The position numbers were made by a program, and so were the translations under genes. Positions 1 to 64,000 of a stretch of 64,000 nucleotides of DNA are shown piece by piece. The notes under the pieces are model-generated. The model had not been told where the DNA came from, searched no databases, and saw only the letters and a program-made list of their open reading frames with translations. The DNA comes from Paraspadella gotoi (taxonomy: Eukaryota; Animalia; Chaetognatha). Positions within the stretch are counted from its first letter, which is position 1; each line of letters starts with the position of its first letter. The DNA is taken from NCBI GenBank assembly GCA_051294375.1, contig CM119263.1:30381376-30445375 (forward strand). Reading direction: 5' to 3'.

Positions 1-454
1 TTGAAGTGTGAGGACGACAGATGGGGGTTAGGTTTCGATCATAATAAACAAAATACGATTGAATGTTTTCGATTTCCGCTTCTGTTTTCCCTCAGCTGCC
101 ACCCGAGGGCGGTTGCCCGAAGATGCTGTGATCTTTCGCCTTTGAGCATTTCTTAGAAATCGATATTGATTTTCAAATCTTTTTTTATCTGATGAGTCAA
201 TGAGGGGAAAATACAAACGGAAATCGATTCTTCGAAAATAGTGACTTTTTTTTTTGAAAGGAACTTTAGAAATTAGACATTAGATGAATTATGTTTCTTA
301 CTCCAGCATGACTGAGTATCTCTTTCATTCCTTCTTTCTTGTTGTTTATCTTTCTTTCTCTCTCTCTTTCTATCCATTATTGTTCAAATCCTCCCACACA
401 TTCCCCACCGCCACCATCCCCTTTGCCCCAATCTCCCCTCCGTCACCCCCACAG

Positions 455-904
455 GACCAAGCCCACGAACGCAAGAAGCAACTTAAGGACTTCGACCTCG
501 TCCGCGGTCACAACGAGCAGCTCAACGACCTGGAGGAGGAGGCGAAGAAGAAGGCGGAGGCGCTGCTGCAGATGGCGGAGCGGCAGCGGATGGAGCAGGA
601 GGACGAGATCAAGCATCTCAACGAGCTCATCCAAGAAGCCAAGTGTCACGCCATCAGGGACATGCAAGTCGTCGAACGACAGCAGATCAGCAACGAGATC
701 AGTGAGGATTAATTGCAGTTTGATTGGACTGATTGATCGAATGGTTGAATCGCTAATTGATGACGTAATTGATGATGTAATGATTGACTGAAGTGATGAA
801 TGATTGACTAGTTGATTTACTTATTCGTTTACGTATGTTTGATTAAAATATTTATTGGTTGATTTATAGAGTTGATTGAGGGATCAATTGAATCTTTTAT
901 CTAT

Positions 905-955
<51 letters not shown>

Positions 956-3900
956 TTTGTCTCTAATCTCAGAGTCGGAAGAGAATCGTTTGGACCAAAT
1001 GATGGAAGCGGAGAGACTTAATTCCATCCGAGTTCAGGAGGCGATGGAGGAAAGGAAAAAAATGGAGCGGATGGAGGTAAGTTAATGAATGAAGAGGAGG
1101 AGGCGAGGAAGTGGTAAGGGTTAAAATAAATCAAATATGCAAAATAATAAAGGAGATTATTGCCTCATTAATCTTTCGAATAATACGTCTAATAATGAAA
1201 ATAGATCGCTTTGTTCGAGGCCGCTTGTATTTTAGATTATTTTAAGCATCGTTTACTTCCATGTTTTAAATTTTGTTTCTTCCACTGTTTTGTCCTCCGT
1301 TTCTTTCTCAGTCTTGTCCTCTGTTTTATCCTCTGTTTTCTCAGCCTGGCCTCGTTTCGTTTCCAGGGCGCGGCGGTGATCGTGCAGCAAATCAAAGAGA
1401 ACGAAGAGCAACGAGTCCTGGACATGGAGAAGAAAGATCGGGAGAAGGAGGCCGTCAGAGGTCACCTCAAGGAATTGCACAATGAGGACCTCAAGATTAT
1501 AGAGAAGAGGAGGATGGATCAGTTCAAGCTCAAGTGAGAAGACGACGACGTCGACGACAAAGACGACGACGACGAAAGTCGATCCTGACTGACGTCGTCG
1601 TCGTTGTTGTTCTTGTTAATTCTCTCCCTAATTTGATTTGAGACGATGGAAGATGATTAGAGATGATTAGAGATAATGGAAAAAGAGAGCCTATCATTTA
1701 AAAAAAAAAAAGAAGAACGAAAGCTAAAAAGAAACGCTGAGCTTTAATATTGAACTTTGGAAGCGCCATTTTTTTTTATTTCTTTTTCTTCTCAATGGTT
1801 TAGTTAATCTAAAAGTTTACTAACCGGTCTTTATACAATCATACAAGACCCTCAACATTCCCCGCCCGCCTCAATCACCACCCCTACCCCTCATCTCCAT
1901 CCACACCTCCCCCTCTCCCCTCTCCTCCCCCCTCCTCTCTAGACAAGAGCTTGACGTCGCCAATCAGGAGATCATGAGACAAAGGCAACTCATGAAGGAG
2001 CACGACAAGCTGCTTGACTTCAAAGTCATGGAGTATCAGCGCGAGAAGGCGGAGCGGGAGCAGAGGATGGAGGAACTGCTGGAGCAACAGCGGAAGGAGA
2101 AAGAGTTGGAGCTGAAGAAAATGAGGGACAAGCAGGAGAAAGCAAGCAGTGAGTTGAAGATGGGGGTAGGGAGACAAGCAGGGAGTTAGGGGGGGGAAAG
2201 ACAAGCAAGAGAAAGCAAGCACTGAGTCGGAAGAGGAAATGATTGAGAAAGGGAGGGACAAGCAGGAGAAAGTAAAAAGAAGATTGAGGAGGAAGTAGGA
2301 AGAGAGCAGTTAGTGGGGGGGAGACTGGGAAAGGAGAAAAAAAACAAGGATTTAGTTGTCTAAGGGGAGATGGAATTGGAAAAGCAAGAGAAAGCAAGCG
2401 GAGAATAGAAAGTGACAAGCAGGAAAAAACAAGCAGCCAGTCTTTAACGAATTATAATTCATATCTAATTTCGCTCTTCCCACTTTTTATTTCTTCCTCA
2501 TCCTCTTCTTACCCTTCCACATCCCCTTCCTCATCCTCTTTCTCATTCTCATCCTCTTCCTCCCTTCCTCCTCCTAATCCTCGTCCTCTTCCTCTTCCTC
2601 CAGACGACGCGGAGGCGGCCGACGCTCTTCGCGCCAAACGGAATATGGAGGAGGAAGAGCGGAGGTGGAGGAGGAAGGAGGCGTCCGACGCGGCGAAGCG
2701 GGCGAAGGACAACGCGGTGAGGAAGGAGGGAGAGGAGGTTGGGGGGAGTAGGGCTTGAAGGGGAATACCCTGTATGGTCTCTGAATATGGTTTGGCGGTT
2801 AAGGATTAAGTCGGAGCACCCTGTATGTTGTTTCTTTTTGGGAGAAAATTGATTTTCACATTTGGCAGGATGAGAACACGTAAAGTCTCAAGTCTTAATG
2901 GAATTATAACCTTTTAGGCGTGACTGATGCTTCTTTTTTAAATAAATCTTTTATTTTACGCTCCTTCCCTGTACTCGTCATCGTCCGCTTCGATTTGTCA
3001 TCATCGTCTTCGTCGTCATCGTCGTCTTCCGCAGGAGTTGAAGGCGGCGAGAAAAGAACAGATCGAACAGAAGATGCGATTCCTCGCTATCCAAGCGGCG
3101 CAGGACAGAAACGAGTTCGACAGGATTCTCAAGTGAGTAAAAAAACAAAAGAAACAAAAACAAAAACAAAACGAAAGATTTATAACAAAATCAGGAAATT
3201 AAAAAAAAAACAAAGAAAACAAAATTCTAAAAAGAACACGAAAAAAAACAAAAATGAAGAAAATGAAGAAAACAACAAAGAAAACGGTTAACGATTGCGT
3301 TTTTTGCTCATCACCCTTTTAACTCATTCTTTGACGCCCCCCCCCCGCCGCCACCCTGTCCCTCAGAGTCCAACGTGAAGCGGTAGAGAAAGACCGCGGT
3401 CAAGAATCCGTTCAACGAGCTAAGAATAAGGAACACATCACTTACGTGAGTTTTAAAGATTGATGGGGCATCTCACTGTTGGCTTGGGGGGCTTCCGATC
3501 CTCAGTGGCGCCACCAGCCACTGGCGCGGTTACCCTAGGACGGTCTCGCTTTGCCTGAGGGAAGTCGTTAGGACTGTGGATGGAACGCAACGCTTGGGAT
3601 GGTGCGTTCCCCCTCTTGAGCCAATGGGATTGGCTGAACGATGGTGGATGTGAGACGATATACCGCCTCAATTTCACTTATTCATTACGGAATATTATCA
3701 ATATAATATCCACCAAAATTCACTCTATCATCGCCACGAATCGATACTCTGACCATTCCAAATCCAATCACTACTCCAATCCACCCCTCCTTCTAACCTC
3801 CCTTTCTAACCAACCTAATCTACATCACTCAGGTTAAGAAACAGATCCGCGAGAAGGAGCGTCAACGTGTGGACGAACGGACGGCCTTTTTCGAGGAAGG

Positions 3901-4698
3901 AATTAAACTGGATCAAGAAGCGAGAGCGAGACGGAGACGATTGGACGAAGTCAAGAATGAAAAGTTGACGGAGCTCCAGTGAGTTTGGGGGGGCGAGGAG
4001 GGGTGTGAAGATGGAGAGGGGTTGGCTGCAGCTTAATGACGCCATCGATCAAATTTAATCAATGATATAATAATCCTACTCGTTTTGTATTAATCACGTA
4101 TTCTTTTTCTCTTTTTCCTTTTTCATTTCGTTTTTAACGCTAAACGATTTTTTTTATCGGATAAAAAAAAAACAAATATAAACAAACAAAAAAATCAACA
4201 AAACGAACGATAATCGTAGAGGCTACGGCGTCCCTCAGAAATACATCGGACCTTTGTACCAGAAGGCCAGAGTCTCTGGCGCCTTGGCCTCCGAGTCTTG
4301 AGCTCTGGGGTTAGTTACTCTGGATGGTCACTTGGTCAGTGGTCACTGGTCACGTTTCGGTGGCGGGGAGATTAGTTTGAAAAATACTAATTTTTTAATA
4401 AGAATATTGAAAAGATGTTAATATCAGCAATATTTTGGGCCTTAATTTCATACCTTCTATGGTAAATCCTTTAGTCTTAGTGCTTTATCATTGGGAATCG
4501 CTTCGTGGCAAGAATTAATTTTATCCCTAGGGCTTAGTATGGTTGAGGCGTTGAAACTTTCACTTTACACATTTATGTCTAAATCACATTCATCAAAATT
4601 TGTCATTTTCTTTTGACAGTTCTGCGGGTCTCCCGGAGATTTACTGCAAAGAAGTGGACCAGGCGATGACGCGTTATATGGCAGCCGGACATCCTTGA
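455..4698 (+). CDS. CFAP45: Cilia- and flagella-associated protein 45 (CCDC19), 3' exons only; the gene starts upstream of the window
   Basis: GT-AG exons at about 455-701, 973-1076, 1367-1533, 1942-2148, 2603-2716, 3035-3132, 3367-3445 and 3833-3978 join in frame. Coiled-coil protein with EQEDEIKHLNELIQEAKCHAIRDMQ, ADALRAKRN and terminal AGLPEIYC, matching CFAP45 motifs. Two candidate last exons: 4220-4301 and 4620-4698. Confidence 0.9.
902..958. repeat. (ATTT)n microsatellite
   Basis: Directly visible. Confidence 0.95.
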
Positions 4699-6308
4699 CG
4701 AAGGCGGAAACGTACGCGAAGTCATCGATGCAATCTCGATGCCATTTTGTATGCCATTCTGGATGCCACTCTGGATGCCATCTTAACGCTTTATCGTTGC
4801 CGCTATTTTTAACCTTTTTTAACGGCTACAGATTGATGCTTCGCCCCTTCGTAATTTTAATTTATATATATTTTTAAATAACTTTTAACTCTGTGAACTT
4901 TTTTAATCTTCAATGAAAAAAAATGTGATTTCTTGCCAACAATGTTCCGTTGGTGATTTTTTTTTTCAATGATTTTTATCTGCGATTCGATCTCATGGGT
5001 CGATCCGAATTCACGGGGGACAATAATTAATACTTGGAGAAGAAAAATACATTTCGTAATTATTTACATTTCGTTTTAACTTTTTTTCGGAAGGGCCAAG
5101 TCCAGGGATAGAGATTTTTGGGTTAATTTAATCAGGAATCGAATTTAAAGTAAAGCGAATTTCGATTTGAATCTCGTCTACTCGTCAAAAGTCTCTTGAG
5201 ATCGTGAATACAGCAGTAAAAACAGCTTAGTCCAAGAAAAGATAATTCGCTCTTTTTTGGGCTCGGTACCTAGTTGTTGAGTCAGAAAGCTTGAGATAAA
5301 GAGAGGGAGAGAGAAACTCGATTAAAACTGATTCAGTTTTTCAATCCTGATTTAGTTGTTTTTTTCTCGACCGGAAATTCGATTGATTGTTGAACAACGA
5401 ATCAAACGAAAAATTCGCCCTTTTTGTGTTGGGGTAATGTTAATATCGTTTTGTAATTTTTTTAATGAGAATGTTTACTGAAATTAATTTTTTTTATCGA
5501 CGTCTTAATGTAAAGTCCTGACGACCACTTATTATTCGATACGGATTAAGGATTTATTGTGGCAATTATTAAAGAGACGAAGTTCAGATCGAGAATGATT
5601 TATTCTCCAACGAATAATACAGAAATCAATTCCAAATAATGCTAAGTCTAAAGTTCTAAACCATAACAATAAACTGTACAGAGAGACCGGCTGAGGACAG
5701 CCGGTAGAGAGTGGTGGTGACCGGTGATCGGCCAGTGATTGGGAGAGAGAGATGATCGGATGAGGTCGCGTGTTGCTGCTGCCACATTATATCATTTGTT
5801 AAGACAGGAAAAAAAAATCTGCTAGGCCGCCTACTAAAACTATAAAGAATAATAGACGGAATTTTGATGCAGTGCATGTCATAAATACAGGGCGAAGAAA
5901 GTTTTTAGTCATGTCATATCATATCATGAAATCAAAGGGAAATATACCTTTAAAAAAGTCACTGCGGCGCAACACATTGGAATTACCATTCTTGTTTTTT
6001 TTCTGATCCGCCTACTCTCCGCCATAAACATCAATCCTGACAATATTCTTCATTAAAGTTGATAATCCATCAATTGAATGATTTTCGACCTTTAACTTCC
6101 ACTCTCAAGTCTCAAGTCGGAGAAAAGGCGAACGTTTTGAGCAAAAACCAGTGATTAAACCCAAAGAAAAGCAAATCGACCGAGCGAAACCTAATTAGGG
6201 AAAATTTATTATTCTTGATTTTGACGGCCAAACTTTTCGAAAAAAGAAAGGACGGAAAAGGGCAATTTAAATTTTAAGCTAAAATTTAAAAAAATCTAAA
6301 ATAATTAA

Positions 6309-7908
6309 ATGACGGAAAAACTGGAAACCGTAGTTCGATTTTCGTCAAAAATTTTGGGATCAAAAACTGAATTTTGTTTCGCCGATGTGAGAATTAAAGC
6401 GAAGCGTGAGTATAAATAGTGATGTAGTGAATGTTGTAGTGAACTTTGTTAAGCGACGATTTATTATGATTCAGTAGTTATAATTATAATATAAAATATA
6501 TAATATATATAATATAAAATTTAAAATCCTGATTGAAAAGAATTGTTCTTTTCTTCCAAAACAGTTTTATTTTTTATATTGACCGGATAATTTATACATA
6601 AACAATTAAACATTTGCTCTATGAATTGTGACCCGGTGGCTCATTGAGTTAAGCCATCAGCTCATGACCATTAGATACCGGGATCGATCCCCAATGGTGC
6701 CTACCCTTTAGGTCGCTTGAGGGCGTGAAAAACCCTCAAACCTGGTTCCAAGCCCAGGACCCGTTCCATTGCTGCCGAGGGGGTAGAGGAGTTACCGATA
6801 GCATGCTTCAGCCCACTTAGCGACTTATAATATCAATTTTATAGTCAATGCAGTATGCACATTATCCTCAATTAAACCCGTGTATCCCATTGCATGCAGC
6901 CAATGGCACGTTGCTTCTGCCGTCGGAAAACGCCATCGATGGCAGCGGGAAGGGCGGCGGCGTCAGCGATGGCGTCAGCGGCGTTAGCAGCAGCGACGAC
7001 GAATTTGAAACTTACCCGATCTGCATGACCTTCGCCATCGACGTCAGCGCAGACGGATTCCACCTCACCCACGCAAAAAGGTTACAAGTTTCAGAGGTCA
7101 GGAAATTAAGAATTCGGGAATAGAAATATAGGACAAGCAAAGACCAAAAAGAATTCCAATTTAAATTGTTTTGTTTTAATCTCAGGTCGAAGTCTCAATT
7201 TTACGATTTTGAAATTTGGGAAACGAAATTCAAAATCGCCGACGAAGAAGTAAAGAAAAAAATCTTGGAGAAAATCGAGAAAGGATTGAAGAAAGCAAAG
7301 AAGAGGAGACCGAGAAAGCTGCTTGTAAGGTTGTATCGATTTGATTGATTTGATTCAATTCGATGCTATCGAATAACGTCATTCAGGTCATCATCAACCC
7401 CGCGGCCGGCTGGGGGCGCGGCCTTCGGAACTACCGTCGCTTCGCCGCTCCCGTCTTCGCTGTTGCTGGAGTCGATGTAAAAGTCGTCGTCTCCAGCAGC
7501 AAAGATGATATCGAGGAAATTGTGCAACGAGAAAATCTTGAAGTTGCGATGTTGAAGATGATGTTGCTATTCTCTTTGTATAATTTATTTATATTTATTT
7601 TTATCTCGCCAGATGGGCCTAGGCTGGTCTAGAGCGAGATCTTGGTTTACGTGGGCTTCTTAGAGTCGTCGTCAAGCTTTTTTACTATTGAAAATTGTAA
7701 AAGTGTGTAGTTGCAGGAAGCTAAAAATTTATATATGCTTCTCATCATCAAGATCTATTAAAATTATATGTTTTATATTGATTCAGGTATTTTTTTAAAT
7801 TCTCTTTACATTATGACTAATCATAATATGCAAATTAGCATATAATATAGGAAAAAATTTAGATTTTTAAAAAAATTATATGTCGCTCTCTCTCTTTCTC
7901 TTTCTCTT

Positions 7909-7976
<68 letters not shown>

Positions 7977-10822
7977 GTTATCATCGCATCAATCATTTGT
8001 TATCATCGCATCAATCATTAATTTGTTATCATCGCATAAATCATTCTTTTTTTTGTTGAAAATATTGAGCGATGGGTCATTGTGCTTTTAATATTTTTTT
8101 TTATTAATTTTCTTTAATAGTAACGTCTGGCGAGATTATTATATTTTTAAGATTTTTTCCTTCAGACTTCGACGGCCTGCTTGTGGGCGGCGGAGACGGA
8201 AGCCTCACTCTAGTCATCTCCTCCATTTTGGCGCCAAAATTCAAACGAAACGAAATGACGACCGAGAATCCGAGCCTGGGGAATATGGGGATCACGATGG
8301 GGATTTTACCGGTTGGTGCCTCCGTTTTTGTGGGTCTCTTTCACTTTATTCTTTAAAATCAGCCGGATGTAAGCAATGATGAATATTGAATAATAATGAC
8401 AATTTAAATTATTGAGCAGAGTAGTTGACGATTAGTCGAATCATCCGCCATAGAAAATTTGAGAGTTTTTATTCCCTTTTTAAATATAACGAGGTCTAAA
8501 ACGCTACAAAATGCAAATAAGATTGTTTTTTCGAAAAATCATTTCGTTTAAAAAATTCCAGTGCGGATCCGGCAACGCGGCGGCTGCGGCGACGCACATG
8601 ACGACGAACTGGACGACGATCGCCGTCGTCGTCGCTTTGGGATTCAAAAGGCGAATCGATCTGATTTCGGTTCACGATGTCGATCGAGGATTCGAACTTG
8701 TGAATGTCTCACATCTCATGGCCGGTGATGGAAGGATGGAGGAATGGAGGGAGGAATGAAATGAAATGAATGGAGAATGAAAAGCCGAATAAAAAAACAA
8801 TAACAATAAAAAGAAAAAAACGGGAAGAGATTAGGAGATCAAAAAGAAAAGAAAAGAAAAGAAAAGAAAAAGAGAAAAGAAAAAGAAAAGAAAAAAGAAA
8901 CGAAAGAAAATAAAGAGGATAGAAAAGAAAAAGAATAAAGAAAGAGAAAAGAAAAGAAAAAGAGAAAAGAAAGTGAGAAGAGAAAAGAAAAGAAAGAAAA
9001 TAAAAGAAAAAGAATAGAAAAGAAAAAAGAAAGAATAGAAAATAAAAAGAGAAAAGAAAAGAAAAATAGAAAAGAAAGTGAGAAGAAAAAAGAGAAGAAA
9101 AAAAAAGAATAGAAAAGTAAAAAAATTGAAAAGAAAATAAAAAAAAAGATAAAAGAAAAGAAAGAGAAATAGAGAAGAGAAAAGAAGAGAAAAAAAGAAA
9201 AGAAAGAGGATAGAAAAGAAAAAAAAGAGAAAAAAAATAGAAAGAGAAAAGAAAAAGAAAAATTAAAAAAAAGAAATAATAGAAAAGAAAAGAAAAAATA
9301 AAGAGAATAAAAATGAAAAAGAGAAAAGAAAAGAAAAAGAGAAAAGAAAGTGAGAAAAGAAAAAGAGGAAAAAAAGAGAAGAGAAAAGAAAAAGAAAAAA
9401 GTAAGAGGAAAGAAGAGAAAAAGAGAAAAGAAAAGAAAAAGAGGAAAGAAAGAGAATTGAAAAGAAAAAGAGGAAAGAAAAAGAGAAAAGAAAGAGAAAA
9501 GAAAAAAGAAAAGATAAGAAAAGCGGCCTCTCTTCCCCCATTCTGTCTTCAGGCTACATGAATCTCGTCAACGGCGCCAAGAGACTCGACTCTTTTCGAT
9601 TCCTCGGACCACTTCGCTACTTTGTTCTCCTCTTCGATTTGTGGCGCGGATTAGCGCCGGTTTGCGTCAAATTCGTCCGCTTGAGGGCGCCGCGTGGAGG
9701 CGGCGTCGACGGGCGGAGACGTTGCGAGGTATTTTCTTCGTCGTCGTCTTTTTTTTCTTTTTTTTTAAAATAATGTGGTACAATTGTTTTCCCCCATTTT
9801 TTTTAGAATTTTTCCTAAAATTGTATATATCTTTTTAAAAGCTGCTCCTTTGTTAAAAAGTTTTTTTTTACCACCGATTTACAAATATATTTGCGCAGCC
9901 ATTCGTCATATCAAGCCCTTTCTCAGGTGAAGGAAGACGAGGTTTCCGGCATCTCCGGCTGCCCGGTCTGCGAGGGCGTGGCACCGGCAGCCGGAAGGAC
10001 ACTGGCTTCGGCAGCCGGAAGAATGGATGCGCAGGAGGAAGATTCGCCGACGCCGTGGACGGATCTCCCGGAAATGAAAGGAGAGAAGGGAGTCGTCATG
10101 GGGATGAACATTCGGTAAAATCGTCATGTGAACATTTAAGTAGATTTCAGAATGAAACCAAAGTGGAATTTTTTAATAGAAAAACAGACAAGAAGACAGA
10201 ATGCTCAGATACAAAATCTACTGCTATTTATACAATGCAATTTGATCAGAGACATGGGTAAAATTTCCTGGCGGATGGAAGCCCATCCGCCTATTGGCCG
10301 GTTCCATTCGGGTCTCGACCAATCAGAGAGCTTGTTTCCATTTCGGTAATTTCTTTCCGAGTCTTTGATCCGGTTCCGGTTCTGTATCTCCTGACTCCTG
10401 TAATGTGAATGTTAAAGTTATTAAATAATTTAGTTCAATTAATTAATCAAATCAATTGATTAATCCAGATCCGTCCCGTCCCTCGACATTGTGGATCCTC
10501 GTTTCGACGGACTTCACTTTGGCGACGGAGCAGCTTTGCTTTTCTGCGAATCAAATAGATCTTTTAAGGTTGTTGTTGTTGTCGTTGTTGTTGACTTCAT
10601 CTAATTTTATCTAAATTTATTTAGAAGTTTACTTATCGTAAACCTATCGTATAATAATTGGGTAACCAGATACGCTTTTTATTCGCCGATTTTCAAGAAG
10701 TCGAATGTTTTTTTTTACTATAATTTTGTTTTCAAATTAAGTTTGTGACATCTGCTGTAATTTTTAGCAACTAACCATTGATTATATCTTTTTATGTAAC
10801 ATTTTATTAACCCACTAACTTC

Positions 10823-10854
<32 letters not shown>

Positions 10855-10920
10855 AAGGAATTATAATTCATTGAGATTTTTGTAACAACCTAAAATCTAA
10901 TAATAATAATATTATATAAT

Positions 10921-10968
<48 letters not shown>

Positions 10969-11452
10969 TATCATCCTTGCAACGATTACTAAGTCTGAGA
11001 AACCCTACTTCCCCTCGCTCCATCTCCCACTACCCTCCCCCCACTCCACCAACTCCTTCAAGGACTGGATGAAATTCCTGACCGGCCGCTACCCCGACCT
11101 CGGCTCCAGTCGCTACTCACGCTCCCCCGACTTTCACCGCCACCTCTTCACGGAAGCGAGGATCGAGTTAGACTCGAAGGCCCCGCCCATCGCCCTCGAC
11201 GTTGACGGGGAGATCGAGGCGCCCGTGCAACGACTCCATCTCAAAGTCCATCCGCGGGCAATGGAGGTTTTCGGGGTTGGAGAAATCGCCGGCCACACTC
11301 AGGCCTCAGGGTTGTTGAGTCTTGGGGCGTTGAGGGCGATCGTGGGGGCGATCCTCGCAGGGGTTGTTGTTGTGATTTGTTTTGGCGTCGGATTGGGTGG
11401 TTGGGCTTTGATTGGCGTCGTTGATTGGTTGGTGTATGGACTGATTGATTGA
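6309..11452 (+). CDS. Ceramide-kinase-like lipid kinase (DAGK/SphK/CERK catalytic fold), copy 1, with C-terminal hydrophobic anchor
   Basis: Spliced motifs RPRKLLVIINPAAGWGRG, DGLLVGGGDGS, GILPCGSGN, RFLGPLRY, C..GCPVC, LDVDGE and KVHP. Ends in a hydrophobic stretch (IVGAILAGVVVVICFGVGLGGWALIGVV). One splice junction (about 7543 to 8166) does not fit cleanly. Confidence 0.8.
6628..6830 (+). mobile_element. tRNA-derived SINE-like element, family A
   Basis: A-box-like GGTGGCTCATTGAG and B-box-like GGATCGATCCC; head shared with the element at about 45509; no valid cloverleaf. Confidence 0.6.
7886..7972. repeat. (CT)n microsatellite
   Basis: Directly visible. Confidence 0.95.
8790..9520. repeat. 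(AAAAG)n polypurine low-complexity tract, intronic
   Basis: About 700 bp of almost only A and G. Confidence 0.95.
10899..10968. repeat. (AAT)n microsatellite
   Basis: Directly visible. Confidence 0.9.
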
Positions 11453-11740
11453 TTCATTGCTTAAATTGATCTTATAAATTTATAGCGATTGATTTGATTC
11501 TTAATTGTCGCTGGATTGGCTGTTTTAGATCTCTTCGTTATTCTCATTCGGCCTTAATTGTCTCCAACTTTCACCCACTATTTAAGTAGAACATTTCATC
11601 GTTTATTCATATTTATCACATACAGTATTTGTTTGTATATCTGAATTTATAATTATTTTAGGCAAAACACCAAAAAGATTAGAGTTTTTATAGCATATTT
11701 ATTTAAACATAAAACTAAGAAAATAAACATTTAATAAACA

Positions 11741-14700
11741 ATGATCGAAACTCGTCGGCAAATCCAAGCCTCGTTCGGCTCCCGCGAAGTCGGATCCAAA
11801 AAGGCCTTTGTTTTCACGGAGACGCTTTTGGACATCGACGGTGAGTTGTGGCCCAAAAATTAATCACAGTGATTTTAAAGTCACGTTTCTCGGAAGGAGT
11901 GGCTTGTGTTAGAGGTGGAATGTCTCCATCACACAACAGACTTGATAACGGTGGATTAACAAGCCCGTAACGCTTATGCAAGAACCTCTTAGGCTTTGCT
12001 TAGTGTCGAAAAAGTATTATTGTTAAAAAATAGTAAAAAATAGGCATTTATTTACATTTCACCTTAGATTTAGGACTCTTAAGTTAACGAGTTCAACAAA
12101 TGTCCAAGTGGAATAGTTCTGTGTCCGTGAGAAAGTCCTAATAACTAAAATAGGAGTAAAACAAGAGGCCTTAACAGACATTAATTATTTAATGTCTGTG
12201 CATAATTATTAGATTTGGTTAAACCACTTTCATAAACTATTTAGTTCATAAATAAACAATGTACCGCTAATACTCTCCTCCCCCCCCCCTTTTAATAAAG
12301 AAAACGGTAACCTCAAATCTGAGTCCCTATCTTCTCTACTCGGCGAAACTTTTCCCGCGCATCGAACGATTCACGTCGATGAGACGGACGACGGGTTCGT
12401 CCTCTTCGTCGCCCGAAGATCGAGCCAAGAATTTTATCGAATGAGAATTTGGGAAAATCGATTCAAGATCGAGAGAGAAGAGGATCGAAAATCTTTCTCG
12501 GACGCGATGAGGAAGCGTTTGGAGGAAGCGAAAGAGGAGAGGCCGAGAAAAGTGTTGGTGAGATGAGATTTTTGGGATTGAGAGATTTTTGATGAGTAGA
12601 TTTGTAGCAGATTAATTTGTGGATTATCTCAAATGAGATTGAGTTCCTCAATCTCATTTGCATATTGTCGTATTCTGATTAAGCTTTGATAAATTGATTG
12701 GTTTTTTAATTTAATGAAGAATTGACTAATGAGCCTATTGATGTATTGGCTGATGAACGAATAATGGTACGGCTGATTGAATGATTGATTGGTGAAATGT
12801 CTGATTGACGAAAGTGGAAAGGCTGAATTTCTTTGCCAAAGCAGATGACCAAAAAAAAAATTATTGTTATTATCTCTTTATTTAGAGGAGCATCATTCCT
12901 CCACCGGAGGAATTAATTGAATTAATTAGTCTTATTTTCAAAGTGATTAATTGAATAATTGGTTGTTTAATTGAGTGTTTGACGGATTATTTAACTAATA
13001 GGTCAACTCATTGATTGTTTTCTAATGTTTCGAGGTGATCATCAACCCTGCGGCTGGATGGGGTCACGGCGTCAAAAATTATCGTCGCTACATCGAACCA
13101 GTTTTCAAAGTCGCGGGAGTGGTGGCGAAGCTGGTCACGTCGAAGAGCAAACTGGACGTAGACGTTATTATCCAAAATGAAAACTTGGAAGGTGATTGAC
13201 TGTAAGATTGATTTATTGACAGATTAATATATTAATCCACGAATTCAATTAATAATTGATTGATTTATTTATTGATTAATTAATCTATTGAGTGATTAAA
13301 TAATTTTTTAAATATTTATATCTATTAATTCTGTCATTGTTTTATTAAGTTATATCGTAATGAACGCAGTTGAGATTAAATTTAAGTTGAATATCAATTA
13401 TTTTTACAATATTTAATTATATATACTACTCAGAAAATGAACTTAATCTTTCTTTCTAGACTACGACAGTCTTCTTATCGGGGGCGGCGACGGTAGCGTC
13501 TCCCAAGTTTTGAACGCGGTGGTGAAGAAAAAAAACCAAAGCGACTTGAACAAAGAAAATCCTAGACTTGAAGACATCGGGATGAAAATTGGGATTTTGC
13601 CGGTGAACATTGAGGATTTTTTGTTTGTTTTTTGTTTTAAATAAATTTGTAAACCTTACTTGGTCAGTGCGGTTCCGGTAACGGAACGGGCATCACCATA
13701 CATTTTACTACTGACTGGACCTCCATTGCCATAAACATAGTTTTGGGTCACACATTGAAAATGGACCTCATGACCGCGCACGATATGGATGACGATTTCA
13801 AGTTCATTTCAGTGGCTCATCTTCTTGCAGGTTTTATATTACGAAGAGGCAAGGAAATGAAAGTTTTTAGCCAAATCTGCTGACAGCAGATTCCGGCTCT
13901 ATAATGCACTTTGTCGGTCCGTCGGTGCCATCCTAAAATCTTATTGGTAAGTCAGAACATCCATGTCTGTCTGTCTATTCGTCACTCCGTCTGTGCCCCC
14001 AATTATTCATGAGTGGATTGGGCGATTTATTTGTGAGTAAAGAAGTGTGTGATTGAGCTGGAAATATAGTTTCGATGGAATCGTCTGAGTGAAAATGAGT
14101 TTAAATGGAAAAAATAAAAAAATTGTTCCATTATTTGATTATGCTTTTTTATATTAAATGTAAATGCAAGTTGCAAAAATTAATTCATAAATTAATTAGC
14201 TAATTAATTATTTAATTGTTATCTGATTAGCTGCTTCCCGCTAATGATCGTCGACGGTCAGACATTGTTTGTTCAAACTTGTTCACAAACAACGATTGTT
14301 TTATTGAAATAAAACATACGTCCATGTTTCGTCTCTTATTCTCCTTATAAGCGAATATTTATTTACCTTAAGTTTATTTTTCGCTGATGAAGGCTTGCAA
14401 TTGGAGCTATAACAAAAAGAATATAAAAGCAAAAAAATTTTTTTTAAAGTTAATTAAAAAATAAAGTTTTATAATTCCTAAATTTAATCATAAACAATTT
14501 TTAGACATAGTATCAATAGACTAAAAAAAATCCTTGACCTCTACAGGGTTTCTCTCAATGACTGCGGTGGGAGAAAAGGTGGAGCGATACAGGTTCCTCG
14601 GTCCGATTCGCTACATGATTTACTTCATCTACATCATTCGAGGTCTAATCCCCATCAACGTGAAGGGGATCTCTGTCCGTGAACCAGATGGAATGAAGAT

Positions 14701-16356
14701 GGACGAAAAAAGGTCGTGTCTCACGGAGGAGACTGAAGGTGATGTTGCTGCTTAGACGTGTAATGTTGCTGCGGAAAGGAGCGTCGTTGAGACATGTGAT
14801 GTTGCTGTCTAAAGGGTCGTTGTTGAGACGTGATGTTGCTGTTGAAAGAGTCGTCACTGAGGGAGATGTGATGTTGCTGTGTAAAAGGTCGACTCTGTGG
14901 AAGAGGTCATGTTGCTGTGGAAAGGGTCGTCGCTTAGACGTTTGGTATTGCTGTGAAGAGGGTCGTCAATGAATGAGATGTGATATTGCGACGTGTGATT
15001 ACAAGTTAAAAGTTTATCCCGAACTACCGCACGTCTATTATGTACATACGTAACGTAAAACACAAAAAAGAAATTTTAAACATACTGAAATAAAAAATGT
15101 CACATAATTTATACAAATAAATAAAAAATATTAAATATACCAATTTAAAAGACGACAAATGGTTTGGGGAAAGTAAACTAGACGTAAAAAGAGACTTGAT
15201 TTCTTTCCAAGGTCTTCCTCAACTTGCTATGAAAGCTTTTCTATAAAAAAATGCAATCTTAATATATTTTCTATACCAATTTCTAATAAACGAACCGCAT
15301 TTGATAACAAATTATCTTCATTGTCCCTGATTTCTTCAGTTGGTCTCCTGCCCTGCACCATCTGCCAGACTTCGTCTCACGGTTCCAACGCCGGCCAATG
15401 GACGCCGCTTCCAGAAAAATTTCTCGGCGCCAAAGAGATGGCTGCGGCGTTGAACGTGAAATCAACGCCGCTCGTGGACATACGTGACTCTCGTTGGGAT
15501 TCTTTGCATCACGGAGAAGGCGTGGATATGGTCTTCTGTGAAACGGCCGAGTGAGTTGGTGAAACATTGCAGGAAAAGTTGTTTGGTAAAATAAGGATAA
15601 TAATAAACTCGGTATAATAATCTTTTAATCACTAGAAGAAATATTTTGTTATTCTAGGAAAGATCCTGATACCGCATTGATGAGTGACAAATAGAAGTAC
15701 AATCATAAGTCTTCAACAACTTTACTTATTTCCAAATACTGCAATATGCAAATGACATTGAAGAACTTGTAATTCATTCAGTAAACAATTATCTTACCTC
15801 CTTTAGACCTACCGTGACCTACTGTTAAGGTGGACTTTATATCTAACTATGAATACATATTAGCAATATCCATAACGATCTATTCAACAGTCGCGTCTTA
15901 AGTGACTACTTGAAACTCGTTGCAATGTGGTACCCGAATCACGCTCAGAGCAGAATGGCGCAGGAGCCAAATTGTTGCAGAAGATTTTTCACGGAAATGA
16001 AAATGGAATTGGATCCCGAGTCGCTTCCCATTTGCGTCAATGTAGACGGAGAAGTGTTCCAAAAAATGAGAAACCTTTACTTAAAGGTTAGATTTATATA
16101 CATTCAGGTATAATGTATTGAAATCTAATAAAGAACTTGTTAAAATTTTTGATTCAAGGTTCACCCAAGATGCATGGAGATTTACGGAGCGGGAGAGATC
16201 GCTGGGCATCCCAATGCCGAAGGGCGAATCTCCAAGCACGCTGTCAGGGCCGTTCTGATTGTTGTTGGGATCATTTTACTGCTTGTTTTTCTGTTAATCT
16301 TAACTTTGATTGTCGCGGGAATTGCTTTCCTCATAAAATTTTTGATTAATCTTTGA
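11741..16356 (+). CDS. Ceramide-kinase-like lipid kinase, copy 2
   Basis: MIETRRQ start; RPRKVLVIINPAAGWGHG, GGGDGS, GILPCGSGN, RFLGPIRY, CTIC, VNVDGE; terminal TM segment AVLIVVGIILLLVFLLILTLIVAGIAFLIKF. Confidence 0.85.
14739..14990. repeat. About 36-bp minisatellite starting at an intron donor
   Basis: About 7 units of GTGATGTTGCTG..AAAGGGTCGTC..GAGAC. Confidence 0.85.
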
Positions 16357-16484
16357 CTTGATGAAAGATGAATTGACTTCTTTGTACCCAAAATTTTTTG
16401 CAGATAATTTTTATTTGGATTGAATATCTTTTTATTGACTAATTTTTACTAAGAAATTTTGAAGAATTTGAAACAACTACCAAA

Positions 16485-18994
16485 ATGAATGAAACTTTGA
16501 TAAATATTCCAGCATCCTTTGCGTCGAGATTACATGGATCTAAGCATAATTTTATATACAGAAACACCGTTTTGGACATTAACGGTAATTAATAGCATTA
16601 TAGATTACTGGTTTCAATATTTGATTATTATTAACTATTTTTTTAGACAATGGAAGCATTAAAACAGAAGCCCCCAACACTCTGTTGGGAGAGACTTTGC
16701 CAATTTCAAAGACAATTTCATTGGAAGAGAAAGATGATGGATTTCTTATTCTTCACGCAAAAAGATCAAAAAACGAATTTTATGAGATGAGAATTTGGGA
16801 AACGAATTTCAAAATCGAAGAGGAAGAGAAGAGAAGAAAAATCATTGATTTTCTTCAAAGAAAAATCAGCGAACAACGAGAGGATCGACCTAAGAAACTT
16901 ATGGTTAAATTTTTGCAAACATACAATTTAAGTAAAGCAGATTTCAACAGTTGTAGGTTCACTGAATTGTTCTTATTTTATAATTAAAAAGGAAGGAACA
17001 AGTGAAACTTAGATAATCTCAGATGAAACTATAATACATAATTATGTCAAAAGAAAATTCTTGTTAATCCCTTGTGTTATTATCTCAATCCACTTCTAAC
17101 CCAGGGTTTTTCTATCAGGTTCTTATCAACCCAGCTGCAGGGTGGGGAAGGGGGATGAAGACATACTATCGATTTGTAGCTCCAGTTTTTGCCATCACTG
17201 ATGTAGAAACAAAAGTTATGATATCCAGAAGCAGAGAAGATATCACTCTTCTCATTAACACTCATGATATTAATGGTGAGCTGAAACTATTTTGAACCAT
17301 ATTGAATTTCAGATTTTAATAATTACTTAATATAAACTAATAAAAATTAATAGTTAACTGTATAATAAAATAAATTTTTTGTTATTTACAAGAATATGAT
17401 GGACTTTTAATTGGAGGAGGAGATGGTACGATCAATCAAGTTCTTAATGCAATTGTCAAAAAAATCAACTGTTCAGAGATGATGGATAGAGAAGACCCAA
17501 GACCAGTCAAACCAAATATTACCTTAGGTTTTTTACCAGTGAGGAAATAACTAATTAAAATTTTTAAAAAATTATTTTAAAAGAACATTTTAACAAGATT
17601 GTAAAGATTTTAAAATAAATTTTAAAACAAAACTCATTTTTTTTAGTTTGGGTCTGGTAATTCTACACCTATTTTTTTTTCAATGTCCTTTGACATCACA
17701 ACAATAGCCATTAACTGTGCTTTGGGCCTCAAACGTAAAATGGACTTGTTGACTGTTCATGACATGGACCATGAGTTCAAATTCTTGACTGTCTCTCATT
17801 TAGTTGCAGGTATAATTTTTTTATTACCTCATAATTCTTTTAGCTAAGCAAACCAAAAAAACTTTTAAAAGTAAATTCAATGTACTGCTTGGGCGCTTGG
17901 CAGGTTTTATGTCCCTGACAAGCGGGGTAAGGAAAGCGGAACGCTATCGTATTTTGGGTCCACTTCGATATTTGCTTCTTTTTGTCTCTTGTATCCGAGG
18001 TTTGCCAAAAGTCAATGTCCATAAAATGGAAGTCAGAATGCCAGAAAAACAAGATTTGATGTGCGAAAGCAATTGTGTTGTCAATGAGCATGAAGGTGAG
18101 ATATAAGAATTCCAAATTATTTACCAATGACTGTGATTCTAATAATGTAAAATTTTGAGAATAACAGATGGCCTTAGTGCCTGCCATGTTTGTTCACACT
18201 CTGCGCCTTCTCTTGGTCCATGGACAATACTTCCTGAAAAATTCCTTGGTGTGAAAGGAATGGCGTCTGGGTTAAACTTTCGGATGGGGACTATGGCAGA
18301 TTGTCAAGACCCTCGTTTTGCTGATTGTCATTTAGGAAATGGAGTTTGGGCATTACTTGCAGAAAACGAGTAAGATTATTTGTATTTTTAGTTTTAAGCA
18401 TTTGTTCAAATACTTCTTCTTTATAAACAGAAACATTGGAAGTCCGTTTGTAAAATTTGTAAAAATGACTTTTCTAACTTTAAGGCGTAGCATGTGGAGC
18501 TATTTCAAAATGATGTACATTTGGTATCAAAATTATGGTGACAGTCAAATGTCCCAAGAGCCAGATTTTTGCAAATGTCTCTGCTCAGAGATGAAGATCA
18601 AATTGGATCCTGATTCAGAAGCATTCCCTGTGAATGCCGATGGGGAATTTTACTCAACTTCTCTAAACCTTTATTTAAAGGTAAAAAACATAATTTGGAC
18701 AATTGGTTTAAATAAGGTTGCTAGAATGTCATATTTCCAACTTTTTAAGCTATAATAAGAGCAATTTATTATTTATTATGAAAAAATGAAATCCCTTCCT
18801 TATTTTAGGTACATAAAAGTTTTTTGGATGTTTATGGAACTGGAGAGATTGAAGGTCATCCCAATGCTTCCCATTCAATCTCCAAGCATGCCATCAGGGG
18901 CTTTTTAATTATTCTAATTTTAGTTTTATTGTTTTTGATAATTCTGATTTTAATCGGAATTGGTTTTTTTATAAAATTTCTTGTTCATGTTTGA
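16485..18994 (+). CDS. Ceramide-kinase-like lipid kinase, copy 3 (AT-rich codon usage)
   Basis: MNETLIN start; RPKKLMVLINPAAGWGRG, GGGDGT, GFLPFGSGN, RILGPLRY, CHVC, VNADGE; terminal TM segment; same intron positions as copies 2 and 4. Confidence 0.85.
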
Positions 18995-19301
18995 ATTTAT
19001 ATTTTGAGATTATGCCAAATTTATGTTCATAATTTGTTTATACAACTTACATTGATTACATTAATATATTGATACACTAATTTAAAAAAATATTACCTAC
19101 ATGATTAATGGTCTATTAATATTAGTGATGTTTAAACAATTTTAATTGTGCCTATTTATAATTATAATCTTAATACTGATGTCTTTATGAAGTTTATTGT
19201 CTAACTAATCAACTAAAAACTGAGATTGTAATATAATTATTTCAGAATTTGTTATTTTCAAATAAATTTTGTTTTTGCAAATCAGTTCTGCTCCACAAAG
19301 A

Positions 19302-22276
19302 ATGCAGGAATTACCTAAATGTATAGTCGCTTTATATGGTTCAAAATTACAAGGCTCAAAGAAAAATTGTGTATACAGGAATACTATTTTAGATATACTT
19401 GGTAAGTCATTACCAATTTTTTGAGACTTACATAAAACAACCTGTTCTAAACATTCGGCTATTTTGTCAAAAAAACATCAGTTTGTGATGGAGATGAATT
19501 AATGCTAAATTAATGCTAAATTAATTTTAAATTAATTATTTTTTTTTAATTTCAAATTCTCAAAAAAAATTTTTATAACCCTCAGAAAATGGCAGCATTA
19601 AAACAGAAGCCCCCAACACTCTGTTGGGAGAGACTTTGCCAATTTCAAAGACAATTTCATTGGAAGAGAAAGATGATGGATTTCTGCTTCTTCACGCAAA
19701 AAGATCAAAAGACGAATTTTACGAGATGAGAATTTGGGAAACGAATTTCAAAATCGAAGATGAGAGAGAGAAGAAAAATCATTGATTTTCTTCAAAGAAA
19801 AATCAGCGAACAACGAGAGGAACGACCAAAGAAACTTATGGTTATACAAATTACATTTTGAAATAAAAGTAAAATAACACTCATATTATTTATCTTTCAA
19901 TTTAGCTTTATTTTCAATTGAAAATTTTAAGCAAGTACATACACTAATTTCCTAGTTAAAGACTAGACACATTCTCTGTCATGTGTCCTCTGCTTGATTG
20001 AATTTAGTTCTACACCAAGCTAACGTTAAGCTAACGTCAGGTTCTCATCAACCCGGCGTCGGGATGGGGGCGTGGTCCCAAAATCTACAGCAGCCGGGTC
20101 GCTCCGGTTTTTGCGGCGGCTGCTGTCGAAGCAAAGGTCATCGTCTCCAAAAGCCGAGAGGATGTTAACGACATAATCATGGCAAACGATTTGAAAGGTA
20201 TAATTAACCCATTAATAATGTGATAATTAAAACGCGGTAATGATTTTCGTTTGGCTACGATGTAAGACTACGACGGCCTCTTGGTCGGCGGAGGCGACGG
20301 CAGCGTCGTCCAAATACTCAACGCCCTCGTCAAGAAATCCAACGCTGACGAGACGCTGGACCGAGAAGACCCGAACCTCAACAAATTCGACGTGGCCATA
20401 GGGATTCTGCCAGTGAGCGGGATACGATAATCAACTATATTACTAATTACTAAGTTAACAAAATTGAACCCACGCCCGTTTTCAAGTTCGGTTCCGGAAA
20501 CGCGACTGCGATTTTAATGTCTCGAAGTCTGGATGTGACGACCATCGCCATCAACTTTGTTTTAGGCTTCAAACGGAAAATGGATTTAATGACGATTCAC
20601 GATTTAGATCGAGGATTTAAATTCGTTACCAGTTCTCACTATTTTTCAGGTCAGGCATAAAGGATGAACTGTGAGCTAAAAAATTACGAGGGCGCTCTAT
20701 AGCTAATCAGTTGAAATGGGTTATAAATGTATGCTTTAACGTTTTTATAAATTTCACATTTCATCCACCTTAGTTACTGTGTTAGAGAGTTTCTCCTCTG
20801 GTGACTAGAATTGACCTCAGTCACAAAGATCCCTTTCATTGAACTACAGTGGAACCTCGATCGTCGTCGTATTCGCTACTACAATAATTAATTAGTACCC
20901 ACTTTCACTGCCGTTTAAACACAACAACCGATTAAACGTGATTCTGCAGGATTCATGGCCTTGATGAACGAATCGGTCAAAGTGGACCGGCATCGCTATT
21001 TGGGTCCACTTCGCTATCTGCTCATCTTTGCATCTTGCATCCGGGGTTTGCCCAACGTCAACGTTGAAAAGATCGAGACGAGGTCACCTCAAGGAGAAGA
21101 GATGACGGGTCGACGCGGTTGTGTGGTCTACGAAAACGAAGGTCAGATTCACGGGTCGAAATGAAATTTGTGTCCAGAGAGGACAGTGTAACAGTGTATA
21201 ATCAGGGTAACCATTCTCATGCAGATATACCACCCTGTTAATAACAGTGTTATAACAGTAACTGTTTATAGCATCGCAGAATATCAAAATTGCACGATCA
21301 AAGAAATAATACTTTCTATTTTCTATGAAGTAATATCTTTTGTCAGTTCAGTTGTCAGAAAAAACTTTCCACGAACAAATTAACAGATGGCGTAGTTGCC
21401 TGCGACATTTGTGCCGCTCCCACGCCCCCTGTCGGCGCTTGGACGCCGCTTCCGGCCAAATTTCTCGGCGCCAAGGGACTAGCGATGGCGATGAACCTTC
21501 GAGCGGCGAACATGGCCAATTGCGAAGACCCGCGATTTGTGGATTTGCATTTGAGCGACGGCGTTTGCGCAGTCTTCACGGAATGCCAGTAAAAGAAACA
21601 TTAAATATAAATAAAGAATAAAATAAATATTAAACGAAATGTTCTTTTTATAAATTAATGAATTAAACAGCAACGAATCTTCACGAAAGCTTCTCCCTGA
21701 CATTTGAAACATTATCGAACTTTTTTTAATTCCCCATCTTCTTTCAGGCGAAGTTTTTGGAGTTGGTACAAAATGCTGAACGTGTGGTATCCTAATTACG
21801 GAGAGAGCAGAATGTCGAGGGAACCGCAACTCTGCAAACATCTTTGCTCCGAGATGAAGATCGAGTTGGATGACGACTCTGATGGACTTTATATTATGGC
21901 GGATGGAGAGAATTTTCATGTGGCGAAAAAAATTTATGTAAAAGTAAATATTCCTTAAATCCATATTTAAAATACAGAGTAATAAATTCATTTGAATTTT
22001 AGCTTGGTTATTGGTTAATGACCCGAAAGACCTGCGTATATTTCCATTTCTTAGCTATTAAATAAATATAATAATGATTTTCTAATTAAGGTTCATCGCG
22101 GTGTCATGGACGTCTTCGGAACCGGAGAAATCGAAGGCCACTCGAACGTGACACGTGGCTTTACCAAACATCACCTCAGGGGAGCACTGATTGGGCTGCC
22201 CATAGTTTTGTTGTTATTCTTTATTTTGCTCTTAATTGGAATCGCATTTTTTATCAAATTTTTAATTTTTCTATGA
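19302..22276 (+). CDS. Ceramide-kinase-like lipid kinase, copy 4; apparent 2-bp frameshift in exon 2 (pseudogene or assembly error)
   Basis: MQELPKC start; VLINPASGWGRG, GGGDGS, GILPFGSGN, RYLGPLRY, CDIC, MADGE; terminal TM segment. At about 19761 an AG repeat is 2 nt shorter than in copy 3, giving a premature TGA. Confidence 0.75.
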
Positions 22277-22589
22277 ACTTGTTTTAGTTTTACATATGTA
22301 CCTTAAAGTTATTTTACCTGTTGAAATTAATATTTTTATTATTACTATTTTTTGTTCATTACCGGTTTAAGTTGTAAAAGGAAATATAAAATTAAAAATA
22401 TTTTTTTGTTAGTTTAATTTCTAGAAAATTGTCGAATAATAGCGACTTTAGCTAATAAAAAAAATCTTAAAAGTATAGTGATCTCGCCAGACATTATCAA
22501 AGAAAATTTTCGAGAAAATCTAAAAATCACAATAATCCATCGCTCATTATTTATCAAAAAAAAAAAGATTGACTCAATAATAATGAATT

Positions 22590-23100
22590 ATTAATATATG
22601 CGATGACAATGAATGATTGATTGATTGATATGATCATAATGAATGATTGTTGCAATGAAAACAAATTATTAATTTAAACAATAATAAGTTATTAATTTAT
22701 GTTATACCAATTAATGATTGATTGATTAGATAATGAATAATTGATTGATACGATGATAACAAATAATACGATAATAACAAATGATTGATTGATGGGATAA
22801 TAATAAATGTTTGAAGTGATGATAACAAATGTTTGATACAATGATAACAAATGATTAATGCGATGATAACAAATGATTAATACGATGATAACAAATGATT
22901 GATATGATGATAACAAATGATTTATGCGATGGTAATAAATTATTGAGGCAATGATAATGAATTATTGATTCAATAATAAAAAAATATTAATTCAATAATA
23001 AAAAATTATTGATGCAATGACAATGAATTATCGATGCAATAATAATAAATTATCAAGGCAATGATAACAAATTATTGATGTGATAATAAGGAATCATTGA
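22590..23100. repeat. Minisatellite with unit approximately ATGATAACAAATGATTGAT
   Basis: Many degenerate tandem units; the same unit occurs in reverse complement at 7971-8045. Confidence 0.85.
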
Positions 23101-23638
23101 TAGGAAAATGTATAAAAAATACAATCCATAAATAAAATAAAATGAAATGAAATGAATGAAGTAAATTGAATAAAATAAATTGATTAAATAGAATTAATAG
23201 AATGAATGAATTATATTTAAATTGATTTAATTGAAATAAAAGAATTGAGATAAATTACATAGAATAAATAAATTTAAAAATAAAAACTGAACTAAATTGA
23301 ATAAATTAAATGAATAAATGATGGAAAGATAAAAAGATAAAAAAAGAGAAAGAACAAGGGGAAGAAAAAAAACGAGATAAAAACTGGTTTGCGATGGTAA
23401 AATAATAACATGCTTAATATCACAAGGTCAATCCTGAAAACTTTTTTTTAAAGAGAGAGAGAGAAAGAGAAAAAAAAGAGAGAGAGAAAGAGAAAAAAAA
23501 GAGAGAGAGAAAAAAGAGAGAGAAAAAAAAAAGAGAAAAGGAAAAAAAAGAATCCAGCCGCTTAAGTAAAGCTTAACTCGTTTTTGGACGAATTATAAAA
23601 AACAATTGGAAAAATGGGAAGGAACTATATACTAATTA

Positions 23639-23766
23639 ATATGAAATTGGTACAACCAATATAAAAATTATCCATTCATTTAATAAATAAGCTATCTTGC
23701 CCCTGACTTTGGACAGGCTTTGGTGGTTTAAGGCCTCCATCACTCTTACAAGATAATGACATAGCA
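23639..23766 (+). repeat. Dispersed repeat family C
   Basis: Near-identical reverse complement at 30648-30775; diverged piece at about 34440-34505. Confidence 0.8.
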
Positions 23767-24115
23767 TATATTATAATTAATTATAATAAGAAGGAATTAA
23801 AAAAAATACCTTTATCAATATTAAAAATGTTACTTTAAAAGATCTTGAAAATGAAAAGCCATATCTAAATTTTTAGCTTTTTACATATACAGATTTTTAA
23901 AATATCCAATAGTAAAAAAGTATAACTACTTGCGAAAGACGGGCCTAGACTCGTCTGCCGAGATAAAGCGTTCGAATTTCGTAGCAAGTACAGTTTACTT
24001 TAAAGTTTAGTCTAAACTGATCTCCCTCAATCAAGCAACAAGCCAGGATTGTTTTTCACTTTATTTTTTTGTAACAACTAACAACAAAAACTTAGTCAAC
24101 AATAAATGAACTCCT

Positions 24116-27100
24116 TCATTTATGGCCGTCTGATACGGCATAGTTGTCCCTGAGAAACTTCTCCATCCTGACCCGACACGCCCTCATCAGCGTCCACTCG
24201 TCCATCGTCCCTTCCGGCCACAGCGGCAGCACCTCGTCCCGGAGGAATCCCCGCAGCCGCTTCCAAGCAGCCGCGTCGCCGCGTTCGGGGCGAGGAAGTT
24301 CACGGGCGAAGTCGGTCAGGTGGACGTCGACGAGCGAGTCGAAAACATCGACAACGCGGGAAGACCAAGAGAAAGAGGGCTGAGAGAGAGAGAGAGAGAT
24401 TATAAAAAAATGTTTTGGAACAAAGGATTCTAAAAATAGAAATTTACCGAATCCGTTTGAGACCGGCGACCGCGGACGGCCTTTTCGGCGCGGCCGGCCT
24501 CGACGATGGCTTCGGCGACGGCGGCCTTGAGTCGCGACTTTAGATCGAGAAAAGAAGGAAGAAGATTCACCTTCAAAGCGTCGATGGATTTGCGGAGTCG
24601 TGGGAGGCTGGCCACAGAGCGAGGCTGTGAACGCATCTGACGAGCCTGTTGAGAATATAGATGAGAGTTAAAATAGAAAGAAAAACATTTTTGTCAGTAA
24701 ATTAAATAGCAAGATTTTATTGGGATGATCAATAAGTTTTAACGAGGTGAGTTCCTGACAAAATTTACTAACCATTCCGCTGAAAAATTATCGATGATTA
24801 AAAATTTTATTTTATAGTCAGGCGAAAAAGTAAGTTTTTTATTTTTGTTTACTACAACAGCAAAGTTTATTTCCATAAATGAACGAATATGTTTCTGTTA
24901 AGATGTTAGCTTTTATCAGTGCAACTAAAAAACCGAATAATAATGATTTTCACCTTAAAAATTATCAATATTAACTTAAAAGTTAATATTAATATACACC
25001 CCTCACTCGCCCGCCTCTCGCCTTGAAGATGTCCGCCTCCAACTTCAACGAGGGGGCGCTGGGAATGGCCGGACGCAACACGGCCGCGTGCACCTCCCCG
25101 AGATGAGCAAGGAGTTGGTCACGACTACCGAGCAGCACCTTGCAGAGCGGACATGAGATAACGAAGACGTCGCCGTTGGGCGCCATCAGAGGGAATTCCG
25201 AGAGAGATGAGGCGGGAACGGTGATCTCATGCGAGGGGGCAGAGGAGTCGGCGGTGTCGACAGGTTTGGGATTCACTGAAGCGTCGGGGATCTCAGCATC
25301 GCTTCCTCCGAGTTTTTGATTTTTTGCTAAATCTAGTTTTTCGATTTGGCCGCCACGAGCGGAAGTTTTAGACTCGTCATTGTCATCGTCATCATCATCA
25401 TCCTGGTCACTTTTGACACTTTGCTTTCGATTGTCCTCGACGATTTCAACGTCGATCGCTTCGACTTCCGGTTTGACTTCGACGCCTTCTTCCGCATCGC
25501 GGTTGCCATGATCCTCGAAGGACATCCCGTCGATCTCTTCCAATTCGACGACGGGCTGTATGTCTCCGCCAGATCCATCGCTCTGGTCGTCAACACTCTC
25601 TACGACAGGCGGCGCCTCTTCGGCGACTGGAGTCGCTCGCCGACGCGCGATTAACTTCCCGCGGTGCTGATCCTTCACGTGCTCTTCCAACTGTGCCGCT
25701 CGAATAAAGGATTCGGGACAAACGGTGCACCTCGAAGGAAAGTCTCGCCAATGACGCAGCCGCCGGTGCAGCATAGCGGAGCGCTCGTCCGGCATGGCCG
25801 CGCCGCAAAACGGGCAACGGATCAATCGGGGATCGCGCGCGTGGTGATAGAGAAGATGAAAGGCGTGGGCCGTGACACCGGAGAGAGCGAGGGCGCCGCT
25901 TCTGTTGTGACACAATCTGCAGCCGGCGGTGGCGGCGTCGATTCTGGCTGCCGCGTATTCGCGACGCCATTTCTCCAACGTCGCCGTCTCCACACCCGGC
26001 TCTTTCACCGTCTCCTCGGCGCCATCGTCGACCGGATCCGGCGGCGGGAGTCTTCTCGGCCGGCCGACGGGTCGAGCTCCTCGGACGGGATGCGAAGTCT
26101 CCAGATGATCGCATAGATGTTTTCGCGAAAGAAACGAGAGTCGACAAACGACGCAAGACTCGAGTCCGTCCACGACGAAAAATGAAGAAAACCATCGATC
26201 CTCCGCGTTGGACGATGAAGACGTCGAGTGCGAACGGAGTAGATGGCGCTCGAGGGCGGAAGAGGAAGAGAGGAGAGCGAAGCAGAGGTGGCAGAAATAG
26301 AGGGAGGAGTGGTGGAAGAGGAGGTGGCGAAAGAGAGAAATGGCGGAAGGAAACGAGGGAGATTGGCACAGCTGAATAAAGAAAGAGGAAGGTCTTGCTT
26401 AATTAAACCGAACGTCAATTGTTTAAATCAAATTAGGTACTTCTAAATACCTGACAAGAGATGGGGTTCTTATCTCCATTCCAAACTTTTGATTCCCTGA
26501 AATTGGATCTTCTTAACTTTTTCTGTTTCTCCTTTCTGGATTCCTCGGTCGACGTCCACGTCTCCATTAATTTCTCGATCGACGAGCAAGCTTGGTTCAC
26601 TTTCTCTTGTGAATTTTGATACCTAATAAATTTAGTTAAGATTAAGATTAATCTTACATTAATCATTAAGCAACGAGAACCAAACCAAGCTGGATTAACC
26701 TACATTTCCTATAATTAGGGACCAACGCCGGAGATAATATAAAATTTCGACTATTAGCAAAGTTTTTTTAGTTGTCTTGACTAAATATTTAAGCAATCAT
26801 TTTCAAAAAAAAAAAAACATTATACGTCTTGATTAATACATTAAATATTACTTGTCTTTTTTATCATTATAAAATTTTTTTTTTTAAATCTTAAAATTGT
26901 TTGATGGATTCTGATAAAGCATAAAAAGTTAAACAAGGAATATAATTATTGCTTTTAAAAATTCCTACGTTTTCTAAGTGAAAATATAAAAAAAACTGAT
27001 AAAATCATCGAAAGATGATGATTGTGACAATTTTATACTGTTTTTCTTATTTTTGACTCACTTATCATAAAAATATTTTTAAAAAATTATACTTGGTGTA

Positions 27101-30100
27101 GACAACTTTTTATGAGCTATCTGAATCTGGTCTTAAAATTTTAAAATTCTAAAAAAAATTTTTGGCCTTTCCTATCTATAAATAAATATTAAAAAATTAA
27201 TTATTTGGGTATAGAGCCATATAAGAAATGTTTTGTCCATTGAAAGTTTATTTAAAAATGTATAAATTTTTGTTTGAGCATGTAATCATTCAAAATTTTG
27301 GACTCACCCCATTGAGAGGGGCTACCCCTACTATAATAATTACTTGGACAAAACGTCGGTGAATTCGTCGAAGATCCGCCTTGATATCTTCGGCTTCATC
27401 CTCTTGTAATCCTTGAGGAATTCCCGGTGGACGTCGCGGTGTTTGATGCGGAAGTGAGTCTGGAGACTGTAGAGTCGCGTGGGTCGCTTGAAGGTGGATT
27501 CGGGATCGACGACGCACTTAAGGCAAAGAAGCGAAGGCGACGGAACCGGATTCTTTTCTTTGACCTGCGCCAGAGGATCCACGCCGAGAATCTCGATCCA
27601 AAAATCTTTACCGGGGGAAGAGATCGACGAGGAGGGTTGCGATGGAGACGGCGTCGATTCAATCGGGAGGGACGACACCACCTTCGTCGCAGGAAGCAAA
27701 ACTTGTTTACTTTCTTATTCCAAAACTAAAATTACTGTGGATCCCCAAACCCACCGCACCTTCATGATCCCTTTGGCCGCCGACTCGATGGTCCTGACTC
27801 GTCGCTTCTCCACGAAGACCGTGAAGGCGCTGCGCTTCGAATGCGGCGTAGACTTTAACATCCGCTGGAACGCGAGTTCGTCGTTGGCGAGGTCGTGGGA
27901 CTGGAGGTGTTTGCATTCGAGGCCGCGGAAGAGCGAGGAAAGTTTGCCGCAGTAGGGGCAATGCTCGGTCGTCTGAAGGAGGATGTGATATTGAAATGAC
28001 GAGAAAGGTGAAATAAGGCAAGATCAGTATGAGCGCAAAGGAAAGTTAATATATGATGAAAAAATAATAAAAGAACTAAAAAAATTGGTGTAGCAATAAA
28101 GCATTTTAAGAGTAACTGACATTGCAATTGGCAACTTGAAATAGTTATTAGATGCTAATGATTATTGGTAAAAGGTCCTTTTTAAGGACCACAGTTTGAT
28201 AGCTTTGCCAAATCTCACCTGATGCTGAAAGAGCCGAGGCTCGTCCTTGAATAGCTTCCTGCAGTAAATGCATTTGAAAATTCCGTGAGTGACGACGACG
28301 TCGACGTTGGTGACGCTGGAGTCGTAAGGGTCGTTGCGTTTCATCGTCTCCACGCGACCGGGGAAGGGAGATATGGAGGAGGGGACGGGCTTGGAGTGGC
28401 GGGCGGCAACCAGACGACCCTGTGAGGGAGTCAAAAAATTACTTACTAAATAATAATTAGCTATGGTATAAAATACTAAACTACTAAAAAATTAGAGAAA
28501 ATACAACAAATTGATTAGTAATCGCTAGTTTTAATTACGGTAGTAATTCATACAAGTACAATTATTTCACACTTCCAACTTTTATGAAGAGAATGAAAAA
28601 TAATTTCCTCCCCATATTTGCCCAACCTCATTACATATTTAATAATTCATAAACACCTGTTCGTTCGGCAAACGATCCGGCAAATAATCCGGATCCTCCT
28701 CGCTTTTCTTTTTCGCGCCTTTCGAAGTCATCGTCTTCGTCGTCATCGTGGTGGGCGTGACCTTCGGGAATTTCGACGCGATCGTCTTCGTCTTCCCCTC
28801 GAGCTTCGCCCTTCGCGCCGCCGACTCGATCGGGTCCAGGACACGCTTCGCCGAGGGATCCCATCGCTGAATGCGGTCGCAGAGTTCCATCACCTTAAAA
28901 AATAAAATAACAGAATTTCATTCACTTTTTCTTAATTATTATGAAAGTGAAGTAAAACAAAGTCAAAGAAACAAAAGACATCGAATGAAACAAAAGTCCA
29001 AAACACGCTGGGAAGAATTCTTACCTTTTTAAGAGGCAAACGATGTCCGTGTTTCAACAACTGATGATTCCACAATTTTACAGGAGAAAAGAATTCGAAG
29101 TCAAATGGATCCGTGGATTTTCTCTCCTCGTTCCGCGTCTGTCATTAAAATTTATTAGGTTAACTTTTTGCATTTATCTAATTAATCAAATACGAAAAGA
29201 TTATCGAGTCTTTCCTCGAACCTGATAACAGAAACCACACACGAAGGTAAGTCGAGTTGGATGGAAACCGTCTTCATCAAAAACCCTCCAATCATTTTCT
29301 TGATCGATTGTCTTTTTGGCTTCAACTCCGGATGCGGCATACGGCCCTCCCTTGGCCGGCAAAACCCTCAGCGCCCTATCCGTGCCGGCAATTCTTAATT
29401 CTCCGCCGGCGCCGTTCTTCAAGACATTGCCCAGAGCGACGAATCCCGGCGTCCGAACGTCAACCGCATTGTCGCCGCCGCCGCCAGCGGCTTTTAGCAT
29501 GTTTACGACGATGGAATTGTGCGATCGCTCCAATTTGTTGAGATCGATATCGCACGAGACGTCTGAAGCGTCGCTAGGCGCTCGATTGCGAAACGCGGGG
29601 GCTTTTAAAGCGCGGGGAGGATTCGTCGATAAAATCTCGACGTCGTCATCATCATCGTCATCCTCGTCTTCTAAGATGTTGACGTCGGATCGGTCAGAGT
29701 TTAAAAGTTCTCTTTCGGGTCCCGCGTCAGTTGGAGAGGAAGCTTTCTCCGCTGGAGCGATGAACTTATTCGCTGGAGCTGGAGTCTCGACCGCTGTAGA
29801 AGCACGTTCTTCGATTTGAGCAGCGTTCGCGTCGGCGAAAACTGAATCTTTGTCGGCCTGAGGAACACCGACGACCAAAGGGACTTCGTCGGCCGAGGGG
29901 ATTTCTTCGTCGGCCAAGATGACGGATTCGCCAGTTTCGAATAATGCGAGTCTTTTCTTGTTCGCGGGGAAGAGGTCGCTCTCCGCTTGGCGCTTCCGAG
30001 TTGACGCAGAATGGAAAGCCGAAAATCCTGTCGTCTCGACCGACAACGTTGAAGGTGCGGTCGAGACCGACTTGGATTTGTCCGTGAATTCTTCGTCCAA

Positions 30101-30133
30101 GTCCAAAGAACTTTCGTCGCAATAAAACGACAT
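24116..30133 (-). CDS. Large multi-exon C2H2 zinc-finger protein with acidic low-complexity linkers
   Basis: Repeated Cx2C...Hx3-5H motifs across exons: CIYCRKLF..LFQH, CHLC..ERHLLRSH, CVVCRLSF..DHLETSH, CPFC..LHRRLRH, CTVCPESF..EEHVKDQH, CPLC..AHLGEVH. ATG at 30133. The last splice junction is uncertain. Confidence 0.8.
26872..27330. repeat. About 460-bp AT-rich dispersed repeat (probable non-autonomous DNA transposon end), copy 1
   Basis: Highly similar direct copy at about 32362-32819; both end sharply at GACTCACCCCATTGAG..GGCTACCCCTA. Confidence 0.85.
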
Positions 30134-30324
30134 CTTAAATTAAAATTAAAATTAAAAATACTTAAGGATATAAAAAGACAAAAAATGATAATTACTAAGA
30201 ATGATATAAAACTTAAAACCTACTGTACAAACTGTAGAATTTATTTAAATCGATTTAATAATCATTCTTAATATCAATAAATTAATATAAAATAATTCAT
30301 TATTATATAAATAACAATATATTT

Positions 30325-30530
30325 ATATTGAAGAGGCTGGTTTTACAGGGCGCCACACCCGCAGCGGAGCTAACTCGTGGTGACAGTGAGACAGCATGTA
30401 CATGTAGGCCCAAGCCTACAGGCGGGTTACCCGGTTCATCCAACTTTCTACAACCTCAGGGCTCGAACCTAGGATGCACTGAGGCGCTGCGAAGGAAACA
30501 GCTTTAATCTATCTGCGGTGACAGGACCCC
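30325..30530 (-). mobile_element. tRNA-derived SINE-like element, family B, copy 1
   Basis: Minus-strand B-box GGTTCGAGCC; similar copy at about 30936-31178 and a head fragment at about 32034-32058. Confidence 0.65.
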
Positions 30531-30599
30531 AGGACTCACTATTACATTCTTTGAAATATTTTCCACTTCATTGATAGGGAGGCCAGGTACTCTGGGAGT

Positions 30600-30775
30600 G
30601 AATAAACAGGACTGTGAGAGAGTCTTGATTGAAAGCTTGCAGGGACCTGCTATGTAATTATCTTGTAAGAGTGATGGAGGCCTTAAACCACCAAAGCCTG
30701 TCCAAAGTCAGGGGCAAGATAGCTTATTTATTGAATGAATGGATAATTTTTATATTGGTTGTACCAATTTCATAT
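30600..30775 (-). repeat. Dispersed repeat family C, inverted copy
   Basis: Reverse complement of 23639-23766; segment 30601-30639 also matches 54905-54941 in reverse. Confidence 0.8.
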
Positions 30776-30935
30776 GAGAGTACGAAACAGGGGATGAAGC
30801 GCATGTCTCTCCGCTGAACCTCTTCATTCTGGCGGCCTTTGCATTGAGTGGCAGCTGGCAGCTGGCAGCAAACCACATCAAGAGCAGAGGAGTATTATCA
30901 AGCCGTTTACGTGTTCAGGATAATGTCGGGCTCAC

Positions 30936-31178
30936 TATTGAAAAGGCTGCTTTTACAGGGCCACACACCCACAGCGGTACCACCTCGTGGTGATGGCGAC
31001 ACAGCATGTTCATGTAGTCCAGAGCTTTGGATCTGGCAGCAGGACCAAGCCTACAGGCGGGTTACCCGGTCCATCCCACTTTCAACATGACAACTTCAGG
31101 GCTCGAACCAGGGACACATTGGGATGGTGCATTCGTCCACCGAAGCGCTGCGAAGGAAACGGCTTTAAGGGGACCCAG
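30936..31178 (-). mobile_element. tRNA-derived SINE-like element, family B, copy 2
   Basis: Direct repeat of 30325-30530 (CCAAGCCTACAGGCGGGTTACCCGGT, CAGGGCTCGAACC, GCGCTGCGAAGGAAAC). Confidence 0.65.
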
Positions 31179-32361
31179 TGATAAAAATGATATCATAAGC
31201 TTAAGGGTCTATCATCAAAGGAATTTGAATGGTGATAGTCATTAATTTTTTTTTGAACGGGAAAGTGGCAAAAAAAGTCCTCTCTTATTGTAGCGGAAAC
31301 AAAAATTTAATAATTATGGGAAAAAATTTAGTTGATCCTACTTAAATATATATATAATCTATTATTTTATTTTTAACATTCGAAAGTATTGTTTATTAAA
31401 TTTTAAATTTATTTTTTTATTGTACAAAGCTACAATTTTAAGTTTAAGCCTCATTGAACAAAGGCTTTATAAGACTAATATTTTTTTATTTTTATATTCA
31501 TTTAAAAACAGAAAAATCAAACCTAAATTCTATTCTAACAGAAACAAAACTGTAATAACTATTAATTAATATTCATATTCATCCCTTAAACGTATTATTA
31601 AATTATATTAATTCCTAACTATAATAATTAAAAATTTAGCCAAGGTACAGAACCTTTCTTTTCATTTTATATTTATATTACTTTTAAGAGTTTTATTTTT
31701 ATCCAATTAACAAAATCCTTTAAAAAAAAGTTTAAATAAAATCAGTCGATACCTTAAATTTTGATTCATTCCGAGTTTTTTTTTGTTATAAATTTTTGTG
31801 ATAAAAGCTAAAAATATTTTTAAAACTAGATCTTACCCTTTTTTAGAAAAAAAATTTAAAATTTGAAAAAGATTTTTTTCTTACCGATTTTTAAGCTAGC
31901 TGATTATATCAAATTTTTTAACTACTTTCCCAAATAATTATAGAAGAAAGAATCATATAATAGGAACCAGCTTAAGTTAAAGGCTTAAACGTTATGCTTT
32001 CAGCTTTTTACCCCCCCTGGTCACTTGGTCCCCTTAATCTATCTGCGGTGATAGGACCAGAATATAATATTAATAATAATTAATAAATAATTTAATATTA
32101 ATAAAATTTTTGGCCTTTCTGTATATCAATACGCTCTGGTGGCCTATGGAAAACAAAAAGCAAGGTTTTTCTTAAAGAATTTAAAAAAAAAAGGAATGAA
32201 ACCAAACTAGCCATAGCCGATGAAATTTAAATGCTAATGTATACAGCGTTAAAATAATCTATCATGACCATAGATTATGGTATTAAAATATTTTTTGTCA
32301 AAAATGCTTTCTTCTGAGGGTACTAGCCTAATTAAAAATATTATATTACTATATAGAGCAA

Positions 32362-32819
32362 ACATTTTTTTTTTAAATCTTAAAATTTTTTGATGGATTC
32401 TGATAGAGCATAAAAAGTTAAACAAGAAATATAATTACATCTTTTAAAAATTCTTACGTTTTCTAAGTGAAAATATAAAAAAACTGATAAAATCATCGAA
32501 AGATGATGATGATGATGATTTTTTACGGTTTTTCTTATTTTTGACACACTTATCGTAAAAATATTTTTAAAAAAATTATACTTTGTGTAGACAACTTTTT
32601 ATGAGCTATCTGAATCTGGTCTTAAAATTTAAAATTTCTAAAAAAAATTTTTGGCCTTTCCTATCTATAAATAAATATTAAAAAATTAATTACTAGGGTA
32701 TAGAGCCATATTAGAAATTTTTTGTCCATTGAAAGTATTCTTAAAAATGTCTAAATATTCGTTTGAGCATGTACTCACTCTAAATTTTTGACTCACCCCA
32801 TTGAGTGCGGCTACCCCTA
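32362..32819. repeat. About 460-bp dispersed repeat, copy 2
   Basis: Direct repeat of 26872-27330. Confidence 0.85.
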
Positions 32820-33519
32820 ACCAAACGGAAGAGAATAACGTTTCGGGGAAAACAATTGAGGAATTCAGATATTATAATTTTTGTTATTTGTTATTTTTGT
32901 TATATATTCGGGTAAAAATTAAGGTTACGATAAATTATATAAATAAATTAAGAATAAGTGTACACTAACTAGAAATATAAGTTAAGGTTAAAATAAGTTG
33001 GTAGTAAATTAGGGTATGGGGTAACTTTTGGATAAATTAAGGTTAAGGCTAAGTTTAGGTTAAGGGTAAAAAAAATTAATTTTTTCCTCTTCTTTCTCTT
33101 TGTTTTCCCATAAGCCTCCAGAGCGTATTCAACTCCGGCATCGCCAAATTTTTGGCTATTCCATCAAATTACACATATTATTATAATAATATAATATAAT
33201 ATAATAATATCATAATGTTAAACATGCTCAACTTTAAAGCGAAGACAAAAAGAAGATTCGCATTCAATATAACGCGAAACTCTGTAAAACTATGCACAAA
33301 TATATCAGCAATTAATTATAGAAAAAATTATGATGATTTTTATACGAAATTGTGCCTTCGAGCGGCCATTTTACTGCTATTCATCGCGCACGAAACGAAT
33401 TTAATTTATAGCGAAGAAAAGCTAACCCTGTCATCAACACTGTAATCGATAAACAATTGATCACAACAAAATAATAATAATAACAATAATTATTTTTTCG
33501 GTACATGAAACGCGTTACG

Positions 33520-33670
33520 AGGTTTAACCCTTTCTAGTTTATCGCACGATCCGCCAGGAGTCGAGCGGCGACGCGACTCCCTTGACGAACCCGAAGAACC
33601 CAAAACCGGCGGCCATTTTGAAGAGAGAGCACGGAACAAAAGGGCGGGATTCCCTGCGTTCCCGCTCCTT
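33520..33670 (-). promoter_or_regulatory. GC-rich island, probable promoter or non-coding first exon of the zinc-finger gene
   Basis: YY1-type CAAAATGGCCGCC on the minus strand (about 33608-33620), GC box GGGCGG, and a possible minus-strand donor GTAACG near 33518. Confidence 0.35.
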
Positions 33671-34794
33671 TTACCAGGTTGATTTCTTCGAGGAGATGAC
33701 AGAAAACTTTAGTATTGTAAGTTAAATGTTATCGGCTTGTATGTAGTAGCAAAAATGCTGTACAATAGTAGCGAATTTAAATCGACGATGAGTTTCTCAG
33801 TTGCCAGGGGATACTGACGAATGTAAACTTTCCCACTTAAGACAAAATTCTGCTCTTTTGTCCGCATTGTAATAATATGATATCTACGGTTTCATAAAGA
33901 AATTCAGGGAATAATTTATTCAGCGTTTTTGTAGAAGTTTAAGTTGAATTGATATATATTGAATTTTAAGTTTTAATGTTTTCTCGAAGTGATACAAGGA
34001 ACTTATTACTGAGGAATTAAATCGATTGGACGAGGACTTGATTTGAGACCTTTTTGTACCTTTTTGTTCATCATGTACTCAGTTTAGTTTACTACTTTGA
34101 AATATCGAATTCGTCCACCGCTCACCGTAAAGTTGATTCAACAAATATAAAATTATCCTCTCTAGCGCTCAATTAATAAGTAAACTAAGCCCATCATATG
34201 ATAGACAGAGGCAAGATAGCTTAAGTTTTCATATCCCTTAATCTAAACCTCTTATATTTTCCTAATTCACGCCTATCGCGAAGACAGTCGTTTCTTTCCA
34301 TTTGGATTTTCATCTGGGGCTCAGTTTAAAAACCATAACCAGATCGTAAATTAGCCCAACCTATCGCGATAAAGACGAAATACGCCCTTTATCCTTCAAT
34401 ATACGATAAATTTAATAGTTACGCTTATTTGTCATGAAAATGGTACAACCGAAAATTATTCGATCAATAAATAAGCTATCTCGCCCCTGACTTTGCACAA
34501 GCTATGTTGTAGTGATTATGATGCTCTTCAATGACACGAAACCAAGGTAAGCCGAGGTAAGCCACCCGACTAAAGAACTGTACACATATATCCACGAGTA
34601 CGATCCACTCTTGACTTCGCCGTTGCCCGCCGATATTCAAGTTCAATAAAATGAAAACGAAATTCGTCCAGAAGAAATGAAGACGGCATCTAAAAAACAA
34701 CTCCCAACGAAGTACCATATGACGTCCGTTTTGACGATAGCGTTTAATCGAGTGTATAAAGCTCTCAATTCTGAAATCCGGGAAGTATCGAAAG

Positions 34795-35101
34795 CAGGGG
34801 CGGCGAGAGAAATGGAATATATCCCTGAAAAAGTTGGGACATTACCAATAAAAGGGCCTTGATTTGACTTAAATAGGGGCCCAACTTGACCCCTAAAGTC
34901 TAAAGGGGCCCAAGCATGATCTATCCTGAATTTGATCAGTTCGACTATCTGCACAGACAACCTTTTTTCATAATCACTCAATTCCTTTTTTTTCCTCTTT
35001 CTTATTTTCCCTTTTTTATTTCTTCTTTTCTTTTTCTTTTTTTCTCTATTAACAGTTGCCGCTCGCCTCTGGCGAGGGTATCCCCCCTCTCGCCACCCCT
35101 G
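34795..35101. mobile_element. hAT-type MITE (307 bp)
   Basis: 15-bp TIR CAGGGG(C/T)GGCGAGAG with one mismatch; 8-bp TSD ATCGAAAG at 34787-34794 and 35102-35109. Confidence 0.9.
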
Positions 35102-36082
35102 ATCGAAAGCTCCAATCGAAATTTAGGGCGTTAAATTGACGCAAAAAAAACTTTGGGTAAGTTTACTTTTCGAAGACCGTAACCAACTTGAACTACCACC
35201 GGTCGCTAGTTTTAATCACATGACTTTAGTTTTTCTTCTTACATCGATTTTCACTTTGCACAATAATATATTCTTTTTTTTTTCATTTTTAATAATTAAC
35301 TTCACAAATTGTATTTCAAATTAAAACTTTTTATTCTTTATTAATAAAATAAATAAATTAAATAATAAAAAAATTATATATTTTTTGTTAATTCGTTAGG
35401 GTTAAAGGTTGTTAAGTTAAGCATTAAGAGTAATTAGGGTTAAAGGTAATTTTGTAAAAAAAATTTTCAATAAAATTTTTTGCTCTAATTTTTTATTTGC
35501 ATAATGGGATTTCAATATATTGCTCATAAAAAGCCTAGCCTAGCCGAGCTAGCTTAAAAATCCGTTAATATTCTTTCATCCTCATACACTATTCTAGATA
35601 TATTTCTACGAATGGTCAAGATATTACTTCAAAATTAGTTCCATCGATGTATTCATTTCATAAGCACGCGATAAACAAATGTCTTCACAAAGAAACGGTT
35701 ATCATCAACGCTACTGATTAACGGTGATGTGACATCTAAGACTTAATTCGTTTGCCTTTAGAGTTTAGTAGTATTTCTACTTACAGAACCAAAAAAAAAA
35801 AAAAAACAGCTGGAAACAAAGAAAGCTACGAAACAATTCGATTGAACACTGGAAATAAAAACTTGCCGATAAAGATATGCGCCTTGGGATAATTTTCATC
35901 AATAATTTAAAGGAAAAAAAATAAATTGCACTATTCTAAAAACGCTCAACGAAAAATAAAAATAACCACTCGCAAGGAAATTGGCAACACTCGAGAAACT
36001 CGTAAGTACGCTGACGGATTGTTCTGTTGTTATGAACGGTCATGATTTCCAACAATACTTCGAAAAAAATCATGAACGAAAA

Positions 36083-36085
<3 letters not shown>

Positions 36086-36125
<40 letters not shown>
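36086..36125. repeat. (GA)n microsatellite
   Basis: Directly visible. Confidence 0.95.
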
Positions 36126-36130
<5 letters not shown>

Positions 36131-36537
36131 AATATGAATCCCAGAATGGTTATTTACTTATTACTTTTGAACTCTACAAACTTTGCACGGTATCTCTTCA
36201 TCTACCCCCCCCACGTTTCTTGTGGGCGTTTGATTCGTGGTAAGAGAGGGGGTAGAGCGAGAGAGTGAGAGCGAGAAAAGTGAGTGGCAGATCTACGTCT
36301 AAAATGATACATTCATACATATGCTATAGTTTCGTTTATATTGGATAAAAAAGACTGGGGGTGAAGAGAAAGAGAGAGATAAAAAGCAGATTATCCGATT
36401 AACAAGATTGTTTTTTCTTTTAATGTTTATCCTTTCCGCAGATCCGTGGCGCGTCGTTCCACACACAAAAAAAAAACACGCGATAAAAAGAAAAACACTG
36501 GGAAGAGTTAAAGAAAAAAAATATTGTGAGGGCGCGA

Positions 36538-37960
36538 CTACGTGGAAGACGAGGCGACGGAGACAGCTTCTTCGCGCGGCGCCGACTTGACGGCAGCGTC
36601 GTCGGCTGCGTCGGCAACGGGCGCCGATTCGAGTTTTTCGTTCGACGACGACTTGGCGGCGGCGGCGGTGTCGGCGGCGTCGTCAATCGTCGAGGGATCC
36701 GCGTCGGAGGGAAGCGACTCCACCTTGGCGGCAGCGGTGGGGGAATCTGGTTTAATGTGGCAGGAGATATTTAAGATCCAAGAAAGAGATGAAAAATTCA
36801 TCAAGTATGAAATCATAAAAAATAGTCGGTATCAGTAGTCAGTTAAGGAGTACAATAAAAAAAAACGACGAAGTCAGTAAGTAGCAGAACTATGAAGCGG
36901 CCATTCTGCAATGCAGAATCTGAAACAAAAAAATGTTCTCACCCAAGCCGGCTGGCCGTCTGGGGAGATGAAAATGCAAAATCCATCATAAATTATTGAT
37001 AACGTTATCTGGATTTACCGGCATTGGGCTTATCGGGTTCGGCCGAGGCGGTTGGCGGTGTCGCCGCCGGCTCGGCCTCTCGTGGCGCGGGTTGGGAACA
37101 CCGAGGGACGAAGACCTTGGCATTGGGGTTAAAGTTGAAGATCGGAGCGTTGGGGTTGAGGCGGCTGCGAGTTACGTCCACCGACGGCTTCGCCTGTATA
37201 CAACAAAAAGGGGAGTTTGTGGACGCAACAAGTTATTTGATTTAAGAATGGAATGAAGTATACCAAGTTGTGAAGGTCGTATTGAAACTAAAGGAGATCG
37301 TTAGGCTTTCAATTGTCAAGTCGCGAATGTATCTCTCCAGTTGTCTTAAAATCTATATATCTCTATATCAAACATAAGCGAGATCAAAAACAAACCTGAT
37401 TTGACAGATTCATTTGCGCCATTTGCGACGCCAAGCTGTCGTCATTTGGTTCGCGGTTTCTAGACGTCTGTAAGGCAAATTACAATAAATATTAGCCATT
37501 CTTAATATCTAAAACTAAGGATAACCTTCATTTATTGGCCTAGTACACAAGGATTTCAAGGAAAGTTACCCTTTGTTGCTCGCCCCCTTCAGCTAATCCG
37601 TTAAAGGCTCCGCCGCCCTGCGACATCTGCGGGTTGATGCACATCTGCAGCTCAGGAGGAATATTCTCCATCTCGTCCTCGTCGCGCAACATCTGCTCCA
37701 CGCAAGTCTCGATAAGGAATTCCTCCATCAGCTGCTGTTCCACCTGCAAGGACACGGCAAGGGGGTTTATTTTCGCATCTCCCTTCAGTCTCCAAGTTTG
37801 AACTTGGAACTTGAACAGCTGTACTCGCCTGCTGGTCGAATTCGTCCAGCTCCTCGCCCATCCACATGTACTCTGCGAACTCATTGTCCTCCACGGGTCT
37901 CGGGTCGTTCATCTCGCCAATGGTGCCGTATGATATGTCCATAAAAGGTCCTTTCATCAT
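36538..37960 (-). CDS. PAIP2: Poly(A)-binding protein-interacting protein 2
   Basis: EFAEYMWMGEELDEFDQQVEQQLMEEFLIETC (PAM1 region) and PAM2 motif SRLNPNAPIFNFNPNAKVFVP; five coding exons; first coding intron is GC-AG (37828-37744). Confidence 0.9.
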
Positions 37961-39379
37961 TTGCTCAATATCTTTATTTATTTAGGATCTTAATGAGAAA
38001 TAAATTATGAGCATATTTGTATTTTTTGTCCGCCTTTCCACCAAGTCTTAGCAAGATTTCTTTTTACCTTTTTAGTGGCGGGTTAGCTTTACTTTCATTA
38101 GCTAATAGAAAGTTAATAAAAAAAGCTACTGACAGAACATTTTAAATTTTACGATGAGGCGAATGTAATTATTTTATTATTATTATTTATTCTTATTAAA
38201 TTAACGTTATAATATAAAATCAAATTTATAACTAGTAGTTTTTCAAGATTCAAAAAAAGAGTAGATTAACTTTCTACACTGAAATTTTATCATTAATACA
38301 ACGAATGTTATTATTTGCAGGCATTTTTAGCGTCTTTAAAAATCGTACCGCCTTTATACATAACTTCCAAGGTGTCTTAGCCTATTGAGCAATGATTAAA
38401 AAGACGTCAATGATAATTTTGCTATAAAAACCAGACAAGATTAAACTTAAAGTTTAACAACATTTGTGAGCAATTACAGTTGATTTTGAACGATAAGATT
38501 AGATTAAATAAAAAAATTCTTTGTTCAAAACTTAATTAAACAACACTCGTCGTTAAGGCGATAAAGTGTTTTCTGTAAAAATTCAACTGTTACCAGAAAT
38601 AAATTTTAGAGAATATTTGTTATGAATCAACTGAACAAACCAAGTTTTGTTGTCATCGGATGTCAATTCAAAAATTATTATTTTTGATGAATAAAAACAC
38701 GTTTGATCTTTTGTCAAGATATTTTCACCTCGCAACTCGTTGAATTATTTTTTATAGACCATGGAAGACATACAAACAAAGTTATAAAAAGAGCCAAAAT
38801 GCTATAAAAACAGGATGTACTTCATTAAAATGGTACATCTATATCTTGAATTAAGAGGGAAAAAGGATAGAAGATCTCACAACGAGACTTTATTGTAAAG
38901 GGAAAGCGAAGAGTAAGAAAATTAGAGGTAAGAGTGAAGAGTCTAGATACTGATTGTTTATTGAAGAGGAGGAGGACGAAGATGAGGGAAGAAGAATATA
39001 AGAAATCAAAGACAAACAGTGAAAAGGGAGGAGGTTGAGGAAAAAGGTAATCATTATGATGAGGAAAAGACTGGGATTTCCTTACAGGAAAAAAAAGAGC
39101 AATTTGAAAACGAGACTATAAACGAATAGAACGATAAGCAGAGCCTCTCTGCCAGAGGAGATTTATTATTAAAAGAAAGAAGAGAAAGAAGCGAAAATAA
39201 AAACGAGAAGGAAGACAGAAGAAGAAGAAAATCCTTTTTAAAAACATAGGAAAGAAGAAGAGAAAAACGAAAACGAGGCTGGGAAGAGAAGTCAATGTTA
39301 ATCCAATAGAAGGAGAAAGAAAAGGAAGAGCGAAAGAAGAGGAATCAACGGTTTTCGATGAAATCGAAGAAAAAGATGT

Positions 39380-39560
39380 TTTGAACTCGCGCCACGCAAG
39401 GCAACACCCGGCCGCGTTTTTGTCCCTCACTTGTTCATCGTTATTTACAATGTTTATCGAAATTTATCCCGCGTCTGGTTTTAAACACGTCCCTTCGAAC
39501 CGCTTCACCTGATTTTCTAGTCAATTTCGAAAAATCCGGTCCAAGAAACCGTTTAGGTCG
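39380..39560. promoter_or_regulatory. Probable bidirectional promoter between PAIP2 (-) and LIN37 (+)
   Basis: CpG-rich patch between divergent genes; a pyrimidine-rich minus-strand 5'UTR exon with a GTAAGG donor near 39085. Confidence 0.4.
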
Positions 39561-39563
39561 ACA

Positions 39564-42074
39564 ATGAATTCGTCGACGCCAGAACTAAAGGCGTCGCGTC
39601 ACCGCCTCGACGCGGCCTTACAGGGTGCTCTTTCTCGCCGACGTCCGAGTTCCGGGAGTGACTCGGAAGACGACGGAGATGGAGACGGTCATAAACACGG
39701 AAGGAGGCCGCCGAGGAAGCGACGGAGGAAGGACGAATACGACGACGGAGGTTCTTATCATTACACGTGAGAAAAATCGTTTCCGTTTTATCTTAGCAGT
39801 AGTGACGTGACTGATAATACTAAAATATGGGCTGCCACCTGAAACGTTAAATTACAAAATCATTAGTTTGCTTGTTCTAAATCATAAATGACGTACCGCC
39901 AACTTTAATCAACGTTTTAAGCATTAGTAAACTTTTTGTTACGGTATTGGTGCCATCTCTATTTGACGATTTCTAATTTTGCCATTTGACTCGACTCTCC
40001 CGCGCTCCATCCCTTCGCAGCTACGTGATGAAGCTATTCGATCGATCCGTTGACCTCGCGCAATTCGGCGACTCCACGCCCCTTTACCCAATCGCTCGGG
40101 CCTGGATGCAGAACCGGCCTCACGATCGACGCACGCGCACGGCCGCCACACTCGACATCGACGTGGAGAAACGCGATGCGTCGTTAGAGGGCGACAGTGG
40201 CGAAGGAAGAGACGTCGCGCTGGAAGTGGGCGCCTCGGTGAGTTCGTCGCTACGACGATCACATTCCAAGTAATCCGCTTTTTATTATTTTCTATCGCCG
40301 ATAGGGCGCGTCCATTTCCTCTACTGGTATTCCCGATTGCCACGCCCTCCCACCGCCTAACGAGAGCGTCGCTTCGGCGCCTTTTCCGGTCGTCACGCCG
40401 TCTCAGTGGCCCAAGGAAAGTTTTTTCGTCCACTCGGATTTGGGAGGTGAGACGAAGGAATGATGATGATGATCTACAAATTACATATCTACATATTGAT
40501 AAAGAAAAACATCGATTTGGGAAACCGTGCTAATTTTATTTAGACCATGCATTCAAACCATTTAGCTGGTTCATTATTCAAGGCCAGAGAAATTGTGGTG
40601 AGGTAAAAAATTATTTACAAATAAGAGAAGGTGAGAGGAAGAGGAGGAGACTCAGAGAGAGAGAAAGAGAGAGAGAGAGAGAAACTTTCAACCAAAAAGG
40701 GATTAATCCCTCATCCCCCTCCCCCCCTTGTTCTTCGTCCGGGATGTAGGTGGTCCAGGATTGACTTCCATGCATCTGTTTTCACGTATGCTCCTTTGTC
40801 TTTGTTGAGCCCTTTGCCTGGTCCACAATCAAAATGACGAATCCAAAGAGCTTCTTCCACTCTTAGATGGTGCTTGAGCATTCTTTGATATTTGATTCGT
40901 GGCTGAGAGATGATTTCAGGTTCCCAGATGAAAGGGGATCGCAATGCTCTCGATGTTGTGTCAAGCCGGAATGACGCCAATTACCCGACTCGGCTGCTCT
41001 TGGTGTTCTGCCGTTCGAGTTTCAAAACTACGACAGGTTTCTCCAATGTATCGAGCCTTAGGAGAGCAAGAGCAACGAAAGCTATAGATTCGCGTCCCTT
41101 TTTTGGCGACGGCTTTTTGTTTGGGGCGCAGAGGATGTTTGCCAGCGTCTGTCCGCTCCTGCTAAAGAGTGATGCTCCTGCCTTTTTAAAAGCTCTTTGC
41201 AGTTGTTGGGTGATACCTGGAAGGTATGGAAGGCAGTTCAGCAAAAAGGTTTGCTACAGTTGGTTGTTGTTGTGATCGTTGTAGTACATCTTGTTGTTGC
41301 TGTAGTTGTCTTTGTTTTCGTTTTATCTGATGGTGGTATTCATCAGTAATTTTTTGTAAAGTCTTTCTGTTATGGCCTTGTCTTCATATATGTCTAGGAT
41401 AAGTTTTTTTTCTTTTTCCAATAATTCCGTTGAGGAGCATAATCTTTTGGCACAACAAAGCTCACCCTTGAGTGTTGATATGTGGACATTAGGATGGTGA
41501 CAGGATTGCGGTTTCAGGGTAACGTTTGTCGCTGTTGGTTTTCGGTAGACAGAAGTTTCAAGGGTTCCATCATCTTTTTTTTTTTTTTTTTTTTTTTTTT
41601 TTGGACTAAAACGTCCAAAAATGGAAGTTTTCCATCTTCTTCCAATTCTCTTGTGAAGCGAAATAATTTTTTACCTCACCACAATTTCTCTGGCCTTGAA
41701 TAATGAACCAGCTAAATGGTTTGAATGCATGGTCTAAATAAAATTAGCACTGTTTCCCAATCGATGTTTTTCTTTATCAAACTACTCGGTGCATGAGATG
41801 ACACTTAACAATATATCTACATATTGTTGTTGTTGCCGTCGATGTTATAAATATAATTCTTGGATTTCTTTTATTTTAAAGAATCGTCTCCCTTCGAACC
41901 TCCTCCTCCGACCGGACCACCTTCCGCCAGCGACCTCTTGACGGGACACTTGGGTCGATGGCGCGGCGTCCGTGACTCTTGGCGCCGACGCTCTCTCGCC
42001 GTTGAGGCCCGTTATTCTCGCAGCATGGCGCTCTTGAAACGCATGTTTGACGAGAGTCAGGCTTCATTAGGCTG
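39564..42074 (+). CDS. LIN37: LIN37, DREAM/MuvB core subunit
   Basis: [32 protein letters not shown] and C-terminal [18 protein letters not shown]; four exons. Confidence 0.92.
40499..41812 (-). mobile_element. 5'-truncated, decayed Penelope-like retroelement in LIN37 intron 3
   Basis: Minus-strand RT C-terminus ([26 protein letters not shown]), linker [17 protein letters not shown], and GIY-YIG-like end ([15 protein letters not shown]). About 120-bp inverted repeat at 40496-40616 / 41661-41780. Direct repeat ATATCTACATATTG at 40485 and 41813. Confidence 0.88.
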
Positions 42075-42227
42075 ACGCCATTTTCGGGATCGAATTCCCT
42101 CGCAACTAATTTTTTTGTTTTTTAAGTTAATTTTTCCGTTTTCGCATTGAATATTTAACATTTATTGTATTTTGAACTCTTCTTATCTCTATTTCTTAGT
42201 TTGTTAAGTAAGGAACTGATAAAAAAA

Positions 42228-43530
42228 ATGCCTCGAGCTAAAAAATCAACGAGGAAGACAGCGACGGGAGCTCGGAAGACCGGCACCAGCGAATTCCCTC
42301 CACTGCCTGGTTAGCGCTCTGTGTCTTACACGTTACTTATGTTATTGTATGTAATATATAATGTATAGTAGTATTCAGAATATTTTATTCGCACCTTGCG
42401 TCTCGTCTCGTCTCGTCTAATGTTATCTCCTGCGGATTCCCCTCAGGCTCCAGAGAGGATCGTCGGGCGAAGCTGGACATGTACCTCAAGGATTTCGATG
42501 TTCAGGTTGAGAGCAGAATTCGCGAAATGAAGAAGCAGCACAAGAGTTTGATCAGCAAATTCGACTCCGACTGGCGACTTTACAAGATGAAGATTCCGCC
42601 GGAGGTTAGAGTCGAAACTCCTTTTTCTTCCATCTGCAAATTCTTCGCAAGATCTTTATTTCTCACTCTTCCTCACAACCGTCACTTTTCCCCTTAGGTG
42701 ATGTCGATGACTCTGGATCGTTTCATCCACGAATTCGACGGCGACGTCTCCGTTTATCACCAAAAGATGGCGGCGTCGCCGGACGAGAGCATCGATAACC
42801 TCGTCGACAACCTTCTCGACGCCGATCTCGAACCCAAACGCCCCTCGCCGTCCAACTCCACCTCCTCTCTAGGCCGCTCGGACGAAGAGAACGCTGAGGG
42901 CGCCCCCGCGGCTTCCCTGCCGCGGCTGTTGGGCACCCCGCCTCTCCCTGGATTCGACGCTGCCACCCCTGCCGCAACAGGGACTCAACGACGACCCCTC
43001 GCCGATTTCCCACCGGCCAACGTTCGACCCCCCCGCCTATCGGAAGAGAACCGCCCGCTGAGCAAACCCGTCCTCGTGCACGAGTCGCAGAAGGGAAGCC
43101 CTTTGGTGCAGGTGGGAACGATGCTGCGGCGTTGTTTGTCGGAAATAGTAAGGTGTTTTAGGTTATTGAACTGTATTATATTTATATTTGGTTGTTCCTT
43201 TGTCCGATCCTGTACCGTACATGTTTTTTTACGTGTCCGACTCTCAGCTGATCGAGGAAAAAAAACGGTGAATGTTAGTTAGTGAATGTTAGTGAATGTT
43301 AGTTTTAGTTGGTTGTACCTTCATGATTTAGTCTCATTATCTATTTAATAAAGTCGGTGATTTATTAACATTTTTTTTTCTTTCTTCAGTCATTGGACGA
43401 AATGAGTTCTCCTGAATTGCAACGAGTCATTTCGCGAATCTACAAGAGTCGATTGGAGAAGAAGGAACGCGGACAATCGGTCACGGATTCTAAGGGAAGA
43501 GAAAAAGTTGATGCCGTTGTTGGCTCCTAA
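42228..43530 (+). CDS. CDCA8: Borealin (chromosomal passenger complex subunit)
   Basis: Nbl1/Borealin N-terminal-like KLDMYLKDFDVQVESRIREMK..KMKIPPEVMSMTLDRF and SQKGSPL motif; four exons. Confidence 0.78.
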
Positions 43531-43882
43531 CTTTATTCCTTTTATTTTTAGATTTCGTAGCACAATTTTTTTAGTCGGATGGACGCCGTTTTATTTTTCT
43601 TTTTTTCTTCGGTGCCTTATTAACCGCGATAGTTGCCGTTTTTAAGTAATTTTCTGCTTGCTTTTTACCGATTCTGTACGTAGATCCCCCCCCATTTTTT
43701 TCTTGTATAAAATGATAACTTTTTGTTAGCGACAAAAAAAAAAGCTTGTTATTCGTTGCTAATCGTTATTGTTACTTTCGGCAATTAGCCGATTCCAAAT
43801 TGAAACATATACTTCATTGTAAATGCTTATCTTATAAAAAACCTAATTATTAAAAGGTTTACAGGTGATACTACTTTCTGAA

Positions 43883-46114
43883 ATGAACTCTCCCAAAACA
43901 AAAAAGAAAAGACCCAGCGACGATTTAGACGACGGCGACGACGAAACTCGGTCTCATCCTCGTGCGATCGAACCTAAGGTCGCCGAAAACGACGAGGCCG
44001 TTGAGGTAGCATCGAAAACGAATCTCGACCGAAATGGGACGCATCGCGACCAAAGCGACGCTCCCGCTGATGACGACGATGACGCCGAAGTTGCCTCAAA
44101 TGATCGAAATGCGTCGGAATCGTTCGTCGCGGCGGCGGATTCTCAGGAGGACAGCGTCATAGCGACGGATTTGCCGGAAACAAACCTTTTGCCGACGAAA
44201 GAGGAAGATTTCTCGGAATTTCGCGGCCTTCTGGATTTCGGTTATGACTTTGACTCTGAGGGAAGACTACGCGACCTCAAAACTGGAAATCCTTTTCAGT
44301 TTGCGAAGTTCGGGAGCAACAAAGCTAAGAATCAAAGAAGATACGAGGCTCTGGGAGAGATCGTCACTGAACACGTGTGAGACAAGAGATAGTAAATTTA
44401 TTTAAATATAAATTATAATACGTAATATTCGTAGAATTTGAAATACACGACTCATCACGTTCTCTTTCAGTTTCTCCCTCCTCGACTCCCACGGCCTCCG
44501 ACGCATCCAACTTCCCGTCGACGCCTCCGACTCGGAAGCCAAAGGCTTCGTTTTCGCCACGAGTGATTTTGAAGAGAATCCGAATCTCCTTGTCCTCGTC
44601 CATGGCACCGGAGTGGTATATTGGACATTGAATAAGATTAAATGTACATTTAACTTCGATTACATAACTAATTTTCATCCAGGTTCGCGCTGGCCAATGG
44701 TCTCGTCGACTCATCATCAACGACTCCCTCGACTCGGGGTCTCAACTGCCCTACATTCGCGAGGCCGTCGCCCTCGGATTCGCCGTCCTCGTTCTCAATA
44801 CCAACTACAACAAAGGTTTCGTCGAGGGAGATGATCGGCGGAAAGAGTCAATTCGAGGAAGCGAGACGGCGGAGAAGCACGGCCTCTACGTCTGGCAGAA
44901 TTTGATCATGAAGAAGATCAAGTTGGAAAGAGTCGTCGTCGTTGCTCACAGGTGAGGGACCCTACGACAATGTGTTCGTGTCAATAAGAATAGAAGAATG
45001 ACATATTAATAATAATAAGAATGTGGCATAATGAGAATAACGACATCAAGACAAACGATCCCATTAGATTACGAGGCCTTGGACCTGGACATGAAAATTA
45101 TTTCACTTATCCCAAATGCTGCAATATGCAAATTAGATTGAATAATTCAATCTCATTTTATAATGGATAATAAGTTCATTCCTTGAACCTAAATACCCTA
45201 AAATTTAGAGGCATTCTAACATTATTATCTTGTCATACATTGCTATATTCCTATATCTTGTATTAATCTTCATAACAAAATCCTCAACTTATTTTTGTCT
45301 TGAGTTTCGGCGGCGTGGTCACCGTCCGCGTCGCCCTCGCCTTCCCCGAATCTTGGATCGACAAAGTCGCCGCCGTCGCCTTCACCGATTCCGTCCACTC
45401 GGAAATCCTCCTCAAAGCAAATCTCAAGATCGGAACCTGGTTCGCCGACAACAGGTTTCTCAATCTATGACTTTCTTAAAATTGTTGTCGGTCATGTAAC
45501 CTTCAGTCGTGACCCGGTGGCTCTCGACCATCAGGTACCGGGATCGATTCCCAATGGTACTTAACCTGCGGGAAGCGTGAGGACGGCCGTAAACCGTCCA
45601 CTGGAAGCAGTGTAAGGCGATTTAAAATCCGGGGGGCATGTCGTGTGTTATTAGAATCAAGATCAACATCTCATGAAGCCTGTTGTGTGTTTGAGAGAGA
45701 GACACGCTATTGTTATCAAGCCAAAACAAAACAAAAACGAACTGCGATTAATTTCTCTCTATTCATCGAGAAACTTTCAAGCCAGAAACTGAATCTTTCC
45801 TAGCCAATAATTAATACCCTACGTTAATTGCTTACCTGTCTTTTTAACATTTTCTTTTTTAAAAATTAAACTGTTTTTAAACATTTTCTCTTCTCTCTCC
45901 CCTTCACCCCGGAAGTTTGAACTGGGTGACGTCGAGCGAAGAGATCGACACCCCCGTCGACTCTAGCGCCTCTATGGGCGTGGTCCCCCGCGTCTCCGCC
46001 GGCCATACGCGCCACGAGAACACCTCATCCTCAGCCTTCGCCTCCATCTTCGAGTTTTTCACGCGGAAACTGCGAAAGGAGAAGGAAGACGCGGGTGGTG
46101 AATGTGGGGATTGA
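43883..46114 (+). CDS. FAM172A: FAM172A/ARB2A cotranscriptional regulator (Arb2 domain)
   Basis: [63 protein letters not shown]. Confidence 0.92.
45509..45630 (+). mobile_element. tRNA-derived SINE-like element, family A (internally deleted head)
   Basis: GTGACCCGGTGGCTC..GACCAT..TACCGGGATCGAT.CCCAATGGT shared with the element at 6628. Confidence 0.55.
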
Positions 46115-46607
46115 GATGACGGGGATGTGAGGGGAACTGGGGAAAGGAAGACGCGGGTGGGGAATCTGGAGAGTGGGGATTGAGAATTTAGGGAATGTAG
46201 GGGAAATTGGGTAAGGAAGACGATATTTCGCAAAGGTCTTTCACAAATTTTGAACAAACTCGTTTATTCAATTATTTACAAATTAATTATACATCTTCTC
46301 ATGTGTTGAAACGTATCGTTATTTGTCATTACCGATAAAGGTTTCTTGAAGTTTCGTGGCCTTTTACCAATTTGTTGATCCCGTTGCAACTTATGCATTT
46401 CATGTTTTACTTATAATTCTTTAATATTTACTATTTACTTCTTTCTTTTTCAGTTTTAGCGAAGTTCATTAGATCGTGAACCGTAAGAAAAAATAAAGGA
46501 AAACCGTTAAAACTTAATAATTGTCTTTTTACCGAATTTCTGATTGTTAAAAAAAAGACCAAAAAAAAAAAACCCAAAAAATAAAAAAAGAATACAAATT
46601 TTAAAAA

Positions 46608-49600
46608 ATGGTAGAGAATCGCGACGACTACGATTCAGACTCTCGAGATTCGAGCGAAGAGGAACCCGACTTCAGTGACCCGGAAAACTTCATCGATCCC
46701 GTCACCGACGACGAACTTCTCGGCGACATCCTCAAGAAGAAGCCCAAGGAGGAGTTCGGCATCGACTCTTACATCGTCGTCGACAACATTCCTCAGGTTC
46801 GTCTCCCATTTACATGTTGCGGTCTTATTTCTTTTTTGGATTTACATGGCTTGATCTGATATTACTTGTGGGTGCAACCAATATAAAAATTATAAACTTA
46901 TTAAATTTACTAGCTTTGTTGACCCTAACTTTGGATAGTCTATGGTGGGTTAAGTCCTCGGCTAAATTTTACTTTCGCGGTTTTGGAAAAACTATTAAAT
47001 TACCTAATTACCCTAACCCTAAACCCAGTTAACCCTAAACCACCCCTAAACCACCCTTAACCCTAACCCCTCCCTAACCCCGGTTGGCGAAAGTAAAAGT
47101 AACCCAAGTCGGGCTTATAATATAAGATAGTAACATCATTAACTAATTTTTTTAAAGCAAAAAAAGTTGCATATTTGTTTGCACGGAATTGATGGAACGC
47201 TTCATTTTACCCATCCCCCCTCTTTTCTCCCCCTTGAATCCCAAAAGGTTGGAACCGATCGTCTGGAGAAACTTCAAAATGTCATCCGCCGAATCTTCTC
47301 GAAATTCGGTCCCATTGAGAGCGAGCATTATCCGATGGAGGGGGAGGGCGAAGACGCCAAGACCAAGGTTGGCGGTCGAGGCCATCTTTGTCGTCGTGGT
47401 CGACTTTTTCATTTGCGCCCTTCTTACTTTTCCCATCTCCAGGGCTACATCTTCATCGAGTACAAGAACGAGCAACACGCGGCGGAGGCGGTGAAGGCGA
47501 CCAACGGCTACAAACTGGACAAGACTCACACCTTCGCCTGTAACGTATTTTCCGATCTGGACAAGTACGAGAAGATCGAAGATGAGTGGCGGGAACCCCA
47601 GCCCCAGCCTTACAAGGACCACGGCAACCTTAAGTCCTGGCTGCTTAACCCGGACTGCGTCGATCAGTTCAGCATCATTTATGAGGGTAAGGAAAGGGGA
47701 AGGTCAATCTAATTTACTGTGTACTCAACTATTTACGGAATTTAAAACTTCAAAGGACCCCGTTAAAATTTAAGGCCTAATAAAAAGAATTTTAACTTAA
47801 TTATGAAATCGAAATAAACGTGTTGATGTGAAAAATAAATTAAAAAAAAAAAAAAACGCGCGAATAAAATTGAAAGAAAAAAAAAAACGAAACTCGAATC
47901 GGATGTTATTTTTTGTCCCTTTTTCTTTCTCCCACTCATTCTCTGGCAGGCGGAGAAAAGACCTGCGTCTACTCTAACACTCAACCCGAGCCTTCCGTCG
48001 TCATGCAGCGCAGCAAGTGGACAGAGACTTACCTCCGTTGGTCGCCCAAGGGGACTTACCTCGCCACCTTCCACCAGCGCGGCATCGCTCTCTGGGGCGG
48101 CGACAACTTTCAGCAAATCCAAAAGTTCGCCCACGTCGGCGTCCAGCTTATTGACTTTTCTCCCTGCGAGAGGCGAGTTATTATGAAGCTCTTTTCCTTC
48201 AGTCTTGTCGAATAAGTGTATTTGCATATTACAATACTAATTTGTAAATCGGAAATCAAGCTCACCTTAATTAAAAGCCACTTGAATCCGTTTTGGTTAC
48301 CAAAAGCGATCTCGATCACCTTGGTTGATTAAATGTCACGTGAAAACGTGAGAGAGAGTTGAGTCTCGACTCTGGAAGACAAAAAAGGCTTTGAAAGACC
48401 AAAGAAAATTCTTGACTTGGAACCAACCTTTTACTAGTTAATAGTTTGATTTGGTCTTTTCATGCCAATAATATAAAAGGAAAACAAATTATTTCTGGAA
48501 GTAACATAATATTTATTTTTAAGTGCTTATTTAAAAATAAATATTATGTTACTTCCAGAAATAATTTGTTTTCCTTTTATATTATTGGCATGAAAAGACC
48601 AAATCAAACTATTAACTAGTAAAAGGTTGGTTCCAAGTCAAGAATTTTCTTTGGTCTTTCAAAGCCTTTTTTTTTTTTTTTTTGGCTCTTTATGTGAAAC
48701 TATATTAGATGTACTTTTTATTCCCTCATGCCTTTTCCTTTAGGTACCTCGTGACCTTCTCCCCCGTTCAGGACAACCACGAAGACCCTTCGGCCGTCAT
48801 CTTCTGGGACATTCGCACCGGAGCCAAGAAGAGAGGTTTCCACTCGGAAAAGGCCGTCACGTGGCCCATGTTTAAGTGGAGCGGGGACGGGAAATATTTT
48901 GCAAGGTCTGCTAACAAATTATTCTAATCAATTCACTAACATATGAATTGATTGATGTTGTAATAGTGTAGTCGTTTTAATAATGTTTTTTCTCATTCTT
49001 TCCCAGACTCGGGCAAGACGCTTTGATGGTGTACGAGACTCCCAGCTTCGGACTCCTCGACAAGAAGAGCATGAAAATCCCCGCCATCAAAGACTTTTCC
49101 TGGTCGCCCTCCGACAACGTCGTCGCTTACTGGGTCAGACAATCGGCTCTGTCTTCGTTGGGATGTTCCGGCCTCTTGTCTTCTATGCAATTTTCCACTC
49201 TCTCTCTCTCTTTTTCGATTCAGGTTCCGGAAAACGGTGACGTTCCCGCCCGCGTGACCCTGACCGAGATTCCCTCGCGCAACGAACGCAAATGCAAGAA
49301 CATCTTCAACGTCGCCGACATCAAGATGAACTGGCACAAGAACGGAGACTTCCTTTGCGTCAAGGTCGACCGCTACACCAAGGTCAAGCGGGAGAAGGAC
49401 GGAAACAAATACAGGTGAGGAAAGGAAAGGCGAAGGGGAAAATCATGACGAATCTATTTGGCATTTTTTGGCAGTAAGCTTAGCTGGTTTAGATTTACCG
49501 GCGACACTGCGATCTTTACTAATTTTGCCGTTTCAATCATTAGCAATAAATGAAATTGAATTAAATCAATTAAAAGCTATTATCTTTATCATTATCTTTC

Positions 49601-50876
49601 TTCTCACAGCGGGATCAGCTACCACTTTGAAGTCTTCCGAATGCGCGAAAAGCAAGTCCCCGTGGACAACGTCGAGTTCAAGGAACCCATCTCCGCTTTC
49701 GCCTGGGAACCAACCGGGTCCAAGTTCGCCGTCATCTGGGGAGAGACCCCGCGCATCAATGTTTCTTTTTACAACGTCAAGGCCGAAGCCAAGGTAATGT
49801 TTGGAGAAACAACTCTCTAATTCTATCCTTAATAATTAAATCTTTTTTTTTTTTTTTTTTTTTTTTTGCCAGGTGGAGCACCTTAAAACGTTAGAGCGAC
49901 GACAGGCCAATCATCTCTTCTGGTCGCCCGCGGGGAAGTTCATCATTTTGGCCGGACTGAGGCAAATGAACGGCGTCTTGGAGTTTATCGACACTTCGGG
50001 TCAGTTTCATTTATTTCATTTCATTTGCCATTGGCTTCTTTGCTTTGATTTTAAGACAATTTAGGACAATTATTTAACAATTACTTAACTGCTGATTAAA
50101 TCTTAAATTTTAAACCTTAAGCGATATAGAATAGAAATGCATCTATATTTAATCCAGACGTCACTATGCAAATGTGATTGACATTTGAAATGATCTACAA
50201 ATTACTTTGCTCCACCAGACATGACTGTGATGGCATCGAATGAGCACTTCATGGCCTCCGACGTGGAGTGGGATCCGACCGGGCGATACGTGACGACGGC
50301 CGTGTCCTGGTGGGCGCACAAGGTCGACAACGCCTTCTGGATCTGGACCTTCCAGGGCCGACCTCTGCAAAAGCACCCCATGGACAGATTCTGCCAATTC
50401 CTTTGGCGACCGCGGCCCCCGAGCCTCTTGTCAGGTAGGTTATCCATTTTGTGGAATTGTTTAAACTTTTTTACTTCATTTGCTTCACTCTTCCCACAGA
50501 CGAGCAGCGCAAAGAGATCAAGAAGAACATGAAGAAATATCAAGGTCAGTTTGAGCTCAAAGACCGGATGTCGCAGAGCAAGGCCTCCAAGGAAATGGTG
50601 GAGAAGAGGAGGAAGATGAAGACCGACTTCGACTCTTGGCGCGCTAACGCTCAGCAAGAGTACGAGGCCAACAAGGTGAGCATTTCACGAAGAGGTTAGT
50701 TTTAGTTAAGTTCAACTTTTAATTCAGTTCTCGGTTATAAATATAATTCGCAGGCGTGGCGCGTGGCGGCTCGGAACGGGTTCGACACTGACAACCTCAC
50801 CTCCAACATTCAAGATTTCGACGAAGAAACCGTGGAATTTTTGGTCGACACGAAAGAATACATCGTCGAGGAGTAG
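46608..50876 (+). CDS. EIF3B: Eukaryotic translation initiation factor 3 subunit B
   Basis: [13 protein letters not shown] ([29 protein letters not shown]), [49 protein letters not shown]. Confidence 0.97.
46957..47115. mobile_element. Short element with inverted ends and degenerate (TAACCC)n core, Helentron/HINE-like
   Basis: TTTTACTTTCGC and GCGAAAGTAAAA flank CCCTAA-type repeats. Confidence 0.5.
48381..48672. repeat. Perfect inverted repeat (142-bp arms, 8-nt loop) in an EIF3B intron
   Basis: 48381-48522 is the reverse complement of 48531-48672; loop GTGCTTAT. Confidence 0.95.
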
Positions 50877-50877
50877 A

Positions 50878-50880
<3 letters not shown>

Positions 50881-50928
<48 letters not shown>
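50881..50928. repeat. (TC)n microsatellite directly after the EIF3B stop codon
   Basis: Directly visible. Confidence 0.95.
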
Positions 50929-50931
<3 letters not shown>

Positions 50932-51299
50932 GGATTGTTTTAAAAAAAAAAATTAAAAAACTGCGTTGGCTCAAGACGGAACTTTTAAAAGTACCTCACC
51001 TTCTAAAATACGACTACTTCTGGTGGACAGTTTAGAAGAACTACATCGGATTATAATAAAACAAATACTTTACAGAAAATTTGTTTATTTTCTAGGAGTT
51101 TAATTTTTAGTTAAACGTTACCGATAATTTTTTCCCTTTTTTTTGGGAAAAGAAATCGAATTTTCTTTTTTTCTCCGTCGCGATTCATTAGTAGCGTTTC
51201 AGTTTTTCCATTTTACTTTTCTATTCACATCTTTTTTTTTGGTTTCTTTCTAATTAATTTTTTTTCTTTTTTAAAAACAAGGTAAATTATGTTAGATAA

Positions 51300-51420
51300 T
51301 CGGCGTCGGTCGACGTCCTGCGCATGCGCGGACCCTCACGTGAAACGCGTCTTTAGTTTTAACCGCTCATTGGTCGCGTCCCGTCCACGCGTCCCCAATC
51401 CCGTACCGAATCTGGCCTCT
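51300..51420 (+). promoter_or_regulatory. Probable promoter upstream of DCLRE1A
   Basis: NRF1-like TGCGCATGCG (about 51319), E-box TCACGTGA (about 51336) and ATTGG box (about 51369) in a CpG-rich patch. Confidence 0.5.
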
Positions 51421-51823
51421 TTGTTCGGACGCTTTTCTGGCCACTTCCATGTTCCCTTTCGGTTACGAGCTTTGTCGGAAGCGCGGAGGGATGACGCGAA
51501 GACGGAAACGGCGAAGCGATGGAGATTTCGAAGAGAGGATTAAGCGATTTATAAAAAACCTAAATTAAAGTTTACCTAAAGGTTAATTTAATTACGTATA
51601 TTTACACCTTTCTCTTTGTTTGAATTAGTTTCGAATTTTCCGTCGCGTCGAGGTCTCTGGTTTAGTTTTAGATTGCAATCGAGCAGCGACGGTGCGTCCT
51701 TCATTTTTCTGTCTTTCATCTTTCGCGCCGGATGCCGACCGCCGTCTTTTTTTTTTCGGTTTTACGATTTTACGATCTGATGATTTCGAAATTTAGTTGG
51801 CGAATTTTTACAGAGAATCGGCA

Positions 51824-54800
51824 ATGGCCGATGATGACGACGACGACGATTTCCTTCCGACGGCGAAAAAACTAAAACGAAGCTTCGTTTCGCCGCGACG
51901 AATTCTCAGATCAGGAGCCTCGACTCGTGAGGGTTTGAAGACGAATTTGGAAGAAGCGTCGGCGACTTTGACGGCTGCATCGACGAGTTTGTCTGCTTCT
52001 TCGAGGAATTCGTCGGCTCCGTCGACTTCTGTTCCCTCGGAATCGCTCGCCGACACCTCGGCGTCCTCCGTCTCTTCTCCTCTTTCTCCTCTTCTCACTT
52101 CCCGACCACGCCGAACTATCAAGACGCCCCCGCGAGTCGTCGCCATCGACGACCCAGATTTATTTGACACCGAAGATGATGTGGCCTCTACAAGCCCGTC
52201 CAAACGGTCGGGCTTCTGCCCCTTTTGTCAAGTTCCCTTCTCGGCTTTGTCCGCGGTGGAGACTTCAACGTGGCACGTGTCGCTTTGTCTCTCTAGTCCG
52301 TCCAAGTCGGTGGACGAATGCCCTCTGGGGACCAAGTGTGACTCTACCATTCCGAGGTAATTATTTGATAATAATTAACTCGCCCAGAACTCTTAGTAGT
52401 AATTTACATGAAATTTCCTTAGTCATTACAAGAAGTTCACTCACGCGACTCTCGCGCGATGGCGCGACGCTGGCGGGGCAGCAGTTGCTGTGGATGCCGA
52501 CCGATTGACAGGAGCAGCAGATCAGGCGGACGAGGAAAAATCGGGGGAAGCGGCGCTACCGCACCCCGATGGAGGTTGCTTGAACGCCGCAACAGACAGC
52601 AGCACGTCGGAAATAAATTTGGGGAAAAAGGGAAATAAAAAAACCGGAAGACGAAAACTGGAAGATTTTTTTGGTCAACCGATTCCGACGCCGAGGGAAA
52701 CTGACGACGCCTCGGCGCTAAATCAGACCGAGGTCTCGGCGCCGACTAAGACTAAGACGCCGGGAGACATCAGCGGTGTTCCGTCTCGAGGATCGGAAGA
52801 AAGAGAAATCGATGAGCGGGAAAAAGCGACGGAAATGAAGACGGAAGTGACATCAACTCTCGTTGGCAAGGAAACGCGAGACGCGAACTCAAAACTGGAG
52901 GAAGTCGTTGAGAAACTTGAGGAAGAGGAGGAAGAGGTGGAATTTTCCATTGGGGCGGAAATGGAAGACGTTTTGAAGGAGCGCGTCGACGAGAATGACG
53001 AAACTGTCTCGCGGACGGAGCGATCAACACCAAATCGCGATCGGACGAAACAAATCTCCATCGCCGCCTTCTTTCCTCCGCCCCGCGTCGACGCAACCGG
53101 CGGCGGGCCCTCTTCTCGCCCCGAAAAACGAGAGGCCAAATCTGAGGCCAAAGGGTTCATCTCTCAGGCCAGTTCCGAGTGGCTGAAAAGCAAGAAGCCC
53201 ACCTTTCCCATAGCGACCGACAAATCCAAGCCGACAGCAGTGGCGGGCGGGAAATCGGAAAAGCCGACGGCGAAACGGGGCGAGCCGAACAGATCGAGAC
53301 CATGCCCTTTCTACAAATGGATTCCTGGAACCAGTTTCACTGTCGATGCGTTCAGCTTTGGACGAATCCCCGACTGCTCCGCCTACTTTCTCTCACACTT
53401 TCACGCCGATCACTATAAAGGCCTCAACAGGAAGTTTGATCACGGAACCATCGTTTGCAGGTGAGTCTCTGGCGGAGAAAAAAGAAAAACTATCTTAGAC
53501 TTAGTATAGGACTAAGCTCTGACGAACAAAGCCCGATATTTTTTTAATATATTCTTATACCGGCCAAGGTAGAATGATGGCAATATTGTTAATATTAAGT
53601 TTCAAAAAAATCCAACCATAAATATAGAAAATATTAACCAAAATCTTTGGAAAATCCACCCCTTCTTTGGAAGATTTTCGCCATAGAAGATTTTTCCAGA
53701 ATCTGACTCCCGGTTGAAAACTCTTAGAATTCTGATCGTTAGCTGCTCTTTTACTTTTACTTTAAATAAAAATTTCACCAAAATGGACTAATTCACTTTA
53801 CCATGATCGTATCATATCAAAACAACCAAATAAAATGTAAAGAAAAATTTTGAGAGCCCTTCAGACACTTTGCCAAAGGATTCCAAAATTAGACCTCATT
53901 TGTTAAACAGGAACATACCTCAGTCACGTTTATATTGTTTTCAAGGAAAAAAATCCATTTCATTTCTATATAAAATCAGAGATGGAAAATTTTTCCATCG
54001 AGAAGCAGTCTATTTGTTCTGGCTTGTTTGATATCAAGATGATGATGATTTGACAAGAGAAAAAAAATGCGAGCCCTTCAGATGCAACAGGATCGGAATC
54101 AAGTGTTTTTACATCGATATTTTACCAGAATTTTTACCAGGAGCGTTTATATTGTTTGGTAGTCAGATTTGAACGAAAATCTCCATTGAAAAAGTCTTCC
54201 TCGATCTCTAAGAACGACGTATACTCCTACTTAGTATCTTTTTCTTTTCCTTAAACTACATTTGCATATTGTAACGCTTAACTTTCTCTCTTTATAAGTA
54301 TTTTTTGTCTTGCTCATCCCGGTGAAATTTAACCTTTATACCTTGGTTATTGAAATAAATCTTGGTAGAGATAGTTTTAGTTTACGGTATGTTTGTGGTC
54401 CATTTCACTTCACTTCGATGCGCGATTTGGGAATTAAACTATTTATGACGGCGACGATGTGAATGAAATAAAATATTTGATATTTAGACTTTTGATTGAA
54501 GAAAGACAGAGAAAGATGGACAAAAAGCGAAAGGTAGAGAGAGAGAAAGACACACTTATTCTTCCACCACCTAAATTTTCTCCCGTCCCCCGCGCAGTCG
54601 CGTGACGGCGAACTTAATTAAACGCCGCCTCGGCGTTTCTCCCTCCCTCATCCTCTCCGCCGGCGTCGACGCCGCCCTCGATGTCGACGGCATCAAAGTG
54701 ACGCTCATCGAAGCCAATCATTGTCCCGGCGCCGTTTTGTTCCTCTTTCTCTTGAAGGACGGGAGGGCGTTCTTGCACACCGGAGACTTTAGGTTAGGAT

Positions 54801-56198
54801 CTCTTTTTTTTTTTCGTCGAGAGATGTTGGACGGTCATTCAATAACTGAGCTATTTCTCCCCTGACTTATGACAGACTATGACTAGGACCTGGTAGGTTT
54901 AAGACAAGCTTTTATTCAAGACTCTCTCACAGTCGTTTATTAAACTGTAACGTCCGTTTCCCTCTCAGGGCGGACGAGACGATGTTGCGACATCCGTCCC
55001 TTCAGAGTTTCGTCGGACCGAACGCGATAAAGAGGTTATTGGCGTTTGTCTTCCTTTTCGTCGTTGTTTTCCTTCTGTCAACTTCTGCACAACCCTCTTC
55101 TCGGAATCTCTCTACAGGCTAGACAACGTCTTCCTCGACACGACCTACTGCGACCCCCGCTACGATTTCCCTCCTCAACGCGACGTCGTCGAGTTCGCCG
55201 TCGACGTCGCCGTCGCCGCCGTCGCCGCGAGACCCAAGACCCTCTTCGTCTGCGGGAGCTACACCATCGGAAAGGAGAGAATATTTAAGGTGAATGGGAT
55301 AAGCGAGGGGGGGGGCGAAGAAGAGTATCGGATTAATAATAAAACGATATTGGGAGACAGCTTGAATAGGTAGTTAAAGATTAAAGGGGTAAGCGAGAAA
55401 GGGTGAGTAAAGATAAATTAACGAGAGAACTTTACCTAATTTCAATTTTGTTTGTTTAAAACTCTCAATTAAATGTTAGAATAGATTTTAAACGAACAAC
55501 TTCCCTCCCTCTCCAAAAGGCCATCGCCTCGTCTCTCTCCTCCCGCGTCTTCGTCCGCCCGGACAAACTCCTCGTCCTCCGCTGCATCGACGACGACGAC
55601 GAACTCCAGCGCCTCCTGACGAGCGAGAAAGACGCCGCCGCCGTTCACGTCATCCCCATGCACCTGCTCAACGTTCGATCCTTGGCCGAGTATTTGGCGA
55701 CGCTGCGACCGCGGTTCGATAACGTCTTGGCCTTTAAACCCACCGGTTGGACGTTTGAGAGCGAGAGGGGGAACAGGTGAGAGATGAGGGGCTTCTGTTG
55801 TCATTTGATCATCTGCATATCCGAGCACTTGATAAGAAAGTTAATGCGGTGCAACAGATTAAAATTATCTTTCTTATTTTTTTCTTCTAGAATTTAATAC
55901 ATATTTTTGGCGTCGATTCTATAATTTCGTCCCCCCCCCTCTTTTTCTCTCCAGCACCATTCGTCACTCCTCCTCTTCCTCTTCCGCCGTTCTTCGTCGC
56001 ATCGTCCCCACCCGCTCTGGACCCGTCACCGTCTACGGCGTCCCCTACAGCGAACACTCCTCCTTTGACGAGTTGCGTCGCTTCGTCGTCGCCACGAGAC
56101 CCAAACGAGTCACGCCCACCGTGAATGTGGGCGTGGCCGAGAAGCGAGATGCCATGCAGGCGACGTTTCGGGAGTGGATGCGCGATGCGGATTGTTAA
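51824..56198 (+). CDS. DCLRE1A: DNA cross-link repair 1A (SNM1A), MBL/beta-CASP nuclease
   Basis: UBZ-like [16 protein letters not shown]-like [24 protein letters not shown]-like [57 protein letters not shown]. Confidence 0.95.
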
Positions 56199-56542
56199 GC
56201 GGAGAGATGGGCAAGGGCGTCTTCGTGCGGACTCTAGTCGATTTTTGATCTTCTTATATTTCAATATGTTTTGTCATTTTTATTATTGAATTCTTGTTTC
56301 GCCCTTTATTTTAGATTAAAAAAAATTGCCATTTTAGAAATTAAATTACCGTTTGTTTTAAACTTTGAATTTTATAATATGTTGCTCTCGTCCCGATATT
56401 GGCGACGAATTCTGATTGGCCTTTCCTTTTTTTAGACAAGAAAGAACTGTGTTTTTCCTCGACTCAAAATCAAGGATGATCTAAAGATTCCAATTGATAT
56501 TTTTTTTTGTTCAACAGACTTTGATTAAAAAACTCGACCAAA

Positions 56543-59500
56543 ATGGTTTTAATGTACGCCTTGTTCGAGCATGCCTCCGGTTATGCTCTTTTCCTTGTTA
56601 AGGAATTCGAAGAGGTAAGGATCGGCCTATTTCCTTTTGAAATTCTTATTTTTTTCCCAACGCCCTCACGAGTATGTTCTTTCTTCAGGTGGGAATGCTT
56701 TTGCCTCAAGTGGAGGCCGGGGTGAAGGACCTCGGGCGATTCCAAGGGCTCGTCCGACTCACCGCCTTTAGCCCCTTCAAGAGCGGGGCCAACGCGTTAG
56801 ACAACATCAACGCCATCTCCGAAGGGATCCTGCATGAGGACTTGAAAAACTTTTTGGAGGTTCAGTCAAATGAGACAAAACTTTAAATGGATTTGCATAT
56901 TGCAATAATTTAATACTTTAGTATTATAAAGGTTGTAAGACTCATTAAGTGAATTGTTATTTTATTTACTTATTATTTAAAAGTTGTTTTTGTAAATTTG
57001 TAATAGTTAAAATTCTTCCTAACAATACATTGCAATGATATAAAAATAATTATAATTACAACAAATTTTCTCCACAGACTAACATTCCTGCTAAATCGAA
57101 AGACGGAAGCGACGTCCGTCTGGGCGTCGCCGACTCTAAGATCAGCGCCGCCATTTTCGAGGGAATCGGCATCAAGTGTCAACACTCCGGAGTGGTGAGC
57201 AATGATGATGATGATGATACTGAAGGCTGATCATGATGATTAACCATCCCCCCTTTCAGGCCGAGGAGATCCTCCGCGGGATCCGCCTTCATTTCCCCCA
57301 TTTCGTGACGGGCCTCTCCCCGACGGCCGAAGCCAAAGCTCAGCTGGGTCTCGGCCACAGCTACTCGAGGGCGAAGGTCAAGTTTAATATCCATCGCGTC
57401 GACAACATGATCATCCAGGTAGAGAGAGACAGAAGGGTGTGCCCGTTGAGTCCCAATTCGATCGTCGTCCGCCTTTGAGTAAATCGCATGTCCTCGTCTC
57501 TTCAAGGCCATCGCCCTACTGGATCAACTGGACAAGGACATCAACACGTTCGCTATGCGCGTGCGCGAGTGGTACTCGTACCATTTCCCCGAACTCGTCA
57601 AGATCGTTCCCGACAACTACACTTACGCTCGCGTCGCCTGCTTCGTCAAGAGTCGCAAGGATTTTGGGGAGGAGATGGTGGAACCGCTCGAGGAGATTGT
57701 AATGGACAGCTCCAAGGCTAAGGTTCGGATGTCAGTGTGGGACATAAACTCTCGTAAAATTAGAAAATAATTAGAAAATCAGTTAAAAAATTAATCGCTA
57801 ATTTAATTTCCTAATTTATTAAATTTTAGGCCGTCTACGACGCGTCCCGCATGTCGATGGGGATGGACATCTCCGAGATCGACTTGATCAACATCGAACG
57901 GTTCGCCAAACGAGTCGTGGCTTTGGCCGATTATCGCAAGACTCTCTTCGAGTATCTCGCCGATCGTATGAAGGTTAGGACTGAGCTTTGAATTGATCCT
58001 TTTATTTCTTTTCGATCTCATTGTCTGTTTTCCTCTCTCCAGATGTGCGCACCCAACTTGGCGTCTCTCATCGGAGACCTGGTGGGCGCGAGGCTGATCT
58101 CCCACGCGGGGTCATTGACTAACCTGGCAAAGTATCCAGCCTCAACCGTGCAAATCCTCGGCGCGGAGAAAGCACTTTTTAGGTTGGTTATTTCTCTCTT
58201 AATCTTTTTCTTATTGTCTACGACCTTAACTAGTATTTATTACGGTTTTGCACGCCTTATTTTAGGAGCCTTTAAGATTTGACTTAATCTTATTTTATCT
58301 TTCAGAGCCCTCAAGACCCGGGGGAACACCCCCAAATACGGGCTCATCTTCCACTCGACCTTCATCGGTCGCGCCGGCGCCAAGAACAAGGGCCGCATCT
58401 CCCGGTATCTCGCCAACAAGTGCTCCATCGCCTCGAGGATCGACTGCTTCTCCGAAAATCCCTCTTCAGTCTTCGGCGACCACCTCAAGCAGCAAGTGGA
58501 GGACAGGTATGTCCTTTTGGTGGAATCGCCTCTTTAGATTCGCCTTTGACTCAAAGTTTGAGCGTATCGATAAATAATTATAAATATTAATATTATTTAA
58601 TTCCATTACAAAGGCTGAAATTCTACGAGGACGGGGCTGCGCCAACGAAGAACGTGGACGTGATGAAACAGGCCTGCATCGAGTACGCGTTGCAGCAGGA
58701 GAAGGCGGCCAATGAAGAGAAAAAGAAAAAGAAAGAAGAGAAGAAGAAGAGAAAGAGTCAGGCGAACGAAAGTAAGGCGGGGGGGGGGGGAATTTGGATC
58801 GATCAATGAAATCAATCATTTCAATCGATCTTTAATATCTCACTTCCTCAGCGTCGGCTACCAACGGCGACGTCGAAACGAAAACGGAAGAGGAAGTCGC
58901 GACTCCGAAGAAGAAGAAAAAGAAAAATGAGATGAATACTAGTGAGTTTTGCGATGTGGCGATAACTATTCGGTATTAATAAATAACTAAGAAATATTGT
59001 TAATTCTCCAGCATTGGAGACGACGCTGGACTCGACAACGAACGGTGACGTCGATTCCGCGAAGAAGAAGAAAAAGAAAAAGAAGGATTTGGATTTGGAT
59101 GAATCCGCCGATGATGATGATGATGATCCCGCGGGTAATGAGTTTGGTTTCCATGGGTTACGTTCAAGTGGTATTTGTAAACATTTCATTTTCATTTTAT
59201 TTTCAGAAAATTTGACGAACGGCAAGAAAAATAAAGAGAAACGTAAGTACATGGCGTCTAGTGCATTGTCTTGTCTTTCCAATGTCAATCTATCAATTGC
59301 GGTGTTGGTGATTTGTACAATAAAATTTCAGGATCGATCTCGGAATCTACGCTGGATGAGTCGATCGTGACGCCGAAAAAGAAGAAGAAGAAGAACAAAG
59401 GGGGAGAAGCGGATTCCACGCTCGATCAAAGTAGGTTTCAATTTTTCTATTTTTTTTTATTTACAAATTGATTTTTTTTCTTCTTTTTTCATTGAAGGCG

Positions 59501-59948
59501 CGGTAGCGTTAGAGACTCCCGACGGGAAAAAGAAGAAGAAAAATAAGTCGGTGGACCTCGACTCCTCCATGAATATCAGTCAGTATTTTTTTTATATTAT
59601 CTTTATCAAATTTAACCATTAAAACTTAATTTTTAAACAAATAAATACTTTTATCTTTTGCTTTTTTAAGGCGCCCAGTCGGTCGCGACGACCCCCGGCG
59701 GCGACGCGAACGAATCCGCAAAGAAGAAAAAGAAAAAGAGCAAAAGCCTCGAATCTTCGAAGATCGGCGAGGGTGAGGCCGATAGAAGGATATATATTAA
59801 TAATTGATTTGGCTTAAAAGTAATTGTCTCTTCTAATTATTTTTCCTCCCACTTCGCAGAATCCACGCCCAAGAAATCTCCGGCCCTGGACCAATCTCTT
59901 TCTTCGGAAAAGAAAAAGAAGAAAAAGAAAAAAACATCCGACGATTAA
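56543..59948 (+). CDS. NOP56: Nucleolar protein 56 (box C/D snoRNP)
   Basis: [67 protein letters not shown], Lys-rich tail. Confidence 0.97.
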
Positions 59949-60502
59949 GAAAAAAATCTTTTTTCTCTCTTAGACTCGAAGCGCGATTTTCTAGTTGTTT
60001 AGACAATCTGCCGTCGTTGTTGTTGTTGTTGTTAATCATGAGTTAAAAAAGGTCGCGCGACCTTATTGGCCTTTTGAAGCGAGACGAAAATTATTTCCCC
60101 CCCCTTCTCTTTTTCTATTTTCTCATTCAATCTTACCACCCGCTTTGTTTTGTTATTTCAGCCGTTTCGTTTCAGCGATCGATCGAAGAGAAAAGTAACT
60201 GCGCGTTTCAATTTGTAAAAAAATTAAAGAAAATCACAAAAACTTGGGAGGACGACCGTCGACCGGACTTCGTTTAGCAAATTCGCCAAAGAATAAAAGA
60301 TTGAAATGCGTTGATAATTATTCTGCCGACTAAGAAGTGATTGTCGCTTCCCCCTTTCGACTTTAATTTTCAAAAAAGAATTCGGCCAACGGAGATTTTA
60401 TCGGATTATTTAAATTACGTCCTCTGGAAAACGTGGGAAAAGATGTTTGGCGGGAAGTAAAAAGTTTAAATCCCTCGGATCAATCGAAAAGAAAAAGGAA
60501 CA

Positions 60503-62492
60503 ATGTATCGGACCCTTTGTCGCGTCTGGTGGGCGGGGCTGCCTCGACTCACGCCGACCAAGTCTCCGTCTCTCTCGTCCACTTTATCTCGCTGCTGCTC
60601 ATCCTCTTCCTCCCCTCCTTCCCTCTCCACCTCTCTCGAGACGATCCCAAAGAGCGAGATGTACTTTAAAGCGGCCGGACGCGTCCACCGCGAGGACAGA
60701 TGCACTTACCACGGGACTGACATGCACCTGCTTTTGCCCGGTGTCGACGACGTGAAAAATCCCATGACCAATATAAAAAATCCTCAGGTGCCGTTGTCAA
60801 CGGCGTTGAGCCAATGTTTGCCGGGGAGAGGTTGTCGTTTCCCCATGAATCTCGGTCAACTTTGGCCATTTTGATTATCCCTTTATATTCATTTCCCCAT
60901 CCTGGATTTTGACCAGGTGATCGAAGATTTATTTCCCATCGAATGCGACGTCCTCGTCGTCGGCGGCGGCATCATGGGCGCCAGCGTCTCCTATTGGCTG
61001 GCGATGATGCGGACCGGCGCCAACATCGTCTGCGTGGAAAGGGATCTCACCTACACGCAGGTTGTCGCTCGGTAACTCTAGATCCTCTTTCCCTTTCGCG
61101 ATGATCGCTTGTCCCCCTAGAGATCGTCGCTGCCCCACCCCCCACCCCCCACTCCCCAATCGATATCTCGGGCCCGATAAGGCAGAGGACCGCTCAATGA
61201 CTCATTCAGGCGTCGACCGTGTTGTCCGTTGGCGGCATCAGGCAGCAGTTCTCGCTGCCAGAGAATATCGCCATGTCAATGTACGGCGCAGAATTTCTCC
61301 GCGACTCTTTCCGCCATCTTTGCGTCTACGGGGAAGAACCTCCAGCCATCGGATATCATCCTCAGGTTTTTTAAAAAGGAGCGACGGGATTGAACCCGGT
61401 ACTCGCGGTTGGTGAGTTTAAGACAAAAGTTTAATCTCTTCCTCCTCTTTCCCCAGGGTTACCTCTTCCTAGCCTCGACTGAAGACGGCGCTCGCGACAT
61501 GGAGATCTCCCACGGCGTCCAGCGGCGCATGGGGGCGCAAGTCTCGCTCATGTCTCCCGAAAAACTCAAAAGCGAATTCCCGTGGCTCAACGTAAACGGA
61601 ATCCTCCTGGGATCCTTTGGGCTCGAGAACGAAGGCTGGTTCGACCCCTGGGGCCTTTTGAACGGCTTTAAGTTTAAGGCCAAATCGGAAGGCGCTAGAT
61701 TTCTTCAGGGTAAGTCTCACTTGTTTCTTCGTTGTTCTTTGTTGTTTTTTTTTTACTCCTCTCTCTCTTCTCTTCTCTCTTTTTCTCCAGGCGACGTTCT
61801 CGGCTTCAAATTCATGGATCCCGCTGCCTCCAACGGGATCGACCGCATCGGAGAGGCCTACGTCCGGCGCCACGACGGCTTGATTCAGCCTCTCCGCTTC
61901 AGCCGCGTCGTAAACGCGGCCGGCGCTTGGTCCGGCCGTGTCGCTCGCCTCTGCAAGGTTGGCACCGACGACATGGACGACCCCAATGATGTCCGCACGG
62001 TCAAGCTGCCCGTCGAGCCGCGCAAACGCTTCGTCTACGTCCTCCACTGCCCCGACGGTCCGGGGCTCGACTGCCCCATGGTGGTCGACCCGTCCGGGCT
62101 CTACTTTCGCCGCGAGGGCCTCGCCGGTTTCTACCTGTGCGGAATTTCGCCAAAGCCCGAAGACGAGCCCAGCGTCGATAATTTGGACGTCGACTATGAA
62201 TATTTTAACGAGGTTTGTGCAGTGTGCAAAGTTTGTAGGCTGATTGGTTAGTTTTTGTCATTAGGGTGAAAATGGTTCAACTCTCTCCTTATTCTTGTCC
62301 CGCCTTCGCCTCCAGGTGGTCTGGCCTCTTCTCGCAGAGCGAGTCCCCGCTTTCGAAAAGTGTAAGGTGAAAAACGCGTGGGCTGGATATTATGACTACA
62401 ACTTTTACGATGAAAACTGCGTCATCGGCGGTCATCCCTACTACAGAAACGTTTTCTTTTGCACCGGATTTTCAGGCCATGGAATTCAGCAG
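60503..62492 (+). CDS. FOXRED1: FAD-dependent oxidoreductase domain-containing 1 (complex I assembly factor); last exon not found in the window
   Basis: Mitochondrial-targeting-like N-terminus, [63 protein letters not shown] followed by a GT donor. Confidence 0.93.
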
Positions 62493-62670
62493 GTGGATAA
62501 GGGAATGAGTGGAAATAGTTTGTGGAATTAGTGGAAGTATGTGGAATTAGTTGATTCCAGTGTAATTGGTTTAATGCATATTGTTTAATTGGTAGAAATA
62601 TGTGGAATGAGTGGAAATATGTGGAATTATGTGGAATTTCGGAAACCTGTGGAATTAGTAGAAATATGTA
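62493..62670. repeat. (GTGGAATTA)-type minisatellite at a FOXRED1 intron start
   Basis: Many degenerate GTGGAAT units. Confidence 0.85.
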
Positions 62671-64000
62671 ATTCTATTTCATGTTTTTCTCCCCACCAAC
62701 AAAGTGAGCATCTGCTCTGCAAAACGCGACATCCCCAGAGAAAAACGAAGAGGAAACCTCTTCCCCGCCTTCTTCTTCCCCCTCCCGTACGCTACCTCAG
62801 TACGCCGACATGAGACAGAATCACTTCTTCTGTTCGCGCTTTTGCGCTCAGTCTCCCGGCTTTTTTACGAAAATATTTTTTGATTATTTTTGTTGAAATA
62901 ATTTTGCATATTTTTCGTTTCTCTTTTTTGGAGTTCAGAATACAGATATTCTTCAACACGTGGCTTTTTTGAAGTTCTCTCTTCACGGCCGCCATCTTTT
63001 TCGTCTTCGTTGTGCGTGGCTTCGAGGGAAGAGCCTTGACTCGGCCCTTTCGCTTGCCCTCGACGCACCCTGCGCGGCTGCGGAGGGAAGAGCCGCGACT
63101 CGGCCCTCTCGTTTGCCCTCGGCGCTTAGTACGGCTGCAGGGGGGAAGAACCTTGTTTTCGGCCCCCTTGTTTGTCCAGTGCTCTCCGTTTTTTGGACTG
63201 AGGCGCGTGTTTTCAACTCGACTACCCTCATGTCTCTTCCGCCACCGCCGCCTCCACCGCCTCCACCATCAGCCATTCCGGGCTTTTCTGGTCAGGCCGA
63301 AGTCATGCCCCTTCAGATGGAGGCAGTTCTGCTCCAAATTAGCAACGCTCTTTCTAGCGTTCGTCGCGAATTTAAGGAGTTTCGCCGCTCGTCTCGTTCC
63401 GAGTTGGAGAGTCTTCGGCGTGAGTTCTTCTTTCTTTTCGTTTTTTTTTTTCGCCTTTTTTTGGCGTACATTCGGCGTACAGGGGTTTTCCTCCTGTGCC
63501 CCACCTAACTCGACTTTGTTTGTTTGTTTTTTGTCGGGCCTTCGCGTCCTCTGGTCTTGTTACAGGCTCACTTTGTTGGTGGGGAAGAACAACATGATAG
63601 AATTTATGGTTCCAAATGGAACCGGGATTCTTCATGGTTCTTCCCCACCAACAACCACCCACCGTCCACCCCTGGCACCACCGGTGGTGGAGGGCGGCTC
63701 AGGCTCGCTTGTCTTGTTTGGTGAGGTGTTTTTGGGGTTCTTTTTTTGAGACTGTCATTTTTCAATGATTTCTCTTTTTTTCCATGTACGTTTTCTTCAT
63801 GGTTCTTGGACGCCTCTGTTCGCCATTTTGCCGTTTTTCGTCGGTCTTCGTTTGTTCGCCAGCGACTTGGAGTCTTCGCGTTCTTTGGCGGCCTCTTCGG
63901 CGGCGGATCGGCCTTCACGCTCGAGCGGGTGACTGTGTCACGCCTTCCTCGTCGAGCCCCTTCTGCGCAAGTCGACGACCACGCCTCCGTTTCCGGATCA
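62670..64000. mobile_element. Unclassified GC-rich insertion in the FOXRED1 intron, possibly a retroelement start
   Basis: Abrupt GC rise; about 41-bp inverted repeat at 62670-62710 / 63566-63606; plus-strand poly-Pro and coiled-coil ORF piece; no diagnostic domain seen. Confidence 0.35.

What the first reader, a model, noticed from the sequence alone, without database searches (positions are those of the whole stretch)
39564..50876. Candidate eukaryotic operon (LIN37-borealin-FAM172A-EIF3B) resolved by SL trans-splicing
Seen: four unrelated genes are co-oriented, with stop-to-ATG gaps of about 150, 350 and 490 bp, in a window where other intergenic gaps are kilobases. The spacers are T-rich, lack the CpG-rich promoter patches seen near 39400 and 51320, and have a mostly pyrimidine-preceded AG before the ATG (42199, 43864, 46453/46459). 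About 150 bp is very little room for a 3'UTR, poly(A) site, promoter and 5'UTR. Known: nematode, tunicate and flatworm operons look like this. Inference: polycistronic transcription plus spliced-leader addition, possibly in a lineage where it is undescribed. It would also link a DREAM subunit to a typical DREAM target (borealin).
Basis: partly seen in the sequence, partly recalled or inferred. Interest (0 to 1): 0.8.

Follow-up and report, generated by a model that had tools for sequence, protein, structure and literature searches.

The report
Arrow-worm housekeeping gene operon
Four unrelated, expressed housekeeping genes sit head to tail 150-500 bases apart in a likely arrow-worm genome and are likely transcribed as one RNA that spliced-leader trans-splicing would cut into separate messages, an arrangement already well described in arrow worms.

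Summary
The four genes are real, intact and co-oriented (LIN37, borealin, FAM172A, EIF3B; stop-to-ATG gaps 152, 352, 493 bp). RNA contigs show 16 of 21 modelled introns. The organism is very likely a chaetognath. Its EIF3B groups (100/100) with two transcript contigs that begin with the last 26 and 23 bases of the published chaetognath leader SL2.0. The borealin RNA contig starts exactly at 42200, the base after the predicted acceptor, and an RNA contig runs unbroken across the borealin-FAM172A spacer. No leader was seen on this organism's own RNA, and single polycistronic molecules were not shown. Chaetognath operons resolved by spliced leaders are published (PMC2481426; PMC12460157: 18% of genes). 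The scan noted a similar operon elsewhere in this genome (e1-10588163). Verdict: likely operon, an ordinary new member of a known kind.

The parts
39380..39563 (.). G+C-richer non-coding patch, likely promoter at the head of the unit; the next gene upstream lies on the other strand
   Evidence: 46% GC, 9.2 CpG/100; minus-strand coding exons at 36541-37956; promoter role inferred
39564..42075 (+). LIN37 CDS, 251 aa, exons 39564-39766, 40021-40237, 40305-40446, 41882-42075
   Evidence: Pfam LIN37 E 2.9e-20 and 2.2e-07; open model; introns 1-2 seen as joints, intron 3 from pieces of one contig; C-terminus matches nearest homologues
42076..42199 (+). Spacer 1: LIN37 3' end, then pyrimidine tract and acceptor AG at 42198-42199
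   Evidence: 17 of 19 pyrimidines, score 8.2; borealin contig starts at 42200; no canonical poly(A) hexamer before the AG
42200..43530 (+). Borealin (CDCA8-like) from likely trans-splice site 42200; ATG 42228, 264 aa, three introns
   Evidence: Pfam Nbl1_Borealin_N E 1.9e-09; 3 of 3 introns seen in RNA, contig begins at 42200
43531..43864 (+). Spacer 2: borealin 3' UTR, likely proximal poly(A) site near 43733 (TATAAA 43706), further signals at 43833 and 43849, weak acceptor AG 43863-43864
   Evidence: contig to 43713, short records over the A-run 43734-43743, FAM172A contig colinear from 43734; hexamers; acceptor score -0.9; poly(A) sites inferred
43883..46114 (+). FAM172A/Arb2-domain gene, 418 aa, four introns
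46115..46459 (+). Spacer 3: FAM172A 3' UTR, then strong acceptor AG 46452-46453 (alternative 46458-46459)
46608..50876 (+). EIF3B, 693 aa, eleven introns (one GC-AG at 48173-48743)
   Evidence: Pfam RRM_1 and eIF2A; 10 of 11 introns among the joints shown; 84-86% identical to the two SL2.0-bearing homologues
51290..51520 (.). G+C-rich patch before the DCLRE1A-like gene: possible own promoter and so possible end of the unit
   Evidence: 58% GC; the window's only NRF1-like word, an E-box and CCAAT boxes (motif names recalled); an RNA contig runs colinear from 51292 into the CDS
51824..62500 (+). Three more co-oriented genes (DCLRE1A-like 51824-56198, NOP56-like 56543-59948, FOXRED1-like from 60503; end approximate): possible extension or a second operon
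   Evidence: Pfam DRMBL, Nop, DAO (gene names recalled); gaps 947, 344, 554 bp; RNA laid only to 52400

Best explanation
Four intact, spliced, co-oriented housekeeping genes in a likely chaetognath genome likely form an operon: one promoter near 39400 would drive a long pre-mRNA, and spliced-leader trans-splicing at the acceptors before borealin (42199), EIF3B (46453) and likely FAM172A (43864) would give each downstream gene a capped 5' end while the upstream message is likely polyadenylated within about 0-130 bases of the acceptor. Shown: gene structures, gaps, expression, an RNA break exactly at 42199/42200, RNA across spacer 2, and SL2.0 on EIF3B mRNA of two relatives. Inferred: the single promoter, leaders on this organism's own mRNAs, the poly(A) sites and the 3' end of the unit.
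For: (1) L001 and L002, the two closest EIF3B matches among 21 loci, begin with the last 26 and 23 bases of SL2.0 in Table 3 of PMC2481426. None of the other 19 loci has the leader's 3' word in its first 130 bases, and L001's last 14 leader bases are not in the window. (2) Window EIF3B is 84-87% identical to these proteins against 41-62% to the other rows, clade support 100/100. (4) An RNA contig bridges 43864/43865 with 131 letters upstream, and unlisted short records fill the A-run between it and the borealin 3' UTR contig. (5) Spacer 1 leaves 124 bases for a 3' UTR, poly(A) site and promoter. (6) In Paraspadella gotoi nearly half of genes are trans-spliced and 18% operonic, enriched for protein-metabolism and broadly expressed genes.
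Against: No leader-bearing loose end was seen in run X1: none among the 16 of 101 rows shown, and none at 42200 or 43865 in the complete table. The FAM172A contig runs colinear through 43865, and that acceptor is weak. Nothing was laid on 42056-42199, so continuity from LIN37 to borealin is not shown. Contigs cannot show single molecules. A leader on EIF3B does not prove an operon: most trans-spliced P. gotoi genes are not operonic. Spacer 3 was not resolved and holds CCAAT words. All RNA evidence for this organism comes from one run of one study.
Confidence: 0.72

Rival explanations
1. The genes are monocistronic neighbours in a compact region. Each has its own short promoter in the spacer or the upstream 3' UTR, and SL trans-splicing only removes a short outron; or the unit is hybrid, with an internal promoter for EIF3B.
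For: Only 18% of P. gotoi genes are operonic although nearly half are trans-spliced. Spacer 3 is 493 bp with two CCAAT words. Colinear RNA upstream of 43865 could be an outron or an overlapping UTR. The nearest homologues come from single-gene-sized contigs: 967-1131 nt for LIN37, 2586 and 2716 nt for EIF3B.
Against: Spacer 1 is only 124 bases to the acceptor and 28% GC; spacers resemble introns in G+C and CpG density, unlike the two flanking patches. RNA records are continuous from the borealin 3' UTR into FAM172A. CCAAT occurs 126 times in the window. Single-gene contigs are also what resolved operons give.
Confidence: 0.2
2. LIN37 is cis-spliced from a donor at 42056 to the acceptor at 42199, giving a dicistronic LIN37-borealin mRNA with a shortened LIN37 tail; no leader is needed there.
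For: The LIN37 contig ends at exactly 42055, just before a GT, and the borealin contig starts just after the AG. GT makes up 3.8% of positions there.
Against: No joint 42055-42200 was seen. The donor scores 2.1, below 20 of 21 leave-one-out true donors. The three top-scoring LIN37 homologues that have a full chaetognath-like C-terminus end at the same column as the unspliced genomic form, with the same Ser-Gln pair.
Confidence: 0.04
3. Plain compact gene packing with independent promoters and colinear 5' ends, with no trans-splicing at these genes.
For: No leader was seen on this organism's contigs; short gaps also follow downstream.
Against: SL2.0 on EIF3B in the two nearest relatives; contig start exactly after the AG; acceptor 46453 beyond chance.
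Confidence: 0.04

Closest known systems
Chaetognath SL-resolved operons: Spadella cephaloptera RPS14-PCNA (PMC2481426; section 12 whole, other passages) and Paraspadella gotoi operons (PMC12460157; passages)
   Same: Unrelated housekeeping genes head to tail; SL2.0 on the nearest EIF3B mRNAs; short distance from poly(A) site to acceptor (3 bases in RPS14-PCNA); P. gotoi has 1,470 validated operons of genes less than 250 bp apart, the longest with nine genes.
   Different: Other genes. Leaders were not seen in this organism's own RNA. Whether P. gotoi's operon table lists this gene set could not be read (supplementary spreadsheet too large).
Tunicate operons (Ciona, Oikopleura; PMC7986045 passages)
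   Same: No operon-specific leader; very short or absent intercistronic regions, as the signals at 43833/43849 next to acceptor 43864 would give.
   Different: Different phylum and leader; spacers here are longer than the 1-60 bp reported.
C. elegans SL2 operons (PMC7986045 passages)
   Same: About 100 bp intercistronic distance, as from the likely proximal borealin poly(A) site to 43864 (about 130 bases).
   Different: C. elegans uses a dedicated SL2 for downstream genes; chaetognaths have no operon-specific leader.

Membership tests
Chaetognath SL-resolved operon | Organism is a chaetognath | tested here: met
   EIF3B groups 100/100 with proteins whose mRNAs carry chaetognath SL2.0; indirect, since no named chaetognath sequence was in the tree
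Chaetognath SL-resolved operon | Two or more co-oriented genes | tested here: met
Chaetognath SL-resolved operon | Gene boundaries less than 250 bp apart (PMC12460157 criterion) | tested here: inconclusive
   Met for LIN37-borealin (124 bp, stop to acceptor) and borealin-FAM172A (RNA to at least 43713, then at most 151 bp). FAM172A-EIF3B is at most about 263 bp from the last RNA base that can be placed (variant at 46147, 43 letters from a contig end)
Chaetognath SL-resolved operon | At least one gene carries a spliced leader | tested here: inconclusive
   Met for EIF3B orthologues in 2 of 2 close relatives; not seen in this organism's contigs, which break at the acceptor 42199/42200
Chaetognath SL-resolved operon | Polycistronic pre-mRNA from one promoter | not testable with these tools
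   Only assembled contigs were on hand; one bridges spacer 2, which does not show single molecules
Chaetognath SL-resolved operon | SL RNA gene elsewhere in the genome | not testable with these tools
   No genome held; none in this window by pattern or Rfam
C. elegans SL2-type operon | Dedicated leader for downstream genes | not testable with these tools
   No leader reads for this organism; published chaetognath data find no such specificity
DREAM-regulated gene set | CDE/CHR element at the promoter | tested here: inconclusive
   One CHR-like hexamer at 39380 among 85 in the window, no E2F-like match upstream of LIN37 (motifs recalled)

The most novel reading that the evidence does not exclude
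The first junction is a switch: acceptor 42199 takes either a spliced leader (freeing borealin) or a cis-splice from the donor at 42056 inside LIN37's last codons, which would trim the DREAM subunit's tail and keep borealin on a dicistronic message, at the head of a polycistron that may run through seven genes.
Probability: 0.07. Interest if true: 0.5.

Novelty: new member of a known kind. Interest (0 to 1): 0.2.

Why it matters
It adds one more likely chaetognath operon and shows that SL2.0 is on EIF3B mRNA in two further, unnamed relatives. It gives base-exact sites (42200, 43865, 46454) for testing how poly(A) cleavage and trans-splicing are coupled in a phylum without an operon-specific leader. 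It does not extend operons to a new lineage.

Tried and rejected
No whole genome was held, so no SL RNA gene search or genome-wide gap statistics. No RNA holder was on record; X1 was guessed RNA and behaves as RNA (15 spliced joints shown; intron bins at depth 0-7). Runs X2 and X3 gave 2 and 5 records with matches under 30 letters: not used. The uncovered stretch 42056-42199 is not used as evidence; the tool drops some records, and the LIN37 stop codon itself lies in the hole. Contig depth was not used to rank genes. The bookkeeping (unlisted records crossing the A-run need depth of about 29-158 each, against 7.3 for the retained intron) is a rough hint only. My first guesses of organism (homoscleromorph sponge, gastrotrich) were dropped: searches gave 5 and 2 papers, none on topic by title and abstract start, and the leader match points to chaetognaths. 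The LIN37 last-exon search found nothing (0 of 119 candidates). The metagenome scan gave 21 loci, only 2 close relatives, both single-gene transcripts, so conserved gene order could not be tested. Cis-splicing 42055-42200 as the main form was rejected. CpG observed/expected does not mark promoters here. PMC2844618 was not held. Rfam: 0 matches in 64000 bases. A search for lin37 + borealin + operon gave 0 papers.

Full report
Observation. The four genes are real. Exon-wise Pfam scans (31 stretches) gave LIN37, Nbl1_Borealin_N, Arb2, and RRM_1 plus eIF2A. Models with 21 introns (20 GT-AG, 1 GC-AG) translate without internal stops to 251, 264, 418 and 693 aa. Stop-to-ATG gaps are 152, 352 and 493 bp. 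The claim that other gaps are kilobases fails downstream: three more + strand genes follow at 947, 344 and 554 bp. Upstream the next gene is on the other strand, which bounds the unit on that side.

Spacers. They are 28-32% GC with intron-like CpG density, while the patches at 39380-39563 and 51290-51520 are 46% and 58% GC. CpG observed/expected is above 1 in spacers and patches alike, so this is not a CpG-island contrast. With a matrix from the 21 introns, acceptor 46453 scores 14.1 (1 of 1000 shuffles as good), 42199 scores 8.2 (212 of 1000) and 43864 scores -0.9 (1000 of 1000). Sequence alone therefore supports only one of the three acceptors.

RNA of this organism. One run (X1, contigs, guessed RNA) held 61% of the sampled words. 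Laid on 38900-52400 it gave 26 joints, of which 15 were shown, all at modelled introns; LIN37 intron 3 follows from the pieces of one contig, so 16 of 21 introns are seen. Listed records explain every depth bin examined except two around 43664-43801. The borealin 3' UTR contig reaches 43713, short records cover the A-run at 43734-43743, and the FAM172A contig runs colinear from 43734 through 43865. So unspliced RNA across spacer 2 exists, and no leader was seen at either acceptor. Logan contigs are simplified by Minia3 with SPAdes-like heuristics (bioRxiv 10.1101/2024.07.30.605881, passages). From my own knowledge such steps remove short tips and weak links, so a missing leader says little. 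Spacer 3 was not resolved.

Organism and leader. A note of this scan on another piece of the same genome suggested an arrow worm (e1-10588163); I tested that here. The closest EIF3B proteins were unnamed transcript products. A scan with their alignment returned 21 loci; L001 and L002 encode P0002 and P0001. Their first 26 and 23 bases equal the 3' end of SL2.0 in Table 3 of PMC2481426 (compared by eye). Window EIF3B is 84.0 and 86.4% identical to them, against 41-62% to the six non-relatives in the tree, and groups with them at 100/100 (11 rows chosen from the proteins and loci in hand). The organism is thus very likely a chaetognath, and EIF3B is SL trans-spliced in 2 of 2 close relatives. 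All leaders in that table end in A; the genome has G at 42199. A leader junction would split an assembly graph exactly at 42199/42200, as seen (inference).

Mechanism. Most likely one promoter near 39400 drives a polycistronic pre-mRNA; cleavage and polyadenylation end each upstream message; an SL snRNP donates its leader to the next acceptor. For borealin the signals suggest a proximal site near 43733, about 130 bases before 43864, and a distal one beside the acceptor (hexamers at 43706, 43833, 43849), like the 3-base gap of the Spadella RPS14-PCNA operon. No upstream ATG lies between the three acceptors and their start codons, whereas the colinear FAM172A leader from 43734 has one. The single promoter, the leaders on these mRNAs and the poly(A) sites are inferred. 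The 3' end is open: the patch at 51290-51520 looks like a promoter (motifs recalled), but RNA is colinear from 51292 into the next CDS.

Rivals. Monocistronic genes with short outrons, or a hybrid with an internal EIF3B promoter, stay possible (0.2), because most trans-spliced chaetognath genes are not operonic. The LIN37 contig ends just before a GT at 42056, which suggested a cis-splice to 42199. Against it: no joint, a weak donor, and the LIN37 homologues P0022, P0023 and P0030 end at the same column as the unspliced form (4 homologues aligned, picked from 469 hits; the fourth, P0024, is more distant and ends three residues later).

What is known. PMC2481426 (section 12 whole, other passages) reports 36-nt leaders in two chaetognath species and an RPS14-PCNA operon. 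PMC12460157 (passages) reports trans-splicing in 10,197 of 21,072 P. gotoi genes, 18% of genes in operons, 1,470 validated operons, no operon-specific leader, and a longest operon of nine genes. PMC7986045 (passages) gave nematode and tunicate distances. PMC10282587 and PMC2566580 (passages) added nothing decisive. A search for lin37 + borealin + operon gave 0 papers and chaetognath + operon + trans-splic gave 15. The P. gotoi supplementary spreadsheet and the Spadella EST/BAC alignments could not be read and may list this gene set or fix the leader's exact junction. That borealin is a DREAM target in mammals is recalled; nothing here ties it to this layout.

Verdict. Observation partly confirmed; interpretation likely right in mechanism (0.72) but not new in lineage. 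New member of a known kind; interest 0.2.

Noticed in passing
window 51824-62500 (+): Three more co-oriented genes (DCLRE1A-, NOP56-, FOXRED1-like; names recalled, Pfam DRMBL, Nop, DAO) with gaps of 947, 344 and 554 bp; the last two have acceptor-like AGs at 56517 and 60175 (scores 7.6, 8.7). Possible extension or second operon.
   Followed up: partly
window 51292-51823: The DCLRE1A-like contig carries 532 colinear bases with six upstream ATGs; trans-splicing at AG 51813 would remove all six, as for an outron.
   Followed up: partly
window 48173-48743: GC-AG intron in EIF3B, seen as an RNA joint. It holds a near-perfect palindrome: arms 48376-48522 and 48531-48677, 147 nt, 99% complementary, 8 nt apart; a foldback element or an assembly artefact.
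   Followed up: partly
window 40691-41232: Inside LIN37 intron 3, an RNA contig matches with 7 substitutions and 6 gaps: likely a repeat copy expressed from another locus.
   Followed up: no
window 36541-37956 (-): Gene head to head with LIN37 that resembles PAIP2 with a PAM2-like motif (label recalled; no Pfam hit); the 39400 patch may be a bidirectional promoter.
   Followed up: no
window 24119-30139 (-): Several minus-strand exons with C2H2 zinc fingers (five finger-like motifs in 24992-26398, one in 27718-28023); gene structure not worked out.
   Followed up: no
L001:1-35 and L002:1-30: After the published 36-nt leader end both EIF3B mRNAs continue with A, then an AG and a T-run within 2-4 bases, resembling the window's sequence at 46452-46457; the exact leader end or acceptor register may vary.
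   Followed up: no
window 45556-45596 and 46978-47105: Intronic repeats hit by many X1 contigs with loose ends; the second has short telomere-like units.
   Followed up: no
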